A program made the position numbers and the translations under genes. The notes under the pieces were generated by a model, which had not been told where the DNA came from, searched no databases, and saw only the letters and a list, made by a program, of their open reading frames with translations. 64,000 nt of DNA from Chthoniobacterales bacterium. Lineage in GTDB: Bacteria > Verrucomicrobiota > Verrucomicrobiia > Chthoniobacterales > UBA6821. Location: NCBI GenBank assembly GCA_019747895.1, contig JAIEQF010000013.1, positions 67,104 to 131,103 on the forward strand. The letters are read 5' to 3'. This document shows, piece after piece, positions 1 to 64,000 of the stretch (its first letter is position 1; the number at the start of each line of letters is the position of its first letter).

Positions 1-153
1 GAACTGGAAGAAGGCGAGGAACAAATTACTATTTCCTTGGAAGCCGCTGAAAAATGCGAACGCTGCTGGCGCCATCGCGCTGATGTGGGATCTCATGCCG
101 AGCATCCCACGCTGTGTGGGCGGTGCGCAAGCACAGTCGAAGTAAAAAGTTAA
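1..153 (+). CDS. ileS: Isoleucyl-tRNA synthetase, C-terminal end (partial)
   Basis: Frame 1 reads ...[15 protein letters not shown]...[16 protein letters not shown], the IleRS C-terminal zinc finger; directly upstream of lspA as in the common ileS-lspA operon. Confidence 0.9.
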
Positions 154-165
154 AGCGAAATTTTT

Positions 166-196
166 CTGTAACCTATAACCTGTAGCCTGTAACCTG
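166..196 (+). repeat. Heptamer tandem array (CTGTAAC-like), 6 nt before lspA ATG
   Basis: ctgtaac ctataac ctgtagc ctgtaac ctg. Confidence 0.85.
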
Positions 197-202
197 ACTC
201 CC

Positions 203-661
203 ATGACCGCCGCACTCTACTTCATCCCAATTGTCTTCTTGCTCGTTGCTTGTGATCAATTGACCAAGCTCTTGGTGTTACATGCAGTTTCTGTTTATGG
301 AGCTGTTAAAATTGTGCCAGGATTTTTCTATCTGACGCATCTTTATAACACGGGTGCTGCTTTTGGAATGCTTCATGATAGCAATCGATTCTTTATGGGA
401 ATTTCAGTGGCCGCGATTGCCATTTTATTTTGGCAGCGGCGTCATTTTGTCGCGCTCTCCTTACAACTCGGTTGGGTTTTAATGCTCTCTGGTATCCTTG
501 GGAACCTCTGCGACCGCTGGTTCCGCGGCCATGTCATCGATTTTTTAGGATTTCAAATTTGGAATTATTACTGGCCGCCGTTTAACATCGCTGACACCTG
601 CATCTGCATGGCGACAGGATTTTTTCTACTGAGTGCTTTTTCTTCTCAACGATCGAAGTAA
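203..661 (+). CDS. lspA: Lipoprotein signal peptidase II
   Basis: DQLTK, N-T-G-A-A-F-G, GNLCDR...VIDF and FNIAD motifs. Confidence 0.95.
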   Translation: MTAALYFIPIVFLLVACDQLTKLLVLHAVSVYGAVKIVPGFFYLTHLYNTGAAFGMLHDSNRFFMGISVAAIAILFWQRRHFVALSLQLGWVLMLSGILGNLCDRWFRGHVIDFLGFQIWNYYWPPFNIADTCICMATGFFLLSAFSSQRSK

Positions 662-681
662 AGGATGCAAGCCAAAGAAGA

Positions 682-716
682 GAATAGCCACAAAAGAACG
701 CAAAGAACGCAAAGAA
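682..716 (+). repeat. 9-mer (CGCAAAGAA) REP-like repeat, left member of an inverted pair around the DUF5069 gene
   Basis: gaatagccacaaaagaacgcaaagaacgcaaagaa; reverse complement found at 1178-1212. Confidence 0.85.
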
Positions 717-742
717 AAGACAAAAAATGAGCCGCTAGTGGA

Positions 743-1177
743 TTATTTTTTTCTTCCCTCATCGAGGTCTATGTAATCAAACAATGTTTGAATATCAGTG
801 CGATCTTCCCAGCCGCCATCTTTGAGACGAAGTTGTAGGGTCTCTGTCATGGGATCGCGCCAACCGCATTTGGTTATATAGCGATTCCAAATCATGATTT
901 CTTCTTCCGTATGTGGTTTGCCATATTGCTGACACCACTCCCACGTCTCTTCATCAGTGGCTCCATCGACGATAACTTTTTCTAGATCATTGTAAGAAAC
1001 CCCCAAAAAACGAAGGCAGGAACCATCAAATTTTTGAGCATGTCCAAGATTAGCAATATAAGCCTCAGGCAGTTTCTTAGCTGCATGTAATCGGATTTTA
1101 TCGAGCAGGCGACCAAAATAGACAAGACCGTGAATCTCTTCGTAAGGACTGCGAGGAACTTCTGATTCCATTTTCAT
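743..1177 (-). CDS. DUF5069-family protein
   Basis: PRSPYEEIHGLVYFGRLLDKIRLHA...FDGSCLRFLGV pattern; start placed at ATG 1177 or 1171 because the longer ORF-track N-terminus runs through a repeat. Confidence 0.75.
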   Translation of the reverse strand: MKMESEVPRSPYEEIHGLVYFGRLLDKIRLHAAKKLPEAYIANLGHAQKFDGSCLRFLGVSYNDLEKVIVDGATDEETWEWCQQYGKPHTEEEIMIWNRYITKCGWRDPMTETLQLRLKDGGWEDRTDIQTLFDYIDLDEGRKK

Positions 1178-1212
1178 TTTTTTGCGTTCTTTGCGTTCTT
1201 TTGTGGCTATTC
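1178..1212 (-). repeat. 9-mer REP-like repeat, right member of the pair
   Basis: ttttttgcgttctttgcgttcttttgtggctattc is the reverse complement of 682-716. Confidence 0.85.
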
Positions 1213-2082
1213 CTCTTTTTTTGGAGTCACATGATAACTCGCTGGCCAGCAGATTTGGCGACGGAGGAGCCAATGGACGCCGATCAAGTCAAGAATGCCA
1301 TGGCTCATTCTTTTGAAAATGGTGTAGTTTGATTGACCAAAGCGGCGAGGGCGATGATTTACTGGAAACTGTCCTAAGGTGAGCCCTGCGTTTTCTAACA
1401 TGGCAATCATGTAGCATTGCATTTGATTAAAAGGCATGAGGAATCGGAGATATTCTTTGCGGATGACTTTGAGCGTGCAGCCTGCATCGCGAACGGTATC
1501 ACCAGTAAAAAATTTGCGAACTTTATTGGCAACTTTAGAAGCGGCTTTGACCTGCCAACTATCTTTGCGATTTTTACGATAGCCGCAGACAACATCATAA
1601 TTTTTTGATTCGCGAACTAACATTGGAATATCAGCAGGATCGTTTTGACCATCTCCATCCATCAAGACGCAAAGGTCATGAGATGCTGCAAGTAAGCCGG
1701 CGTAGAGGGCTGCACTTTGGCCGAGATTTTTAGGGAAAGAGATCAAACGTACGTCGCTGAACTTTTTAATCAGTGATTCTGTTGCATCGTGACTCCCGTC
1801 ATTAACGGCAATGATTTCAGCATGAGGGTTGGTGAGGCGTGTTTCTTCCAAAACAGCAACGACGTTGTCTTTTTCGTTGTAGAAAGGAATGATGATCGAA
1901 ATAGACCTATTTGAAAACTCTACTGCTGACGCGCATAGCTGCGTCGCGCCGGTGCTCGAGTTGTCGAGTATTTCCTTATACACTCCGCCTCTGCGCTCCG
2001 TCGCTCCTTGCTCTGCATCGCCAGCAGCGAGTTTTGAAAGAGGTCTAGTGTTGAAAAAGGCTTGGTCGTGATCTTGAGACAT
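1207..2082 (-). CDS. Glycosyltransferase family 2 (polyprenol-phosphate sugar synthase-like) with a 48-aa PE1 insert near the N-terminus
   Basis: IIIPFYNE, VNDGSHD, NLGQSAAL, MDGDGQNDP motifs; insert RPLSKLAAG...VEFSNRS precedes the first beta strand. Confidence 0.88.
   Translation of the reverse strand: MSQDHDQAFFNTRPLSKLAAGDAEQGATERRGGVYKEILDNSSTGATQLCASAVEFSNRSISIIIPFYNEKDNVVAVLEETRLTNPHAEIIAVNDGSHDATESLIKKFSDVRLISFPKNLGQSAALYAGLLAASHDLCVLMDGDGQNDPADIPMLVRESKNYDVVCGYRKNRKDSWQVKAASKVANKVRKFFTGDTVRDAGCTLKVIRKEYLRFLMPFNQMQCYMIAMLENAGLTLGQFPVNHRPRRFGQSNYTIFKRMSHGILDLIGVHWLLRRQICWPASYHVTPKKEE
1902..2047. mobile_element. PE1 palindromic element copy A (146 bp), in frame in the GT2 gene
   Basis: Ends tagacctatttgaaaactc / gagttttgaaagaggtcta are imperfect inverted repeats; core cgtcgcgccggtgctc...tcgagt...atacactc is shared with the other copies. 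Confidence 0.92.
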
Positions 2083-2094
2083 AGAAGGAGATTA

Positions 2095-2952
2095 TCACAT
2101 AGGAAGCAAGCCGACAAGGCGCATGGGAGCCTCGGTGCCATGAAGAGTCTTGATCGGAAGAGCCAAAATAAAACTTCCAGTTGGTGGCAGGCTGATAGAG
2201 TTGGCCACGTTTTCAACAATATATTTTTCAGATCCTAGAAAAGCCGCATGCACGGGATAGCCGCTCTCAGGCCGATCTGGAGAGAGTGTGTCGATGCCGA
2301 GGCCGACCGCTTTTCGCTGGATCAAGAAGTCGGCTGCTTCTTTGGAAACGGAAGGAAAGCGATAGTTGTTGTGATAGCGCTCTGGCTGATTCCAAAATTG
2401 ATCCCAGCCTGTTCTAATCAGAACAAAACTATTTGGCGCGATCATGCCCTCTTTTTTTTCAAAGAGTGCAAGATCATCGAGGGAGAGGGTGTAGCTTTCA
2501 TGAGCTTGCGCTGAGACATCGATCATCACGCAAGGTGCTATGAGATTGTTGAGATCTAGCTGTTCGACGGTTGCTTTTCCACGGCTGCAATGGGCTGGTG
2601 CATCGATGTGGGTTCCAATGCCGGCATGCATCTTGAGTTGTTGAACGCGAAAAGAAACATCGCTGGTTGTCAGATCGTAATCAAGTTTTACCTCCTGATG
2701 AAATCCACACGTGCCAGTCCATGAGGAGATTTTTTCATCGAGGGTGTGGGTCAGATCGATGATGTGATAAGGGAAAGCAGAGTCTGTCCAAATGCTACTG
2801 CTAGAGCGCAGGACTGCGTCACTCCGATGCTCGCGTCCTCGAGTATGTTCATATACACTGCGGGTCTGTGCTTCTCGTTCCTTGTCCTGCATCCCTAGCA
2901 GCGCATTTTGATCAGACTCGCCACTTACTATAGTAGCTAGATTTTTTTTCAT
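2095..2952 (-). CDS. Cyclase family / kynurenine formamidase-like metal hydrolase with a PE1 insert
   Basis: IIDLTHTL, HAGIGTHIDAPAH, GLGIDTLSPD, EAPMRLV motifs. Confidence 0.88.
   Translation of the reverse strand: MKKNLATIVSGESDQNALLGMQDKEREAQTRSVYEHTRGREHRSDAVLRSSSSIWTDSAFPYHIIDLTHTLDEKISSWTGTCGFHQEVKLDYDLTTSDVSFRVQQLKMHAGIGTHIDAPAHCSRGKATVEQLDLNNLIAPCVMIDVSAQAHESYTLSLDDLALFEKKEGMIAPNSFVLIRTGWDQFWNQPERYHNNYRFPSVSKEAADFLIQRKAVGLGIDTLSPDRPESGYPVHAAFLGSEKYIVENVANSISLPPTGSFILALPIKTLHGTEAPMRLVGLLPM
2780..2919. mobile_element. PE1 copy B (~140 bp), in frame in the cyclase gene, read in a third frame
   Basis: Ends gagtctgtccaaatgc / gcattttgatcagactc; core gcgtcactccgatgctcgcgtcctcgagt...atacact. 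Confidence 0.85.
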
Positions 2953-2972
2953 GTTTTCTCAAATTTGGATCA

Positions 2973-3488
2973 TCACATCATCACCATTCCTTTTTCTATC
3001 GCTCGTGCCAATGTTTTCTTGGCATCCGCGCTGTATGCACGTGTTGGGGCTATTTCCTCTTCGTCTTCTTCGGCGGAAGTGGTGCTCTCTCCCTCTTTTT
3101 TCTTTTTCTTGAGCTGAGGTCTGCGTGCGCCCCTTTGTCCAATGGGAGCGATCATTTGGTCTTGAGCCATGGTTGCTTGAAGGGATGACTTCTCGGTGTC
3201 ATCGACTGTCGTGTATTGATTGCCAGCTGCTGCTTGGTTTGTTGCTGTTGATCCAAAAACAAAAGCGGTGGAGTCATTGGCTTGCATGGCATAACTATCA
3301 GGAGCAACGGTTCCTGGTGCCACGGTAACATTTGCCTCGGTGCCTCCGCTAACGCCAGTAGATGTTTCTCCCTCGCCAGCAGTCGGAGGTGTTGAACTAT
3401 TCGAAGGAGAAAGCCTATCGTTATTGTTGGAAATAGATGCTTGAATGATCTGCGCAGGGGAGATCATGGTGATAGGATGATTGGCCAT
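2973..3488 (-). CDS. Hypothetical low-complexity Ser/Thr/Ala-rich protein with a Lys-rich patch
   Basis: 171-aa ORF co-oriented with the kinase; no recognisable domain; RRPQLKKKKK stretch. Confidence 0.6.
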   Translation of the reverse strand: MANHPITMISPAQIIQASISNNNDRLSPSNSSTPPTAGEGETSTGVSGGTEANVTVAPGTVAPDSYAMQANDSTAFVFGSTATNQAAAGNQYTTVDDTEKSSLQATMAQDQMIAPIGQRGARRPQLKKKKKEGESTTSAEEDEEEIAPTRAYSADAKKTLARAIEKGMVMM

Positions 3489-3496
3489 GGTTAAAG

Positions 3497-3530
3497 CAGG
3501 ATACAGGTTACAGGTTGCAGGCTACAGGTA
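3497..3530 (-). repeat. Heptamer tandem array, 8 nt before the ATG at 3488 on the minus strand
   Basis: caggata caggtta caggttg caggcta caggta. Confidence 0.85.
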
Positions 3531-3531
3531 A

Positions 3532-5376
3532 TTAATTTAAAGCAATGTCTTCTAAGTCATAATCAGAATCATCATCCGAGTCAGCTTGTCTATTAGGATC
3601 ATTCCAGATGTGGCTCATCACAGTTAACTGTGATGATGCTCGGCTTTGTTGTTGTTGCCGTTGGATGGCTGGTCTGACAAGGGTTTCCATATGAGTTTTT
3701 AATGTTTGGAATGCATTATCTCTTTTTTCTGGTTTAGCAGAAGCAACACCAAAGAAAAGATCGATGGTTTTTTGCATGCTTGGATCTTTTCGAAAGGCTT
3801 GAGCTAATTTGCTATTCGGTCCAAGAATCCTGAGGTACTCTGCAGTGCTAGTAGGGATTTTTGAAGGAATGATCCTTTCATTTACAATCTGCCCATTCTT
3901 ATTTCTTACTTGAGTGAAAAATGATTTTTTTGCGGTTTCAAAACATTGAGGGTCTAATGATTTTATAAGCATTACAGCTGCACTGTGAAAATCAACTTCT
4001 GATCCATAAAGTTCGCCTTTTACAACAGCAGGGGCCATGTGATCTTGGCTTCCCCAGGTATGGCTTGATAATAATGGATTGTTGGAGCTAGTTGTGTCTC
4101 TTCCTGCAGACATTTTACGTCTTTTTCCATAAACTCCTCCCAGGCCAAAGTCGATGACCGTTCCTTGCTTGGTCTTAGGATCGTATATAAAATTTTGTAC
4201 TTTAAGATCACGATGGATCAAATTACGAGTATAAGATTTTTCTAAGAAACCAAAGAGTGAATTAGCAATGCCATCAAAATGTTCCGCTGGTTTAAAAGAG
4301 GGATTTTTTTTAGGATCAAGAAGATCTCCTAATTCTGTTCCAGGTGCTTTTTCCATGAGCTGACCTACTAGCTTTACTTTTGTTCCTTTAGGAAGTGTTT
4401 TCCCAAAATCTTTTGTCTGATCAGCCGTAACATAGTATAGTTGAGGCGGCTCTCCAGCTTTGGTGATTTCTAAAACAAAGGCAGTCGACTTTGCAAAATG
4501 AGCAAGGTCCTTGCAACGCGATGCTGCAATGTCTCCAGTTCTGTGCCACTTTCCATTTAGCTCTGGATCATCAGTTAAAAATTCATTTACCGTCTGTTCT
4601 TTATAGACATAATCTTTAGAGCCGATTTTTGCTGCATAGACTTTTCCAAAAGAGCCCTGGCCGATCTCCTTCCCGATGCTGACACCTCGTGATTGAAGAT
4701 AACTAACAGGAGTCGTTCCAGTCGAAATCTGTTCGATTTCCTTTGTCTGCAAAGCTGTTGCCACATTATATGGTGCTAGATGAGTTTCAAATGCGGATTT
4801 AAAAAGAGAAGAAAAATCTTGAGTTATGGGTGTTCTTGTTGACGAGAGATAGTCACTAAAAATTTGTTGGAGATTGTTTCTATTTTTAGAAAAATTTTCT
4901 CTATCAGGGTAAGCCTTTTGAAGAAGAGATTCAATATAAGCACCTGTCTCTTCTCGTTGCTTAACACTTGGTTTGATCCAGAAATTTCTATATTGAAATT
5001 CCATTCCTTTTTCAGGATCACCAGTAGGTTTTAAAACAAGCATGCCTTTTCCTTTGAGTTGAGTGAGTTGTTGCAGGAGCTCTTGTGCATCTTTGGATGA
5101 TCCCTGAAAAGCTGTTGTTGTTATATGTCTAGTAGGAATCGTGATCTTTGTTCCTGACCACCATGAAGAAGAAATTTTAAACTTTAAACTGGCTGCTTGT
5201 TGAGCAGTCGCTCTGGATGCAGCTCCTGGTTGAGGATTTGCTTCAGCAATGTTATGGCCAAAGAAACAAGAAAAGATTCCTCCTGAGAACCAGGATTTAG
5301 CAGGTTTTGTTGCTGATCCCTCAACGTTACCAGATGATAGTTGAGGTGATCGTGCTGCTGGTGTTGACGCGCTCAT
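3532..5376 (-). CDS. Hanks-type Ser/Thr protein kinase with a long N-terminal extension (effector-like)
   Basis: IGQGSFGKVY, HRDLKVQN, DFG and HMAPA (APE variant) motifs. Confidence 0.9.
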   Translation of the reverse strand: MSASTPAARSPQLSSGNVEGSATKPAKSWFSGGIFSCFFGHNIAEANPQPGAASRATAQQAASLKFKISSSWWSGTKITIPTRHITTTAFQGSSKDAQELLQQLTQLKGKGMLVLKPTGDPEKGMEFQYRNFWIKPSVKQREETGAYIESLLQKAYPDRENFSKNRNNLQQIFSDYLSSTRTPITQDFSSLFKSAFETHLAPYNVATALQTKEIEQISTGTTPVSYLQSRGVSIGKEIGQGSFGKVYAAKIGSKDYVYKEQTVNEFLTDDPELNGKWHRTGDIAASRCKDLAHFAKSTAFVLEITKAGEPPQLYYVTADQTKDFGKTLPKGTKVKLVGQLMEKAPGTELGDLLDPKKNPSFKPAEHFDGIANSLFGFLEKSYTRNLIHRDLKVQNFIYDPKTKQGTVIDFGLGGVYGKRRKMSAGRDTTSSNNPLLSSHTWGSQDHMAPAVVKGELYGSEVDFHSAAVMLIKSLDPQCFETAKKSFFTQVRNKNGQIVNERIIPSKIPTSTAEYLRILGPNSKLAQAFRKDPSMQKTIDLFFGVASAKPEKRDNAFQTLKTHMETLVRPAIQRQQQQSRASSQLTVMSHIWNDPNRQADSDDDSDYDLEDIALN

Positions 5377-5381
5377 AAATT

Positions 5382-6188
5382 TTAAAAGAGTCCAGCAATA
5401 ATGTTCACGACTAACGCCAGGATGGAAGTATTAAAAAAGAAAGCGAGTAATCCATGAAGTAAGACCAGGCGACGAAGGCGATGTTGTGTAATGCCGACAT
5501 CAGCTACTTGGCAAGTCATTCCGATGACAAAAGAAAAATAAACAAAGTCCCAATAGTCTGGAAATTTTTCGTCACCAGGAAAAAGCAAGCCTCTTGCAAT
5601 GGGAGATTTTTTTCGGAAGTTGATGGCCTCAATTTTCAGCGGTTGCTGAACTTGTTGTGAGGGTGCTACGTCTGCATTTGCGGATTCTTTATGGACAACA
5701 AGAGATTTGCTGCTTTCTCCTGCTTCCAACTCACCACGATAGTAGGCATGGGCATAGAGTGTTGCGAAGCGCGTGTGTACAAAAACCCAGGAAAGAGCAA
5801 TGGTTCCCAATGCTAGGAAAATGGTTTCGCTGGCATGTGAGGTGAGTTTAGTTTTAGAGGAATTTAAAAGAAGCCACGTTGCTAAAAAGCTAGCTGCCGC
5901 TGCAGCAACAACGATGAAAAAAAGAAAATGACGGGCGTTATCTTTGAGGCGGAGTTGCTGTCTTATTTCATAGGGATCTTTTGTGAAAATCAAAGCCCAG
6001 GTAGTAACAATACTCGTCACAGCAAATCCATCCCAAGCAATGATCATTGGTATTGGAAATGATGTGTATTGCTGAAATCCTAAAAATAAAAAAAGAGCAA
6101 TAAGGCACTCAAGCACCCAATATTCATGAAAGCGCAGAAAATGATGGGATCGCTTTGCGAATTGGGTTATTTTTTCCGGTGATGGCAT
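5382..6188 (-). CDS. DUF1345-family membrane protein
   Basis: IAWD, YAHAYY, LLFPG..PDYWDFVYFSFVIGMTCQVADV and H-x-x-L-A-F-F-F-N-T motifs. Confidence 0.88.
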   Translation of the reverse strand: MPSPEKITQFAKRSHHFLRFHEYWVLECLIALFLFLGFQQYTSFPIPMIIAWDGFAVTSIVTTWALIFTKDPYEIRQQLRLKDNARHFLFFIVVAAAAASFLATWLLLNSSKTKLTSHASETIFLALGTIALSWVFVHTRFATLYAHAYYRGELEAGESSKSLVVHKESANADVAPSQQVQQPLKIEAINFRKKSPIARGLLFPGDEKFPDYWDFVYFSFVIGMTCQVADVGITQHRLRRLVLLHGLLAFFFNTSILALVVNIIAGLF

Positions 6189-6267
6189 GACGGACGGTAT
6201 TCAATGTGAACGATTCTTGAAAATGAAGATTTATTTTTGTTTGAGATTCGATGCAGCTACAGACAAA

Positions 6268-6421
6268 GTAATGCGTAACAGGTAACGAGTAACGGGTAAA
6301 AATTAGTTGCCTTCGGCAAATTCAAACAAAAGCAATTTTAACAGAACACACTAATTTTACCAATTTGATGAAACTTGTCTGTTCACATTCACTCATTACT
6401 CGTTACTCGTCACCCGTTACT
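6268..6421. repeat. Inverted pair of GTAACGG-type heptamer arrays (6268-6299 and 6388-6421)
   Basis: gtaatgc gtaacag gtaacga gtaacgg gtaa versus ttcactc attactc gttactc gtcaccc gttact. Confidence 0.75.
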
Positions 6422-6483
6422 TTGCCTGTTCGCACAATTGTTATCAAGCGTTCAGAAAGATGTCGTTAAACCAAAAAACGTGA

Positions 6484-8685
6484 ATGAAAACAGAAAATTT
6501 TTTTTCACAATCTCTAGCAGGGACTGTTGTTTTTTTAGTGGCATTGCCACTTTCTCTCGGTATTGCTTTGGCCTCCGGAGCTCCTTTGATTTCCGGATTA
6601 CTCGGGGCAATGGTTGGTGGTCTTATAGTTGGAGTGATTAGTGGCTCTGAAGTGAGTGTTAGTGGACCTTCTGCGGCATTGGCTTCGATTGTTGTTCAAC
6701 AAATAGCAAGGCTTCATTCTTACGAAGCTTTTTTATTAGCCCTCTTTTTTGCTGGGATCATTCAAGTCATCATGGGCTTCTGCCGTGCAGGATTTATTGC
6801 AGAGTTTTTCCCAGCAAGTGTGATCAAAGGTCTTCTAGTAGCAACGGGTCTCTTGATCGCTCTCAAGCAGATTCCCCATCTTGTAGGATATGATCGAACT
6901 CCTTTTGGCTATGAAGAATTTTTGGAAGCAAATGGAGAAAATACCTTCAGTGAAATTATTAAAGCTTTCTCTCATTTTCAGCCTGGGGCCTTAACTATTG
7001 GTTTGATATCATTGGTAGTCTTAGTGGTATGGGAAGTCAGCAAATCGTTAAAAAAGTTTCCCATTCCAGCAGCGCTCATCGTTGTTGTTATTGCCATCGC
7101 GATTAATAAAGTCTTTCTTCACTTAGGAAGTTCGTGGGTTGTTGCTGCCTCTCAATTGGTCCAGATTCCTCAGATTGCAACACCGGAAGCATTTCTAAAG
7201 ACGATGAAATTTCCTGATGCTACTCAACTTTTTCAGCCTGCCATTTATGGTGCAGCCATGATGATTGCTTTCAGTGCTAGCTTGGAGAGCTTATTAAATT
7301 TAGAAGCGACGGATAAGATCGATCCTAATCAACGGGTCAGTTCTCCTCATCGCGAGTTGATTGCTCAAGGAGTTGGAAATATGTTGTTAGGATTAATCGG
7401 AGGAATGCCAATTAGTTGTGCCGTTGTTCGTAGTAGTGCGAATATTGATGCTGGGGGACGCTATCGATTTGCAACTATTGTTCATGGTCTTTTGCTCATG
7501 ATTAGCGTCTTGTTTTTGCCTGGGCTTATCAATCAAATCCCACTTTCTGTCTTGGCTGCTATTTTAGTTGTTGTCGGTTTTAAATTAGCAGCGCCTCGAT
7601 TTTTTATTAGTACGTGGAAAGAGGGGGGGAGTCAGTTTCTCCCTTTTATCATTACTGTTGTCGGTATTATTCTCACCAATTTTTTGGTTGGTGTTTTAAT
7701 TGGTCTTTCCATCAGTTTGCTCTTTCTCCTTTACACCAATTGGCAGCGTCCTGTTGTTGAGGTTGTAGAAAAACATGCAGCTGGAGAGGTCTTGCGCATT
7801 GCATTAGGAAACCAAGTGAGTTTTCTGAATCGTCCCTCGTTGGCCAGAGCATTAAATACTGTTTCTTCAAATAGTCACCTTCTGCTTGATGCTCGTAACA
7901 CCGATTATATTGATCCTGACATTCTGAGTCTCATTCATGATTTTCTTCGGACAAAAGCCAAGGTTCGAAATATTGTTGTGAGCCTTCTCGGTTTTAAAAA
8001 GAAATATTCCCGCTTAAAAAATATTATTCGTTATGTTGATTATTCGACTCAAGAGCTTCAATCAAAACTGGCTCCTGCTGAAGTGCTCGCGATTTTAAAA
8101 GAGGGGAATGAGCGCTTCCAAAAAGGAGCTCCCTTGTTTCGCGATTATCGGCTTCAAGTTCAAAAAACTGCGAGCGACCAATATCCGATGGGAGTTATTC
8201 TAAGTTGTATTGACAGTAGAGCGCCTGTCGAAATGATTTTTGATGCTGGGGTTGGTGATCTTTTCAGCATTCGCATGGCAGGTCAGGTAGCTCATGCCAA
8301 GGAGCTGGCGAGCATGGAGTATGGATGTGTGGTTGCTGGTGCTAAACTCATCGTGGTGCTAGGACATAGTTCTTGTAGTGCTGTGAAAGCTGCAGTTGAT
8401 TTTTTTCAACGTGGCGTCACAGCGCAACAAGAAACTGGCTGCGAGCATCTTGATTTATTATTGAAAGAAATTCAAAAGTCGATTGAGGCGAATATGCCTT
8501 TCTCTTTTTCTTCGCATGAAGAAAAAGCAACTTATATTGATGAGGTGGCGCGACGGCATGTTATGGCTACTATCTATTTTATTCATCAGGAAAGTCCTTC
8601 TCTCCATCGCCTCGCTCAAGAGGGAAAGATCGCTATTGTGGGAGCCTTTTATGATGTAGAGACTGGAAAGGTGGAGTTTCTTTAA
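6484..8685 (+). CDS. SulP-family anion transporter fused to a beta-carbonic anhydrase
   Basis: N-terminal SulP (VALPLSLGIALASGAP, GPSA, RSSANIDAG); C-terminal SCIDSRAPVE, LGHSSC motifs. Confidence 0.93.
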   Translation: MKTENFFSQSLAGTVVFLVALPLSLGIALASGAPLISGLLGAMVGGLIVGVISGSEVSVSGPSAALASIVVQQIARLHSYEAFLLALFFAGIIQVIMGFCRAGFIAEFFPASVIKGLLVATGLLIALKQIPHLVGYDRTPFGYEEFLEANGENTFSEIIKAFSHFQPGALTIGLISLVVLVVWEVSKSLKKFPIPAALIVVVIAIAINKVFLHLGSSWVVAASQLVQIPQIATPEAFLKTMKFPDATQLFQPAIYGAAMMIAFSASLESLLNLEATDKIDPNQRVSSPHRELIAQGVGNMLLGLIGGMPISCAVVRSSANIDAGGRYRFATIVHGLLLMISVLFLPGLINQIPLSVLAAILVVVGFKLAAPRFFISTWKEGGSQFLPFIITVVGIILTNFLVGVLIGLSISLLFLLYTNWQRPVVEVVEKHAAGEVLRIALGNQVSFLNRPSLARALNTVSSNSHLLLDARNTDYIDPDILSLIHDFLRTKAKVRNIVVSLLGFKKKYSRLKNIIRYVDYSTQELQSKLAPAEVLAILKEGNERFQKGAPLFRDYRLQVQKTASDQYPMGVILSCIDSRAPVEMIFDAGVGDLFSIRMAGQVAHAKELASMEYGCVVAGAKLIVVLGHSSCSAVKAAVDFFQRGVTAQQETGCEHLDLLLKEIQKSIEANMPFSFSSHEEKATYIDEVARRHVMATIYFIHQESPSLHRLAQEGKIAIVGAFYDVETGKVEFL

Positions 8686-8727
8686 ACCGATCTTGAAATC
8701 CTACTGTGGCGGCGAAGAGGTGTGTTG
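8683..8727. mobile_element. Truncated PE1 left end starting at the SulP-CA stop codon
   Basis: taaaccgatcttgaaatcctactgtggcggcgaagaggtgtgtt aligns with the left end of copy D (taaacctgccttgtaagttctactgagagagcgaagagctgcgtt). Confidence 0.6.
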
Positions 8728-8747
8728 AGGTTGTAAGAAAAATTTTT

Positions 8748-8780
8748 CCTGTAACCTATAACCTATAACCTATAACCTGC
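8748..8780 (+). repeat. Heptamer tandem array, 4 nt before the ATG at 8785
   Basis: cctgtaa cctataa cctataa cctataa cctgc. Confidence 0.88.
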
Positions 8781-8784
8781 TTGA

Positions 8785-10329
8785 ATGTCTGATTCTTCTC
8801 GAGTTTCCTTTTTTAAAAAAAAATCTGCACTTCCTGTTTTTGCACTACTCATCATTGCGGTAACTCTTTTCCGCTTTTGGTATGCCACGCAGCTTGAGTT
8901 GATCGGCGATGAGGCATATTACTGGTATTGCTCGCGGCATCTCGACTGGAGTTTTTTTGATAAGGGTCCTGGTGCTGCGGTGACGATTTTTTTTGGAACG
9001 CATCTTTTTGGAGACACCGTCTTTGGGGTTCGCTTTTTTGCCGTGCTGCTTTCGGCAGCCACTGGTATAGGCCTCTTTTTTCTTGCACGCATGCTTTTTT
9101 CACAACGTGTTGCTTGTTGGACCTTGCTTGTGGCGCTCTTCATGCCGCTCTACGCGGTGGGGAGCATTCTCATGACGATTGATCCGCTCAGTATTTTCTT
9201 TTGGACGATGGCGGCCATTACTTTTTGGAAAGCAACAAAAAGTGATGGAGTTTTATTTTGGATTATCACTGGAGCTTTTGTCGGTCTTGGAATGTTGGCC
9301 AAATATACAAACTTAGTTGAGTTGCTCTGCTTTGCTCTTTTTTGCCTTTGGAGTTCAGCGCAGCGACGTCAATTCAAACGGCCTCATTTCTACGTGATGT
9401 TAGTCACAGTGCTCTGTTTTTCTTTTCCTATGATCATTTGGAATTATGAACATCACGGCATTGGAATTGTTCATCTTCTTCACCGAGGTGATCTCGATCA
9501 CGCCTGGAGTATCAAACCCGTTGAGATCCTCACATTTCTTGGGGCGCAAGCCGGGGTCATTTCACCATTCTTTTTTCTTGGGGTCATGATTTCGGTTTTT
9601 TGGCCTCAATATGATACGCTTCATGCAGAGGCGACGCGTTATTTGCGTTCTCTTTTTATTCCTCTGTTTGTTTTTTATTCCTGCCTCAGTTTGAATAAAG
9701 CTGCGGAGCCGAATTGGACTGCTCCTTGCTATGTTGCAGGAATGGTCTTGCTTGCTGGTAATTGGCAGGCACTCGCGCGCCGTTGGCCATGGGCAAAGAA
9801 ATGGGTTGTGACTGCATTTGTGGTTGCTGCACTTGAGACCGTCCTGTTGCACAATACTTTTTGGCTGCATCTTCCTTTGCCTCAGTCTTGGAGCCAGAGT
9901 AAAAATCCGATCGTTCAAAAAATCAGTGAGGCCTATCGCAATCTTGGAGTTGTTGATCCTCTTGATCGAACGAGAGGAGCAACTTCCATTGCGCAACATG
10001 CTTTTGAGCTTTCTCAAAAATATGGAACCTCATTTTTTATTTCCGACAATTATCAAACAGCGAGTCTTCTAAGCTTTTATCTGCCAGGCCACCCCGATAC
10101 GTACGAGGCTGATTGGGGGCGGATCAAAGATCAGTTTTCGATTTGGCCTGGATATCACAAGTGTTATCCCATTGGAAGCAATGCTATCCTTGTGTACGAA
10201 TGGAGGTATCCACCAAAAGAAATGTGGTACGATTTTGCTCGGATGCCGCTTATTGACGAAAGCTATTCAACAATAGGAAAGAGACCACTCAAAAAGTATT
10301 ACTACTCTCTTTGCGAGAAATTACAGTGA
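8785..10329 (+). CDS. ArnT/PMT-like GT39 (GT-C) membrane glycosyltransferase
   Basis: DEAYYW, FDKGPG, MTIDP, LAKYT, IIWN motifs; many TM segments. Confidence 0.88.
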   Translation: MSDSSRVSFFKKKSALPVFALLIIAVTLFRFWYATQLELIGDEAYYWYCSRHLDWSFFDKGPGAAVTIFFGTHLFGDTVFGVRFFAVLLSAATGIGLFFLARMLFSQRVACWTLLVALFMPLYAVGSILMTIDPLSIFFWTMAAITFWKATKSDGVLFWIITGAFVGLGMLAKYTNLVELLCFALFCLWSSAQRRQFKRPHFYVMLVTVLCFSFPMIIWNYEHHGIGIVHLLHRGDLDHAWSIKPVEILTFLGAQAGVISPFFFLGVMISVFWPQYDTLHAEATRYLRSLFIPLFVFYSCLSLNKAAEPNWTAPCYVAGMVLLAGNWQALARRWPWAKKWVVTAFVVAALETVLLHNTFWLHLPLPQSWSQSKNPIVQKISEAYRNLGVVDPLDRTRGATSIAQHAFELSQKYGTSFFISDNYQTASLLSFYLPGHPDTYEADWGRIKDQFSIWPGYHKCYPIGSNAILVYEWRYPPKEMWYDFARMPLIDESYSTIGKRPLKKYYYSLCEKLQ

Positions 10330-11349
10330 GTAATTCCAAGGCCACCAAGAAGATTTTTTTGGAGGAGCTTGTGTAGGGTTTGAATAAATGCTCTTGACCA
10401 CAGTTCCCCAGCTGTTCGCAACGTAATTATCAACACCATATTGGTCCCAGATTGCTGTGCTGAAGCTGTTTTGAGCGGCAAAGCTAATCCACGTATTAAG
10501 ACTGCCATCGTTTGGCGAGGTGGTGGGATCTGTCGGATCAACACCGGCACTGATGCGTGCTGGAGTGAATCCATGTTGTTGAGCGAGCCATGTGTTCCAC
10601 GATGTCATGAATCCTTCATTTTGGCTAAGAGGGCAGTAGTCCCAGTAGGTCATCACATAGACGCGATCGATGGCGCACCAATTTTGACTCGTAACAGCAG
10701 TAGCCAAGAATGATGTGTTGCAGGCGTGCCAAGGCCCACTAGCATCACATCCACCAAAGACGCAGCAGCTGGTTGCTAGATCAGGAGCAAGATCTTTAAA
10801 TTTTCCTGCCATAGTCCCAGCAAAAGAGGCAGGAGTTGTGTCATCCATTTCATAGTCGAAGTCGGCTCCGTCAGCTCCTGTTGTGCGGCAGAGGTCGACA
10901 AGGGCTTGGGCAAAAGAATCAACATTGTCTGCATTCAGAACGTTCCAAGAATTTCCAAAAGTTGTTCCAGCTTGTCCTCCGATAGAGAGTTTAACGCTGC
11001 AGCCAGCAGCCTTGCACTGCTGAACAAAATCAGTGAGTGCTGCCACATCGGGAAAGGCGCCTGTGCCTGCTGGCTTGCCTGGTGTGTCGAGGGAGTAACC
11101 ATTGATTGTTGCCGCTCCGTTGACAACAGCAAGCTGTCCAACAAAAACATTGATTGTATTCACTCCCTGCGGAAGCGCACTGATATAAGCTGCGGTGTCC
11201 AAGTTGCCGGTCCAGTCTTCTACCCAGGTGCTATTCTCATATCCAAGGCCGGCTTGAAAGGGGTTCAATAAGTTTTCATGGCGAGCATAAGTTGTGGCCA
11301 GTCCGAGTATGAAGACGGCAATGAACAGAAGGCTTAAGTTTTTTTTCAT
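10321..11349 (-). CDS. Secreted GH18 chitinase-like glycoside hydrolase
   Basis: Signal peptide; VKLSIGG and DGADFDYE (DxDxE) catalytic motif. Confidence 0.82.
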   Translation of the reverse strand: MKKNLSLLFIAVFILGLATTYARHENLLNPFQAGLGYENSTWVEDWTGNLDTAAYISALPQGVNTINVFVGQLAVVNGAATINGYSLDTPGKPAGTGAFPDVAALTDFVQQCKAAGCSVKLSIGGQAGTTFGNSWNVLNADNVDSFAQALVDLCRTTGADGADFDYEMDDTTPASFAGTMAGKFKDLAPDLATSCCVFGGCDASGPWHACNTSFLATAVTSQNWCAIDRVYVMTYWDYCPLSQNEGFMTSWNTWLAQQHGFTPARISAGVDPTDPTTSPNDGSLNTWISFAAQNSFSTAIWDQYGVDNYVANSWGTVVKSIYSNPTQAPPKKSSWWPWNYSL

Positions 11350-11464
11350 AGAAACAAAGGTTGGTTTTTGATCTATAAAGTGACAATAAAAAGCTAGCTG
11401 ACGTCAATAAAAAAGAGGGGAGAGGTTTTTGACGATCTTGAAATCGATGGTGCATTCCGATCGC

Positions 11465-11734
11465 ATGGCTACTATGACTTGTCAAACAACATTTGCTTTT
11501 GACCAGGGCATTATCCGTCGCTTAAAAAGTCTTGCCACACGTTGGCATGTTTCTCAAGCAGAAGTGATCCGCCGTGCTCTATCTCAAGTAGAGGGGAATG
11601 TCTTAGCTTTGCAGCCGGATCCTATCAAGATGTTAGCTTCTTTGCATCAGTCAGGTCATGGACTTTCTCGTGAGCTAGCTGATGCTTATGTTGAAGAAGT
11701 TTATCAAGGTAGAAAAGAGTGGAGAGGAGAATAA
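11465..11734 (+). CDS. Ribbon-helix-helix (CopG/VapB-like) antitoxin
   Basis: TTFAFD...LKSLATRWHVSQAEVIRRAL; its stop overlaps the ATG of the PIN gene (TAATG). Confidence 0.75.
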   Translation: MATMTCQTTFAFDQGIIRRLKSLATRWHVSQAEVIRRALSQVEGNVLALQPDPIKMLASLHQSGHGLSRELADAYVEEVYQGRKEWRGE

Positions 11735-12174
11735 TGATTTGCCTCGATACTAACTACTTGATCCGTGGCCTTATTTTAGGATCTTCGGAAGCAAAAGCAT
11801 TAATTGCATGGTACTGTGCGGGAGAAAAACTCATAACATCTTCTGTTGCGTAGTATGGGTTTTTATGCGGTCCGGTTTCACAGGAACAGATACAAGCGAT
11901 GATGCTTTTTCTGACGGGAGGAATTATTCCTTTTCGAGAAATTCATGCTCAAGAGTCTGCGCGTCTTTTTAATCGAGCCAATCGTTTTCGTCGGTTACGT
12001 GTAGATGAGATGATTGCTGCGACCGCTATTGTAGAGCAGGCAGAGCTTGTGACAGCAAATCACGACGATTTTCAAATTTTTACTCCGCTTGGATTGAAGC
12101 TCACACTGCTTCTGCAGTCGCATGGGCAGAGGCCCAAGCCCATTGAAAATTATAACCACCGAGCCAGCCAGTGA
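11734..12174 (+). pseudogene. PIN-domain (VapC-like) toxin interrupted by TAG
   Basis: MICLDTNYLI... reads to TAG at 11851-11853, then continues in frame (YGFLCGP...DEMIAATA...LVTANHDDF). Confidence 0.85.
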
Positions 12175-13297
12175 CATCGACAACTTCGCCAATGAAGTAG
12201 AGTCCTCGGACCTTTCGTGATTCCATCGTTTTGGAAGAAAGTTCGGAAGTCGAGATGCCGCCACGCGTGACTTCGGCTTTCGGGTAACCTTCCGTTCCAG
12301 CAAAACAAAAAGGCCAATGGTGCAGGAGCTGTAGAAAATTTGAAAACTCTTGATCGCTGCATTGATAAGCAGATTTTGAAAAATGATGTCGATCACACCA
12401 AGCTTCTGCAAAACGTCGAGGAAGATAGCGGCTTAAAATGTTAGGTAGCAAAGCCTGGCTCTTTCGATCGCGAAGCAGCTCTGCAGCGGCTGCAGTGTCA
12501 GGCAGCAAATCAAAAATCAACTCCTCTCCTTGTTTCCAAGTGGAAGAAATTTGCAAGATAGCGGGACCGCTCACACCGCGATGAGTGAAGAGAAGAGCTT
12601 CCTCAAATTTGGTGTCGCGATACTCAACCGTCACTGGCAATGAGACGCCAGCGAGGTTGCTGCAGAAATCACGATCTTTCGAAACGAAAGTTAGTGGTAC
12701 TAGCGCTGGGCTTAGTGTGGTGACGCTGATGCCAAATTGCTTGGCAATGCGATAACCAAAATCAGTGGCTCCTAATTTTTCAAAAGAGAGTCCTCCTGTG
12801 GCAATGACCAGAGAGTCAGCTGTGAAGGGGCCTCGGGAGGTGGTGAGATGAAATTTTTCATTCTTGCTGACCTCTTGAACACGACACGATGTCATGATCG
12901 TAACACCTGCGTCATGACACTCGCGTAGCAGCATGTCGATGATCTCACGAGAACTGCTATCGCAAAATTGCTGTCCTAACTTTTTCTCATGATAGGCGAT
13001 TCGATGTTTTTCAACGAGAGCGATGAAATCCCACGGAGAATAACGTGCTAGGGCTGACTTACAAAAATTGGGATTCTCCGAAAGGTAATTTTCAGCGCTG
13101 GCATGAATGTTAGTGAAGTTGCAGCGACCGCCACCGGAGATTCCAATTTTTTTTCCAACACGATCATTGTGTTCTAGCAAAAGAACAGAGCGTCCTCGCT
13201 GAGCAGCCTGGAAAGCGCAAAAGAGCCCTGCAGCTCCTGCGCCGATGATGACGACGTCATATTGTTGTTGAGGTGAGGAAGAGAAAGAAGAATTCAT
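12101..13297 (-). CDS. NAD(P)/FAD-dependent oxidoreductase, HI0933/YhiN (BaiN) family
   Basis: GAGAAG, GKKIGISGGGRCNFTN, ATGGLS, LFTHRGVSGP, GWLGGYNFQWAWASA. Confidence 0.93.
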   Translation of the reverse strand: MNSSFSSSPQQQYDVVIIGAGAAGLFCAFQAAQRGRSVLLLEHNDRVGKKIGISGGGRCNFTNIHASAENYLSENPNFCKSALARYSPWDFIALVEKHRIAYHEKKLGQQFCDSSSREIIDMLLRECHDAGVTIMTSCRVQEVSKNEKFHLTTSRGPFTADSLVIATGGLSFEKLGATDFGYRIAKQFGISVTTLSPALVPLTFVSKDRDFCSNLAGVSLPVTVEYRDTKFEEALLFTHRGVSGPAILQISSTWKQGEELIFDLLPDTAAAAELLRDRKSQALLPNILSRYLPRRFAEAWCDRHHFSKSAYQCSDQEFSNFLQLLHHWPFCFAGTEGYPKAEVTRGGISTSELSSKTMESRKVRGLYFIGEVVDVTGWLGGYNFQWAWASAHATAEAV

Positions 13298-13368
13298 AAA
13301 AGAACGACTTTTTATCTTCCACGTTATAAACCGTGACGGCAAGCCATTCATGGAGTATGTTAGATTCT

Positions 13369-14940
13369 ATGGAAAAACGTACGTTCGAGGCGCTCGGCCT
13401 CTCTCCCGAGATGATGAAGGCTGTGGCTCAACTTGGCTTTGAGGAAGCCTCGCCGATTCAAACAGCGGCTATTCCACTTTTATTAAGTGGTGCTGATGTT
13501 GTTGGGCAATCTCAAACCGGTTCTGGAAAAACAGCAGCTTATGCTATTCCAGCTATTGAAAAAATAGATCCGACGAGCAAAGCAGTTCAAGTCTTGGTTC
13601 TCTGCCCAACGCGCGAGCTAGCAACACAAGTTGCGGATGAAGTTTATAAGCTGACAGCTTTCAAACGAAATATTCATTGTGTTCCGATTTATGGCGGCGC
13701 TTCCTACGAGCGTCAGCTTTTTGAATTAAAAAAAGGAGTTCAAATTGTCATTGGAACGCCAGGTCGTGTCATGGATCACTTAGAGCGTGGCACATTGAAG
13801 TTGGATCAGATTAAGGTTGTTGTTTTGGATGAAGCGGATCGCATGCTCGACATGGGATTCCGTGATGATATTCAAGTCATTCTTGAAAAGACACCTGAAG
13901 ATCGACAGACAGTTTTCTTTTCGGCAACGCTTTCCAAGCCGATTCGCGATTTGATTAATCGTTTTTCACATGAACCACAGACCGTCAAGATCGAGCAGAA
14001 GGAATTGACTGTTCCAACGGTTGAACAATGGTTTTATGAAGTTCCTGGACGCATGAAGACTGAAGCGTTTATTCGACTTATCGATTTTCATGGCTACAAA
14101 CTTGGGATCATTTTTTGTAATACGCAACGGATGGTTGATGAACTGGCTGATGCACTCTTGGCGCAGGGATTTTCAACCGATCGTCTTCATGGCGGCATTC
14201 CGCAAGCTCAGCGGACCCGCGTGATGAATAAATTTAAAAACTCTGAATTTGAATTTCTTGTGGCAACCGATGTGGCAGGACGAGGGATTGATGTTGAGTC
14301 TTTAGAGCTCGTGGTCAATTACGATCTTCCATACGATCCCGAGGATTACGTGCATCGCATTGGACGCACAGGACGAGCTGGAAAAAAAGGAGTAGCCATG
14401 ACCTTTGTCACGGGTCGTGATATTTATAAACTTCAATTTATTGAACGCTACACCAAAACAAAAATTCGTCGTGGGATACTTCCGACAGTCGGAGAGGTTG
14501 AAGGAAAACGTGCAGAACAACTTTACGCAAAACTCCAGAAACAACTTCAACAAAACTCGTTCAAAAAACATGAGATCATCATGGATCGTTTGTTAGAAGA
14601 GGGATATTCTTCGACTGATATTGGATCTGCTCTCTTTTCAATGCTATTGGGAAATGCTCCTGAAGCCCCTAAAAAAGTCGCTGTAGAGCCTTCTCGCGAG
14701 CGCGAGTCGCAAGATTTTTCTTTTGCGCAAGCTAAGGGAGGTCGAGGTGGGCATCGTAATGACCGCCGAGAAGCTCCTCGTGGAGGTCAAGGTTTTAAAA
14801 GTGGTCCTCCTCGCCGTGATCGGGGCGAACAACGCAGCGGACCTCCAAGGCGCAATAGCGACTACCGAGCTGATGCACCAAGAAGTGGTTCTTTTAAAAA
14901 AGGGCCCGTGCGCAAATATTCGAAGGCAGAAAGAAATTAA
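13369..14940 (+). CDS. deaD: DEAD-box RNA helicase (DeaD/CshA-like)
   Basis: Q motif, GSGKT, PTRELA, DEAD, SAT, HRIGRTGR; RG-rich tail. Confidence 0.92.
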   Translation: MEKRTFEALGLSPEMMKAVAQLGFEEASPIQTAAIPLLLSGADVVGQSQTGSGKTAAYAIPAIEKIDPTSKAVQVLVLCPTRELATQVADEVYKLTAFKRNIHCVPIYGGASYERQLFELKKGVQIVIGTPGRVMDHLERGTLKLDQIKVVVLDEADRMLDMGFRDDIQVILEKTPEDRQTVFFSATLSKPIRDLINRFSHEPQTVKIEQKELTVPTVEQWFYEVPGRMKTEAFIRLIDFHGYKLGIIFCNTQRMVDELADALLAQGFSTDRLHGGIPQAQRTRVMNKFKNSEFEFLVATDVAGRGIDVESLELVVNYDLPYDPEDYVHRIGRTGRAGKKGVAMTFVTGRDIYKLQFIERYTKTKIRRGILPTVGEVEGKRAEQLYAKLQKQLQQNSFKKHEIIMDRLLEEGYSSTDIGSALFSMLLGNAPEAPKKVAVEPSRERESQDFSFAQAKGGRGGHRNDRREAPRGGQGFKSGPPRRDRGEQRSGPPRRNSDYRADAPRSGSFKKGPVRKYSKAERN

Positions 14941-14968
14941 CCGCAAAGAACGCAAAGAGCGCAAAGAA
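14936..14968 (+). repeat. 9-mer REP-like repeat beginning at the deaD stop codon
   Basis: attaaccgcaaagaacgcaaagagcgcaaagaa. Confidence 0.85.
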
Positions 14969-14975
14969 GATAGAG

Positions 14976-16715
14976 ATGAATTTTTTTCTTTGTTTTGGTT
15001 TGCTTGTAAGTTTTCTGCTAGCGACGGTGCGCGCTGACGTGACGATGCCAGCGATCTTTGGGGATCACATGGTGTTGCAACAAGGAACCTCTCTCCCTAT
15101 TTGGGGTGAAGCTGATCCGGGAGAGCGTGTGACGGTGAAATTTGTGGGACAGCAAGTGACAACCACTGCAAGAAAAGATCGGCAATGGCGAGTAAACTTG
15201 CAGCCAGTTTACTTACGGAGTTCTCCTGATATCTTGATGGTTGATGGAAAAAACCACCTCGAGTTTTCGGATGTGCTTGTTGGAGATGTCTGGCTTTGTT
15301 CCGGGCAATCCAACATGGCTTTTCCTTTGCGTGACGCCGATGGAGGAGAAGAAGCGATCATTCATGCCGAAGATCATCAATTGCGTTTTTTTGTTGTTAC
15401 TGAAAAGCGAGCGTTTCAACCGCAACGACAAGTTGAAGGAAGGTGGGAGCGCTCCTCGCCAGAGGTTGCGGCAGGCTTTTCTGCAGTCAGTTATTTTTTT
15501 GGACGTGATCTTCGTATGGCGACTGGTATGCCGGTCGGACTGATTGGAAGCTATTGCGGAGGCAGTTCAGCGCAAGCGTGGATGAGTTTTTCTGCGCTTC
15601 AGCAGGCCCCTTCTTTCAGTCACTATCTTGCGCAGTATCATCAAATCGCACGTGATTTTCCAAAAAATAGTGAAGTTTATTCTCAGCGAAAAGCTGATTA
15701 TCAACAAGAGCTAGCCGCTTGGGAAGAAATGGTCGGAGTCCCGTATCAAAAGGAATTGGAAGCATGGACGCTCAAGTGCAAAGAGGCATGTTCAAAACTA
15801 TGGGCGCAGCCATTAAAACCAGATCCGCTTTCACAAAAACCAACACCCCCTTTCCCGCCAGACGGTGGTGTGACTTCACCGACATTGCTTTTCAATGCGA
15901 TGATTGCTCCGTTGATTCCATATGCCATTACAGGTGTGATTTGGTATCAAGGAGAGTCTAATGAAAATAGAGAGTCTCCGCATTCTTGGATGACTCAATT
16001 TCCAAGTAGTGGCATTGATAATACCGTTTTTTCAGTTGTTGAATACCGACGTCTTTTTCAACGGTTGATTCGTTCGTGGCGCGCGGCCTGGGGCGAAGGA
16101 CCATTCCCTTTTTATTTTGTGAGTTTAGCCGGATTCCGTAAGTCAACGCTCGATCCTGTCGAAATGTTGATAAATGATGAAGGGGACTTGAATCCTGGTT
16201 GGGCCTGGTTGCGGGAAGGTCAAGCGGTCGCGCTCTCGCTGCCTGAGACGGGGATGGCAGAAGCTGTAGATATTGGTAATCCTAATGATATTCATCCCAA
16301 GGATAAGCTTGATGTGGGACGTCGTTTGGCATTGCTAGCACGCAAAAATCTTTACGGCCAGCAAGTGGTAGCAAGTGGTCCAACTTATCGTTCCATGAAG
16401 CAAGAAGGGAAGACTCTTCGGCTTACGTTTGACAATGTTGGCAAAGGCCTGACCGTTGCAGCCCCGCCTTCGCGATATGATGGTACCATCGTTATGCTGT
16501 GCTCTCTCCAAGGTTTTGCCATTGCAGGAGACGATCGTCATTGGTACGACGCCATTGCTCTTATTGACGGAAGCGATGTTATCGTCTCGAGCGAGTTTGT
16601 TTCAAAACCGACCGCTGTTCGCTACAATTGGAAAGATAACCCAACGGGTAACCTCTACAATAAAGACGGCTTGCCGGCGGCACCTTTTAGAACGGATTTG
16701 GATCAACCAAAATAG
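14976..16715 (+). CDS. Sialate O-acetylesterase family (SASA) protein
   Basis: FGDHMVLQ, GDVWLCSGQSNM, IWYQGESN, DIHPKDK, LPAAPFRTD. Confidence 0.9.
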   Translation: MNFFLCFGLLVSFLLATVRADVTMPAIFGDHMVLQQGTSLPIWGEADPGERVTVKFVGQQVTTTARKDRQWRVNLQPVYLRSSPDILMVDGKNHLEFSDVLVGDVWLCSGQSNMAFPLRDADGGEEAIIHAEDHQLRFFVVTEKRAFQPQRQVEGRWERSSPEVAAGFSAVSYFFGRDLRMATGMPVGLIGSYCGGSSAQAWMSFSALQQAPSFSHYLAQYHQIARDFPKNSEVYSQRKADYQQELAAWEEMVGVPYQKELEAWTLKCKEACSKLWAQPLKPDPLSQKPTPPFPPDGGVTSPTLLFNAMIAPLIPYAITGVIWYQGESNENRESPHSWMTQFPSSGIDNTVFSVVEYRRLFQRLIRSWRAAWGEGPFPFYFVSLAGFRKSTLDPVEMLINDEGDLNPGWAWLREGQAVALSLPETGMAEAVDIGNPNDIHPKDKLDVGRRLALLARKNLYGQQVVASGPTYRSMKQEGKTLRLTFDNVGKGLTVAAPPSRYDGTIVMLCSLQGFAIAGDDRHWYDAIALIDGSDVIVSSEFVSKPTAVRYNWKDNPTGNLYNKDGLPAAPFRTDLDQPK

Positions 16716-16870
16716 CAGGTTACAGCCTTACAGGTTACAGGTTGTCAGCAAATGCGATTGATGAAAATATTTCTAAAAAATGAAACCAAAGAAAAAGTAA
16801 CAAAAGAAAAAATAAATTTCATAAAAATTTTCTTCAGCCTGTAACCTGTACGCTATAACCTGTATACCTG
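16716..16870. repeat. Inverted pair of heptamer arrays (16716-16744 and 16835-16870); the second ends 4 nt before the ffh ATG
   Basis: caggttacagccttacaggttacaggttg / cagcctgtaacctgtacgctataacctgtatacctg. Confidence 0.8.
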
Positions 16871-16874
16871 CCCT

Positions 16875-18368
16875 ATGTTTTCCCGTCTTTCCGATCAACT
16901 TCAACAAACTTTTAAAAATCTCCGAGGCCAAGGACGTATCACCGAGGCCAATATTTCTGAAGCGCTCCGCGAAGTCCGCCTTGCCTTGCTTGACGCCGAT
17001 GTTCATTTTCAAGTTGCCAAGGATTTTATTGCGAGAGTCAAAGAAAAAGCCTTAGGAGAGACGGTTCTAAAAAGCGTTGCTCCAGGGCAGCAGATCATCA
17101 AAATTTTTCAAGATGAGTTAACGCAATTACTCGGCGGAGATGCCGCTCCTCTTAATTTAAACAAGCCAGCGCGCATTTTAATGGTCGGACTGAATGGTGC
17201 AGGAAAAACAACTTCTTCTGCCAAGTTAGCAAAATGGTTAAAAGCACAAGGGCAACATCCGATGCTCGTAGCGCTTGATTTGGTCAGGCCAGCAGCTATT
17301 GAGCAGCTTGTGACGTTAGGAAAACAAATCGAGGTTCCTGTTTTTGCGCCAGTAGACTTCTTCCGAAACTCTACTTCTGACGCGAATTGCGGCGTCGCTC
17401 CGGTGCTCGCGTCATCGAGTATTAATTATACACTCAGCCGCTGTGCGCCGGAGGCTCCTGGCACTTCGTCGCCAGAAGCGAGTTTTGAAAAAAGTCTAGT
17501 GCCTGGTTCTACTAATGTTTTAGCGGTGGCTCGTGAAGCTCTTGCTTGGTGTGAGCAGCAACATGGCAATGTGACTATTTTTGATACAGCGGGACGTCGA
17601 GAAATTGATGAGGCGCTTGTGAATGAATTGAGTCAATTAAAAGAGTTGTTCCAACCACAGGAGATTTTATTGGTTTGTGACGGAGCTACCGGACAACAGG
17701 CAGTGAGTGTCGCGGAACGATTTCACGCAGCACTCGGGCTAACGGGGCTCATTCTTACTAAATTAGATGGTGATGCTCGTGGTGGCGCTGCTCTTTCTTT
17801 GCGTTCAGTGACTGGGAGGCCGATTAAATTTGTGGGTGTCGGAGAGAAGCTTGATCAATGGGATCTGTTTCATCCTGATCGCCTCGCGGGACGTATTCTT
17901 GGAATGGGAGATATTGTTAGTTTTGTCGAAAAAGCAGCAGAGGCTGTTGAGATGGATGAGATGATGCAATTGGAGAAAAAATTAAAAACATCTTCCTTGG
18001 ATCTGAATGATTTTTTAGCTCAGTTGAAAATGATTCGACGGATGGGGCCCTTAGAAAATCTTGTTGGGATGTTGCCTGGGGGAGCGAAACTTCCTCCCAA
18101 TGTCACGAATGGAAAAGAACTCACCAGGATAGAAGCCATCATTTTTTCAATGACTCTCGAGGAACGAAAACGCCCGGAGATCCTTAATGCACGCCGTCGC
18201 CATCGGATTGCGCAGGGGAGTGGTACCACGGTAACGGAAGTCAATAGCCTCCTTCTTCGCTTTCAGCAACTCAAGAAGATGACAAAAAACATGGGGAATA
18301 TGAAAAAAATGCTGGCCCAATTCGGGAAAAGCGGATTAAATATGCCCAACCGTTCTTGGAGAGCATAA
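16875..18368 (+). CDS. ffh: Signal recognition particle protein Ffh with a 48-aa PE1 insert in the GTPase domain
   Basis: GLNGAGKTT, DTAGR, TKLDGDARGG, RILGMGD and M-domain motifs. Confidence 0.96.
   Translation: MFSRLSDQLQQTFKNLRGQGRITEANISEALREVRLALLDADVHFQVAKDFIARVKEKALGETVLKSVAPGQQIIKIFQDELTQLLGGDAAPLNLNKPARILMVGLNGAGKTTSSAKLAKWLKAQGQHPMLVALDLVRPAAIEQLVTLGKQIEVPVFAPVDFFRNSTSDANCGVAPVLASSSINYTLSRCAPEAPGTSSPEASFEKSLVPGSTNVLAVAREALAWCEQQHGNVTIFDTAGRREIDEALVNELSQLKELFQPQEILLVCDGATGQQAVSVAERFHAALGLTGLILTKLDGDARGGAALSLRSVTGRPIKFVGVGEKLDQWDLFHPDRLAGRILGMGDIVSFVEKAAEAVEMDEMMQLEKKLKTSSLDLNDFLAQLKMIRRMGPLENLVGMLPGGAKLPPNVTNGKELTRIEAIIFSMTLEERKRPEILNARRRHRIAQGSGTTVTEVNSLLLRFQQLKKMTKNMGNMKKMLAQFGKSGLNMPNRSWRA
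17353..17498. mobile_element. PE1 copy C (146 bp), in frame in ffh
   Basis: Ends tagacttcttccgaaactc / gagttttgaaaaaagtcta, TA at both ends; deleting 144 bp restores VPVFAPV-VPGSTNVLAVAREAL. Confidence 0.95.
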
Positions 18369-18500
18369 GACTTGTTTGTCGTTTTTCAGAGTCTAGAAAA
18401 TTTTTCTAGTTTCTAAAAACGGCCACTGTTCTTAAAAGATGTAAAAAATGCTTGAACGGTCAGGCGTAAGCCGGCATCAACATTTACCCAATCGATTACC

Positions 18501-18761
18501 ATGGCAGTAGCAATTAGACTTCGTCGCGAAGGAGCACGCAATCATCCTTTTTATCGCGTCACTGTAGCAGACCAACGCAGCCCGCGTGACGGCAAATTTA
18601 TTGAACTAATAGGACATTATGATCCTAAGAAAAAAGGCGATAATTTTACTATCGATTTAGAGCGCGCTGAATATTGGTTGAGCGTCGGTGCACGTCCTTC
18701 GCAAACCGTTAAGAGTTTCATTACTAAAACACGGAAGCAGCAACAGTCCGTTGCCGCTTAG
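18501..18761 (+). CDS. rpsP: 30S ribosomal protein S16
   Basis: MAVAIRLRREG...PFYRVTVADQRSPRDGKFIE; follows ffh. Confidence 0.97.
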   Translation: MAVAIRLRREGARNHPFYRVTVADQRSPRDGKFIELIGHYDPKKKGDNFTIDLERAEYWLSVGARPSQTVKSFITKTRKQQQSVAA

Positions 18762-18822
18762 TTCGTATCCGTATTTTAGCAGGGACAAGATTGAGCCGTC
18801 ATTTGGCAGCAAATTAGTTTTT

Positions 18823-19014
18823 ATGAAATTAGTTTTTATTCCTTCGTTTGCTTTTTTGTTGCTCGTTTTTGGCGTCGCCTGCGATCGGCATCCTGCATCA
18901 CAGACAATTCCTGGATATCAAGAAAAGAGTCACCTGCTTAATGGCAAGGAAGCCTTGACTCCAGCCGCTCATCCCATAAAGTTTTTTTCTCAGAAGAAAA
19001 ATGATGTCAACTAG
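18823..19014 (+). CDS. Small putative lipoprotein
   Basis: MKLVFIPSFAFLLLVFGVAC lipobox-like signal; 63 aa. Confidence 0.5.
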   Translation: MKLVFIPSFAFLLLVFGVACDRHPASQTIPGYQEKSHLLNGKEALTPAAHPIKFFSQKKNDVN

Positions 19015-19058
19015 GTTTTCAAATTGACATTGCAGTTTGTATCAGTTAGCACTACGAC

Positions 19059-19256
19059 ATGATGATGACTGAACAACACCTCTCTGCTACTCGAGTAAAA
19101 GTGGGACAGCCTTGCGAAGATGATTCTATCGATGCGGCTGACTATCAAAGAAAATTTGTTGCAGCGGTCGAGGAAGGATTAGCTGAGCTTGATCGCGGAG
19201 AGTTTGTTACTTTTGAAGAAATCAAGAAAGAGTTCTCTTCATGGGTTACCGAATAA
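19059..19256 (+). CDS. Antitoxin partner of a RelE/ParE toxin
   Basis: AVEEGLAELDRGEFVTFEE; overlaps the toxin start; paralogue at 26019. Confidence 0.72.
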   Translation: MMMTEQHLSATRVKVGQPCEDDSIDAADYQRKFVAAVEEGLAELDRGEFVTFEEIKKEFSSWVTE

Positions 19257-19537
19257 TTTTTTCTCCTAGAGCTCAACGTGATCTCAGAAATATTAAACGT
19301 TATATTTCTCGCGACTCTCCTCTGATAGCGGAACGCTTCTGTCAAAAGCTTGTAATAAAAACAGAGATGCTTGGAGTTTATCCAGAAATAGGACGAAAGG
19401 TTCCTGATTTTGATAATCGCACATTGCGAGAAATTATTATTGGAAATTATCGAGTGATTTATAGGGTTGATCTTTTGGCTAAGCAAATTGAAATTGTTCG
19501 TTATTGGAATGCAGCTCGAGGAACACCTGAATTATGA
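19241..19537 (+). CDS. RelE/ParE-family toxin
   Basis: YRIIFSPRAQRDLRNI..YI..DSP, GRKVP, REIIIGNYRVIY motifs. Confidence 0.9.
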   Translation: MGYRIIFSPRAQRDLRNIKRYISRDSPLIAERFCQKLVIKTEMLGVYPEIGRKVPDFDNRTLREIIIGNYRVIYRVDLLAKQIEIVRYWNAARGTPEL

Positions 19538-20211
19538 ACCTCGTTCTCTTCGATCTCGATCACACGTTGCTGAACGGTGACACTCAAAGCGAGTGGGGAT
19601 GTTACTTGGCTGATCGTGGTATTATTGATCTTGCGGCCTATCAAGAAGCCATGGCTGTTTTTGATGAGGGCTATCGCCGAGGAGCGTTGAATATTCGAGC
19701 GTTGGTGGAATTCCAAATTAAAATTCTAAAACCGTATCCTCTTTCGATTCTCCACGCGTGGCGCGAAGAATTTGTCCAAGAACGGATTCGCCCTTTGATT
19801 GTTGATGCTGGGTGGAAGGCGATTGTTAAGCACAAAAAACAAGGGGATGAACTGGTTCTGATTACGGCAACAAATAAATTTCTGACGACGCCCATCGCGA
19901 AGCTCTTAGGTATTCAGCATTTGATTGCCTCTCAAGAAGAGTATGATGCTCAGGGAAACCTTACGGGACATTTTTGTGGTATTCCCTCTTATCGTGAGGG
20001 AAAAGTAACGCGCTTTCATCAGTGGCTGAAAGAACAAGGACGAAGTAGAAGTGATTACAAGAAAATTTTATTTTATAGTGACTCCCATAATGACCTTCCG
20101 CTTCTCTCTCTTGTTGATGAGCCGATCATCGTAAATCCTGATCCGCAGCTGCGAGAGCATGCCTTAAAAAACAAATGGAAGATTGTTGACTTTGGAATTA
20201 AACGAGAATAA
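19534..20211 (+). CDS. HAD-IB family hydrolase (SerB-like)
   Basis: FDLDHTLL, ITAT, FYSDSHNDLPLL. Confidence 0.9.
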   Translation: MNLVLFDLDHTLLNGDTQSEWGCYLADRGIIDLAAYQEAMAVFDEGYRRGALNIRALVEFQIKILKPYPLSILHAWREEFVQERIRPLIVDAGWKAIVKHKKQGDELVLITATNKFLTTPIAKLLGIQHLIASQEEYDAQGNLTGHFCGIPSYREGKVTRFHQWLKEQGRSRSDYKKILFYSDSHNDLPLLSLVDEPIIVNPDPQLREHALKNKWKIVDFGIKRE

Positions 20212-20411
20212 TTATTCCGGTCCGGATTTTTCTTCCGTTGAAATGAAACCGTAATTTTCCAATCCTGCTCTGTCCAACTTTGTTGGATCTTCATCGCATT
20301 ACATGTTAGTGCGTCTTTCAGGATTTTTTTTTGTAGTAGTAGCCAAATGTTGTGGCTGACTTGATTTTTTGTTCAACGTTTTTTCTTGCTCCTTGATGGA
20401 GTATTGTCTCT

Positions 20412-22169
20412 ATGAATCTTCCTAAAAAAGTTTTTCCTTTCCTTGTTTATTTTATTCGTCAGCAATGGATCAAGTTTGCGTTCATCCTTGCCGCTTCGAT
20501 GATTTGGGGCGCCAACAATGCTCTTTTCCCTTTTTTTCTTAAAAAAATTATCGATGCTTTTGCAACCCATCCTGATTTTTCTTTAGGACTAGATAGCGCG
20601 AGTAAAATATTGGTGGTGCTTCTTCTGTTGCTCATCGGGAGTGAGGCTTTATTGCGCCTTCAAGGGTTTGTTCTTATTCGTTTTATCACGCGCTTGCGTG
20701 CTGATACTCGAGCGGAGCTTTTTCGTTATGTGCAGACTCATTCGAGTTCTTATTTTGCAACTCATTTTTCTGGAGCGATCGCAAATAAAATTTCGGATGT
20801 CCCTATTAATAGTGAGCTCATTTTGTTATCTATCTGTTTTGAATTTATCATTGCCGCCATTGGGGCTCTTGTCGTGATTATAACTATGTGGATGAGCCAT
20901 CCCTTGTTTGGTGAAATCTTAATGGGCTGGATTATTATTCATTTGATCCTGACGTTTTTTTTCATCAAAAAAAGTCAACAGCCTCTTCAGAGGCATGCTG
21001 ATGCTGTCACAACACTCTCTGCGAAAATTGTGGACATCATTACCAATATTCAAAATGTAAAATTATTTGCTCGAGAAGAGTATGAGCGTGAGTACCTCAG
21101 TCGTTTTCAGGAAGAGGAAATCATCAAAGCTCGTCGAGCTCAGGGCTTTTTACAGTCAATGTATGTCGGATTTAGCGTCAATGCGCTTTGCATGATCTTA
21201 GGATTGCTCTTTCTTTTAATTTATGGATGGAAAGAGCATTGGGTTACACTTGGAGATTTTACCCAAATCATGATGCAGGCATTTTGGCTCTCTGGATGGA
21301 TGTGGTTTGTCAGTCATCAAATGACGCTCCTAGCTAAAACAACAGCCGCTATCAATGCAGCGCTAGCACTGATTCAACAACCGCATGATGTCGTAGATGC
21401 ACCGGATGCAACTAAATTAAAAGTTTCACGAGGAGAAATTTCTTTTGATAGCGTGAGTTTTTCTTATCATCAGCAACCTGTTTTTCAAAATCTCAATGTG
21501 ACAATTCATGCTGGCGAAAAAGTAGGAATTGTGGGCTTGTCGGGAGCTGGTAAGACGACTTTCATGAATCTCATCTTGAGGCTTTATGAATTGAATGCAG
21601 GAAAAATTTTGATCGATGGACAATCAATTGCAACTGTCACGCAACAATCGTTGCACGAAAATATAGCCGTCATTCCGCAAGAGCCGCTGCTTTTTCATCG
21701 TACCTTGATGGAAAATATTCGCTATGGGCGTCTCGAAGCTACTGATGAAGAGGTCCTCAAGGTTTCTCAGCAGGCCCATTGCCACGAATTTGTTGAACAA
21801 CTCTCTGCAAAATATGAAACACTCGTGGGGGAGCGCGGAATCAAGCTTTCAGGAGGGCAACGTCAACGCATTGCTATTGCACGAGCTTTGTTGAAAGATG
21901 CACCAATCCTTATTTTAGATGAAGCCACTTCATCTCTTGATTCGATGACTGAGAAAAAAATTCAAGAAGGGTTGCGCATGTTGATGCAAGGAAGAACAAC
22001 CATCGTGATCGCTCATCGTCTTTCAACGCTCGCAGCTATGGATCGTATTTTAGTTTTTCATGAAGGCAACATTGTCGAAGACGGAACCATTCAGGAATTA
22101 CTTCACGAAGGAAATCATTTTGCAACGCTCTGGAAAATGCAGCGTGAAGGTTCGACTATTGATGATTGA
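20412..22169 (+). CDS. ABC exporter (fused TMD-NBD)
   Basis: GLSGAGKTT, LSGGQRQR, ILDEATS, IAHRLST. Confidence 0.93.
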   Translation: MNLPKKVFPFLVYFIRQQWIKFAFILAASMIWGANNALFPFFLKKIIDAFATHPDFSLGLDSASKILVVLLLLLIGSEALLRLQGFVLIRFITRLRADTRAELFRYVQTHSSSYFATHFSGAIANKISDVPINSELILLSICFEFIIAAIGALVVIITMWMSHPLFGEILMGWIIIHLILTFFFIKKSQQPLQRHADAVTTLSAKIVDIITNIQNVKLFAREEYEREYLSRFQEEEIIKARRAQGFLQSMYVGFSVNALCMILGLLFLLIYGWKEHWVTLGDFTQIMMQAFWLSGWMWFVSHQMTLLAKTTAAINAALALIQQPHDVVDAPDATKLKVSRGEISFDSVSFSYHQQPVFQNLNVTIHAGEKVGIVGLSGAGKTTFMNLILRLYELNAGKILIDGQSIATVTQQSLHENIAVIPQEPLLFHRTLMENIRYGRLEATDEEVLKVSQQAHCHEFVEQLSAKYETLVGERGIKLSGGQRQRIAIARALLKDAPILILDEATSSLDSMTEKKIQEGLRMLMQGRTTIVIAHRLSTLAAMDRILVFHEGNIVEDGTIQELLHEGNHFATLWKMQREGSTIDD

Positions 22170-22200
22170 TCGCCGCAGAGGCTCTTGTTAAGCTCGCATC

Positions 22201-22968
22201 ATGAAATGTGTCATTTTAGCAGGTGGCCTTGGAACCCGCATTAGCGAAGAAACGGTGCTCAAGCCAAAACCAATGGTAGAAATCGGAGGGAAGCCCCTTC
22301 TTTGGCATGTGATGAAAATTTATTCCGCACATGGCATTAACGACTTCATTATCTGTGCTGGCTACAAGGGATATTTGATCAAAGAATATTTTGCTAACTA
22401 TTTTCTGCACATGTCAGATGTTACTTTTGACATCAAAGAAAATAGTATGGAGGTTCATGAGCGTTATGCTGAGCCATGGAAAGTGACCGTTGTGGATACG
22501 GGAGAGGAGACGATGACTGGAGGGCGTTTAAAAAAAGTAGCTCGTTATCTTGGAGCCGAGACGTTTTGTATGACCTATGGTGACGGAGTGGGAGATGTTG
22601 CTATTCCAAAGGTTTTAGAAGCACATCATTGCAGTCAGCGCAAAGCCACCATCACTGCAGTGCAGCCACCAGGGCGCTTCGGAGCGCTTCATCTTGAAAA
22701 TGATGCCGTCGCTCATTTTATTGAAAAGCCAGAGGGTGATGGCGCTTGGATTAATGGTGGTTTTTTTGTTTTAGAGCCAGAGGTGCTTTCCTACATCGAG
22801 CATGATCAGATCATCTGGGAACGAGAACCCTTGCAGCGCCTTGCTCAGGAAAAAGAATTGTCGGCTTATCAACATCATGGTTTTTGGCAGCCAATGGACA
22901 CCCTTCGTGACAAGCAGCTGCTTGAAGAGTTGTGGCATAAGGGGCAGGCTCCGTGGAAGATTTGGTAA
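22201..22968 (+). CDS. rfbF: Glucose-1-phosphate cytidylyltransferase
   Basis: [43 protein letters not shown]. Confidence 0.96.
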
Positions 22969-23111
22969 ACCTGCCTTGTAAGTTCTACTGAGAGAGCGAA
23001 GAGCTGCGTTACTCCGGTGCTCGTCGCTTCACGTATTAGATATACGCTCAGCGCCTGTGCTCCGAGGCGCCTTGCTCTTCATCACTCTCAGCGAACTTCC
23101 AAAGCAGGTTA
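22967..23111. mobile_element. PE1 copy D, intergenic, starting at the rfbF stop codon
   Basis: Ends aacctgccttgtaagttc / gaacttccaaagcaggtt; core ctccggtgctcg...tatacgctcagcgcctgtgc. Confidence 0.88.
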
Positions 23112-23145
23112 TCATTTGAGAGGGAGAGTATACTCTCCTGTAGTA

Positions 23146-23306
23146 ATACCATCTTTAATAATTACTAAGACCATTTGACTTGTTCTTTTGGCGCTGAGCA
23201 TCGTTGTCATCCCTAGCGTTATCTTTGGATAGCGCTTCGGTCTGACGCCTTGCTTAACGCCAAAACTCCTGCCTCAAATAATCTCATTAATTATTAAAGA
23301 TGGTAT
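23146..23306. mobile_element. PE2 palindromic element / MITE-like, copy 1
   Basis: Perfect 19-bp terminal inverted repeat ataccatctttaataatta; internal gacttgttcttt...gcgttatc-tttg-gatagcgc...aaaactcctgc. Confidence 0.85.
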
Positions 23307-23381
23307 AATAATGATTGTACAAATTTTGGACAAAAATTTATCTTTTAGTGAAATTTCGCGAGTTTAGCAGTTTATTTTTTT

Positions 23382-24491
23382 ATGTCTTCTTTACATGCCC
23401 AGCTTTCTAATATCTACCGAGGAAAGAAAGTCTTTCTCACAGGCCACACCGGCTTCAAAGGAGCATGGCTGGCTGAATGGTTGCTGCAGCTAGGAGCGGA
23501 AGTGCACGGTTATGCTTTAGAGCCAGCGACAACGCCTGTGCTATTTCAGCAATTGAATTTGGCTTCACGATTGCATCATCAAATCGGAGATGTGAGAAAT
23601 TTTAAATTACTACAAGAATCGATCCTCTCTTTTCAACCTGATTTTGTTTTTCATTTAGCCGCTCAACCTCTTGTGCGCTATTCGTATCAAGAGCCCCTTG
23701 AAACTTACGAGACCAATGTCATGGGAACGTTGCATCTGTTGGAGGCGCTCCGAGAATTGCAGAAAATTTCTTCTCATCGCATTGCTGCGGTGATGGTCAC
23801 GACCGATAAGTGTTATGAGAATAAGGAGGATCAGACTGCTTATCACGAAGATCATCCTCTCGGCGGACATGATCCTTACAGCTCGAGCAAAGCGATGGCT
23901 GAAATTGGAACAGCAGCCTATCGGCGTTCTTATTTTTCAAATGCTTCTGCAGTGCATGTGGCTACCGCTCGTGCTGGCAATGTGATTGGTGGAGGAGATT
24001 GGTCGGCTGATCGTATTGTTCCTGATGCTATTCGTGCCTTAGAAAAAAAAGAACCGATCTTTGTTCGCAATCCTTCTTCCGTAAGGCCTTGGCAGCATGT
24101 TCTGGAGCCGCTCTGCGGGTATTTGATGTTGGGGGCTCAACTCATGCAAGATCGTGAATTAGCAGGAGCTTTTAATTTTGGTCCTCATCCCGAAGAAAAT
24201 TATTGTGTCGCTGATGTGGTGACCGAAGTTTTGAAATCCTGGCCAGGCTCGTGGCAAGATCGGAGTGATCCGACTGCGCTCCATGAAGCACGTCATCTAA
24301 ATCTCTCCATCAAAAAAGCTGTCGATCTTTTGGGATGGTCTCCTGTTTGGAATTTTGAAAAAACAATAACGAAGACTGTTGAGTGGTATCGTCTGCATCA
24401 CGAAGATCCCAAAAGTACACGTGCATTAACTCAGGAGCAGATTGTTTCTTACGAAGCGGATGCAGAGGCTTCTGGGATCTCACTTTCTTGA
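23382..24491 (+). CDS. rfbG: CDP-glucose 4,6-dehydratase
   Basis: TGHTGFKGAWL, HLAAQPLVR, TTDKCYEN, DPYSSSK, RPWQHVLEPL. Confidence 0.95.
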   Translation: MSSLHAQLSNIYRGKKVFLTGHTGFKGAWLAEWLLQLGAEVHGYALEPATTPVLFQQLNLASRLHHQIGDVRNFKLLQESILSFQPDFVFHLAAQPLVRYSYQEPLETYETNVMGTLHLLEALRELQKISSHRIAAVMVTTDKCYENKEDQTAYHEDHPLGGHDPYSSSKAMAEIGTAAYRRSYFSNASAVHVATARAGNVIGGGDWSADRIVPDAIRALEKKEPIFVRNPSSVRPWQHVLEPLCGYLMLGAQLMQDRELAGAFNFGPHPEENYCVADVVTEVLKSWPGSWQDRSDPTALHEARHLNLSIKKAVDLLGWSPVWNFEKTITKTVEWYRLHHEDPKSTRALTQEQIVSYEADAEASGISLS

Positions 24492-24493
24492 TC

Positions 24494-25987
24494 ATGAATA
24501 AAACTGCCGCTGACCTCAAAAAAGAAATTCTCCGTCTCACGCAGGAATATTCCTCGCTCATGCATCAGGGCAATTTGCCAGCTTGGGGGAGAGAGTCTGA
24601 TTTTATTCCTGGTGAAACAATCATTCCGTATGCGGGTCGTGTTTTTGATTCCCATGAAGTTGAAGCTGCCGTCGGAAGCACGCTTGATTTTTGGCTGACG
24701 CTGGGAAAAGAGGGTGAAGCTTTTGAAAAAGAGTTTGCTGCTTTTCTTGGTGTCAAACATACGCTCTTGGTCAATTCCGGATCCTCCGCAAACTTGGTGG
24801 CCCTCTCAGCGTTGACGACCCACAAACTCCCTTCGCATCAGCGTCTGCAGCCGGGAGATGAAGTTATTACCGTGGCAGCTGGTTTTCCAACGACGGTGGC
24901 TCCGATCATTCAGCTAGGGGCAGTTCCTGTTTTTCTCGATAACAATCCTGCAACTGGAAACATGAATGTTGCGTTGTTAGAAAAAGCTTTTTGTGAAGGA
25001 AAAACAAAAGCAGTGATGATGGCTCATGCTCTTGGTAATCCTTTTGATCTAGGGACCGTCTTGGAATTTTGTCGTCGTCACGGTCTCTGGCTCATCGAAG
25101 ATAATTGTGATTCGCTCGGCTCCACGTATTCGATGCCGCTCGAGCGAGCTAAAAAATTGGGAGTGACGCAGAATTCTCCCGGTATTCCTTCCGATGGAAA
25201 AAATATCACGCGTTACACGGGAACATGGGGCGATCTTTCCACTCAATCTTTTTATCCGCCGCACCATCTCACGATGGGCGAGGGAGGCGCGGTGAATATC
25301 ATCTCGCGTCCGCCGCTCAAGTCCTATGCAGAGAGCTTTCGTGATTGGGGGCGCGATTGTTGGTGTGCTTCTGGAAAAGATAACACCTGCAACAAACGCT
25401 TCTGCTGGCAGCTTGGCGAATTGCCCAAGGGATACGACCACAAATATATTTACAGTCATCTCGGCTACAACTTGAAGCCGCTTGATCCTCAAGCTGCGAT
25501 CGGACGCGAGCAGCTCAAGAAGCTGCCTGCTTTTGTCGAGGCGCGGAAAAAAAATTGGGAGATCTTGCGTGCGGGGCTCGCTCACTTGGAAGAGTTTTTT
25601 GAGTTTTCTTTGCCGACCCATGCGACCGCTTGGAATCAAGATGGCACTTTCGATTGGGATGATTCTGGATGTCAGACTGACTGTTCTTGGTTTGGATTTA
25701 TGCTGCGCGTCAAAGCAACAGCTCCTTTTTCTCACACTGACTTTGCGCGTTATCTCGAAGAGAAAAAAATTGGAACGAGGATGTTTTTTGGAGGAAACTT
25801 GCTGCGACAACCAGCATTTGTACAGTTGAAGAAAGATCGTTCCGAGGCCTTGCGTGTGGTGGGAAGCCTCGCTGGAGCTGATGACATCATGAACAGTGCA
25901 CTTTTTTTAGGAACTTATCCTGGATTGACGCAAGCGATGTTGGAGTATGAAATTAAGATGATTCATGAGTTTTGCCTTCCTTCTTGA
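24494..25987 (+). CDS. rfbH: CDP-4-keto-6-deoxyglucose 3-dehydratase (RfbH/DdhC)
   Basis: FYPPHHLTMGEGG (His in place of the PLP Lys), RDWGRDCWC, GYDHKYIYSHLGYNLK; start ATG 24494. Confidence 0.93.
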   Translation: MNKTAADLKKEILRLTQEYSSLMHQGNLPAWGRESDFIPGETIIPYAGRVFDSHEVEAAVGSTLDFWLTLGKEGEAFEKEFAAFLGVKHTLLVNSGSSANLVALSALTTHKLPSHQRLQPGDEVITVAAGFPTTVAPIIQLGAVPVFLDNNPATGNMNVALLEKAFCEGKTKAVMMAHALGNPFDLGTVLEFCRRHGLWLIEDNCDSLGSTYSMPLERAKKLGVTQNSPGIPSDGKNITRYTGTWGDLSTQSFYPPHHLTMGEGGAVNIISRPPLKSYAESFRDWGRDCWCASGKDNTCNKRFCWQLGELPKGYDHKYIYSHLGYNLKPLDPQAAIGREQLKKLPAFVEARKKNWEILRAGLAHLEEFFEFSLPTHATAWNQDGTFDWDDSGCQTDCSWFGFMLRVKATAPFSHTDFARYLEEKKIGTRMFFGGNLLRQPAFVQLKKDRSEALRVVGSLAGADDIMNSALFLGTYPGLTQAMLEYEIKMIHEFCLPS

Positions 25988-26018
25988 CTATAAAAACTTA
26001 ATCTGTTAGGCCTTTTTT

Positions 26019-26219
26019 ATGATCACTCAACAACCGCCGCCGCATCCTTCCAGTTCTCATTTGGCAGAGGCTTCTTGTGAAGATCTTTCCTTCGATTCTA
26101 TTCCCTATGATGTAGAGCTCATCGCCGCTATCGAAGAGGCTCGGGCTGAGATTAGATGTGGAGAATTTATTACACACGAAGAACTTGAAAAAGAATTTTA
26201 TTCATGGTTTTTCGAATAA
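26019..26219 (+). CDS. Antitoxin, paralogue of 19059-19256
   Basis: AIEEARAEIRCGEFITHEELEKEFYSW. Confidence 0.72.
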   Translation: MITQQPPPHPSSSHLAEASCEDLSFDSIPYDVELIAAIEEARAEIRCGEFITHEELEKEFYSWFFE

Positions 26220-26503
26220 TTGTCTCTCCCGGAGCAAGGCGTGATCTTAGAGGGATTCAACGTTATATTTCTATTGATTCGCCTCAAGCAGCTCTACGCT
26301 TTGGTCAACGACTTCTGAAAAAACAAGAAATGCTTGGAAGTCATCCTGAAATAGGACGTGTCGTTCTTGAAATAGGTAATCGAGCGGTACGAGAGCTTAT
26401 TGTTGGAAATTATCGATTGATTTATGAAGTCAATTTTTTGAACAAGGAGATTGAAATATTTCGCTACTGGCACGCTGCTCGAGGGATTCCAAAGGTCACT
26501 TGA
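26204..26503 (+). CDS. RelE/ParE-family toxin, paralogue of 19241-19537
   Basis: FRIIVSPGARRDLRGIQRYISIDSP, RELIVGNYRLIY. Confidence 0.9.
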   Translation: MVFRIIVSPGARRDLRGIQRYISIDSPQAALRFGQRLLKKQEMLGSHPEIGRVVLEIGNRAVRELIVGNYRLIYEVNFLNKEIEIFRYWHAARGIPKVT

Positions 26504-26510
26504 TATACTC

Positions 26511-27551
26511 ATGACGAATAAAAAAACCATTGTTCCACCACTTCCTCAGGAAGATCTCGAGCATGTCTTAACACACACGAAGCCGCTCTGGGAGCAGGTG
26601 CGGGGAGGTCGGATTTTTGTGACGGGGGCTACTGGTTTTTTTGGAATTTGGTTATTGGAAACTTTTTTGTATGCCAATGACCAATTGAAATTAGGAGCGG
26701 AGCTTGTGGGACTCAGTCGTAAACCTGCCGCTTTTGCTGCAAAGGCTCCTCACATCGCCAATCATCCAGCGATTAAAATGCATGCTGGTGATGTGCGTGA
26801 TTTTGTTTTTTCTGAAGGGGGTTTTTCACATGTGATTCATGCGGGCACAACTTCCAGTGCGCCCGTGCCGCCCTTGGAAATGCTGGAGACAATTACTCAA
26901 GGAACACGGCACACGCTTGATTTTGCAGTCGCTTGTGAGGCCAAGCGATTTCTTTTTGTCAGCTCTGGTGCCGTTTATGGTGAGGCGCCAAGTAAGGATC
27001 ATCATTTTTCCGAAGAAGATTCTACGGCTCCCGATCCAAAGAATTCTAACTCAGCGTACGGCGAAGGGAAGCGCCTTGCTGAGTTATTGTGTCGACTTTA
27101 TCATGACAACCATCAGCTGGAGACGACGATTGCCCGTTGCTTTGCCTTTGTCGGACCGCATCTGCCACTCGATGCTCATTTTGCCATTGGAAATTTTTTG
27201 CGAGATGCTCTAGAAAAAAAACCGATCATGATCAAGAGCGATGGTCAGTCTCAACGTTCGTACCTCTACGCTGCCGACCTCATGATCTGGCTCTGGACGA
27301 TTCTTTTTAAAGGTGAGCCCTGCCGCCCATACAATGTCGGTTCGGAGCACGCACTCACGATCAAGCAGCTGGCGGAAAAAGTTCATGGCACACTGCAACT
27401 TGAGGAAAAAGTACAGATCGGAACCGGCGGCAAAATTTCGTTCTACATTCCTCAGACAGCACGAGCTCAACAGGAATTAAGATTGCAAGAGTGGGTGACG
27501 ATCGAAGAGAGTGTTCGGAGATATTTTAGTTGGCTTAAGGTGAATTTTTGA
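26511..27551 (+). CDS. NAD-dependent epimerase/dehydratase (extended SDR)
   Basis: TGATGFFG, SSGAVYG, YGEGK, ARCFAFVGP. Confidence 0.88.
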   Translation: MTNKKTIVPPLPQEDLEHVLTHTKPLWEQVRGGRIFVTGATGFFGIWLLETFLYANDQLKLGAELVGLSRKPAAFAAKAPHIANHPAIKMHAGDVRDFVFSEGGFSHVIHAGTTSSAPVPPLEMLETITQGTRHTLDFAVACEAKRFLFVSSGAVYGEAPSKDHHFSEEDSTAPDPKNSNSAYGEGKRLAELLCRLYHDNHQLETTIARCFAFVGPHLPLDAHFAIGNFLRDALEKKPIMIKSDGQSQRSYLYAADLMIWLWTILFKGEPCRPYNVGSEHALTIKQLAEKVHGTLQLEEKVQIGTGGKISFYIPQTARAQQELRLQEWVTIEESVRRYFSWLKVNF

Positions 27552-27589
27552 GAATGATTAACTTTTCCTAAAAATCAAAAATCAAAAAA

Positions 27590-28468
27590 ATGAAACAGGA
27601 GCTTATCATTAATCATCGAGCTGTCGGTAATGGACATCCCGCTTATATTATTGCAGAGATTGGGATCAATCATAACGGAAGTGTTGAAATAGCAAAGAGC
27701 CTCATTTCAATTGCAAAAAATTCTGGATGTGATGCAGTCAAGTTTCAGAAACGCACCGTTGATATTGTTTACACGGCAGAAGAATTAGCTAAGCCTCGTG
27801 AAAATCCGTTTGGTGCTACCAATGGTGATTTGAAGCGTGGCTTGGAATTTGGAGTTGAGCAGTACCGTGAGATCGATGAGTTTTGTAAAGAAATAGAGAT
27901 GACGTGGTTTGTTTCGTGCTGGGATGAACCTTCCGTTGATTTTATAGAACAGTTTAAAATGCCTTGTTATAAAATTGCTTCAGCTTCTCTCACTGATGAT
28001 GCCTTGTTGCGATACACGCGGGCTACTGGAAAACCTATTCTGCTTTCAACGGGCATGAGTACTTATAAAGAAATTGATCATGCTGTAGAAATTTTAGGCA
28101 AGCATGATCTTATCTTGATTCATACCTGCAGCACCTATCCTTCCAAATACAACGAACTAAATCTGCGCGTCATTCCTGAGCTGTATAAACGTTATGGCGT
28201 TCCTGTCGGCTATTCAGGCCATGAGACAGGGATTGCTTCTTCGGTAGCGGCGGTGACTCTTGGAGCTTGTCTTATTGAACGTCATATTACACTCGATCGT
28301 GCTATGTGGGGCTCAGACCAAGCCGCTTCCTTGGCTCCCAGTGGACTTTCCCATTTGGTGCGTGATATTCGACTTGTTGAAGAATCGATGGGCGATGGAG
28401 TCAAGATTGTTCAAGAGAGTGAGATTCCTGTCATGAAGAAACTTCGTCGAGTAGGATGTAAGTCATGA
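27590..28468 (+). CDS. NeuB/SpsE-family keto-deoxy-ulosonic acid synthase (no C-terminal SAF/AFP domain)
   Basis: IAEIGINHNG, DAVKFQ, KIASA, STGMS, GYSGHE, IERHITLDR. Confidence 0.9.
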   Translation: MKQELIINHRAVGNGHPAYIIAEIGINHNGSVEIAKSLISIAKNSGCDAVKFQKRTVDIVYTAEELAKPRENPFGATNGDLKRGLEFGVEQYREIDEFCKEIEMTWFVSCWDEPSVDFIEQFKMPCYKIASASLTDDALLRYTRATGKPILLSTGMSTYKEIDHAVEILGKHDLILIHTCSTYPSKYNELNLRVIPELYKRYGVPVGYSGHETGIASSVAAVTLGACLIERHITLDRAMWGSDQAASLAPSGLSHLVRDIRLVEESMGDGVKIVQESEIPVMKKLRRVGCKS

Positions 28469-29160
28469 TTCCAAATAGACCGCTCTCAAAACTCGCTGAT
28501 GGTGATGAAGCGCAAGGAGGCGACGGCGCACAGCGACTGAGTGTACAAGAGCATACAGCCGGCTGGGAGGCCGCTGGATCAAATGCCGAAGGCAGCCCCA
28601 GAGGGGCGAGCCTCGCGGGAGCGAGCGAGTTGCTCCTCGATGGCGCGAGCGCCGGCGCGACACAGCGCTTCGCATCAGCAGTAGAGTTTGGAAAGCGGTC
28701 TAAAATCAAAGCAATCGTTCTCGATATAGATGGAGTCTTAACTGATGGGACTTTTTGGTGGGATCTTAATGGTGGTGAACAAAAACGTTTTAGTTTTCGT
28801 GATGTGATGGGGATTGTGCGAGCAGGACGAAAGGGAATTTTATTTGCACTCATTTCTGGAGAAGAAAATGTCATGGTCGATCGCCTTGCTGCAAAACTGA
28901 ATATTGATTCTGTTTATCAGGGATGTTCTGACAAAGCCTCAGCTCTTCGCTCTTTTGCAAAAGAAAAAAATCTTTCACTCTCAGAAATTTGTTTTATGGG
29001 AGATGACATCAATGATCTTGACGCGATTGAGATTGCAGGCTATTCCGCAGCTCCTGCAAATGCTCATGAAAGCGTCTTGAGTGCGGTCGATTTTGTTGTA
29101 AGAAAATCGGGAGGCGATGGAGCTGTGAGAGAGTTAATTGATTCTTTAGTTGCGATATGA
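28465..29160 (+). CDS. KdsC-like HAD phosphatase with a 75-aa PE1 insert after residue 4
   Basis: LDIDGVLTDG, ISGE, MGDDINDL, GGDGAVRE; ATGA overlap with the neuB-like stop supports the start. Confidence 0.9.
   Translation: MIPNRPLSKLADGDEAQGGDGAQRLSVQEHTAGWEAAGSNAEGSPRGASLAGASELLLDGASAGATQRFASAVEFGKRSKIKAIVLDIDGVLTDGTFWWDLNGGEQKRFSFRDVMGIVRAGRKGILFALISGEENVMVDRLAAKLNIDSVYQGCSDKASALRSFAKEKNLSLSEICFMGDDINDLDAIEIAGYSAAPANAHESVLSAVDFVVRKSGGDGAVRELIDSLVAI
28476..28702. mobile_element. PE1 copy E, long form (227 bp), in frame
   Basis: Ends tagaccgctctcaaaactc / gagtttggaaagcggtcta; carries an extra ~81-nt central module shared with copy H. Confidence 0.93.
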
Positions 29161-29873
29161 AAAATATCTTGAGCCATAAAAAAGTTTTGATTACTGGAGC
29201 CAATGGCGGCCTCGGAGTTGCTATTGCAAAAGAGCTAGCAACTTTAAAGTGTCATCTTTTTTTGACGGCTCGCAATCGTTCTTCTCTCGAGCAACTAGCA
29301 AGCGATCTTCATGAAATCAGTCCTGAGGTAGAAATATTTTCTGCCGATTTAACAAAAGAAATAGAACTGAAAGAGCTTGAAAAAAAAGTTCGATCAACTT
29401 TTCAATCAATAGACATTCTCATTAATTGTGCCGGAGTTTTTCCGGTAGCCTCTATTTCTGAGTCAACACTTGAAGAGTTTGATGCTTGCTTTGCTCTTAA
29501 TGTGAGAGCGCCATTCTTTTTATCAAAAGCATTTTTGCCTGATATGATGACTCGTCAATGGGGGCGCGTTGTGAATATTGGGTCATCATCTGCTTTCAGT
29601 GGTTTTAAAGACACTTCTATTTATTGTGCCTCGAAACATGCATTGCTGGGCCTCAGCCGGGCGCTCTATCAAGAGATGAGAGATAGCAATGTGAGGGTCA
29701 TCTCTATTAATCCAGGATCGATCAAAACAGAGATGGGAAAGAAAAGTGATGACCAAGAATTTAGTACCTTTCTCAATCCAGAGGATATTGCAAAATACTT
29801 AGCATTTAGTATTGCCATTGATTCTGAATTGATTGCCGAGGAGATTAGACTTAATCGTTTTGTGATTAGGTAA
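29157..29873 (+). CDS. Classical SDR oxidoreductase
   Basis: TGANGGLG, INCAG, YCASK. Confidence 0.9.
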   Translation: MKNILSHKKVLITGANGGLGVAIAKELATLKCHLFLTARNRSSLEQLASDLHEISPEVEIFSADLTKEIELKELEKKVRSTFQSIDILINCAGVFPVASISESTLEEFDACFALNVRAPFFLSKAFLPDMMTRQWGRVVNIGSSSAFSGFKDTSIYCASKHALLGLSRALYQEMRDSNVRVISINPGSIKTEMGKKSDDQEFSTFLNPEDIAKYLAFSIAIDSELIAEEIRLNRFVIR

Positions 29874-29911
29874 AATATTACTCTGCGATCTTGGCTTCAC
29901 TTATTTTCAAT

Positions 29912-31723
29912 ATGAAACTTTCCGATTATGTCATTGATTTTTTAGTTCAGCGGGGAGTTAATCATGTTTTCTTTTTGCCTGGTGGGGCAGCCATGCATCT
30001 CAACGATTCGCTTGGAAAAAGGCGTCAAGAAATTGCCTTTATTCCCATGCTGCATGAACAAGCTGTTTCGATTGCTACAGAGGCCTACGCCAAATCATCT
30101 CAGCAGTTAGGAGTTGCAATGGTCACGAGTGGGCCTGCGGGAACGAATGCTCTTACTGGTGTGGTAGGAGCTTGGCTTGATTCAACAGCATGTATTTTTT
30201 TATCAGGGCAAGTAAAACGAGCAGATCTTAAACAAAATCCCAAACTCCGACAGTTAGGCTCACAAGAAGTCGATATCACGACCATTGTTAGTTCTGTTAC
30301 TAAACACGCTATTACGATTACTGACCCTAAAAGTATACGGTATCATTTAGAAAAAGCTTTTTACCTAGCTCATCATGGAAGACCTGGTCCTGTATGGCTT
30401 GATTTTCCTTTAGACGTGCAAGCACACGAGATTGCTCCAGAGACATTAGAAACATTTGTTCTACCATGTTCGGGAGAAAAGGATCTTCTAATCTTAAAAA
30501 AGAAAGTTCATCAGGTGTTAGAAATGCTTCAAGCTGCGGAGCGACCTATTATTGTCGCAGGAAATGGTATTCGCATTGCCAATGCGATTCCAGAATTTCA
30601 TGAATTAGTCGACCTGGTAGGTGCTCCGGTCCTGACGACATGGCCTGCTATGGATTTGCTCCCTCATGATCATCCTCTCTTTGCTGGCAGGCCCGGTATC
30701 ATTGCGCCTCGAGGAGCTAACTTCACACTTCAGAATAGTGATCTGATGATAGTGATAGGGTCTCGCTTAGATATGTTTTTTACGGGCTATGCTCACCAAA
30801 ATATGGCTCGAGGAGCAAAAAAAGTGATGGTTGATATTGATGAGGAAGAGATCAAGAAAATGCAGACAGAAATACATCTTCCTATCGTTGATGATGCGCG
30901 TTCTTTCATTTTAGAATTTTTAGATCAAATTAAAAAAATGTCCTCTAAGCCTCATGGTCGTTTTGATGCTTGGGTAAAACGAGTGCAGGAATGGAAGAAA
31001 AAATATCCGCTGGTGCAACCAGAGCATCGTCAGGTGAAAGATCGAATAAGTCTTTATTATTTTTCTGAAATTATTTCTCAAGAGCTTCCAGAAGGCGCTC
31101 TGGTTGCGCCTGGAAGTTCCGGAGTTGCTATCGAATTATTTTTACTTAACTTTGCTGTCAAAAAAGGTCAGCGCGTCTTTCATAATCGCGGACTTGGCTC
31201 CATGGGATTTGCATTGCCTTCTGCTATTGGAGCGTGTTTAGCCGCTGGCAACAAAGAAACGATTTGTGTTGATGGCGATGGCGGCTTTCAAATGAATGTC
31301 CAAGAGTTGGCTCTTGTGGCTCAATGGAAGTTGCCCATCAAAATTTTTGTGCTCAACAATGATGGTTATGCCTCGATTCGCACCTCTCAACAAAATTATT
31401 TCAAACAATTAGTCGGAGCAGATAGCAGCAGCGGTCTAGCATTACCCGACTTGCAAAAAATAGCCGCAGCTTATGAAATTCCAGCGGTGCGTTTGGAAAA
31501 TCACGAGAATTTAGCATTGAAGATTCGTTCTGTCTTAGCAACACCAGGACCTGTCATTTGTGAAGTCATGGTGCTTCCTGAAGAAGAGCGAGTGCCCCGT
31601 CTTTCTTCTATGCAGCGTCCTGATGGAAGCATGGTTTCTAAGCCTCTTGAAGATTTGTGGCCGTTCTTGGATCGTCAGGAATTTTTATCTAATATGATAG
31701 TGCCTGCACTGGAGGAGAAGTAA
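29912..31723 (+). CDS. Thiamine-diphosphate-dependent enzyme (acetolactate synthase-like / YerE-like)
   Basis: HEQA, TSGPAGTN, GSMGFALP, DGDGGFQMN...NNDGY ThDP motif. Confidence 0.9.
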   Translation: MKLSDYVIDFLVQRGVNHVFFLPGGAAMHLNDSLGKRRQEIAFIPMLHEQAVSIATEAYAKSSQQLGVAMVTSGPAGTNALTGVVGAWLDSTACIFLSGQVKRADLKQNPKLRQLGSQEVDITTIVSSVTKHAITITDPKSIRYHLEKAFYLAHHGRPGPVWLDFPLDVQAHEIAPETLETFVLPCSGEKDLLILKKKVHQVLEMLQAAERPIIVAGNGIRIANAIPEFHELVDLVGAPVLTTWPAMDLLPHDHPLFAGRPGIIAPRGANFTLQNSDLMIVIGSRLDMFFTGYAHQNMARGAKKVMVDIDEEEIKKMQTEIHLPIVDDARSFILEFLDQIKKMSSKPHGRFDAWVKRVQEWKKKYPLVQPEHRQVKDRISLYYFSEIISQELPEGALVAPGSSGVAIELFLLNFAVKKGQRVFHNRGLGSMGFALPSAIGACLAAGNKETICVDGDGGFQMNVQELALVAQWKLPIKIFVLNNDGYASIRTSQQNYFKQLVGADSSSGLALPDLQKIAAAYEIPAVRLENHENLALKIRSVLATPGPVICEVMVLPEEERVPRLSSMQRPDGSMVSKPLEDLWPFLDRQEFLSNMIVPALEEK

Positions 31724-32559
31724 TGTTGCTTGGTATCATGCAAGGAAGGCTTCTTCCACCAGTAGAAAATCGGATCCAATCTTTTCCAAAAGATCGATGG
31801 GCGGAGGAATTTTCTTTAGCAGCTTTATTAGGGATCCAGACGATTGAATGGATTTATGAAGATTATGGCTCCAAAGAAAATCCTATAGCAACGGATGTTG
31901 GAATTATGCGCCTCAAGGAACTTTCTTCTCAGTACGGAATAAAAGTTCTTTCTCTTTGTGCCGACTATTTTATGGATTATCCGCTCTTGCGTTGCAGTGT
32001 CATCCAGCAACGAGAACGTATTGCCAAATTAGAGTGGCTCCTCGAGAGAGCTCAACAGGCCGCTATCGCTTCCGTTGTTCTGCCTTTTGTTGATCATTCC
32101 AACATCAAAAATGAAGAGGAAATTAAAGAGACCATCTCCTTGCTTCAAGAAGTATTGCCTTTTGCTGAGCGCTATCAGGTAGAGCTTCATTTAGAAACAG
32201 ACTTGGAGCCGCACCTTTTTTCGTCGTTGCTTCATCGCCTTCCTCATCCTCTTTTAAAAGTCAACTATGACTCTGGTAACAGTGCCTCTTTAGGATATTC
32301 CATATCAGAAGAATTCAAAGCTTATGGAGAGCGTATTGGGAGTGTTCATATTAAAGATCGTCTGCGCGGAGGAGGCACAGTTCCATTAGGTCAGGGAGAT
32401 GTTTCTTTTGCTGAGCTTGCAGCCGCTTTGCAACGCATCGATTATCAGCGTCCTCTCATTTTACAAATTGCTCGTGGAGTTTCTGGAAGCGAAGTTGATT
32501 GGGTAAGAGAAAATATAAAAACAGTAAAAACAATTTTCAAAAAAACAGATCATTCATGA
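31723..32559 (+). CDS. Sugar-phosphate isomerase/epimerase (AP-endonuclease-2 TIM barrel)
   Basis: GIMQGRL, LHLETD, NYDSGNS, VHIKDR. Confidence 0.85.
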   Translation: MLLGIMQGRLLPPVENRIQSFPKDRWAEEFSLAALLGIQTIEWIYEDYGSKENPIATDVGIMRLKELSSQYGIKVLSLCADYFMDYPLLRCSVIQQRERIAKLEWLLERAQQAAIASVVLPFVDHSNIKNEEEIKETISLLQEVLPFAERYQVELHLETDLEPHLFSSLLHRLPHPLLKVNYDSGNSASLGYSISEEFKAYGERIGSVHIKDRLRGGGTVPLGQGDVSFAELAAALQRIDYQRPLILQIARGVSGSEVDWVRENIKTVKTIFKKTDHS

Positions 32560-33383
32560 ACCCTCTTTCTTTATTTAGTATAAAAAATAAGATTGCTGTT
32601 ATTACTGGTGGCGCTGGTCTTCTTGGGCGTGAACATGCGCATGCCATAGCGCTTGCTGGTGGAATCCCAGTTATTTTCGATGTGCTCGCTGCTGCTCCTA
32701 TCAAAGTAGCAAAAGCATTAACACAGGAGTGGGGAACTTCTGTTTATGGCTATGAAGTTGATATTACTAACATAGAAGCGATCAAGGAAGTTCAACGGAA
32801 GTTGAGCTCTGAGTTAGGACGTATTGATATTTTAATTAACAATGCTGCTAACAATCCTAAGATGGATGGCGATTCCAAGTCTAACGCGTCGCGATTTGAA
32901 ACATTCTCTTTAGAGGCATGGAATCAAGATTTGGCTGTTGGATTAACAGGTGCTTTTTTATGTTGTCAGGTTTTTGGCGCTGAAATGGCCCATCAAGGTT
33001 CTGGAGTGATTGTTAATATTGCTTCCGATTTAAGTCTAATTTCACCCGATCAACGACTCTATCGAAAGCCCGATCTTCCTGATCAAATGCAACCAGTAAA
33101 GCCAGTGACTTATTCTGTGGTGAAGAGTGGTATCATTGGGCTGACTCGTTATTTGGCAACCTATTGGGCTGATCGCGGTGTTCGTGTGAATGCGCTTTCG
33201 CCAGGCGGTGTTTTTACAGGACAAGATGCAGCCTTCGTCCAACGTCTGACTTCCTTAATTCCATTGGGACGTATGGCTACTCCTACGGAATATCAGGCTG
33301 CCATCATTTTTCTTTGTTCAGAGGCATCGGCATATATGACAGGAAATAATTTAGTGATGGATGGAGGAAGGACATGTTGGTGA
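32556..33383 (+). CDS. SDR oxidoreductase of nonulosonate-type sugar clusters
   Basis: TGGAGLLG, NNAANNP, PVTYSVVKSG, RVNALSPGG. Confidence 0.88.
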   Translation: MNPLSLFSIKNKIAVITGGAGLLGREHAHAIALAGGIPVIFDVLAAAPIKVAKALTQEWGTSVYGYEVDITNIEAIKEVQRKLSSELGRIDILINNAANNPKMDGDSKSNASRFETFSLEAWNQDLAVGLTGAFLCCQVFGAEMAHQGSGVIVNIASDLSLISPDQRLYRKPDLPDQMQPVKPVTYSVVKSGIIGLTRYLATYWADRGVRVNALSPGGVFTGQDAAFVQRLTSLIPLGRMATPTEYQAAIIFLCSEASAYMTGNNLVMDGGRTCW

Positions 33384-33403
33384 TTTTTTAATGAATTCGA
33401 TTT

Positions 33404-34315
33404 TTGATAATAATGAAACACCGTGCAAAGCAGCATGTTTATCTTTTAGGAGCGAGTGGCCGTTTAGGCAACGTGCTCCTGGAGGCTTGGAGTCATCATC
33501 CAGAAATTGAATCCATCATTCCTTTAGGAAGAAAAGAAATTGATTTTACAAATCCTTCCGTGGCTCAAAAAAAATTTTCTTCTTACGAGCTCCATGAGAA
33601 CGATCTTGTGATCAATTGTGTTGCTTTAACGGATGTTGATTATTGCGAACGAGAGTCGTTAGAAGCTACGACCATCAATGCAACCACGCCGGCTCTTTTA
33701 GCAGAAGTTTGTGCCAAGCGACGAGCTCGTTTTCTTCAAGTGAGTACGGATTATGTTTTTGATGGAACATTAGACCAACTTTATCGAGAAACAGATGAAC
33801 CAGCACCTTTAAACCAGTATGGCAGTAGTAAGCTTGCGGGAGAAAAAGGTGTGATGGCATCATCACCAGATCATCTGATTGCCCGCATTTCATGGGTCTT
33901 TGGGCCAGGGTGTCCTAGTCTTGTTGATCAAATAATTCAGGAAGCGATGACTTCGAAAGAAGTTAGTTCTGCTGCTGATAGGATTGCCTCTCCTTCTTTT
34001 ACTCGTGATTTAGTAGAGTGGTTTAAATTTTTTCTCAATCCATCTCTCGAAGGTGGCATCTATCATCTTTGCAATACGGGAGTTTGTTCTTGGCATGAAT
34101 ATGGTACGTATGTTTTAAAAAGAGCCGCGCATTATGGATTACCTGTTTTAACAACAGAAATTACTCCAGTGAATTTATATTCTATGAAGCAGTTTGTGAC
34201 ACGCCGTCCATTAAGGACTCCTCTTGATACTAGCAAGTTTTGCGAGCGGAGCGGTCTTCCTCTTCGCCCATGGCAAGAGGCAGTAGAGGAATATTTATTA
34301 AAATATAAATTATAA
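33404..34315 (+). CDS. dTDP-4-dehydrorhamnose reductase-like (RmlD family)
   Basis: GASGRLG, STDYVFDG, YGSSKLAGE. Confidence 0.85.
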   Translation: MIIMKHRAKQHVYLLGASGRLGNVLLEAWSHHPEIESIIPLGRKEIDFTNPSVAQKKFSSYELHENDLVINCVALTDVDYCERESLEATTINATTPALLAEVCAKRRARFLQVSTDYVFDGTLDQLYRETDEPAPLNQYGSSKLAGEKGVMASSPDHLIARISWVFGPGCPSLVDQIIQEAMTSKEVSSAADRIASPSFTRDLVEWFKFFLNPSLEGGIYHLCNTGVCSWHEYGTYVLKRAAHYGLPVLTTEITPVNLYSMKQFVTRRPLRTPLDTSKFCERSGLPLRPWQEAVEEYLLKYKL

Positions 34316-34383
34316 CTTATTTGAAAAAGGAAACTTTTTTTCAGAATAAACAAATAGAGTCAACGCGACAAAAGGAAACTTTT

Positions 34384-35361
34384 ATGAAAAAAACTAAACA
34401 AATTAAAAGAATCTCAGCGATGCAAAAAGTTAAAAACTGGCTTCTATTGCTGGGGGCAAGTTGTCTTTTAACGCAATGGTCACTGAAACTATATGGTTTG
34501 CTCAAGGGGTATAAGATAGCTTTTAAAAAAGGATCTATCGAGGTGAGGAAAAAAAATCGATGTCTTATTATTAATGAAAAAGACTGCATATTTATGCCAT
34601 TCATCATGCGCGGATTCTTTGATGAAAAATTCAATGAGTTTGATGCAAAGCAAATCAGCAATGAAGAAGTGCTTGATTTTTCAAAACCAGGAATTCATCA
34701 CCTAAAAAATCATGGAATTGATTTTATGTTTGTCGGTATTGCTGATGCTCCTATTGATACTTACATTGATAAATTTCAGCCCACTTCAGGAATGATCGTT
34801 TTTGATGTTGGCGCTCATGTTGGTGCCGTTAGCTATTTTTTTTCAAAGATGGTCGGGGAATATGGTAAAGTCTATGCTTTTGAGCCTGATGACACTAATC
34901 GATATTACTTTGATGTTAATCTCAAAAACAAAAAATTAAATAACGTAACAATTTTAGATACCGCGTTAGGATCTCAATCAGGCAAGGAAATGTTTTTTAT
35001 AGATGGATCCATGAGGTCATCCTTTATTGAAAATGCTACCTACCTTCCCCGTAATGTTGTTAAAAAAGAAGTGCCTGTTCTAACAATTGAAGACTGTTGT
35101 CATCAATTAGGTGTTATTCCAAATTTTATTAAAATGGATATTGAAGGTGCAGAAATTGGTGTTATTAAAAGTTCTTTAGAGTTTCTTAAAAAACATCCTA
35201 TTCATTTTGCAATTGAGAGTAATCACCTGACTCAAGATGGTTTTTTGACCTGTTATGAATTAGAAACACTATTTAGATCTATTGGCTATCTTGTAGAATC
35301 ATCGGATAAGTTTGGAGAAATGTTCACATGGGCAACACCTCCGGATGCAGTTAGAAGCTAG
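34384..35361 (+). CDS. FkbM-family SAM-dependent methyltransferase
   Basis: FDVGAHVG, YAFEPD, IKMDIEGAE; start uncertain (34321/34384/34420). Confidence 0.85.
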   Translation: MKKTKQIKRISAMQKVKNWLLLLGASCLLTQWSLKLYGLLKGYKIAFKKGSIEVRKKNRCLIINEKDCIFMPFIMRGFFDEKFNEFDAKQISNEEVLDFSKPGIHHLKNHGIDFMFVGIADAPIDTYIDKFQPTSGMIVFDVGAHVGAVSYFFSKMVGEYGKVYAFEPDDTNRYYFDVNLKNKKLNNVTILDTALGSQSGKEMFFIDGSMRSSFIENATYLPRNVVKKEVPVLTIEDCCHQLGVIPNFIKMDIEGAEIGVIKSSLEFLKKHPIHFAIESNHLTQDGFLTCYELETLFRSIGYLVESSDKFGEMFTWATPPDAVRS

Positions 35362-35369
35362 TTATTATC

Positions 35370-36305
35370 ATGAACAAAAAACTCATCACCATTGTAACTC
35401 CAACCTTCAATGAGGCAGGGAATGTTGAAGAGCTTTATCAACAGGTGAGGGGGATATTTCAAAATCTGCCTCAATACGATTACGAGCATCTCTTCATTGA
35501 TAATGCTTCTACGGATGAAACAGTTGATCGATTAAAAAAAATTATCCTCACAGATCCAAAAGTTAAGCTCATCATTAATCAACGTAATTTTGGACATGCA
35601 CGTTCTCCTCTATATGCGTGTTATCAGGCCAAAGGGGATGCTATTATTTCTCTAGCTTGCGATTTACAAGATCCGCCATCATTGATTCCTGTGTTTATAA
35701 AAAAATGGGAAGAAGGATCTCTTGTTGTGCTGGGACAGAAAATCAACAGCGAGGAATCGGCAGTGATGTTTGCTTTGCGAAGTATTTATTATTCAGTTGT
35801 GAATAAATTGTCAGATACAGAGCTCTTGCAGCATGTGACTGGTTTTGGTCTCTATGACCGAACGGTTATGGATCAGATAAAATCTTTGGATGATCCTTAT
35901 CCGTATGGGCGTGGTTTAATTGCTGAGCTTGGCTATCCTGTTGTTAGGATTCCTTACACACAACCGCAGAGGAAAAGAGGAATCTCAAAAAATAATTTCT
36001 ATACACTTTATGACTACGCCATGCTTGGCATTACGAGTCATTCTAAAGTTCCTTTGCGTCTTGCAACGATGCTTGGTTTTCTTTTCTCTTTTTTGAGCAT
36101 CATTATTGCGTTTGGATATTTGATTTATAAATTTCTTTTTTGGAGTTCCATTCCAATGGGGATTGCGCCGATTGTTATTGGATTATTTTTATTTTCCTCA
36201 GTGCAACTTTTTTTCATTGGAATTCTTGGGGAATACATTGGAGCCATTCATACACAAGTTTTACATCGACCTTTAGTGGTTGAAAAAGAACGCGTCAATT
36301 TTTAG
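35370..36305 (+). CDS. GtrB-like GT2 (bactoprenol glycosyltransferase)
   Basis: VTPTFNE, IDNASTD, RNFGH, DLQDPP, two C-terminal TM helices, GILGEYIG. Confidence 0.88.
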   Translation: MNKKLITIVTPTFNEAGNVEELYQQVRGIFQNLPQYDYEHLFIDNASTDETVDRLKKIILTDPKVKLIINQRNFGHARSPLYACYQAKGDAIISLACDLQDPPSLIPVFIKKWEEGSLVVLGQKINSEESAVMFALRSIYYSVVNKLSDTELLQHVTGFGLYDRTVMDQIKSLDDPYPYGRGLIAELGYPVVRIPYTQPQRKRGISKNNFYTLYDYAMLGITSHSKVPLRLATMLGFLFSFLSIIIAFGYLIYKFLFWSSIPMGIAPIVIGLFLFSSVQLFFIGILGEYIGAIHTQVLHRPLVVEKERVNF

Positions 36306-36315
36306 TTAATCCATT

Positions 36316-38706
36316 ATGTTTTCTCACAAAAAAATATCACCAAAAACAAAACTGAGCCTTCTTACGGGCTTGCTCTTTATTGTTGTCATCGGAATTGTAT
36401 GGCTTTTGCAGACTCCATCTCCTGAAGAAGCTTTTGGCGATACAGGAAAATTTTGGGATTTGTTGCGGACGACTTGTGGTGGATGGACTCCAACATTCAT
36501 GCTAGGGCATAGTGCAACTATTTACCACGTAGCGATCATTGATCTTTTCGTTCATTATCTTTTTGTCCCTTTTCAATCTTTCTTAACGTTATTTGTCATC
36601 ACGAAGATTATTGGGCTTGTTTCCCTAGCAGCCAGTGGAGTGACGATGTTCTTTTTTATTCGGCGGTTGACGCGGGATGAGACGCAGGCGGCTGTGGCAG
36701 GATTGGCCTATGTGATGATGCCATCGATCACGGTGGCGATGGGCATTTATGAGCATTTCAGCGTGACGCTTTGTTTTGTTTTTGTCCCTTTGATTTTGCG
36801 AGGGATTTTAGTTTTGTCGGAAGAAGCATCGCCACGAGAAATTGTAGGACTCGGTTTAGCAGCTAGTGCGATTGCGTTGAGTTATACAAAAATCGCCGTC
36901 GTGATTTCGCCAATCCTTTTGTTGTGGACGTTGGAAGTCTTGCGTTTGCAGCCTGCGAATGCTCGTTTGAAAATCATGGGGCATTACGCCGTGAGTGCTG
37001 GTCTGGCACTAGCGCTGGCGCTTCCTTTTTTGTTGCCGGCTTCACGTGAGTTTGGTTTTGCCGCAGGATTTCTTTTTGATCCGCTGGATGGATGGCAGCA
37101 TCATTACGCTTTTAAGTCAGCGCTCCAGTGGATCGATCTCTGGGGTGTTTTCATCAAAGGTTCTGGTCCTAATGTTGAAAGGGATTCTGTGATGTTTGCC
37201 ATTGGGTTGATGCCGATGCTCGGCATTTCTTTTGGGTTGGGTCTTTCTTCTCTTGAAGAGTGGCGCCGCTCTTCGCTCGGACGTTGGTTTTTGATCTTAG
37301 TAGCTTGTTGGTTGCTTTCTATTAATCTGGCTGCTGGTCCTGATGGGGTTCTTTTAGGACATTGGCATCTTTTGAAAGAGAGTGCTCGTGGCATGTTTGA
37401 CTTTGCTATTCCTTGCCTTTGGTTTGCTCTGGCGTGGCTGGTTTGGATGAGTTATCAGACCATTTGTTGTCTTATTGGAGGCAAAGCATGGCGCTCCTGG
37501 TTGTTGTTGGCCGTGTTTTTGGCGACGCCATTTTTTCGCATCGCTGCAGCATTTCCTCTTTTTAACGACATTCGCGCCCCTGAATCTTTTTGGAGTGTTG
37601 GTGGTTTTTGTGTCTTGGCGGCCGCGGTGGGGATGGTCACGGTGGCACTTTTTACAAAAGTGATTTTAAGTCGACTTCGTGTGATCAGCGCCATCGGTAT
37701 TGGGCTTCTTTTTTTATTAGAGCTCTATCCGATTCACTCTGCTTATTGGACGCGAGGGCTTCCTGAGGAACTTTTTTCTGATTACGATCAAGCTCTTGTT
37801 TTTTTAAAAAATGCTCCTTTGCCCGGTCGCGTGCACCCTCTTTGTAGTCGCTATTTTTATTTAACTATTCCTCAGAAGACAGGCCGCTCTCTTAGTACCG
37901 AAGCGCTTCTGCGTCATTTTGAGTTAAAATGGGTTCGACATTTTGAGGCTGCAGGAATGGCTAATATCGATGCGATGAAAAGCTATCTGAACCTTGCTGG
38001 CGTTTCTTATATTTTCATTGATAAAGAAGATCCGCTAACACCGAAGCAGGCGCAAGACGTCTATCGTTCCTTCTTTCCGGTCGTTTTTGAAAATCGTTCG
38101 ATTGCTATCTTAGCCAATGAAGCCTCGCTCTATCCTGCTTTTTTGGCGCGTAACTTTGTTGCGCTCCCTCTGGAAAGCTACCAGCAGGCTCCGATGGCCT
38201 TGCAGTTGGCAAGAATGAATCTCCTTGGAGTAGAGCTTGCGCAAAGCGATCAAAGACAGAGTGGGTTTGCAGGAAGAGCTACTGGAAATAATCAGGTGGA
38301 GCTTCTCCCTCAATACCAAGGCCGCGGAGGTGCTCCTTTTCAACGTGTGGCGTCTGTTGGTAATCGTGCTGATGATTATGGAAAGATGACCTATCGTTTG
38401 CCACCTACAGTTTCAGGATGGCTAACAGTTACTGAGGCCTTTCATCCAGATTGGACCGCAATGATCGATGGGCAGCCAGCTGATATTCATCGTGCTGCTG
38501 CTGCATTGCTTTCTGTCTATGTGCCACTCGGGTCTCAAGAAATTATTTTTAAATTTATTCAACCTGCTTGGTATACGCTTTCATTTTATTTGGGATGCTT
38601 CCTCTGGTTCATGGCGCTGGGAGGATTTATCTTCTTTCGTACTCGCTGGGCGCGTTCTGATTTGAAAACCTGGTGGTTAGGTTCTTATACCACTTCCATT
38701 AAATAA
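36316..38706 (+). CDS. Multi-pass membrane protein, YfhO-like GT-C candidate
   Basis: Many TM segments; C-terminal WLTVTEAFHPDWTAMIDG motif; last residues and stop come from a PE2 end. Confidence 0.65.
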   Translation: MFSHKKISPKTKLSLLTGLLFIVVIGIVWLLQTPSPEEAFGDTGKFWDLLRTTCGGWTPTFMLGHSATIYHVAIIDLFVHYLFVPFQSFLTLFVITKIIGLVSLAASGVTMFFFIRRLTRDETQAAVAGLAYVMMPSITVAMGIYEHFSVTLCFVFVPLILRGILVLSEEASPREIVGLGLAASAIALSYTKIAVVISPILLLWTLEVLRLQPANARLKIMGHYAVSAGLALALALPFLLPASREFGFAAGFLFDPLDGWQHHYAFKSALQWIDLWGVFIKGSGPNVERDSVMFAIGLMPMLGISFGLGLSSLEEWRRSSLGRWFLILVACWLLSINLAAGPDGVLLGHWHLLKESARGMFDFAIPCLWFALAWLVWMSYQTICCLIGGKAWRSWLLLAVFLATPFFRIAAAFPLFNDIRAPESFWSVGGFCVLAAAVGMVTVALFTKVILSRLRVISAIGIGLLFLLELYPIHSAYWTRGLPEELFSDYDQALVFLKNAPLPGRVHPLCSRYFYLTIPQKTGRSLSTEALLRHFELKWVRHFEAAGMANIDAMKSYLNLAGVSYIFIDKEDPLTPKQAQDVYRSFFPVVFENRSIAILANEASLYPAFLARNFVALPLESYQQAPMALQLARMNLLGVELAQSDQRQSGFAGRATGNNQVELLPQYQGRGGAPFQRVASVGNRADDYGKMTYRLPPTVSGWLTVTEAFHPDWTAMIDGQPADIHRAAAALLSVYVPLGSQEIIFKFIQPAWYTLSFYLGCFLWFMALGGFIFFRTRWARSDLKTWWLGSYTTSIK

Positions 38707-38848
38707 TCGGACTATTGTGACTTATTCTTTTGCTCCCTAGCTTCGTTGTCAGAGCTTACGTTATGCTTGCATAGCGCCTCACTCTTCTGACTTGCTAGAA
38801 ACCAAAACTCCTGCGTCCTATAGTCTCATTATTTAATGGAAGTGGTAT
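38687..38848. mobile_element. PE2 copy 2, between two convergent genes
   Basis: Perfect 21-bp terminal inverted repeat ataccacttccattaaataat; same internal motifs as copy 1. Confidence 0.85.
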
Positions 38849-39837
38849 TAGTCCTCAAAATCAAACGGATGATTTTTTAATGCTGGCAACCATTCTTGTA
38901 CCCAAGCAATAACGCTATCAATGCCATCTTCTAATTCAATATTGGGAGACCAATAAAGTTCGCGGTGACTTTTGGTGTTATCTAAGAGATAGGCTGCATC
39001 TTTACCGGGACGATCTTCAACAATGGTCACCGCATTCTCAAAAGTAACATTCATACGATCGCAAATCAAAGCTACAAGATCACTAATTGAAGTGAAGCGA
39101 CTAGTTGAAAGATGATAAGCTTCGCCTGGAGTGCCCTGGCGAGCAGCCTTTAAAGTGCCTGAGACAACGTCATCGACATGAATAAAAGAGCGTACCGCAT
39201 GACCTTTACCATGAAGGGGGATTTTTTTTCCTAACAAAATGGAGAGGATGGTGCGAGGGATGATGCGATGAGTCCGTTGTCCAGGGCCATAAACGTTTGC
39301 TGCCCGAGTAAAGACAACAGGAAAGGAGTCGTTTTTAAAAATAGCGTTGAGGTGCCATTCGCAAGCAGCACGCGATGCGCCATGATGGGTGCTAGGATTA
39401 AAAGATTGGGTTTCTACGACAGGGTCTTGGCATGTTCCATAAACTTCAGGAGTAGAAACGTGAACATATTTTTTAAGAAAGGAAAAATGTTTTAATCGAT
39501 CATGAAGCTTGGTGTTGCTAAAAAAGTTGGTTTGGTACCACTCTTCGATTCCTTTGTTGTTTTTTGATGCTCTGCGCTGTGCAGCAAAATTAATCACATA
39601 ATCTGGTTTGTAAGCCCGAATCACGTTAGCTATTTCGTCAGTGTGCTGATTGAGGTCGAATTGTTCAAAAGAAAAACCGCGACCCGCTCCATGTTTCCAA
39701 TGATAAGGAGTGAAGGGAATGCTTGGTTCTGCCGAGCGGCTAATGCCTAAGACCCTAGATTCTTGGGTGAGAGCGTGATGAACAAAGTGGCTTCCTGAAA
39801 AAGAATTGCTTCCAATAACAACGATTTTTTCACTCAT
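38848..39837 (-). CDS. NDP-sugar 4,6-dehydratase-like extended SDR
   Basis: GSNSFSG, NFAAQ, STPEVYG, RAANVYGPGQ, DRPGKDAAY; the catalytic YxxxK appears as HGASR, so activity is uncertain. Confidence 0.75.
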   Translation of the reverse strand: MSEKIVVIGSNSFSGSHFVHHALTQESRVLGISRSAEPSIPFTPYHWKHGAGRGFSFEQFDLNQHTDEIANVIRAYKPDYVINFAAQRRASKNNKGIEEWYQTNFFSNTKLHDRLKHFSFLKKYVHVSTPEVYGTCQDPVVETQSFNPSTHHGASRAACEWHLNAIFKNDSFPVVFTRAANVYGPGQRTHRIIPRTILSILLGKKIPLHGKGHAVRSFIHVDDVVSGTLKAARQGTPGEAYHLSTSRFTSISDLVALICDRMNVTFENAVTIVEDRPGKDAAYLLDNTKSHRELYWSPNIELEDGIDSVIAWVQEWLPALKNHPFDFED

Positions 39838-39935
39838 GATTGATGCGCAGCCTACAATAGGGTTCTTTTATTGAAAATAAAAATTTGGTTTTTAAGGGAA
39901 CAGTGTTTACTTTTAGAGCATCATTCTTATCCATC

Positions 39936-40907
39936 ATGAGACCTGAGTTTTCTAACATAACTGAACAACCATTTTTTTTATCGTCATCTGGTGATGCAAA
40001 AAAAAAGGAACCTCTTCCTTTCGAGAAAACAGAAAAAATTAATTCCTCTCACCTTGATATTATTAGAGATATTGCTCGGGCGATCTATCCTAAAAAAAGT
40101 ATAGAAGCTGCTTCTGAAAAATTTAGTGGCAGTGATTCTTTGAGTGCTTCTCCAACGGTAAAAGAAAGTATGAAGATCACTGTTCCTTTTCATCACGATC
40201 TGGAGGAGGACCAAACGACTGTTAGTAGCAGGAGTCAAGCTGCGAGTCCTTCCTCTTCCACCATTAGTGAACTCTCCGGTAGTGAGATATCCAGTAAGGC
40301 TTCTTCTCCAAAATCACCGAAAGAAGTCCGTTATCAAAAAATGTTAACGGCCGCTCATGCTACAGAGATTGATGCAGAGTATGCAAAGCTGTGTGAGCAT
40401 TGGAAGGGAGTTAATTCAAAATTAGAAAACAAAGGATATTATAATGTGGCTTCAGATCTTTTAGAGCGTCTTGCAGAGCAGCTTTCTACTCAACCAGATT
40501 CATCCCTTGAAGAAGGCCTTGTACAGGCGAACAAAGGAGTAAGCGATTTTGCAAAACAGAATAAAACAGCTAATCAACCAGCTTTTGATCAAAAATTACG
40601 AAAAGAATATCAACAAGTGCACGCTACGTTTCAAAAAGCGTTGCAGCAATACTTAGTTTCTAAGGAGATTGCTGAACTCAGATTGCTCCATGCCTCGCCT
40701 AAGGAAGAAGGGCTTTTAGTCGATTTTTTAGGAGAAAAAAAAGCAACTTTAGATCAAGCAATGATTTCTTTAGAAAAAATTAAACAAACGATTAAAGAGG
40801 ACAATCATCAAAAATCCATTGAATCTCTCCGAAATGCTTATCCAGAAGCGGCAACGCTAGAGGAAGCTCGAGAACAATGGATGAACGACTTGCCAAATGG
40901 AATTTAG
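39936..40907 (+). CDS. Hypothetical protein, Ser-rich N-half and helical C-half
   Basis: 323-aa ORF from ATG 39936; no recognised domain. Confidence 0.65.
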   Translation: MRPEFSNITEQPFFLSSSGDAKKKEPLPFEKTEKINSSHLDIIRDIARAIYPKKSIEAASEKFSGSDSLSASPTVKESMKITVPFHHDLEEDQTTVSSRSQAASPSSSTISELSGSEISSKASSPKSPKEVRYQKMLTAAHATEIDAEYAKLCEHWKGVNSKLENKGYYNVASDLLERLAEQLSTQPDSSLEEGLVQANKGVSDFAKQNKTANQPAFDQKLRKEYQQVHATFQKALQQYLVSKEIAELRLLHASPKEEGLLVDFLGEKKATLDQAMISLEKIKQTIKEDNHQKSIESLRNAYPEAATLEEAREQWMNDLPNGI

Positions 40908-40973
40908 GTCTGTGTATGAAAGTTCTTGATAAAGCCTCAGCGACGTTTAAATTCTTTCTCCTCTTGTTTCATT

Positions 40974-41720
40974 ATGAATACACTCTCTATCCGTAACCTC
41001 CATGCTTCTATCGGTGATAAGCCGATCCTTCGAGGCCTCAACTTAGATATTCCTCAAGGTGAGGTGCATGCCATTATGGGAAAAAATGGTTCTGGAAAAA
41101 GCACTCTTGCAAAAGTCATGGCCGGACATCCTGATTATACCGTCACCAGTGGTGATGTGCTCCTCAATGGGCAAAGCATTCTTGGTATGGAGCCTGATGT
41201 ACGGGCGCGTTTGGGGCTCTTTCTTGCTTTTCAATATCCGATGGAAATTCCAGGAGTGACCATTGCCAACTTTATCCGAGCTGCTGTGCAGGCTCGTCTG
41301 CCTGAAGGAGAAGAGTTGGAAGCCACGGAGTATTACGCAAAGCTTTACGCTAAGATGGATGAGTTGAGTATCCCTCGTGCCTTTACCTCACGTTCCGTGA
41401 ACGAAGGGTTTTCGGGTGGAGAAAAAAAGCGGTGTGAAGTTTTGCAAATGGCAATGCTTCAACCGCGCTATGCCGTGCTTGACGAAACAGACAGCGGTCT
41501 TGACATCGATGCGCTTAAAGTTGTTTCGTCAGGAGTCAATGCCCTCCGAGGCCCAGAAGTCGGAATGCTTGTCATTACGCACTACCAAAGGCTTCTCGAT
41601 TACATCGTGCCTGACAAAGTCCATGTCATGGCCGAAGGAGAGATTGTCTTGAGTGGGGATAAAGATCTGGCTTTGAAACTAGAGGCAGAGGGTTATGATT
41701 GGGTGACGGCAAAGAATTAA
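40974..41720 (+). CDS. sufC: Fe-S cluster assembly ATPase SufC
   Basis: [38 protein letters not shown]. Confidence 0.96.
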
Positions 41721-41925
41721 CCACAAAGAACTACAAAAAAAGAAGAAATTAACCGCAAAGAAGGAAATACAAAAAGTTGAAGGTAGAGGCTTCCTTGGTT
41801 AATGTTCTGTATTCATTCGCATGAGAATCGAAGCTTATGAATTTGAGAGAGCAAGCTGCTGTCAGATTTTTTCTTTGCGTTCCTTGCGGTTAATTATTTT
41901 TCCTTATGTTATTTTGCGGTTAATT
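41716..41925. repeat. Inverted 9-mer REP-like pair between sufC and sufB
   Basis: aattaaccacaaagaa...ttaaccgcaaagaa (41716-41763) versus ttctttgcgttccttgcggttaat...ttgcggttaatt (41869-41925). Confidence 0.8.
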
Positions 41926-41941
41926 TCCCTATTCTTCTTTT

Positions 41942-43354
41942 ATGAACACTGAAACTAAACCTGATATTAACATCGATCGTTCTGTTGGCGATTTTCGTTA
42001 CGATGTCGACTATGCCTTTGATGCTGGCGTGGGCTTGACGGAGAAGACGATCGATTATATTTGCGATGTGAAGGGAGATCCTGATTGGGTCCGAAAATTT
42101 CGTAAAGAGGGATATAAAAAATTTCTTGAAAAACCGATGCCGACCCATTGGGCCAGCAAAGATCTTGAGAACATCGTCTTTGAGAATATTCGTTATTACC
42201 TCTCACAAGGACAGGTTCCTAAACGCAGTTGGGATGATGTTCCCGAAGATGTGAAGAGAACTTTTGAGCGGCTCGGTATTCCAGAACAAGAACGAAAATT
42301 TCTGGCTGGTGTCGAAGCTCAGTTTGATAGCGAAGCCGCCTATTCCAACATCAAAGAAGCTGTCGGCAAACAAGGTGTCATCTTTGTTGGCAGCACCGAG
42401 GGATTACAAAAACATCCCGAGATTTTTAAAAAATGGTTTGGAAAAGTCATTCCAAGTGGCGACAACAAATTTAGCGCGCTCAATAGTGCTGTCTTTAGTG
42501 GAGGAAGTTTTATTTACATCCCTCCTGGAGTGAAGGTCTCTCATCCGCTGCAGGCCTACTTCCGCATCAATGCACAAAATTTTGGTCAATTTGAACGAAC
42601 ACTCATCATTGCTGACGAAGGATCCGAAGTCACCTATATGGAAGGATGCACGGCGCCAAAATTTGAAACAGCAACGCTGCACAGTGCTGTGGTGGAGCTC
42701 GTCGCGCTCAAAGGAGCCAAGATCCAATACATCACGGTGCAAAATTGGAGCTCCAATGTTTTTAACTTAGTGACGAAGCGTGGCCTTGCTCATGAAGATG
42801 CCGAGATCAAATGGATCGATTGCAATATTGGTTCCCGCCTGACGATGAAATATCCTGGTGTGGTAATGAAAGGACGCCGTGCGCGTGGAGAGGTCATTTC
42901 GATTGCTCTTGCGGGTGATGGTCAACATCAGGATACGGGAGCCAAAATGGTCCATGCTGCTGATGAGACCACGAGCAATATCATTTCTAAATCGATTAGT
43001 TTGGGGACCGGTCGCTCGACTTACCGCGGGATGGTGCATATTCCGAAGCATCTTAAAAAATGCAAAAACAATACGGAGTGTGATGCCCTTCTCATCAATG
43101 CCAACAGCCGCACCGACACGTATCCTGCGATCACCGTTCGTGGTCAAGGTCACTCGGTGCAGCATGAGGCGAGTGTCAGCCAAATTAACGCAGAACAGAT
43201 TTTTTATATGCAACAACGTGGGTTGAGTGAGGCTGCTGCAATGAGCTTAGCTGTGAATGGTTTTGTCAATGACCTCGTGCAGCAATTTCCGATGGAATAT
43301 TCGGTGGAGCTGAAAAGGCTGATTGATCTCGAGATGGAGGGATCGGTTGGCTAG
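41942..43354 (+). CDS. sufB: Fe-S cluster assembly protein SufB
   Basis: [42 protein letters not shown]. Confidence 0.97.
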
Positions 43355-43389
43355 AAAAAAGAATGAGTCACAAAGAATATTTAGAAAAA

Positions 43390-43590
43390 AGAATAGCCAC
43401 AAAAGAACGCAAAGAACGCAAAGAAAGAAAATTGAGCTGATAGCATATTCTTTAGTGTCGCTTGCAATCTACTTTTGAATGCAGGAAAAGTAAGCGAGGT
43501 AGTATTATTTTTTGCGTTCTTTGTGTTCTTTTGTGGCTATTCTCTTCTTTTCCTTAAGTTACTTTATGGCTATGCTCTTCGCGGTTAATT
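43390..43590. repeat. Inverted 9-mer REP-like pair between sufB and sufD
   Basis: gaatagccacaaaagaacgcaaagaacgcaaagaa versus ttttgcgttctttgtgttcttttgtggctattc. Confidence 0.85.
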
Positions 43591-43597
43591 TTTTGAT

Positions 43598-44866
43598 ATG
43601 AATATTGTTTCCCAACATCAGATTTCTTCGGACTTGCCAGCTTGGTTTTCCGAACAACAAAAGCAGGCTTGGACTGAATTTCAATCGGTGCCACAGCCAA
43701 CGCGTCATGACGAACTGTGGCGTTTTTCCAATTTAAAAATTCTGGATCTTGCTCGGTGGCATTTGGCATCGGCACCGGCAGATGTGGATGCGTTGCTCGC
43801 TCGCTCACGAGGTCTGAGCGATCTTGCTGCTAAGCTCGTCTTTGCTAACGATCGTTTGATTTTGCGAGAGATCAAAAATCTTCCTGAAGGCGTTCTGCTC
43901 CTGCCGTTGGAGGAAGCGGCTCGTGATCATGAAGCCTTGTTTGAGCGTTATTTTATGAAGCATCCTACGCTTCTCGGTTCAGCCAAGATTGCAGCGCTGC
44001 ATCGTGCGCAACTAAAAACAGGAGCTTTTCTCTACGTGCCAGCTGGAGTGAAGGTTGAAAAACCGATTGAGCTTTGGCATTGGAGTGAAGGGGATCATAT
44101 CGCGATTTTTCCACATACGCTCGTCGTCTGCGAGGAGGGGAGCTCTGCTTCCGTCATTGATCATTTTTTCTCGATGAACAACGAGGCCTCCTTTGTTGCA
44201 GGGGTGAATGATTTGATTGTAAAAGCAGATGCTCATCTCAAATATATTGCTGTTCAAAATTGGAGCCGTGAAACAACGGCGTTTCATTTGAATACGACCG
44301 GCGTTGGCAAGAATGCTGTTGCTACCTCGCTGCAACTTAACTTAGGAGGTCGGTACATCCGCACGGAGAGTAACAGTCGTCTTTTAGAAGAGGGCGCTCG
44401 CAGCGTGATGCTTTCAATCAACCCAATGGATGCGGATCGTGAGGTGGATCAACGGACCTTTCAAGATCACCTTGCTCCGAGTGCTACGAGTGATTTGCTT
44501 TATCACAATGCGCTCGATGATCGTTCGAGGAGTGTTTTTTCGGGGCTGATTAAAGTTGGAACGGCGGCTCATGAGACCGATGCTTATCAAAAAGTCCGCA
44601 ACCTCATGCTCAGCGACGAGGCCGAGGCCAACTCGATGCCAGGACTGGAGATCTTGGCTGATCGCGTCCGCTGCTCCCACGGTGCGACCTCAGGAGAACT
44701 CAATCAAGATGAACTTTTTTATATGATGGCCCGCGGCATCCCTCCACAAAAGGCAGCGAAGTTGATCGTTCGCGGATTTTTTGAAACAGTCTTGAGACGT
44801 CTTGAGGAACCTTCGTTAGAAAAATATTTTGGACACTTGCTGGATAGGCGATTAGCGTTGGGATAA
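43598..44866 (+). CDS. sufD: Fe-S cluster assembly protein SufD
   Basis: ELWRFS, SRSVFSGLIKV, PGLEILADRVRCSHGAT, LFYMMARGI. Confidence 0.94.
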   Translation: MNIVSQHQISSDLPAWFSEQQKQAWTEFQSVPQPTRHDELWRFSNLKILDLARWHLASAPADVDALLARSRGLSDLAAKLVFANDRLILREIKNLPEGVLLLPLEEAARDHEALFERYFMKHPTLLGSAKIAALHRAQLKTGAFLYVPAGVKVEKPIELWHWSEGDHIAIFPHTLVVCEEGSSASVIDHFFSMNNEASFVAGVNDLIVKADAHLKYIAVQNWSRETTAFHLNTTGVGKNAVATSLQLNLGGRYIRTESNSRLLEEGARSVMLSINPMDADREVDQRTFQDHLAPSATSDLLYHNALDDRSRSVFSGLIKVGTAAHETDAYQKVRNLMLSDEAEANSMPGLEILADRVRCSHGATSGELNQDELFYMMARGIPPQKAAKLIVRGFFETVLRRLEEPSLEKYFGHLLDRRLALG

Positions 44867-44879
44867 CGTTAATTTTGAT

Positions 44880-45179
44880 ATGGATCGTTTTGATACTGGT
44901 GCAGCTAGTTATAGAAAGGATTATTCATTGCCAAAAGCTCCTGCTGGGACATTTTTTAATAGCAGCTTAGGAGATTATTTAACGAAAAAGGAAATCGGAC
45001 AAGGGACTGTTAAAGCGGATCCAGTGGCTCCCGAAAGAGCGCCAAGTGCTCCCGAGAAAAGTTTTTTTTTTTTCGATGGCCTTTTTTTCTCTCGTTTAGA
45101 AGTGAAGGGGAGAAAGCAGCCTCGCAAGCAACAGGCCAGAATGGACAAGTGGGAAAAAGAAAAACCTACACTCCGGTAG
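44880..45179 (+). CDS. Hypothetical ORF, probably the 5' part of a gene split at a T12 tract
   Basis: T12 at 45062-45073; one extra T fuses it with the 45149 ORF. Confidence 0.5.
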   Translation: MDRFDTGAASYRKDYSLPKAPAGTFFNSSLGDYLTKKEIGQGTVKADPVAPERAPSAPEKSFFFFDGLFFSRLEVKGRKQPRKQQARMDKWEKEKPTLR

Positions 45180-46057
45180 AGAAAGCAAAAGTCCGTGAGA
45201 TGATCCATGAAAACTATGGAGGAGATGAAGCCGTCTTAAACCGGTTTGATCAGTTGCAACCTCAAAAAGTCTCTTCCTATAGATTTTGGACATCGAGGCA
45301 AGCGAACAAAGACTCTCAGCCTTCTGAAGTTAAGTATTCCCATGAAGACCTTCGGCGTTTTTTAGATGCGCCTGCACAGAGGGTAGCACTTGATACGATG
45401 GTTCAAAAGACGCTTCGTGAACTTAGTGCGCATTTTAAATTGAAACCAACTTCGAATGTTGACTATAAGAGTGCCATAAAAGCAGCTAATGATATGGAGT
45501 CATTTCTTAACAAAGGAGATTTGGCTTCGGCCCATCGAGCAGCTCTTGCATTTCGTGGCTTTGCTCGTTCTGCGATGAATGCAGCCAAATATGAGGCTGC
45601 AGTACGTGGGGAAAACCCAAGTTCTCTTTCAAGATCGAGCACTCCTGATTCTATGACGACAGAAGAGTCTACGGTTTCCGCGAAGGGCCAAGAGATCGAA
45701 TTACATCCGGACTATGAGTATTCTCAACAACAACTCAGTCATTTAATGGACTCAAGTAAAAAGGAGATTCAAAAACTGCAAAGTTATCGAATGAGACCAT
45801 CAGCGAAAGAGATAACAGCTGTCAAAGAGATGATTGAAGAGGGACTTGAGCAGTTTCGCTTTTTAAGTGAGCCGCATTTTAATAATCATAAGAAAATAAC
45901 GACACAGAATCAGCTTCAGATTGCTTCAAAAATCAGTATTGTTCAGAATTTTTTATCAATTGCTTTAAAACCATCGGTTACTCTTTCAGACCTTCAATCA
46001 GCTTTGGATCATCTTCAAGAAGCTACTAACCTGTACCATCAACTTCCAAATAAATAA
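45149..46057 (+). CDS. Hypothetical helical protein, probably the 3' part of the same gene
   Basis: Its frame is open from 45014, through the T tract. Confidence 0.6.
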   Translation: MGKRKTYTPVEKAKVREMIHENYGGDEAVLNRFDQLQPQKVSSYRFWTSRQANKDSQPSEVKYSHEDLRRFLDAPAQRVALDTMVQKTLRELSAHFKLKPTSNVDYKSAIKAANDMESFLNKGDLASAHRAALAFRGFARSAMNAAKYEAAVRGENPSSLSRSSTPDSMTTEESTVSAKGQEIELHPDYEYSQQQLSHLMDSSKKEIQKLQSYRMRPSAKEITAVKEMIEEGLEQFRFLSEPHFNNHKKITTQNQLQIASKISIVQNFLSIALKPSVTLSDLQSALDHLQEATNLYHQLPNK

Positions 46058-47154
46058 TCAGCTCCCGGGCGCTGATAGCGAAAGCCACTGAGGGTTGGTG
46101 TCGTTGAAATCTTTTTTCCAAGACCCAGGAATTTAAACGAGCGGCCCATGGTTTCTGGGTGTAGCAGTGTCTGTAGAAGACGAAATTCTTTTTGCTCAGC
46201 AGGTGTGAGCATTTTATTTTCAAACGTTCGCAACCAAGCTTCGGAGGCTCCAATAAGAAAATGATGCTGATCACTATAGCCGAGGATTTCAAAATGATGT
46301 TGCAGCGCTTTCTCAGCAAGGTCGGTAAAATCGACATGGGCTGTGATGTCGCGCTTGCCAATATTCTCAAAAGGATTGTCGTAGCGCTGATGGTTTTCAT
46401 AACAGGCAATGCTTCCTTCCGCTCGGTAAGAGGCAAAGCGATCGACTCCCGCATACCCATAATCTGCGACGAGGATCATGCCTCGCTTCATCCGTGCCTC
46501 AATAGCTTGCAGCCAGGGAGCGATGCCAAGCCGCACTTCCCATAAAAATCCCGGAGCAAGATCGCGCGGTAGTTTTTTTGCGACGCTCTGGAGTTCCTCT
46601 TGTTCGATCGGAAGCGTGATCCAATCATTTGCTGTCACACGTTGTTCTTGCCACTCCCCATCATTCCAGCGGAGCAAGTGAACAGGGAAGGCATCTAGAA
46701 GTTCATTCGAAAAATGGACGCCTTCAAATTCTGGGAGGTCCTCAAGTTTTTCTACCCAGAAAACATTTCGATGGTGCTTCAATGTCTCTTGCTGTTTTTT
46801 TTGATGAATAAAAAAAGGCTCAATGATGTAGTAGTGGATCGCAGAAAAAAAATCTGATGAGGCTTCCGCTGCCTCCAAAATATCGAGGGCCAGCCTTCCG
46901 TCGTTGGCTCCTTGTTCTAGGAGCGTGAAAGGTTTTGGTCGGCCCATTTTTTCCCAGAGCTCTTTAAAAAAGAGTGCCAAAATTTTCCCGTAAATTTTTC
47001 CCACGCTTACATTGGTAAAAAAATCACCAGCTTTGCCAATGTGGACGCGACCAGAAGCGTAGTAGCCCTGCTCAGGATCGTAGAGAGCCTGCTCCATAAA
47101 TTGGGCGAAGGAGATGGAAGGGGAATTCACAGCGATGAAAAAATTATTAACCAC
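46039..47154 (-). CDS. SAM-dependent methyltransferase, MidA/NDUFAF7 family
   Basis: FAQFMEQALYDP..GYY, GDFFT, EQGANDG, SNELLDAFP, DYGY, DITAHVDF; start uncertain. Confidence 0.9.
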   Translation of the reverse strand: MVNNFFIAVNSPSISFAQFMEQALYDPEQGYYASGRVHIGKAGDFFTNVSVGKIYGKILALFFKELWEKMGRPKPFTLLEQGANDGRLALDILEAAEASSDFFSAIHYYIIEPFFIHQKKQQETLKHHRNVFWVEKLEDLPEFEGVHFSNELLDAFPVHLLRWNDGEWQEQRVTANDWITLPIEQEELQSVAKKLPRDLAPGFLWEVRLGIAPWLQAIEARMKRGMILVADYGYAGVDRFASYRAEGSIACYENHQRYDNPFENIGKRDITAHVDFTDLAEKALQHHFEILGYSDQHHFLIGASEAWLRTFENKMLTPAEQKEFRLLQTLLHPETMGRSFKFLGLGKKISTTPTLSGFRYQRPGADYLFGS

Positions 47155-55277: not shown

Positions 55278-56366
55278 CTAATTCCCAACTTCTCCCATCA
55301 TCGTTACGAGAGGAAGGAAGAGCGCAATGATCAGCGTTCCCACGGTCAGCGCGAGAAGGAGGATGGTGGCAGGCTCGAGCAGTGTCAGGAGGCGTTCCAA
55401 GTGAGTTTGTAATTCTTCCTCATAAAAATCGGCGAGGTTGAGGAACATTTTTGGAAGCTGTCCCGTTGCTTCTCCAACTTCCATCATATTCACGACCATC
55501 GGAGGAAAAAAAGCATGCTGGCGCAAAGAGGCTGCCATCGCATTGCCATGCTGAATACTATCATGAACTTCTTGAAAGAGCTGATCTACGGAATGAGATC
55601 CGGTCGTCTCTTTTCCAAGCTCTAGGGCTTGTAGCAGCGGGATGCCATGAGTCAGGAGTGTTCCCACTGTTCTTGTGAAGCGAGCCAAGATATTTTTTTG
55701 AAAGAGGTGTTGAAAAAACGGAGTTCGCAAGAGGACCAAATCCCGCCACAAACGGCCCAACGTTGTTTTAGAAAAAAAAGAAATTCCTCCCAGCAGCATT
55801 ACTCCTCCAAAAATAAGAAGGTGAGGGTGGTTGATGATGTTGCGACTTAAATTTAAAATCAGTTGGGTCAAGGCTGGGAGCGCTTTGTCCGAAAACATTT
55901 CTGAAAAGATGGTTTCAAATTTTGGAACTACAAAAAAAAGTAACAATCCTATGATCATGAGCGCTGCTATCAGCACCATCATCGGATAAAGCAGAATGGA
56001 AAATAATTTCTGGTGAAGTTTTTGGCGCTTGTCTTGCAATGCTGCTAGTTGTTGCAGGACATCTCCCAAAATTCCTCCATGCTCGCCGGCTTTTATCATG
56101 CTCCGGTAGTCATTTGAAAAGAGTGTTGGATGTTCGCTCAACGCACTGCTGAAGCTCTTGCCTTCGTGGAGAGAGGCGATGAGATGAGAAATGATTTTTT
56201 TGAAATGACTTTTAGGTTGCTGCTCTTCTAACATCAGGAGGCTTGGCAACAGTGGCATGCCAGCGTGGAGTAAGGTGGCGAGCTGATGGGTAAAAAGAGA
56301 AAGCGTCTTAGAAGAAATCTTTTTTTTAGGGAAATACTTTTGAAAAAAAGAAGAATGCATTAGCAA
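55278..56366 (-). CDS. Type II secretion / type IV pilus platform protein (GspF/PilC family)
   Basis: FTHQLATLLHAGMPL, AGEHGG, YP, GEATGQL, LLEP, ALFLP. Confidence 0.92.
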   Translation of the reverse strand: MLMHSSFFQKYFPKKKISSKTLSLFTHQLATLLHAGMPLLPSLLMLEEQQPKSHFKKIISHLIASLHEGKSFSSALSEHPTLFSNDYRSMIKAGEHGGILGDVLQQLAALQDKRQKLHQKLFSILLYPMMVLIAALMIIGLLLFFVVPKFETIFSEMFSDKALPALTQLILNLSRNIINHPHLLIFGGVMLLGGISFFSKTTLGRLWRDLVLLRTPFFQHLFQKNILARFTRTVGTLLTHGIPLLQALELGKETTGSHSVDQLFQEVHDSIQHGNAMAASLRQHAFFPPMVVNMMEVGEATGQLPKMFLNLADFYEEELQTHLERLLTLLEPATILLLALTVGTLIIALFLPLVTMMGEVGN

Positions 56367-56379
56367 TTCTCATACTATT

Positions 56380-57414
56380 TTAAGCCTCCAAGCTCAAGCC
56401 TTGAGTTTTTGGTTTCATTAATTGCAGAGTGAGTTTTTTGCACTCTTGGACCAGGTGGTAGACAATAATAGCTACAAAAAAGGCAAGAAGACTTACGGTG
56501 ATTCGTCCATAGGCTACATGAAAATTCGAATCGGGAGCTGGGATCATAAAAACAGAAAAGGAACACATCGCTATGATGCCACGGAAAAGCGCTGTATGAT
56601 TTGAAAAATAACAAGCAAGCCATTCTAGTAATCCAAATAGCCCTGCCAATCCCAGGAGATAAATAGTGATGTCATTTGCAAAAGCTACGATACCTACGAG
56701 AAAAGCCGTTGCTACAAATGCTCCCAAAAAATAACCAATCATTTGTTGAAGATAGAGGTTCACGGATTTTCCAATTTCTAAAAAAGTAATTGTAGAAATG
56801 CTTGCCATGACCAGGCGTGTTTCTTGATCTGTTTCAATAGTCATTTCTAACATAATGGCGATGGATACCGTAATTCCGATACTAACGATGCTGCCCAAAT
56901 CTATCTTCGGATAAGTTTGAGGTGGTTGATGTTTTTTAATGAGTGCTGCAGCAAGGTAAGTCATCACAATGGGAACAATTGTTTGGACCCAGAGTTTGAG
57001 TGCCTGAATCAGTAGGTCGCTTCCATAAAAGGAGTGAGTAGCCGTTGCGTAGAGTGCTAAAAAGTATGCTCCAAAAGCATAGGCGCTTCCAGGTCCTGAA
57101 TGCTTAAAAAAAAGAGCGTATCCAAATGCAGCAATAAAACCTGCCAGAGGAAAGGAAATCCAAGGGGCTTGGAAAAAAGCGATCAAGACAGCCATGCTTG
57201 TGAGGATGCCGAGTGAGAGTGCACCAAATCGAGCTAGAACATAACTCAGTGTGGGTCTTGGCAAGAGAGAGAGTGTTGCAGCCAAACTCAGTGACATGTA
57301 GCAATTGGGAATTCTAAAACATTCCAAGACTAAAACAGTTCCTGCTGTTCCAAGAGCGATGCAGAGTGCTGAAGAAGTTTTCTCGTCAAATTGGAGAGGA
57401 GAAGAATTACTCAT
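56380..57414 (-). CDS. FUSC/MdtO-like inner-membrane component
   Basis: Multi-TM; ATG 57414 overlaps the HlyD stop; position after ytcA-like and HlyD genes. Confidence 0.6.
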   Translation of the reverse strand: MSNSSPLQFDEKTSSALCIALGTAGTVLVLECFRIPNCYMSLSLAATLSLLPRPTLSYVLARFGALSLGILTSMAVLIAFFQAPWISFPLAGFIAAFGYALFFKHSGPGSAYAFGAYFLALYATATHSFYGSDLLIQALKLWVQTIVPIVMTYLAAALIKKHQPPQTYPKIDLGSIVSIGITVSIAIMLEMTIETDQETRLVMASISTITFLEIGKSVNLYLQQMIGYFLGAFVATAFLVGIVAFANDITIYLLGLAGLFGLLEWLACYFSNHTALFRGIIAMCSFSVFMIPAPDSNFHVAYGRITVSLLAFFVAIIVYHLVQECKKLTLQLMKPKTQGLSLEA

Positions 57415-58591
57415 TTTCTTGGATCGATTTAAAATCGTAAAGCGGCGGAACAAAAGGAATCGACTCCGGTTCTTGAAGTAATTTTAACTCCGTGTTGTAA
57501 GGAGTGGTGCGTGTGTCAATGATCACGGCCGCTTTACCTCCTGAACGAAATTCAGGTTGTTCTTTTGATTGAAGGACGATGCGGACAGGAAAGCGTGTTG
57601 CCAATTGGATGAAATCAAAGGTTGGAGGGACTTCAGATAAAACGCCTTCGCCAGCAGCTTGATTTTTTGAGGCTCCGACATAAGGAATAACGCCACGTGC
57701 TATTCCTTGAACAATGCCATCAACAGAAGTTAAGCGTCGTCCCATGATAAAAACCTTAGCGCTTTGCCCCCGCTTGACGCGGTGAATATCGATTTCTCGA
57801 AAATTGGCCATAACGTACCAAATGCTCGAGTCGACAATGGTGAAGAGTTGTTCGCCAGTGGCAGCGTAGGAACCTGGTGCAATTTTAAGATTCGTGATGT
57901 AGCCCTCACACGATGCAAAAACTTTGCAATAAGAGACTCGAAGTTCTGCGTTCCTCAGTTCTGCTTCCGCTTCTTCAATGCGTGTATTTCTTCCACCATA
58001 TTCACCATATAAATTTTCAGCACGAACGACAGCAGCCTCTGCTTCTTTGACTAAGGCTGCACTACTTTCAGCCTCGGATTGAGATTGTTGAACTTTATCA
58101 GCAGAGGCAAAGTTACCTTCGAGAAGTGGCTTGAGACGCTCGTAGTGGGCCATGGCGTAGGCGGCTTTTGCTTGACGGTCGCGAAGTGTTGCTTTGGCAG
58201 CTTTGATCTGCTCTTCGAGTGCGGTGACTTCAAGTCGGACAAGGTTGAGTTTTGCGCGGGCGCGAGCGGCTTCTGCCTCGTAAGGACGAGCATCGAGTTT
58301 GAGGATCAGATCGCCACGTTTGACTTTTTGATTATCAACAACGTGGATTTCAGTAATGGTGCCGCCTACTTGAGCTGCCACACCTACAGTGTTAGCCAAA
58401 ACCTCCGCATCATCGGTGCGAGGACAGAGTTCAATATTATGCCAGACCAAATACGCGCCCAAGAAGCCTGCGAGCAGAATGAAAATGCGAATGGGGTTTA
58501 CGAGCCATTGGAGCGAGCTGTCAGATTGCTCTCTATTCTTAGGAAGAGGATCAGGAATAGCGAGAGATGTTTTTTTTTCTTCAGAAGTCAT
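57407..58591 (-). CDS. HlyD/MdtN-family membrane fusion protein
   Basis: PRTDDAEV, VGGTITEIHVVDNQ.VKRG, A.CEGYITN, QLATRFPVRI; start ATG 58591. Confidence 0.9.
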   Translation of the reverse strand: MTSEEKKTSLAIPDPLPKNREQSDSSLQWLVNPIRIFILLAGFLGAYLVWHNIELCPRTDDAEVLANTVGVAAQVGGTITEIHVVDNQKVKRGDLILKLDARPYEAEAARARAKLNLVRLEVTALEEQIKAAKATLRDRQAKAAYAMAHYERLKPLLEGNFASADKVQQSQSEAESSAALVKEAEAAVVRAENLYGEYGGRNTRIEEAEAELRNAELRVSYCKVFASCEGYITNLKIAPGSYAATGEQLFTIVDSSIWYVMANFREIDIHRVKRGQSAKVFIMGRRLTSVDGIVQGIARGVIPYVGASKNQAAGEGVLSEVPPTFDFIQLATRFPVRIVLQSKEQPEFRSGGKAAVIIDTRTTPYNTELKLLQEPESIPFVPPLYDFKSIQENE

Positions 58592-58827
58592 CGGGCTGAA
58601 AAATAAAACATCCAAGTCCAAAGTGTAATGACGGCAAAAAATGCAGGAATCATTAAACCAGGAGGTTGGAAAATACGAGAGAGATGGAGACGTGATGCCA
58701 CGATGGCCGTTCCCCAGGTCCCAATGATGCCGACGAGCATGCACATTAGCCAGCCTGGAAAATAGGCTCCTCCAATATTAATGAGAGGGTCGTGACTTAA
58801 CTTGATGATTGCTAAATTTTCCAGCAT
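58588..58827 (-). CDS. YtcA-like small membrane protein
   Basis: GAYFPGWL motif; immediately upstream of the MdtN-like gene. Confidence 0.75.
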   Translation of the reverse strand: MLENLAIIKLSHDPLINIGGAYFPGWLMCMLVGIIGTWGTAIVASRLHLSRIFQPPGLMIPAFFAVITLWTWMFYFSAR

Positions 58828-58845
58828 AATAAGTGGAATCTTTTT

Positions 58846-60354
58846 ATGAGATACCAGAGCTGGCTAACTATATATCTTTTTTTCTTTTATGGAAGTTCTC
58901 TTCTTGTTGCCGTAGAAAGTTCTTTTCAAGAAAAGCATGCTGCTACTGCTGGACCAGAGATAGGACAACAGCCAGCTGCCTATATTAAAGCTGCTGCTGC
59001 GCCAGTTCCAGCAGTGCCTCAGTTTTCTTCTCAAAAAAGTTATAACCTGGGAAACTTAATTGATCTTGCGCTGAATAATAATCCTTCTACCCGCGCAGCA
59101 TGGAGTCAGGCAAAAGCTGCTTCAGCCTCCGTAGGAGAGGCGCGTTCTCTTTACTATCCGTGGGTGAAAGCTGGTTTTACTGGAGGGTACGACCAGAATT
59201 ATCTTCCTCTTACTACAGGTCTTAATGTTTATAACCGGACTCAGGCCACGGTCTTTTTTAGCTTGGAATATATTTTGCTCGATTTTGGGCGAAGGGATGC
59301 TGATGTGGCACGAACGATTGCTACCTTCAATGCGCTTGGTCTAACGTACCAGCGTAAGTTGCAAGAAATTATTTTTGCCGTCCAAAAAGTTTATTTTGCG
59401 CACGAGGCTGCTCTTTGGAAAAAAAAGGCAGCAGAAACGAACCTCGCTTTTTTATCAACCCTAGCTGACATGATTGCCCGAGAAAATGTTACTGGTTTGT
59501 CAGCAGGACCAGAGCTGCTCAAAGCACGAAAACAAGTTCTTGAAGCCCAGTACGAGGTGGAGTCCGCTAGGGCGAAGGTCAAAAATACATTAGGAGAGCT
59601 CTGCGTTGCCACAGGGCTTCCAGCTAATACGCCTTTGCAAATCACAACGACAGAGCGTCCTGTTTCGACCAAAAAACTACGAGGAGATGCCAATGAATTA
59701 GTGCGTCGGGCGCTTGTCTTTCGTCCTGATATTGCCGCTCGTGTAGCTGAGCTGAAAGCCAGTAAAGAAGCCACGCGACGAGCCATTGCTGATTTTTTTC
59801 CTGTTATTAAACTGCATTCAGACTATATCAACAGCACTTTTGGATATACCGCGACTGATGGGACCTTGAATGGAACATATGGTGGAGGTGGGATTTCTGG
59901 GGTTAATGGTTTTGTCATGGCGAGCTGGGATATTTTTGATGGTTTGGAGCGCATCTTTAAAGTTCGGCAGCGACAAGAAGAAGATAAAGTTGCTGAACGA
60001 AACTTAGAGCAGACAAAGTTGAATACAACACGAGATGTTTGGACTTCTTACAATGATAGTTTGACAGCAGAGCAAAGGGTTAATTTTGCTGAAGGATATG
60101 TGGCCTCTGCTAAAGAAACATTTGATGCCGTCAAAACGGCCGTAGAGACAGGTTTAACGAATGTTACTGATTTTGCTGAGTCAGGGAGTAATGTTGCTAA
60201 TGCTGATTCAGAATTGGCTAGTGCTGTCGCGGACTATTCGACAGCATTGGCGCTGCTTGCATTTTCAGTGGGAACTACGACTCCTGCGCCTTCTCGTGTT
60301 CCTGAAGACTTGGGAAAGCCGGGAGAGTTGAAGTTAAGAGCGTTGTCGTTTTAA
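58846..60354 (+). CDS. TolC-family outer-membrane efflux protein
   Basis: ALNNNPS, LLDFG, RPDI, WDIFDG motifs. Confidence 0.9.
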   Translation: MRYQSWLTIYLFFFYGSSLLVAVESSFQEKHAATAGPEIGQQPAAYIKAAAAPVPAVPQFSSQKSYNLGNLIDLALNNNPSTRAAWSQAKAASASVGEARSLYYPWVKAGFTGGYDQNYLPLTTGLNVYNRTQATVFFSLEYILLDFGRRDADVARTIATFNALGLTYQRKLQEIIFAVQKVYFAHEAALWKKKAAETNLAFLSTLADMIARENVTGLSAGPELLKARKQVLEAQYEVESARAKVKNTLGELCVATGLPANTPLQITTTERPVSTKKLRGDANELVRRALVFRPDIAARVAELKASKEATRRAIADFFPVIKLHSDYINSTFGYTATDGTLNGTYGGGGISGVNGFVMASWDIFDGLERIFKVRQRQEEDKVAERNLEQTKLNTTRDVWTSYNDSLTAEQRVNFAEGYVASAKETFDAVKTAVETGLTNVTDFAESGSNVANADSELASAVADYSTALALLAFSVGTTTPAPSRVPEDLGKPGELKLRALSF

Positions 60355-60368
60355 AATGACTAAAAAAA

Positions 60369-60507
60369 ATTAACCGCAAAGAACGCAAAGAGCGCAAAAA
60401 AAGACAGGGAAAGAGCAGTGGAAATTTTTATTCTTTGCGTTCTCTGCGTTCTTTGCGGTTAATTTTCTTCTTCTTTTCTTTTGGTTTTTGTGTTCTTTGT
60501 GGTTAAT
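60369..60507. repeat. Inverted 9-mer REP-like pair
   Basis: attaaccgcaaagaacgcaaagagcgcaaaa versus ttctttgcgttctctgcgttctttgcggttaat. Confidence 0.85.
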
Positions 60508-60518
60508 CCAAATTTTTC

Positions 60519-62939
60519 ATGAAAAACCTAACTCGCTTCTTAATCACACTTGCTTTGGTTGCCGTTGCTGCTCGAGGAGGTGATCAAAAACTTCCCATTG
60601 CACAACAAAATGCGCTTGATGAAAACAGTGTTCTCTTTGTGCCGCAAGGCTACGACGCGAAGACCAATCCTTCGTTTGCCTTTGAACAACCGCTTAAGCC
60701 ACTTGGGCCTGTTCCTAAACATTGGAAACTCTTTCCTCGTTTTTCATCAGATGTAAAAACAACAAAGGTGATTCTTGATGTTCCCTTCCAAGCCTCTCTC
60801 TATGGGACAGGGGAGGTGACTGGTCCGCTCTTGCGTAATGGAAAGAAAATCACGCTCTGGAATACTGATAGCTCAACTTACGCTGTTGCTCATGGCAAGC
60901 GCCTTTATCAAACGCATCCGTGGGTGTTGGGAGTGCGTCTTGATGGAACCGCTTTTGGTATTATTTTTGACACAACGTGGAAAGCAAAATTGGAGACAAC
61001 GTCACATCAGATCGTTTTAATGAGTGAAGGTCCTCCATGTCGCGTGGTTATCATCGAGGGAAAAAATCCACAAGTCGTCGTTCGCAAGCTGGCGGATCTG
61101 ACCGGAAAAATGCCACTTCCGCCAAAATGGGCGATTGGCTTTCAACAATGCCGCTATTCTTATTATCCCGATGCAAAGGTGCGTGAGATTGCCGATCAAT
61201 ATCGTGCTCGTCATCTGCCGTGTGATGTCATCTGGCTCGACATTGATTACATGGATGGGTATCGCAGTTTTACGTTTGATCCAAAGCGTTTTCCTGATCC
61301 TAAGGCCACGAATGACTATTTGCACGAGCATGGCTTTCACTCTGTTTGGATTATTGATCCTGGAATCAAGATTGATCCTAACTATTTTGTCTATCAACAG
61401 GGGACAAACCTGCTTTCAAATTCTACTGAGGCTGTGAATAACAGCGTCGCGCCGGTGCTCGCGTCATCGAGTAGCAACTCGCTCGCTCCCGCGAGTCTCG
61501 CCCTTACGGGCTGCCTAACGGCAGTCGATCCAGCGGCTGCCACGCCGCATGTATGTAGAGATACACTCAGCCGCTGTGCGCCGTCGGCTCCTTCTTCTTC
61601 ACTACCCTCAGCGAATTTTAAAGCAGGTTTGCGAGCAGGGGGGGTGAATACTGCTTGGGTGCTGACTAAAAATGGTCAACCGTTTCATGGCACTGTCTGG
61701 CCGGGAGATTCTGTCTTTCCTGATTTTACGATGCCTGCCGTGCGGCATTGGTGGTCGGAACTCTATCATGATTTCTTAGCTCAAGGAGCTGATGGCATTT
61801 GGAACGATATGAATGAACCTTCGGTTTTTAATGGTCCTCGTCAGACGATGCCTGAAAATAATTGGCATCGCGGAGGAGGGGGGCTTCCTTCTGGTATTCA
61901 TCGGATGTATCACAATGTTTATGGAATGCTGATGGCATCAGCAACGCGGGCTGGTATCTTGCACGAGCGTCCTGACAAACGTCCGTTTCTTTTGTCACGC
62001 TCCAATTATCTCGGGGGCCAGCGCTATGCGACCACATGGACTGGAGACAATAGTTCCGGGATGCATTATTTGAAAATGTCGATTCCGATGGGGCTCAATC
62101 TTGGTCTTTCGGGATCGCCTTTTAATGGGGTTGATCTTGGTGGTTACGCGGGGAGAGAAAACCCTGATCTTTTTGGAAAATGGATTGTGATGTCAGCCTT
62201 TTTTCCTTTCTCGCGAGCTCACACAGCCACCTACAATCCTCCGAGAGAGCCATGGGTTTTTGGACCCAAAATTGAAACCGTCACTCGTGTCGCTTTGGAA
62301 CGGCGATATCGCATGTTGCCTTACCTCTACACGCTCTTCCACAAAGCCTCGCAATACGGTGATCCGATCATGCAGCCAGTTTTCTTTGCTGATCCCAAAA
62401 ACTTGTTGCTTCGTTCTGAAGATCAAGCTTTTCTTTTGGGGACAGATCTCTTGGTGGTGCCGCGTTGGGCTCGCTTTCCACGGTTGCCGGGAGGTATTTG
62501 GCGTGATGTTTCTCTTCTTCCCGGAAAACGGGAGGAAGATGGATATCAGCCTCGCATCAAGATCCGCGGTGGTGCCATTGTGCCACTCGGTCGGGTGATT
62601 CAAAACACCAACGAAGAATCACTGAAGCCGTTGACGTTGCTTGTTTGTCTCAATGAAAAAGGGGAAGCGCGTGGAAGTCTCTACGAAGACGCTGGCGAAG
62701 GCTTCGGTTATAAAACGGGAGACTATGCGCTGACGCATTATCACGCCATTCGCAAAGGAAAGACCGTAATGGTCACCATGGAAAAGCGAGAAGGGAATCG
62801 CGCTATTCCAGATCGTCCCGTCCATGTGCAGTTGGTCGTCAATGGTCCAGACTTAGAAAAGAGCGGTTTTGAATCAGGAGGGGTTGTCTTAAAGCTGCCT
62901 CTCAACCTCTATGAAAAAATAGCAGAAAAAACAAAATAA
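60519..62939 (+). CDS. GH31 alpha-glucosidase with a 75-aa PE1 insert
   Basis: IWLDIDYM, IIDPG, GIWNDMNEP (nucleophile), TWTGDN, RYRMLPYLY. Confidence 0.93.
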   Translation: MKNLTRFLITLALVAVAARGGDQKLPIAQQNALDENSVLFVPQGYDAKTNPSFAFEQPLKPLGPVPKHWKLFPRFSSDVKTTKVILDVPFQASLYGTGEVTGPLLRNGKKITLWNTDSSTYAVAHGKRLYQTHPWVLGVRLDGTAFGIIFDTTWKAKLETTSHQIVLMSEGPPCRVVIIEGKNPQVVVRKLADLTGKMPLPPKWAIGFQQCRYSYYPDAKVREIADQYRARHLPCDVIWLDIDYMDGYRSFTFDPKRFPDPKATNDYLHEHGFHSVWIIDPGIKIDPNYFVYQQGTNLLSNSTEAVNNSVAPVLASSSSNSLAPASLALTGCLTAVDPAAATPHVCRDTLSRCAPSAPSSSLPSANFKAGLRAGGVNTAWVLTKNGQPFHGTVWPGDSVFPDFTMPAVRHWWSELYHDFLAQGADGIWNDMNEPSVFNGPRQTMPENNWHRGGGGLPSGIHRMYHNVYGMLMASATRAGILHERPDKRPFLLSRSNYLGGQRYATTWTGDNSSGMHYLKMSIPMGLNLGLSGSPFNGVDLGGYAGRENPDLFGKWIVMSAFFPFSRAHTATYNPPREPWVFGPKIETVTRVALERRYRMLPYLYTLFHKASQYGDPIMQPVFFADPKNLLLRSEDQAFLLGTDLLVVPRWARFPRLPGGIWRDVSLLPGKREEDGYQPRIKIRGGAIVPLGRVIQNTNEESLKPLTLLVCLNEKGEARGSLYEDAGEGFGYKTGDYALTHYHAIRKGKTVMVTMEKREGNRAIPDRPVHVQLVVNGPDLEKSGFESGGVVLKLPLNLYEKIAEKTK
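61405..61631. mobile_element. PE1 copy H, long form (227 bp), in frame in GH31
   Basis: Ends caaacctgctttcaaattc / gaattttaaagcaggtttg (18/19 complementary); central module shared with copy E. Confidence 0.94.
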
Positions 62940-62982
62940 ATTCTTGCCACTCTTTCAATTCACTGTTACTTTTTTCCGCCTC

Positions 62983-63192
62983 ATGCCAAAAGCAATCGCA
63001 CGTAGTAAAACAAAGAAGTCTGTTGCAAAACGATTCAAAATCACAGCGACAGGTAAAGTCATTCGCTCCAAAGCCGGACGCCGCCACTTGCTGGAATGTA
63101 AGAATTCCAAGTTAAAACGCAATATGGGCAAACGCGCTGTGGTGGAAGCTTGTGATGTGAATCATATCAAAGCAAACCTCCCTTGGGGATAA
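62983..63192 (+). CDS. rpmI: 50S ribosomal protein L35
   Basis: KTKKSVAKRFKITATGK...GRRHLLECK; precedes rplT. Confidence 0.95.
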   Translation: MPKAIARSKTKKSVAKRFKITATGKVIRSKAGRRHLLECKNSKLKRNMGKRAVVEACDVNHIKANLPWG

Positions 63193-63332
63193 TTTCCTCA
63201 TAAATTCTACTGATGCAGCGAGGAACGGCGTCATGTCGGTGCTCGCGTCATCGAGTATTAATTGTACACTCAGCCACTGTGCGCGGCCGTTACTTGTTCC
63301 TTATCTGCCTTAGCGAATTTCTAAGGGAATTA
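63190..63332. mobile_element. PE1 copy I, intergenic, starting at the rpmI stop codon
   Basis: Ends taatttcctcataaattc / gaatttctaagggaatta; core cggtgctcgcgtcatcgagtattaattgtacactcagcc. Confidence 0.9.
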
Positions 63333-63520
63333 TTATGTATTGATAGATTTTGCGTTGGCAAGGAGCTCAGTAACTGATAAATTATAACTTCAATTTTTAA
63401 AACGATTCATGGAACTGGGTATTTGTACAAATACTCTAACCGGGCGGGTGAGTTCCTGAATCATTAACTAACAAACAGCCTGCCCGAGGAGACTCTTTGC
63501 GAAAGCAAAGAGAATTACAT

Positions 63521-63889
63521 ATGCCTAGAGCCACTAACTCTCCCGCGAGTCGCGCACGTCGCAAGCGGGTCATTGATGAAGCCGCTGGTTATCGCGGTCG
63601 CCGTTCCAAACTTTTCCGCTATGCAAAAGATGCGCGGATGAAAGCCAAGTATTGGGCTTATCGTGATCGTAAGACACGGAAGCGCAATGTTCGTTCACTC
63701 TGGATCGCTCGTCTTAATGCGGCCGTTCGTGCAGAATCACTCACCTACAGTCGTTTTATGGAGGGAATGAAAGCAGCAGGGATCACTCTTGATCGCAAAG
63801 TGCTTTCTGATCTTGCCATCAACGATGCGCAGGCTTTTTCTGTTATTGTAGCTCAAGCAAAAGCTGCGCTTGCTGCTAAGAATAAATAG
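63521..63889 (+). CDS. rplT: 50S ribosomal protein L20
   Basis: MPRATNSPASRARRK...GYRGRRS...YAYRDR-like WAYRDRK, SLWIARLNAA. Confidence 0.97.
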   Translation: MPRATNSPASRARRKRVIDEAAGYRGRRSKLFRYAKDARMKAKYWAYRDRKTRKRNVRSLWIARLNAAVRAESLTYSRFMEGMKAAGITLDRKVLSDLAINDAQAFSVIVAQAKAALAAKNK

Positions 63890-63911
63890 ATACAAGCATT
63901 AAAAAGAATTT

Positions 63912-63962
63912 TATCACAAAGAACACAAATGCCGCTTTGAGCGGCTTTGTGATCTTTGTGGT
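63912..63962 (+). terminator. Hairpin after rplT embedded in a 9-mer-type inverted pair
   Basis: gccgct-ttg-agcggc followed by tttgt, flanked by tcacaaagaacacaaa / tttgtgatctttgtg. Confidence 0.5.
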
Positions 63963-64000
63963 GAATTCGTTTCTCTATGAACATCGAGATTGATCAACTT

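Follow-up and report, generated by a model that had tools for sequence, protein, structure and literature searches.

The window (the whole 64-kb stretch of DNA analyzed) contains a small palindromic mobile element at positions 28476–28702, near the start of a kdsC-like gene (Table 1). The core of this insert, a long-form member of a family designated PE1, begins with AGACCGCTCTCAAAAC and ends with GTTTGGAAAGCGGTCT, and it supplies residues 5–79 of the KdsC-like ORF in reading frame S0 (RPLSKLADGD...AVEFGKRS). The ATG of this ORF overlaps the stop codon of an upstream NeuB-like ORF (ATGA), and the phosphatase homology begins at residues 76–81, directly past the insert. The target-site duplication is imperfect at this copy. 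The core is predicted to fold into a single long hairpin with a branched apex (DNA MFE −64.3 kcal/mol, z −5.5). The long form is separated from the short form by the apical segment, which also occurs at 61475–61555 and, according to blastn, at seven MAG loci, of which six are from LacPavin and the seventh is from a Chthoniobacter sp. MAG.

A sequence-only reading had drawn attention to this insert and compared it to RPE-1 of Rickettsia. The DNA ends that it quoted are exact (TAGACCGCTCTCAAAACTCGCT at 28476–28497 and AGTAGAGTTTGGAAAGCGGTCTA at 28680–28702); zero occurrences are expected by chance (100 shuffles), and each end has one near-match at another copy. The peptide motifs that it assembled all exist in the window, but they are scattered over different copies: the copy at 1903–2046 (minus strand) supplies RPLSKLA, G-A-T-E-R, VYKE, and STGAT, and those at 28477–28701 and 48450–48593 supply AVEFGKRS. 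In the 28477–28701 copy itself, SAGAT stands in place of STGAT, and GxTER and VYKE are missing. The description of this insert as antisense-read has to be corrected, because the copy lies on the plus strand and RPLSKLA is thus the sense reading of the host ORF (28465–29160).

Nine PE1 copies were found in the window by nhmmer, seven of them within ORFs, and dozens more are present in related MAGs (E down to 1e-43). The copy in ffh has a perfect AGT/AGT duplication (plus strand), is read in the antisense frame A1 (DFFRNSTSDANCGVAPVLASSSINYTLSRCAPEAPGTSSPEASFEKS), and interrupts the SRP54 GTPase domain of Ffh; it is also the top match in the window of a hidden Markov model built from Rickettsia RPE-1 (E 7e-16). 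The degraded copy at 2781–2918 is recognized by the family model (E 9e-23) as well as the Rickettsia model (E 1.9e-7). The second long-form copy (61404–61630) is 77% identical to the one at 28477–28701 and breaks the TIM-barrel domain match of the GH31 glycosidase.

The genome that bears these copies belongs to Chthoniobacterales (Verrucomicrobiota), not to Rickettsiales. Ffh from the window is 86–87% identical to homologs in two lake Verrucomicrobia MAGs (LacPavin and K_DeepCast), 79% identical to that in a Chthoniobacter MAG, and 59–67% identical to those in MAGs labeled Chthoniobacterales or Spartobacteria. This agrees with the earlier impression that the host genes are not alphaproteobacterial, and it answers the concern that the contig might be rickettsial or chimeric. 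Contamination and chimerism are excluded because PE1 copies sit in frame inside genes such as the verrucomicrobial ffh.

Table 1. Positions of the kdsC-like locus, its insert, and the remaining PE1 copies in the window.
Feature	Position	Strand	Context
PE1 long-form core	28477..28701	+	225 nt = 75 codons
Left target-site duplication, AAT	28474..28476	+	
Right target-site duplication, AAA	28702..28704	+	one mismatch to AAT
Apical extra segment, ~81 nt (27 codons)	28547..28632	+	long- versus short-form alignment and blastn; boundaries precise to ~5 nt
Host gene, KdsC/YrbI-type HAD phosphatase, 231 aa	28465..29160	+	TIGR01670, 120.6 bits, residues 81–229
PE1 short-form core, frame S0 (RPLSKLAAGDAEQGATERRGGVYKEILDNSSTGATQLCASAVEFSNRS)	1903..2046	−	near N-terminus of family-2 glycosyltransferase (1207–2082, −)
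Degraded PE1 copy	2781..2918	−	N-terminal part of putative cyclase gene (2095–2952, −)
PE1 short-form core, 144 nt	17354..17497	−	in ffh (16875–18368, +)
Intergenic PE1 copy	22967..23111	−	directly past nucleotidyl-transferase ORF (22201–22968)
Diverged PE1 copy, frame S0 (...AVEFGKRSN)	48450..48593	−	in 591-aa ORF with no assigned family (47331–49106, −)
PE1 copy, antisense frame	49912..50057	−	in mutL (49566–51500, +), between ATPase and DNA_mis_repair domains
Second long-form PE1 copy, antisense reading	61404..61630	−	in GH31 glycosidase gene (60519–62939, +)
Intergenic PE1 copy	63189..63333	−	upstream of rplT (63497–63889)

Structure of PE1 and its residence in genes

The PE1 core of 144 nt (48 codons) is flanked by a 3-bp A-N-T target duplication, and its termini of 16–17 nt are inverted repeats (AGACYTCTTTCNAAAC at both ends) that are conserved across phyla. 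Of the 70 elements in the first set, 51 have a core of exactly 144 nt, and in a set of 181, core length is divisible by three for 128; 118 of these 181 are flanked by a perfect 3-nt direct repeat. A-N-T stands on both sides of 136 elements; its middle base agrees between the two sides in 116 of them and is complementary in 12. In the 70-element set, 43 repeats are perfect, compared with one to three in offset controls and at most 26 in permuted pairings. A TA duplication of the Tc1/IS630 type was considered and ruled out, given that Holosporales copies end in TGGACC...GGTCCA and that the statistics favor 3 bp.

The hairpin is maintained by compensatory changes. Its 41 conserved pairs are formed in 95.8% of alignment cells (35–46% in slid controls), 27 of these pairs show compensatory changes, and none of 500 shuffles performed as well; DNA fold z-scores for PE1 are −4.1 and −5.5. 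Three of the six reading frames are usually free of stops. Since the core and the duplication together make 147 nt, an insertion lengthens the reading frame by 49 codons whatever its phase and causes no frameshift. Among the other bacterial MITEs that can fuse to ORFs (Correia/NEMIS, ERIC, RUP, and QMITE1/2), none is reported to have a length rule that keeps the frame at every insertion.

The ffh gene illustrates the outcome. Its insert is missing from the ortholog in the closest MAG (LacPavin), which has exactly 49 codons fewer, whereas another MAG locus carries a different subfamily in the same Ffh loop. Compared with a solved Ffh structure, a six-residue connection is replaced by 56 residues in the window protein (the 49 inserted codons and diverged flanks). 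PE1 thus shows terminal repeats, a target duplication, a size of 144 or 225 nt, many copies, no transposase gene, and presence/absence polymorphism, all of which characterize MITEs. Insertion into a tolerant loop or a terminus would leave the gene translatable, with an added peptide of about 49 residues (76 at the kdsC-like gene). Insertions that preserve the frame and carry open frames explain why copies are found inside essential genes such as ffh, and the rule that core plus duplication equals whole codons offers a simple account of this residence. The PE1-bearing proteins are probably made and functional. Annotation of genes with such inserts in Verrucomicrobia MAGs easily goes wrong, with calls of a frameshift, an elongated gene, or a hypothetical protein. 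Separately, some MAG contigs end at PE1 repeats.

Relationship to RPE-1 and distribution of the family

Reciprocal profile searches at the DNA level and alignments at the peptide level show that the resemblance of PE1 to RPE-1, as suspected in the sequence-only reading, is homology. At the DNA level, the Rickettsia-only model matches the window with E values of 7e-16, 1.3e-10, 1.9e-7, and 1.7e-5, covering model positions 2–152, and finds zero matches in the reversed window. Conversely, when 99 kb of Rickettsia DNA were searched with a model built solely from the window, eight RPE-1 copies were recovered at full length (E 1e-15 to 7e-9). The two consensus sequences are collinear, of equal length, and 71% identical. 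The Rickettsia model matches both halves of the 28477–28701 copy (E 0.004 and 0.008). At the peptide level, the PE1 and RPE-1 profiles align end to end over 47 ungapped columns (hhalign 93.7%, E 1.9e-7), and the peptide of the 1903–2046 copy is 39% identical, without gaps, to a Rickettsia RPE1 protein (BLASTP, E 9e-9). Graded intermediates between RPE-1 and PE1 also exist (e.g., P0019).

Protein family models gave a more distant view. The sole NCBIfam family matched by any PE1 peptide is TIGR01045 (5 of 14 peptides), the 'palindromic element RPE1 domain' of the Rickettsia RPE-1 elements (Ogata et al., 2000, 2002). Its curated cut-off is 30 bits. The window peptides score 12–21 bits (19 bits, E 0.001, for the 1903–2046 copy), or 14–19 bits in the comparison that places other Chthoniobacterales copies at 12–29 bits, all below this cut-off, and the 28477–28701 peptide has no match to the model with or without its apical insert, so the search proposed by the sequence-only reading did not bear it out on this point. 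Scores are 100–102 bits for Rickettsia, 48 for Wolbachia, 43 for Holosporales, and 32–35 for Legionella MAGs. The insert peptides have no match in Pfam, and the window has no match in Rfam and contains no tRNAs. When proteins were searched with the alignment of PE1 peptides, the only matches were short ORFs on Verrucomicrobia-type contigs, with no Rickettsia protein among them, and for this reason the RPE-1 peptide given in the earlier reading was used purely as a probe. That peptide proved accurate, as it retrieved Rickettsia proteins named 'palindromic element RPE1 domain-containing protein' at 78–84% identity.

RPE-1 copies are palindromes of roughly 105–150 bp with a single extended stem-loop. 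Like RPE-1, PE1 has a 144-nt core with AGAC...GTCT termini and a long hairpin, gives R.LSK...G.TE.R..Y....STG.T.....F.K.S in frame S0, and sits in frame in unrelated housekeeping genes. Unlike RPE-1, it has a higher G+C content, a host in Verrucomicrobiota, and peptides below the 30-bit cut-off; it also uses the antisense frame about as frequently as S0, has a long form with the 81-nt apical insert, and forms its own clade (99% bootstrap).

Among the matches listed, homologous elements are found in Holosporales, Legionella/Legionellales, Coxiellaceae, Wolbachia, and other Alpha- and Gammaproteobacteria MAGs; these matches are not a representative sample, and many are MAGs in which the label or binning could be wrong. 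Such doubt does not apply to Chthoniobacterales, where copies lie inside lineage-typical genes. Many carriers are intracellular in protists or arthropods. One Chlamydiae match from a first motif scan was rejected as a chance match in EF-G. Cross-phylum sharing, as the sequence-only reading had proposed, is thus observed between Verrucomicrobiota and Rickettsia as well as further taxa, and its suggestion of a wider RPE-1 superfamily is strongly supported. PE1, with its Chthoniobacterales host, is not restricted to Rickettsia. Moreover, copies positive for TIGR01045 occur in Holosporales, Legionella, Wolbachia, and Gammaproteobacteria MAGs, and therefore it is the 'Rickettsia-specific' definition that needs revision, not the element.

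The Wolbachia copies share the termini, the 144-nt core, and the A-N-T duplication with PE1, and their S0 peptide (RPLSKPIYDEKFLGEV...EIEFRKRS) is the one that scores 48 bits on TIGR01045; they differ in their alphaproteobacterial host and more diverged interior. Protein-coding palindromic repeats of Wolbachia were described previously (Ogata, Suhre & Claverie, 2005, as cited in PMC1779305). These and the copies found here may be the same element.

Candidate mobilizing insertion sequences and comparison with other systems

PE1 would most likely be mobilized in trans by an IS5-family DDE transposase of the ISL2 group (ISOt1/ISCaa3 type). Such a transposase is proposed because these insertion sequences (ISs) share the terminal repeats and the A-N-T duplication of PE1. 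In Holosporales, a 912-bp IS (L245) that encodes a 275-aa IS5 transposase has AGATTTCTTTCCAAACC and AGACCTCTTTCCAAACC as its ends and is flanked by an ATT/ATT duplication. In Rickettsia, a 904-bp IS (L166) has an AAT/AAT duplication and a transposase with HTH_Tnp_4 and DDE_Tnp_4 domains (NF033581, 218 bits). An Orientia IS ends in AGACTTCTTTCGAAACT, of which 17 nt are identical to a Legionella MITE terminus, and at another locus (L205) the gene of an IS5/ISL2-type transposase is preceded, at a distance of 50 nt, by an RPE-1-type terminus. Altogether, PE1-like terminal repeats and a duplication were found at the autonomous ISs L245, L248, L247, L246, L166, and L244. The search for parent ISs, which considered terminus pairs 0.3–6 kb apart, gave mostly false leads, and only L166 was real; L080, L088, L147, and L150 were rejected as ordinary genes with a MITE on either side. 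The window and the other sampled loci (1.75 Mb in total, of which an estimated 0.4 Mb is Chthoniobacterales DNA) yielded no IS5/ISL2 transposase apart from those at L166 and L205.

ISs of the ISL2 group are autonomous, about 900 bp long, and encode the 275-aa transposase, whereas PE1 has no transposase and an unrelated interior. Similarity between the MITEs and ISs is restricted to the terminal 22–30 nt, and the MITE interior of about 100 nt does not derive from the sampled ISs; the evidence for the IS link therefore consists of the termini and the duplication. On these features, an ISL2-type transposase probably moves PE1 in the Chthoniobacterales lineage. The ISL2 group includes ISCaa3 of Amoebophilus (PMC3196728), and Orientia ISOt1 has a cognate MITE, mISOt1 (PMC2575882). 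The literature searched contained no paper that ties RPEs to the ISL2 group. In the accessible literature, RPEs are treated as Rickettsia-specific, with one family also in Wolbachia and the transposase unassigned, and the RPE target duplication is listed as unknown (PMC2229807).

Other small repeats offer analogies rather than relatives. Correia/NEMIS, ERIC, RUP, and the Coxiella QMITE1/2 elements resemble PE1 in being small and multicopy, with inverted repeats, a stem-loop, and occasional in-frame fusions, and have no sequence relation to it (PMC2229807, PMC10969869, PMC5896051). Many bacterial MITEs, among them Correia, ERIC, and RUP, have TA at their termini and QMITE2 has direct repeats of 7–11 nt (same sources), whereas PE1 duplicates A-N-T. 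The Cardinium MITEs, which are derived from IS982, were likewise found to be unrelated, as were the Coxiella QMITEs. The PIF/Harbinger elements and Tourist-type MITEs parallel the PE1/IS5 pair in having a DDE_Tnp_4-type transposase related to that of IS5 and a large MITE progeny. PIF/Harbinger elements are eukaryotic and prefer TAA/TTA targets, not A-N-T, and they are not known as coding inserts. Canonical members make a 3-bp duplication (PMC12730594).

Origin and significance

Taken together, the insert at 28476–28702 is very probably a non-autonomous MITE that represents a diverged, Chthoniobacterales-specific subfamily of RPE-1, most likely moved by an ISL2-group IS5 transposase. Each lineage has its own subfamily of the RPE-1/PE1 family, and therefore no recent transfer is seen. 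A recent arrival of PE1 from Rickettsia or another intracellular bacterium sharing a eukaryotic (e.g., amoebal) host, as the sequence-only reading had envisaged, is accordingly unlikely. The family is common in bacteria that dwell in protists or arthropods (Rickettsia, Holosporales, Legionella, Coxiellaceae, and Wolbachia), the related transposases have their top matches in Neochlamydia, Amoebophilus, Orientia, and Babeliaceae, and copies in a lake Rickettsiales MAG share the ends CAAACTCGCT and GTAGTAGAGTTTGGAAAGAAG with PE1, which fits a shared-host route. However, the Chthoniobacterales and Holosporales elements form their own clades (99% and 100% bootstrap, respectively), no pair of Rickettsia and Chthoniobacterales copies exceeds 74% identity, and PE1 has come to match the higher G+C content of its host through compensatory changes in the stem. 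PE1 is also spread across MAGs with only 60–87% Ffh identity, and therefore appears to be a long-term resident. Furthermore, the shared motif is absent from viral contigs and RPE-1 from plasmids, and there is no sign that these Chthoniobacterales are host-associated.

The elements of each phylum might instead have arisen independently by internal deletion of related ISL2-type ISs, so that common descent would apply to the termini alone and no MITE would have passed from one phylum to another. The ISL2-type group is itself very widespread, and families that share only termini and duplication, with unrelated interiors, do exist in Cytophagales, Rickettsiella, and a Chlamydiae MAG. For RPE-1 and PE1, this origin is quite improbable: the interior is conserved in Rickettsia, Holosporales, Legionellales, and Chthoniobacterales (GAGTGTAC..GTAC, TTCGAGYACCGG....ACG, and the invariant columns of alignment A3), nhmmer matches are near full length across phyla, the interior is absent from the sampled ISs, and both the 144-nt length and the coding frame S0 are kept throughout.

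There is also little to recommend the view that the insert is a selected module, either a useful peptide domain or a structured RNA/DNA signal such as a terminator or REP-like site. The motifs LSK, STG.T, and EF.K.S persist across phyla despite very different G+C contents, covariation preserves the hairpin, and one Rickettsia enzyme with an RPE insert, a guanylate kinase, is reportedly translated and active (summarized in PMC2229807). Yet the inserts occupy arbitrary positions in host proteins that have no relation to one another (GT2, cyclase, Ffh, KdsC, MutL, and GH31), the same DNA is read in two orientations that give unrelated peptides, and the insert is missing in close relatives. In addition, some copies are intergenic, the S0 frame has stops in many copies, neither Rfam nor Pfam has a match, and the A-N-T duplication is a mark of transposition. 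Chance or compositional convergence, or Rickettsiales contamination, which the sub-threshold TIGR01045 scores of the window peptides and the unmatched 28477–28701 copy might suggest, is already refuted by the reciprocal DNA matches (to E 1e-15) with an empty reversed control, the graded intermediates, the identity with RPE-1 in length, termini, duplication, and frame, and the copies inside verrucomicrobial genes in several independent MAGs.

The reading of 28476–28702 as a diverged RPE-1-type MITE means that an RPE-type family is now shown in a different phylum, with carriers that are centered on, not confined to, intracellular bacteria. The IS5 transposases of the ISL2 group, whose elements agree with PE1 in ends and duplication, are candidates for the enzymes that mobilize RPEs, the textbook case of selfish DNA inside protein-coding genes. 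A broader and more tentative proposal, to which we give somewhat less than even credence, is that RPE-1 belongs, as a single branch, to an old family of coding MITEs that preserve the frame and span several phyla, a family driven by ISL2-group IS5 transposases and exchanged between bacteria that encounter each other in protists and arthropods, and that the copies carried by Chthoniobacterales of lakes and soils point to an association of this lineage with eukaryotic hosts, now or in the past. This would, if true, answer the long-open questions of where RPEs originated and what moves them.

PE1 copies in the window and their host

Nine copies of PE1, the window's palindromic repeat family, were located by repeat finding together with a profile of six window copies (see table). 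With the same profile, many more were retrieved from MAGs that carry the labels Verrucomicrobiia, Verrucomicrobia or Chthoniobacter (best E 1e-43). Seven of the nine window copies lie within long ORFs and two are intergenic. The sense frame of the element (S0) encodes RPLSKLAAGDEEQG..GAQRLSV.LILDDASTGATPQFASAVEFGKRS and an antisense frame (A1) encodes DFFQNSTADANCGVAPVLASSSINYTLSRCAPEAPGTSSPAASFERS; three of the six frames are free of stops in most Chthoniobacterales copies. Of 22 Chthoniobacterales copies from other MAGs, nine are contained in ORFs of 150 codons or longer that use S0, and seven in such ORFs that use A1 (one copy is counted under both frames).

The ends quoted in the sequence-only reading for the copy in the phosphatase gene are exact at 28476-28497 and 28680-28702, with no matches in 100 shuffles; each end has one additional near-match in the window, at another PE1 copy. 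The element is read through by the ORF at 28465-29160, whose start codon overlaps the stop codon of the NeuB-like gene before it (ATGA); the product is MIPN-RPLSKLADGDEAQGG...AVEFGKRS-KIKAIVLDIDGVLTDG. The C-terminal 150 residues constitute a KdsC/YrbI-type HAD phosphatase (TIGR01670, 120.6 bits, residues 81-229), which places PE1 in frame after codon 4 of the phosphatase gene. Both long copies have 81 extra nt at the hairpin apex, a segment also present at seven loci elsewhere, of which six belong to the LacPavin MAG and one to a Chthoniobacter sp. MAG. Another LacPavin copy (L027:2136-2357) has a different insertion of 78 nt in the left hairpin arm; both insertion lengths are multiples of 3.

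Ffh, one of the markers named for host placement in the sequence-only reading, is closest to those of Verrucomicrobia MAGs. The window Ffh is 86-87% identical to those of two lake MAGs (LacPavin_0419_WC53_MAG_45_28 and K_DeepCast_35m_m1_007), 79% to that of a Chthoniobacter sp. MAG, and 59-67% to those of MAGs labelled Chthoniobacterales or Spartobacteria; the next matches are from Dehalococcoidia and Actinomycetales (41-43%). These identities establish the contig as verrucomicrobial. Outside orthologous genes, the PE1 repeat is the sole similarity between the window and the loci fetched from other genomes.

Coordinates of repeats in the window and of insertion sequences (ISs) with matching ends in other genomes
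Feature	Position or locus	Strand	Form or length	Gene or ends	Flanking duplication
PE1	1903-2046	-	short	GT2 glycosyltransferase	
PE1	2781-2918	-	degraded	putative cyclase	
PE1	17354-17497	-	short	Ffh, SRP54 GTPase domain split	
PE1	22967-23111	-	short	intergenic	
PE1	28477-28701	+	long	KdsC-like phosphatase	
PE1	48450-48593	-	diverged	591-aa ORF, no family	
PE1	49912-50057	-	short	MutL	
PE1	61404-61630	-	long	GH31, TIM barrel split	
PE1	63189-63333	-	short	intergenic	
Inverted-repeat family (repeat finding)	669-726 & 1169-1221; 14923-14969; 41724-41780 & 41862-41914; 43385-43435 & 43504-43555; 47146-47216 & 47280-47330; 60352-60408 & 60423-60507			AACCGCAAAGAACGCAAAGA / TCTTTGCGTTCTTTGCGGTT	
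Heptamer arrays	158-196; 8741-8779; 16824-16862; 51529-51567			CCTGTAA/CCTATAA	
Heptamer arrays, reverse complement	3502-3528; 16729-16755; 49464-49490			CCTGTAA/CCTATAA	
MITE-like element	23146-23306; 38684-38851		~160 nt		
Direct repeat	54655-54822; 55087-55254		168 nt		
IS	L166 (3455-4358), Rickettsia endosymbiont of Bradysia coprophila		904 bp	AGACYTCTTGCATAACC	AAT/AAT
IS	L245, Holosporales contig		912 bp	AGATTTCTTTCCAAACC / AGACCTCTTTCCAAACC	ATT/ATT
IS	L248, Orientia		906 bp	AGACTTCTTTCGAAACT	not direct (ATT/AAT)
IS	L247, Wolbachia		894 bp	AGACTTCTTTCAAAATT	
IS	L246, Amoebophilus (ISCaa3)		912 bp	AGAG.TCTTC.GAAAC	

The window has other small repeats. The arms of the inverted-repeat family are usually 30-450 nt apart and lie between genes; terminator-like hairpins are one possibility, another type of small repeat the other. 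Heptamers form short arrays at gene ends. The two copies of a second MITE-like element (MITE, a non-autonomous small transposon) are 73% identical, with terminal inverted repeats of 32-33 nt, and the first abuts the PE1 copy at 22967-23111. The direct repeats are 96% identical and 432 nt apart. Two small overlapping ORFs (26019-26219 and 26204-26503) are, by eye, a putative type II toxin-antitoxin pair, with the second being ParE/RelE-like.

Homology to Rickettsia RPE-1

The resemblance of PE1 to the Rickettsia palindromic element RPE-1, claimed in the sequence-only reading, is borne out by profiles of both DNA and peptide. The RPE-1 peptide quoted there proved accurate: used as a search probe only, it retrieved, at 78-84% identity, Rickettsia entries named 'palindromic element RPE1 domain-containing protein'. 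A nhmmer profile of 13 Rickettsia RPE-1 copies matches window PE1 copies over the full length of the profile (E 7e-16, 1.3e-10, 1.9e-7, and 1.7e-5) and the two halves of the long copy at 28477-28701 separately (E 0.004 and 0.008); it has no matches in the reversed window. In the reciprocal search, 99 kb of Rickettsia DNA gave eight full-length RPE-1 matches to a window-only profile (E 1e-15 to 7e-9). The lineage consensus sequences are collinear, equal in length, and 71% identical. The DNA evidence for the relation is decisive.

At the peptide level, a window PE1 peptide shares 18 of 46 ungapped positions with a Rickettsia RPE1 protein (E 9e-9, single comparison), and profiles of 14 PE1 and five RPE1 sequences align end-to-end over 47 ungapped columns (hhalign 93.7%, E 1.9e-7). 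Among all 18,950 NCBIfam models, the RPE1 model TIGR01045 is the sole family matched by any PE1 peptide (5/14, best E 2.6e-4), and all these scores are below its curated cut-off of 30 bits. The S0 peptides of different carriers form a gradient against this model: 100-102 bits for canonical Rickettsia, 65 for a lake Rickettsiales MAG (L042), 54 for the orphan protein P0019, 48 for Wolbachia and one Gammaproteobacteria MAG, 43 for Holosporales, 32-35 for Legionella MAGs, and 12-29 for Chthoniobacterales. DNA homology and anatomy thus place PE1 in the RPE-1 family as a diverged member, one that does not reach the curated peptide threshold.

P0019, a 75-aa ORF on a 547-bp contig of NCBI assembly GCA_041445565.1, resembles PE1 at its ends and RPE1 in its centre, with overall identities of 52% to RPE1 and 46% to PE1; it may derive from a symbiont sequenced along with a eukaryote. 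In L042, titled 'MAG: Rickettsia typhi isolate ZH-03apr19-31', the RPE-1 copies differ strongly from canonical Rickettsia ones by TIGR01045 score and are nearer to PE1 at their ends; the species label of this MAG looks doubtful.

Distribution and insertion anatomy

One genome per species was scanned with a motif that PE1 and RPE-1 share (centre and right end). Eight chance matches were seen (about seven expected by estimate), and all others are true elements from Rickettsia, three Holosporales MAGs, and four more Chthoniobacterales MAGs. A scan for the termini only gave more than 117 loci among the matches listed. Among these loci, near-full-length nhmmer matches to the family profile include Legionella (E to 9e-36, with the cultured L. 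anisa and L. steigerwaltii), Legionellales and Legionellaceae MAGs, Coxiellaceae (6e-28), several Gammaproteobacteria MAGs, Wolbachia (8e-15), Rickettsiales and other Alphaproteobacteria MAGs, and one Burkholderiales MAG. Elements in Cytophagales, Rickettsiella, and one Chlamydiae MAG have only the termini and the duplication in common with the family. No copy was found in the viral contigs and plasmids scanned. The observation of the sequence-only reading is confirmed and its interpretation of cross-phylum sharing supported; spread through shared eukaryotic hosts would be one possible route. In a neighbour-joining tree, Chthoniobacterales copies form one clade (99% bootstrap) and Holosporales copies another (100%). 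Each lineage thus amplified a subfamily of its own, and there is no sign of recent cross-phylum transfer. The Holosporales MAG Cd354_bin5 (JAIRNW01; L043-L109) is saturated with elements, having up to eight copies per 8 kb with about 82% mean identity and mostly perfect duplications; many of its contigs end inside a copy, indicating that the assembly breaks at the repeat.

Alignment of many copies defines a conserved unit AGAC...GTCT (GGACC...GGTCC in Holosporales) with a 3-nt direct repeat on either side, which is perfect in 118 of 181 elements drawn from all lineages. In a set of 70 elements, 43 have a perfect repeat, compared with 1-3 when offset and at most 26 with permuted pairings. In 136 elements A-N-T stands on both sides; the two middle bases agree in 116 of them and are complementary in 12, so the repeat is a target-site duplication and does not prolong the palindrome. 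Core length is 144 nt for 51 of the 70 elements of this first set (225 nt in the long form) and is divisible by 3 for 128 of 181. A 144-nt core and its duplication add 147 nt, or 49 codons; a PE1 insertion never shifts the frame, in any phase. The window Ffh has exactly 49 extra codons relative to its closest relative, in which the site is empty. Compared with solved Ffh structures, a strand-helix connection of six residues is replaced by 56 residues, namely the 49 inserted codons and diverged flanking residues. The same loop is without an insert in the Lake Pavin MAG (L110) and, in the Tanganyika MAG K_DeepCast_35m_m1_007 (L126:2001-2966), holds one from another PE1 subfamily; either the loop is a hot spot for insertion, or conversion has replaced an old insert.

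With 41 pairs, the hairpin spans the whole core. Paired cells make up 95.8% over 34 copies from three lineages, compared with 35-46% when partners are slid, and 27 pairs have compensatory changes; these values were equalled by none of 500 shuffles. Individual PE1 copies also fold better than every shuffle (z -4.1 and -5.5).

Candidate mobilising insertion sequences and significance

Several ISs have matching ends (see table). That of L166 carries its transposase as two ORFs that join at an A7 run (CCAAAAAAAGAC) into a protein of 284 aa (NCBIfam NF033581 IS5 family, 218 bits; Pfam HTH_Tnp_4 and DDE_Tnp_4); the split is compatible with programmed frameshifting or a pseudogene. Many relatives of this transposase occur in Chlamydiae, Orientia, Legionella anisa, Wolbachia, Holosporales, and Amoebophilus, the last annotated as ISCaa3, which belongs to the ISL2 group of the IS5 family (PMC3196728). 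The RPE-1/PE1 termini are the ends of the L245 IS, the Orientia IS terminus equals a Legionella MITE terminus over 17 nt, and a Holosporaceae contig (L205) has an RPE-1-type terminus 50 nt upstream of an IS5/ISL2-type transposase gene start. In the window's genome, such a transposase would be the probable mover of PE1. Apart from L166 and L205, no IS5/ISL2-type transposase was found in the window or other fetched loci (1.75 Mb in total, of which an estimated 0.4 Mb is Chthoniobacterales). The similarity between the MITE and the sampled ISs is limited to the terminal 22-30 nt, so the MITE interior has a separate history, and the conservation of this interior across phyla is evidence that the MITE itself descends from a common ancestor.

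RPEs have been described as Rickettsia elements, with one family common to Wolbachia (PMC1779305, PMC1458961, PMC10969869), and their target duplication is entered as '?' in a review table (PMC2229807). According to the Orientia genome paper, ISOt1 has its own MITE; these elements are stated not to be conserved in Rickettsia, and the short repeats of Orientia to be unrelated to RPEs (PMC2575882). The literature search found no paper linking RPEs with Verrucomicrobia, Holosporales, Legionella, or IS5/ISL2; prior mention of some of these findings is possible in the original descriptions (Science 2000, Genome Research 2002) or in database annotation. With PE1, an element of known kind gains a diverged member in a new phylum. 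Of more interest than the single copy is what follows from it: the frame-preserving design, the A-N-T duplication, the candidate transposase family, and a carrier range of the RPE-1 family that extends far beyond Rickettsia.

Follow-up and report, generated by a model that had tools for sequence, protein, structure and literature searches.

The two 227-nt copies of the palindromic element PE1 in the window (the whole 64,000-nt stretch of Chthoniobacterales DNA analyzed here) most probably owe their length to an 81-nt block that is a small non-coding mobile DNA element of its own, which carries four hairpins and was inserted into the PE1 center. The block, termed the module below, is a discrete unit that keeps the same two ends in many unrelated contexts, and matching empty sites are a net 81 nt shorter. 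Moreover, composites of PE1 and module have been inserted recently as whole units.

Two long PE1 copies share an 81-nt block

A sequence-only reading of the window had described two long PE1 copies, and alignment with seven short ones (at 1904, 2779, 17355, 22967, 48451, 49914, and 63191) bore this out. Copy H (61405-61631, plus strand) and copy E (28476-28702, minus strand) each measure 227 nt, i.e., a PE1 of ~144 nt plus a GC-rich block of exactly 81 nt that stands where the short copies have a center of ~6-8 nt, between ..CGAGTA and ATACACTC. In H, the block (GCAAC...GTAT; 61474-61554, plus strand; 67% G+C; cmsearch, 96.2 bits) separates a left PE1 arm with the invariant CTACT motif (61405..61473, plus strand; short-copy alignment and left-arm HMM match) from a right arm (61555..61631, plus strand; short-copy alignment and HMM). 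In E, it occupies 28553-28633 on the minus strand (cmsearch, 92.8 bits). H and E are 78% identical over the whole 227 nt and 83% identical over the 81-nt blocks. The first 22 nt of the block are the same in both copies, and this 22-mer occurs at these two places only in the window (expectation: 0 in 100 shuffles). G+C content is 0.67-0.74 in the module versus about 0.53 in PE1 and 44% in the genome overall. The complete composite H folds into a long hairpin (z = -6.4).

The module had also been read as open in both orientations in which it is used. This is true but unremarkable, as 81 nt of such composition are often open, and the numbers of open frames (3 of 6 in H, 5 of 6 in E) fall inside the shuffle range. 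Likewise, we rejected the stop-free state of the consensus in all six frames as a special property, since ~10% of shuffles share it.

Both modules are in frame within conserved genes

Copy H lies in sense orientation in the gene of an 806-aa GH31 alpha-glucosidase (60519..62939, plus strand; PDB 5djw, E = 8e-269), where it corresponds to residues 297-372. This segment has no counterpart in PDB 5djw or in a 94%-identical orthologue, and the GH31 orthologue P0001 (729 aa) is without the insert. At the same site, the orthologous contig L096 has 13 nt (GTGCAGAAAATTT) versus about 244 nt in the window. An additional in-frame stretch between PE1 and the conserved GH31 sequence (61632..61654, plus strand) is missing in the orthologue, and remnants related to it are present in other GH31 orthologues. 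Copy E is antisense to its host, a KdsC-like HAD phosphatase ORF (28465..29160, plus strand; KdsC structure homology and a Pfam HAD match), and sits after codon 4 and before about residue 76, at which homology sets in; the ORF begins at an ATG overlapping the upstream stop codon (ATGA). Besides these two in-frame hosts, PE1 is found in frame in genes for Ffh, MutL, a GT2 protein, and a cyclase, and in L096 in a NUDIX orthologue. In such a gene, the module would be translated as 27 extra Ala/Ser/Pro/Gly-rich residues, which are probably tolerated because the module is a multiple of three and lies within an insert that is already tolerated.

The search for orthologues of the H and E loci returned L050 and L096 only, and no orthologue has a short PE1 where H lies in the GH31 gene. 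When the 75-aa peptide from H served as a protein query, a single weak match came back, which affords no view of other host proteins, and an exact-protein look-up of the window's GH31 protein returned no record.

The module recurs in unrelated contexts

Scanning public collections with the exact 22-mer turned up four Verrucomicrobia genome bins, each of another species, that together hold 16 complete modules; a second scan, with one 20-mer that does not overlap the first word, yielded about 40 more in lake metagenomes. Loci L001-L016 and L096 stem from Lac Pavin, Lake Tanganyika, and GROS21 samples. By means of nhmmer and cmsearch, 51-52 distinct copies were counted in the sampled loci (public collections plus the syntenic contig), a sample biased to conserved copies because both scans demanded an exact word inside the module. 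Viral contigs scanned with a 30-nt module pattern gave zero matches.

Within PE1, the module occupies four positions, namely, the center, two right-arm sites 6-8 nt apart, and the left end, and its orientation relative to PE1 is fixed. Outside PE1, its hosts are the CAAAGAAC palindromes, two MITE-like families with inverted repeats, and another two families of recurrent flanks; it also lies at several single sites, one of which, in L077, is a hairpin loop resembling that of a terminator. It is carried by at least five repeat families that are unrelated to each other, and the contexts with unrelated flanks number at least eight, with the same two module ends throughout. One of the carriers is a 168-nt inverted-repeat element that is empty in the window (38684..38851, plus strand; flanks 93-96% identical to L085, L036, L059, and L029) and holds the module at 10 or more other loci. 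Copies are found inside and outside ORFs and in both orientations relative to host genes. A module variant almost identical to that of H sits at the left end of the PE1 in L057. Some copies are rearranged internally, by deletions between CTCGC direct repeats (L023, L029, and L077), a 15-nt duplication (L003), or a palindromized 5' end (L057:135-204).

Empty sites are a net 81 nt shorter

For the central and right-arm positions, occupied copies were compared with an empty one, the short PE1 in mutL (49914..50055, plus strand), which is the nearest relative of the H arms (88-90% identity). Across 26 paralogous comparisons of occupied and empty sites, the net difference was +81 nt in all eight context classes, and no repeated flank, i.e., no target-site duplication, was seen beyond a possible single T; orthologous pairs (window versus L096) agree that there is no target duplication. 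Nor are there terminal inverted repeats in the consensus, the 5' end GCAACTCGC having no match to the reverse complement of the 3' end (ATACGTGCG). The module is flanked by T on its 5' side and by G or T on its 3' side, the PE1 center having A on the 5' side, and 5' bases farther out vary. Bases at the junctions deviate from the empty-site references at 1-4 positions (e.g., ATTC versus GGT|G in the 168-nt element), which means that the true ends lie 1-2 nt farther out than drawn, that insertion was imprecise, or that the references are not true pre-insertion sequences. We considered whether hairpin loops are the targets as a rule, and rejected this because predicted pairing is mixed at the four PE1 sites; in the 168-nt element, the insertion site is a predicted internal loop.

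PE1-module composites have moved recently

The syntenic contig L096, with about 92% nucleotide identity to the window, has PE1-module composites at other sites, which indicates that module and composite have both moved recently. One of them, 228 nt long, lies in L096 at a position whose orthologue in the window is empty (51963..51964, plus strand; alignment), within a NUDIX-domain ORF (51566-52186). Over the ~13 kb common to the two, both PE1 insertions that differ are composites and the shared PE1 is a short copy; in addition, the relative has two module-bearing 168-nt elements, and the window's 168-nt copy is empty.

PE1 arms tell how the loaded copies are related. In the arm tree, arms of long copies do not form their own cluster but are nested among short copies, and their closest relatives are short or right-arm-type copies (0.90 for H to both c49914 and L051; 0.93 for L007 to c17355). 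Similarity is high among differently loaded copies (L096 versus c49914, 0.87; H arms to others, 0.82-0.90), and among PE1 copies that are 87-92% identical, the module is central in H, occupies right-arm site 1 in L015 and L051 and right-arm site 2 in L096, and is absent from c49914. In composites, module identity (0.90) exceeds arm identity (0.83), an excess from which we claim no stronger conservation of the module, because gathering copies by exact words inflates it.

Four hairpins are maintained by compensatory changes

In copy H, all four hairpins lie on the plus strand. Hairpin 1 (ACTCGC / TCGCTCCC / GCGAGT; 61477..61496) begins 3-5 nt from the module 5' end, and its pairs are 99% kept in 52 distinct copies. 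Hairpin 2 (GCCC / TTAC / GGGC; 61500..61511) and hairpin 3 (TGCC / TAAC / GGCA; 61512..61523) have variable loops, and hairpin 4 (CA-GCGGC / TGCCAC / GCCGC-A-TG; 61531..61551) stops 3 nt from the 3' end. Stems kept while loops differ had already been noticed between H and E (GCCC-TTAC-GGGC versus GCCCC-TCT-GGGGC, and TGCC-TAAC-GGCA versus TGCC-TTC-GGCA), and the larger sample upholds the pattern: the stem of hairpin 3 is retained across the loops TTC, TAAC, TGAC, TGGC, and TTT. In the fourth pair of hairpin 2, C-G is replaced by U-A in 3 copies and by G-C in 2. In hairpin 4, 19 copies have A-U and 17 have G-C at a purine-pyrimidine pair, L002 shows a G-C to A-U change, and a shifted-bulge variant is present in E and L008 (E form, GGCC / TCCCA / GCCGGC). 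Hairpin 3 of L011 has lost one base from each stem strand, two symmetric changes in L035 preserve the palindrome of hairpin 1 (GTGAG-A-CTCAC), and a diverged copy (L088:164-245) retains hairpins 3 and 4 with different bases. The four hairpins always occur together, in one order and orientation; two fragments resembling hairpin 1 are the sole exceptions.

Testing covariation over these 52 distinct sequences confirmed the presence of compensatory changes. In total, 95.9% of cells are paired, versus 27-59% in slid controls, and six pairs are altered on both sides. The observed covariation values were reached by 0 of 500 shuffles on four measures and by 2 of 500 on a fifth. The linker GTCGATCC and the loops of hairpins 1 and 4 hardly vary from species to species. 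The loops that do vary, in hairpins 2 and 3, read GAA, GCA, GTA, GTAA, and GCAA on the minus strand, sequences of the GNA/GNRA type known from unusually stable hairpins. When folded on its own, as either RNA or DNA and for each strand, the module was only slightly more stable than shuffles (z between -0.7 and -2.0); thus, the case for structure rests on covariation rather than on energy. Mismatches, counted after alignment artefacts had been removed (6 G.T versus 12 A.C; not significant), do not decide which strand is active. Rfam 15 gave no gathering-score match in the whole window; at E up to 10, the interval 61380-61660 matched only isrD, in the PE1 right arm, which is a chance match.

Strand bias and candidate mobilizers

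The module plus strand is the G-rich strand at 23 of 31 loci of at least 3 kb. This bias splits into 9:1 for copies hosted by PE1 and 14:7, not significant, for other contexts, and PE1 itself is on the G-rich strand in 20 of 25 cases (P = 0.004). With respect to enzymes, 44 of the 51 long ORFs in the window were scanned with Pfam; none has a transposase domain, and no HUH/Y1 gene is among them. About 300 kb of related loci contain neither an autonomous copy nor a module split in two around an ORF, and no longer version with an ORF was found.

We suggest that the module is not self-mobile but would be moved in trans by an enzyme recognizing its hairpins, conserved loops, and linker. Asymmetric ends, the lack of a duplication, and the replication-strand bias of its host PE1 may point to a single-stranded-DNA route with an enzyme of the HUH type, like those of IS200/IS605, REP/RAYT, or IS91-like elements, a tentative proposal that we hold at somewhat less than even chances. 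A bolder idea is that the module acts as a cis-acting mobilization cassette, a parasite of parasites that re-activates the miniature repeats it targets. A hint of this lies in the PE1 insertions that differ from the 92% relative being composites and the shared one being short. We regard this idea as improbable; if true, PE1 and 168-nt composites would be the forms transposing now, also into essential genes.

Comparison with known elements

IS200/IS605-derived miniature elements (PATEs) are moved by an HUH transposase through a single-strand mechanism and have a conserved 4-5-nt 5' target and two hairpins, left and right, that are alike and bind the same TnpA. The module resembles them in lacking inverted repeats and target duplication, and in having subterminal hairpins at both asymmetric ends and a fixed orientation, and it may share their tendency to one replication strand (23:8 overall; 9:1 in PE1-hosted copies and 14:7 elsewhere; PE1 itself, 20:5). 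However, its 5' side shows a conserved T only rather than a 4-5-nt target, it has four hairpins instead of two, the end hairpins are unrelated (CTCGC/TCGCTCCC/GCGAG versus GCGGC/TGCCAC/GCCGC), and no TnpA gene is among the 44 window ORFs scanned. Rolling-circle elements (IS91/ISCR and Helitron-like) have no inverted repeats and no duplication, a hairpin near the 3' end, and a fixed adjoining nucleotide. The module shares the lack of inverted repeats, the hairpin a few bases from the 3' end, the absence of duplication, and the fixed flanking nucleotide, but its termini are unlike the conserved ends of those families and no Rep-type gene was seen. IS1397 and ISKpn1 insert into the loops of REP/BIME units and are full-size insertion sequences with transposase, inverted repeats, and target duplications. 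In a similar manner, the module lands repeatedly in other repeats, including a palindrome apex, and thereby creates nested repeats, although it is an 81-nt non-coding sequence and its sites are not all loops. As in classical MITEs, it is small (81 nt), non-coding, and dispersed in many copies (51-52), but it has neither terminal inverted repeats nor a target-site duplication.

REP, BIME, and REPIN sequences are RAYT-mobilized, short GC-rich imperfect hairpins that are clustered, reach high copy numbers, and occasionally lie in genes; REPs also act as insertion targets for other mobile elements, and a GTAG or CGTC tag at the hairpin end is a criterion for them (PMC3733652). The module likewise has short GC-rich hairpins in a cluster, is present in many copies, and lies in genes in some cases, but its hairpins are all different and form one 81-nt unit in one orientation, whereas REP clusters alternate a single hairpin in inverted orientation. 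In the module consensus, neither tag nor its complement adjoins any of the four stems. The earlier assignment to REP or IS200/IS605-type hairpins is a lead and not a result: the module has neither a GTAG/CGTC tag nor a conserved target of 4-5 nt, its end hairpins are not alike, and the ORFs scanned include no HUH/Y1 gene.

For the host element, the closest parallel is with Rickettsia palindromic elements (RPEs), palindromic repeats that lie in frame within conserved genes without breaking them (PMC10969869, PMC3733652). PE1 and the composite are also palindromic, about 100-230 nt long, and in frame in conserved genes. Because their host is a freshwater verrucomicrobium, of another phylum, we claim an analogy to RPEs and not sequence membership. 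A nested second element and a moving composite are absent from the descriptions of RPEs in those papers (PMC10969869, PMC3733652).

Alternative explanations

That the block is a second structured element nested in PE1, as the sequence-only reading had inferred, agrees with its presence outside PE1 and at several positions within it, with the empty sites, and with compensatory stem changes in 52 sequences. Its other suggestion, a relic of an autonomous parent, is not supported. Under that scheme a full-length PE1 ancestor would have left short copies as internal-deletion derivatives, and the block does lie at the palindrome center, as a transposase gene would in the parent of a MITE. But it has no coding capacity, no similarity to the PE1 arms, and a G+C content of 0.67-0.74 against about 0.53; it is found without PE1 in many contexts as well as at the PE1 left end and in the right arm; and no longer version with an ORF was found. 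Furthermore, long-copy arms, nested among short copies, are closest to short or other-position copies, so the short PE1 are not deletion derivatives, and we consider the relic scheme scarcely credible. One recent duplication giving rise to H and E, with a chance stem-and-loop pattern, would suit a window that itself shows two copies only; it is excluded by their 78% identity, by arms that in each case are closer to other copies, by about 50 further distinct copies in other genomes, and by covariation above all 500 shuffles on four of five measures.

A selected functional element, either a structured RNA or a protein-binding site (e.g., GCGAG-N-CTCGC) hitch-hiking in mobile repeats, would account for the compensatory stems, the near-invariant loops 1 and 4 and GTCGATCC linker, the palindrome-preserving changes in L035, the GNA/GNRA-type minus-strand loops, and a module identity somewhat above arm identity. 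Yet conserved ends, loops, and linker are equally expected of an element recognized by a transposase, and the identity excess is inflated by exact-word collection. Rfam offers no match to the module even at E = 10, promoter or terminator features are not apparent on reading the sequence, and no single transcript-level role fits copies that occur in both orientations, in and out of ORFs. Independent insertion at four or more PE1 positions would still require a mobility mechanism, and we judge a functional role of this kind unlikely as the explanation. That the module spreads by recombination or template switching between repeats, e.g., by gene conversion among PE1 copies or replication slippage at hairpins, with no transposase devoted to it, appears more doubtful again. 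This idea draws on the changed, not cleanly kept, bases beside the insert, on long copies being polyphyletic in the arm tree, which could stem from conversion, and on the internal deletions, duplication, and palindrome noted above, which bespeak slippage or template switching within the module. Conversion needs flanking homology, however, and the module stands in at least eight contexts with unrelated flanks, with two ends identical to the base everywhere and a position that varies among near-identical PE1 copies.

Implications

With a separate mobile module inserted into PE1, small mobile DNA would be stacked three deep in this lineage, hairpin element within palindromic element within conserved gene, and the nested product would be translated as part of a GH31 glucosidase and, in the relative, of a NUDIX-domain protein. 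Since its sharp ends, many contexts, and recent activity come without the usual marks of miniature transposons, the module provides a handle for an unrecognized or unusual mobilizing enzyme, to be hunted in the poorly sampled freshwater Verrucomicrobia. The finding extends the Rickettsia-type phenomenon of repeats inside proteins to a free-living phylum and, for annotation, explains why proteins of these genomes that are conserved in other respects can have strange low-complexity inserts or extended N-termini.

PE1 copies in the window

Joint alignment of the PE1 copies confirmed that two of these palindromic repeats are long, each measuring 227 nt, namely copy H (61405-61631, + strand), within an 806-aa ORF (60519-62939), and copy E (28476-28702, - strand), on the strand opposite to H; seven others (1904-2047, 2779-2922, 17355-17498, 22967-23110, 48451-48590, 49914-50055, and 63191-63330) are ~140-144 nt. 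H and E each consist of a short PE1 plus a single central block, placed between ..CGAGTA and ATACACTC, and the contrasts between stems and loops are present as the sequence-only reading had described them. In either copy the block measures exactly 81 nt (61474-61554, + strand, in H; 28553-28633, - strand, in E), with an identity of 83% between blocks and 78% over the whole copies. Its first 22 nt are identical in H and E, and this 22-mer has no third occurrence in the window, 0 chance matches being expected. One orientation is common to eight of the nine window copies of PE1. Taking all loci together, the + strand of PE1 lay on the G-rich strand 20 times out of 25 (p = 0.004), and its orientation towards genes was mixed; for PE1, this combination suggests a single-strand process linked to replication.

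The 81-nt module as a separate repeat family

An exact scan with the 22-mer, covering one genome per species, yielded 16 loci, all with the complete block, in four Verrucomicrobia genome bins (Lac Pavin, Lake Tanganyika 'K_DeepCast', and two 'uncultured Chthoniobacter'). A metagenome scan using the 20-mer CAGTCGATCCRGCGGCTGCC, taken from another part of the block, returned 79 loci, about half of which were unrelated high-GC coding matches; the remainder were additional block copies, chiefly from lake metagenomes. A scan of viral contigs yielded no copy. Based on a profile and a covariance model, the window plus the collected loci hold 51-52 distinct instances of the block, and three more lie on the syntenic contig L096. 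The consensus, GCAACTCGCTCGCTCCCGCGAGGCTCGCCCCTGCGGGGCTGCCTTCGGCAGTCGATCCGGCGGCTGCCACGCCGCACGTAT, has a G+C content of 74%, versus 44% for the window and ~53% for the PE1 arms. Its four hairpins never separate, save in two cases (L057:135-204 and L003:4928, the latter a single hairpin-1-like fragment). The proposal that a second element is nested in PE1 is upheld.

The module flanks fall into at least eight classes: the PE1 centre (H, E, L007/L062, L022, L028, L044, and L081); two positions in the PE1 right arm, 6-8 nt apart, at ..TTCAT| (L015, L051, L005, and L002) and ..CATCAGCGT| (L096 and L010); the PE1 left end (L057 and L089); the centre of 'CACAAAGAAC' palindromes; a 168-nt inverted-repeat element together with a related one; two other recurrent flank families; and single sites, such as a terminator-like hairpin loop in L077. 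In every PE1 copy that carries it, the module points the same way.

Conservation of the hairpins

Structure was assessed on a model-guided alignment of 52 distinct sequences, with 500 shuffles and with slid pairing partners. Of the alignment's cells, 95.9% are paired, and at six pairs both sides have changed; shuffles reached the observed values in 0/500 cases for four of five measures and in 2/500 for the fifth, and sliding the partners lowered pairing to 27-59%. Folding energy alone was unconvincing, as the module barely stands out and shuffled GC-rich sequence folds nearly equally well.

Because the alignment had itself been fitted to the structure, we re-parsed the hairpins by hand. In hairpin 2, the fourth pair, otherwise C-G, has become U-A in three copies drawn from two contexts and G-C in another two. 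In hairpin 4, the outer R-Y pair is divided between A-U (19 copies) and G-C (17), and three copies hold an A.C intermediate. G-C is replaced by A-U in hairpin 4 of L002, and a shifted-bulge variant of this hairpin is common to E and L008. The loop of hairpin 3 varies freely (TTC, TAAC, TGAC, TGGC, and others), and in L011 one base is gone from each strand of its stem; in the diverged copy L088:164-245, hairpins 3 and 4 are kept with other bases. Module length is buffered, with hairpins 2 and 3 occupying 12+12 nt or 13+11 nt, both giving 81 nt. Read from the minus strand, the variable loops are GAA, GCA, GTA, GTAA, and GCAA, which are unusually stable hairpin loops; mismatch counts did not significantly indicate an active strand. 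Stems, loops and linker of the module are shown to be constrained.

Internal rearrangements of the module, bounded by CTCGC direct repeats, comprise a 15-nt duplication (L003:3485-3582) and 13-16-nt deletions removing hairpin 1 (L023:4013-4080, L029:3897-3966, and L077:3463-3530). At L057:135-204, a perfect palindrome with a 14-bp stem (TGTAACTCGCTCGC-ACCC-GCGAGCGAGTTACA), made from the 5' end of the module, occupies the module's place in 'CAAAGAAC' palindromes and looks like either a footprint or the product of a deletion with snap-back. Contig L022 ends (1480-1523), after PE1 plus module, in the reverse complement of a module segment (gatcgactgccgttaggc); an assembly fold-back at a repeat is the probable cause.

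Empty sites and repeated insertion

Over 26 comparisons, each pairing an occupied site with a closely similar host-repeat copy that is unoccupied, occupied sites were longer by a net 81 nt in all context classes, and neither terminal inverted repeats nor a repeated flank was found at the module. The base directly 5' of the module is T (A at the PE1 centre) and that directly 3' is G or T. One empty 168-nt element lies in the window itself (38684-38851), with flanks 93-96% identical to those of occupied copies elsewhere. Bases adjacent to the junction commonly depart from those of the reference (TC to TT, CTC to GTT, ATTC to GGT|G); possible reasons are module ends that lie 1-2 nt further out than drawn, imprecise insertion, or references other than the true ancestors.

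Arms of the long PE1 copies do not cluster with one another. The arms of H are nearest to short copy 49914 and to L051 (0.90 each), the latter having an empty PE1 centre and a module in its right arm, and those of L007 are nearest to short copy 17355 (0.93). PE1 copies that are 87-92% identical differ in where the module sits: some have it centrally, some at right-arm site 1 or right-arm site 2, and others lack it. The variant carried by H (GCGAGT, with TTAC and TAAC loops) is met again, with hardly any change, at the left end of PE1 in L057. The ungrouped arms, the differing positions and the recurrent variant argue for several entries of the module into PE1 rather than one, with precise module loss, or conversion between PE1 copies, as less likely explanations.

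Movement of the composite and the GH31 site

PE1 plus module also travels as a whole. The closest GH31 orthologue (P0001; 729 aa, 94% amino-acid identity) is without the whole insert and lies on contig L096, which is syntenic with window positions 50800-63880 at ~90-96% nucleotide identity, allowing three PE1 sites to be compared. The GH31 site spans 13 nt in L096 versus ~244 nt in the window; between window positions 51963 and 51964, L096 carries a clean 228-nt (76-codon) PE1-plus-module insertion, which falls within a called NUDIX-domain gene; and the two contigs share a short PE1 in the spacer between rpmI and rplT. Composites present in one contig and absent from the other show that PE1 plus module moves as one unit, by way of the ends of PE1, and has done so recently. 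The GH31 site has a longer history, as shorter remnants encoding PE1 termini (NLFS-NENFKVG.., also given as NLFS..NENFK.G.., and NLLSNSTEAVT..) occupy the exact site of H in orthologues P0002, P0004, and P0007 (77-86% identity; alignment A4, columns 311-395). Such remnants, with none in P0001, point either to repeated reuse of the site or to an old insertion with deletions.

The sole non-alignable stretch between the two contigs (window 52179-55109, L096 1752-4371) holds 621-aa and 144-aa ORFs with no Pfam match and a 96%-identical repeat pair on the window side, and different unannotated genes plus a module-bearing 168-nt element on the L096 side.

Host genes

H is translated, in reading frame, as part of residues 297-372 of the GH31 protein. 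E is located after codon 4 and ahead of the KdsC homology, which begins at ~residue 76; the ATG of its host ORF (28465) shares bases with the upstream stop codon (ATGA), and no in-frame start codon lies between this PE1 and the conserved DxD motif, from which we infer that E is translated as well, in the orientation opposite to H. Most short window copies likewise lie in frame within conserved genes (GT2, cyclase, ffh, where PE1 splits the GTPase domain, and mutL) and also in an unknown 591-aa ORF. In this behaviour PE1 resembles the Rickettsia palindromic elements (PMC10969869, PMC3733652).

Elsewhere in the window, a short-chain dehydrogenase match falls in two separate stretches (32499-33383) and a DegT-type aminotransferase match is ~70 residues longer than its profile (24383-25987); both irregularities may reflect additional in-frame inserts of non-PE1 repeats. 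A ParE-family toxin ORF (26204-26503; Pfam E = 2.5e-17) lies inside a sugar-nucleotide/sialic-acid-type biosynthesis cluster.

Other small repeats of the lineage

A second repeat family has inverted arms (669-726/1169-1221, 14923-14969, 41724-41780/41862-41944, 43385-43435/43504-43555, 47146-47216/47280-47330, 60354-60408/60423-60507, and 63900-63970) built of 9-nt units (CGCAAAGAA/CACAAAGAA) and ending in ..AATTAACC or ..ATAGCC. The arms bracket intergenic stretches and, at 669-1221, one entire small gene; elsewhere, this family has the 81-nt module nested in its centre. Elements of ~160-170 nt with ~32-nt terminal inverted repeats form two families (38684-38851 and 23146-23306; 54654-54822 and 55087-55255, the latter pair 96% identical), whose ends abut at L096:4100-4150; nesting among small repeats is therefore common in the lineage. 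Short runs of CTGTAACCT/CTATAACCT units lie just 5' of genes (158-196, 8741-8779, 16824-16862, and 51529-51567), GTAACGAGTAACGGGTAA-type units form an inverted pair (6259-6300/6388-6429), and similar 'TAGGCTGTAGGC' runs adjoin module-bearing repeats in other loci (e.g., L003 and L010).

Mobilization of the module

Taken together, our comparisons show the module to be a discrete unit present in many contexts, with a net gain of 81 nt, asymmetric ends, no duplication, and one orientation in PE1. Its + strand lies on the G-rich strand at 23:8 over all copies, and at only 14:7 in those outside PE1. Its hairpins and its lack of inverted repeats and duplication match IS200/IS605-type and REP/RAYT elements, whereas it does not have their other defining features. 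In 44 window ORFs scanned, no transposase domain was found, and module halves flanking an ORF were absent from the sampled loci. The second suggestion of the sequence-only reading, a relic of an autonomous parent, does not hold. The module would be mobilized in trans. Its kin are small non-autonomous repeats of an already known kind, and the mechanism that mobilizes it is possibly unusual.
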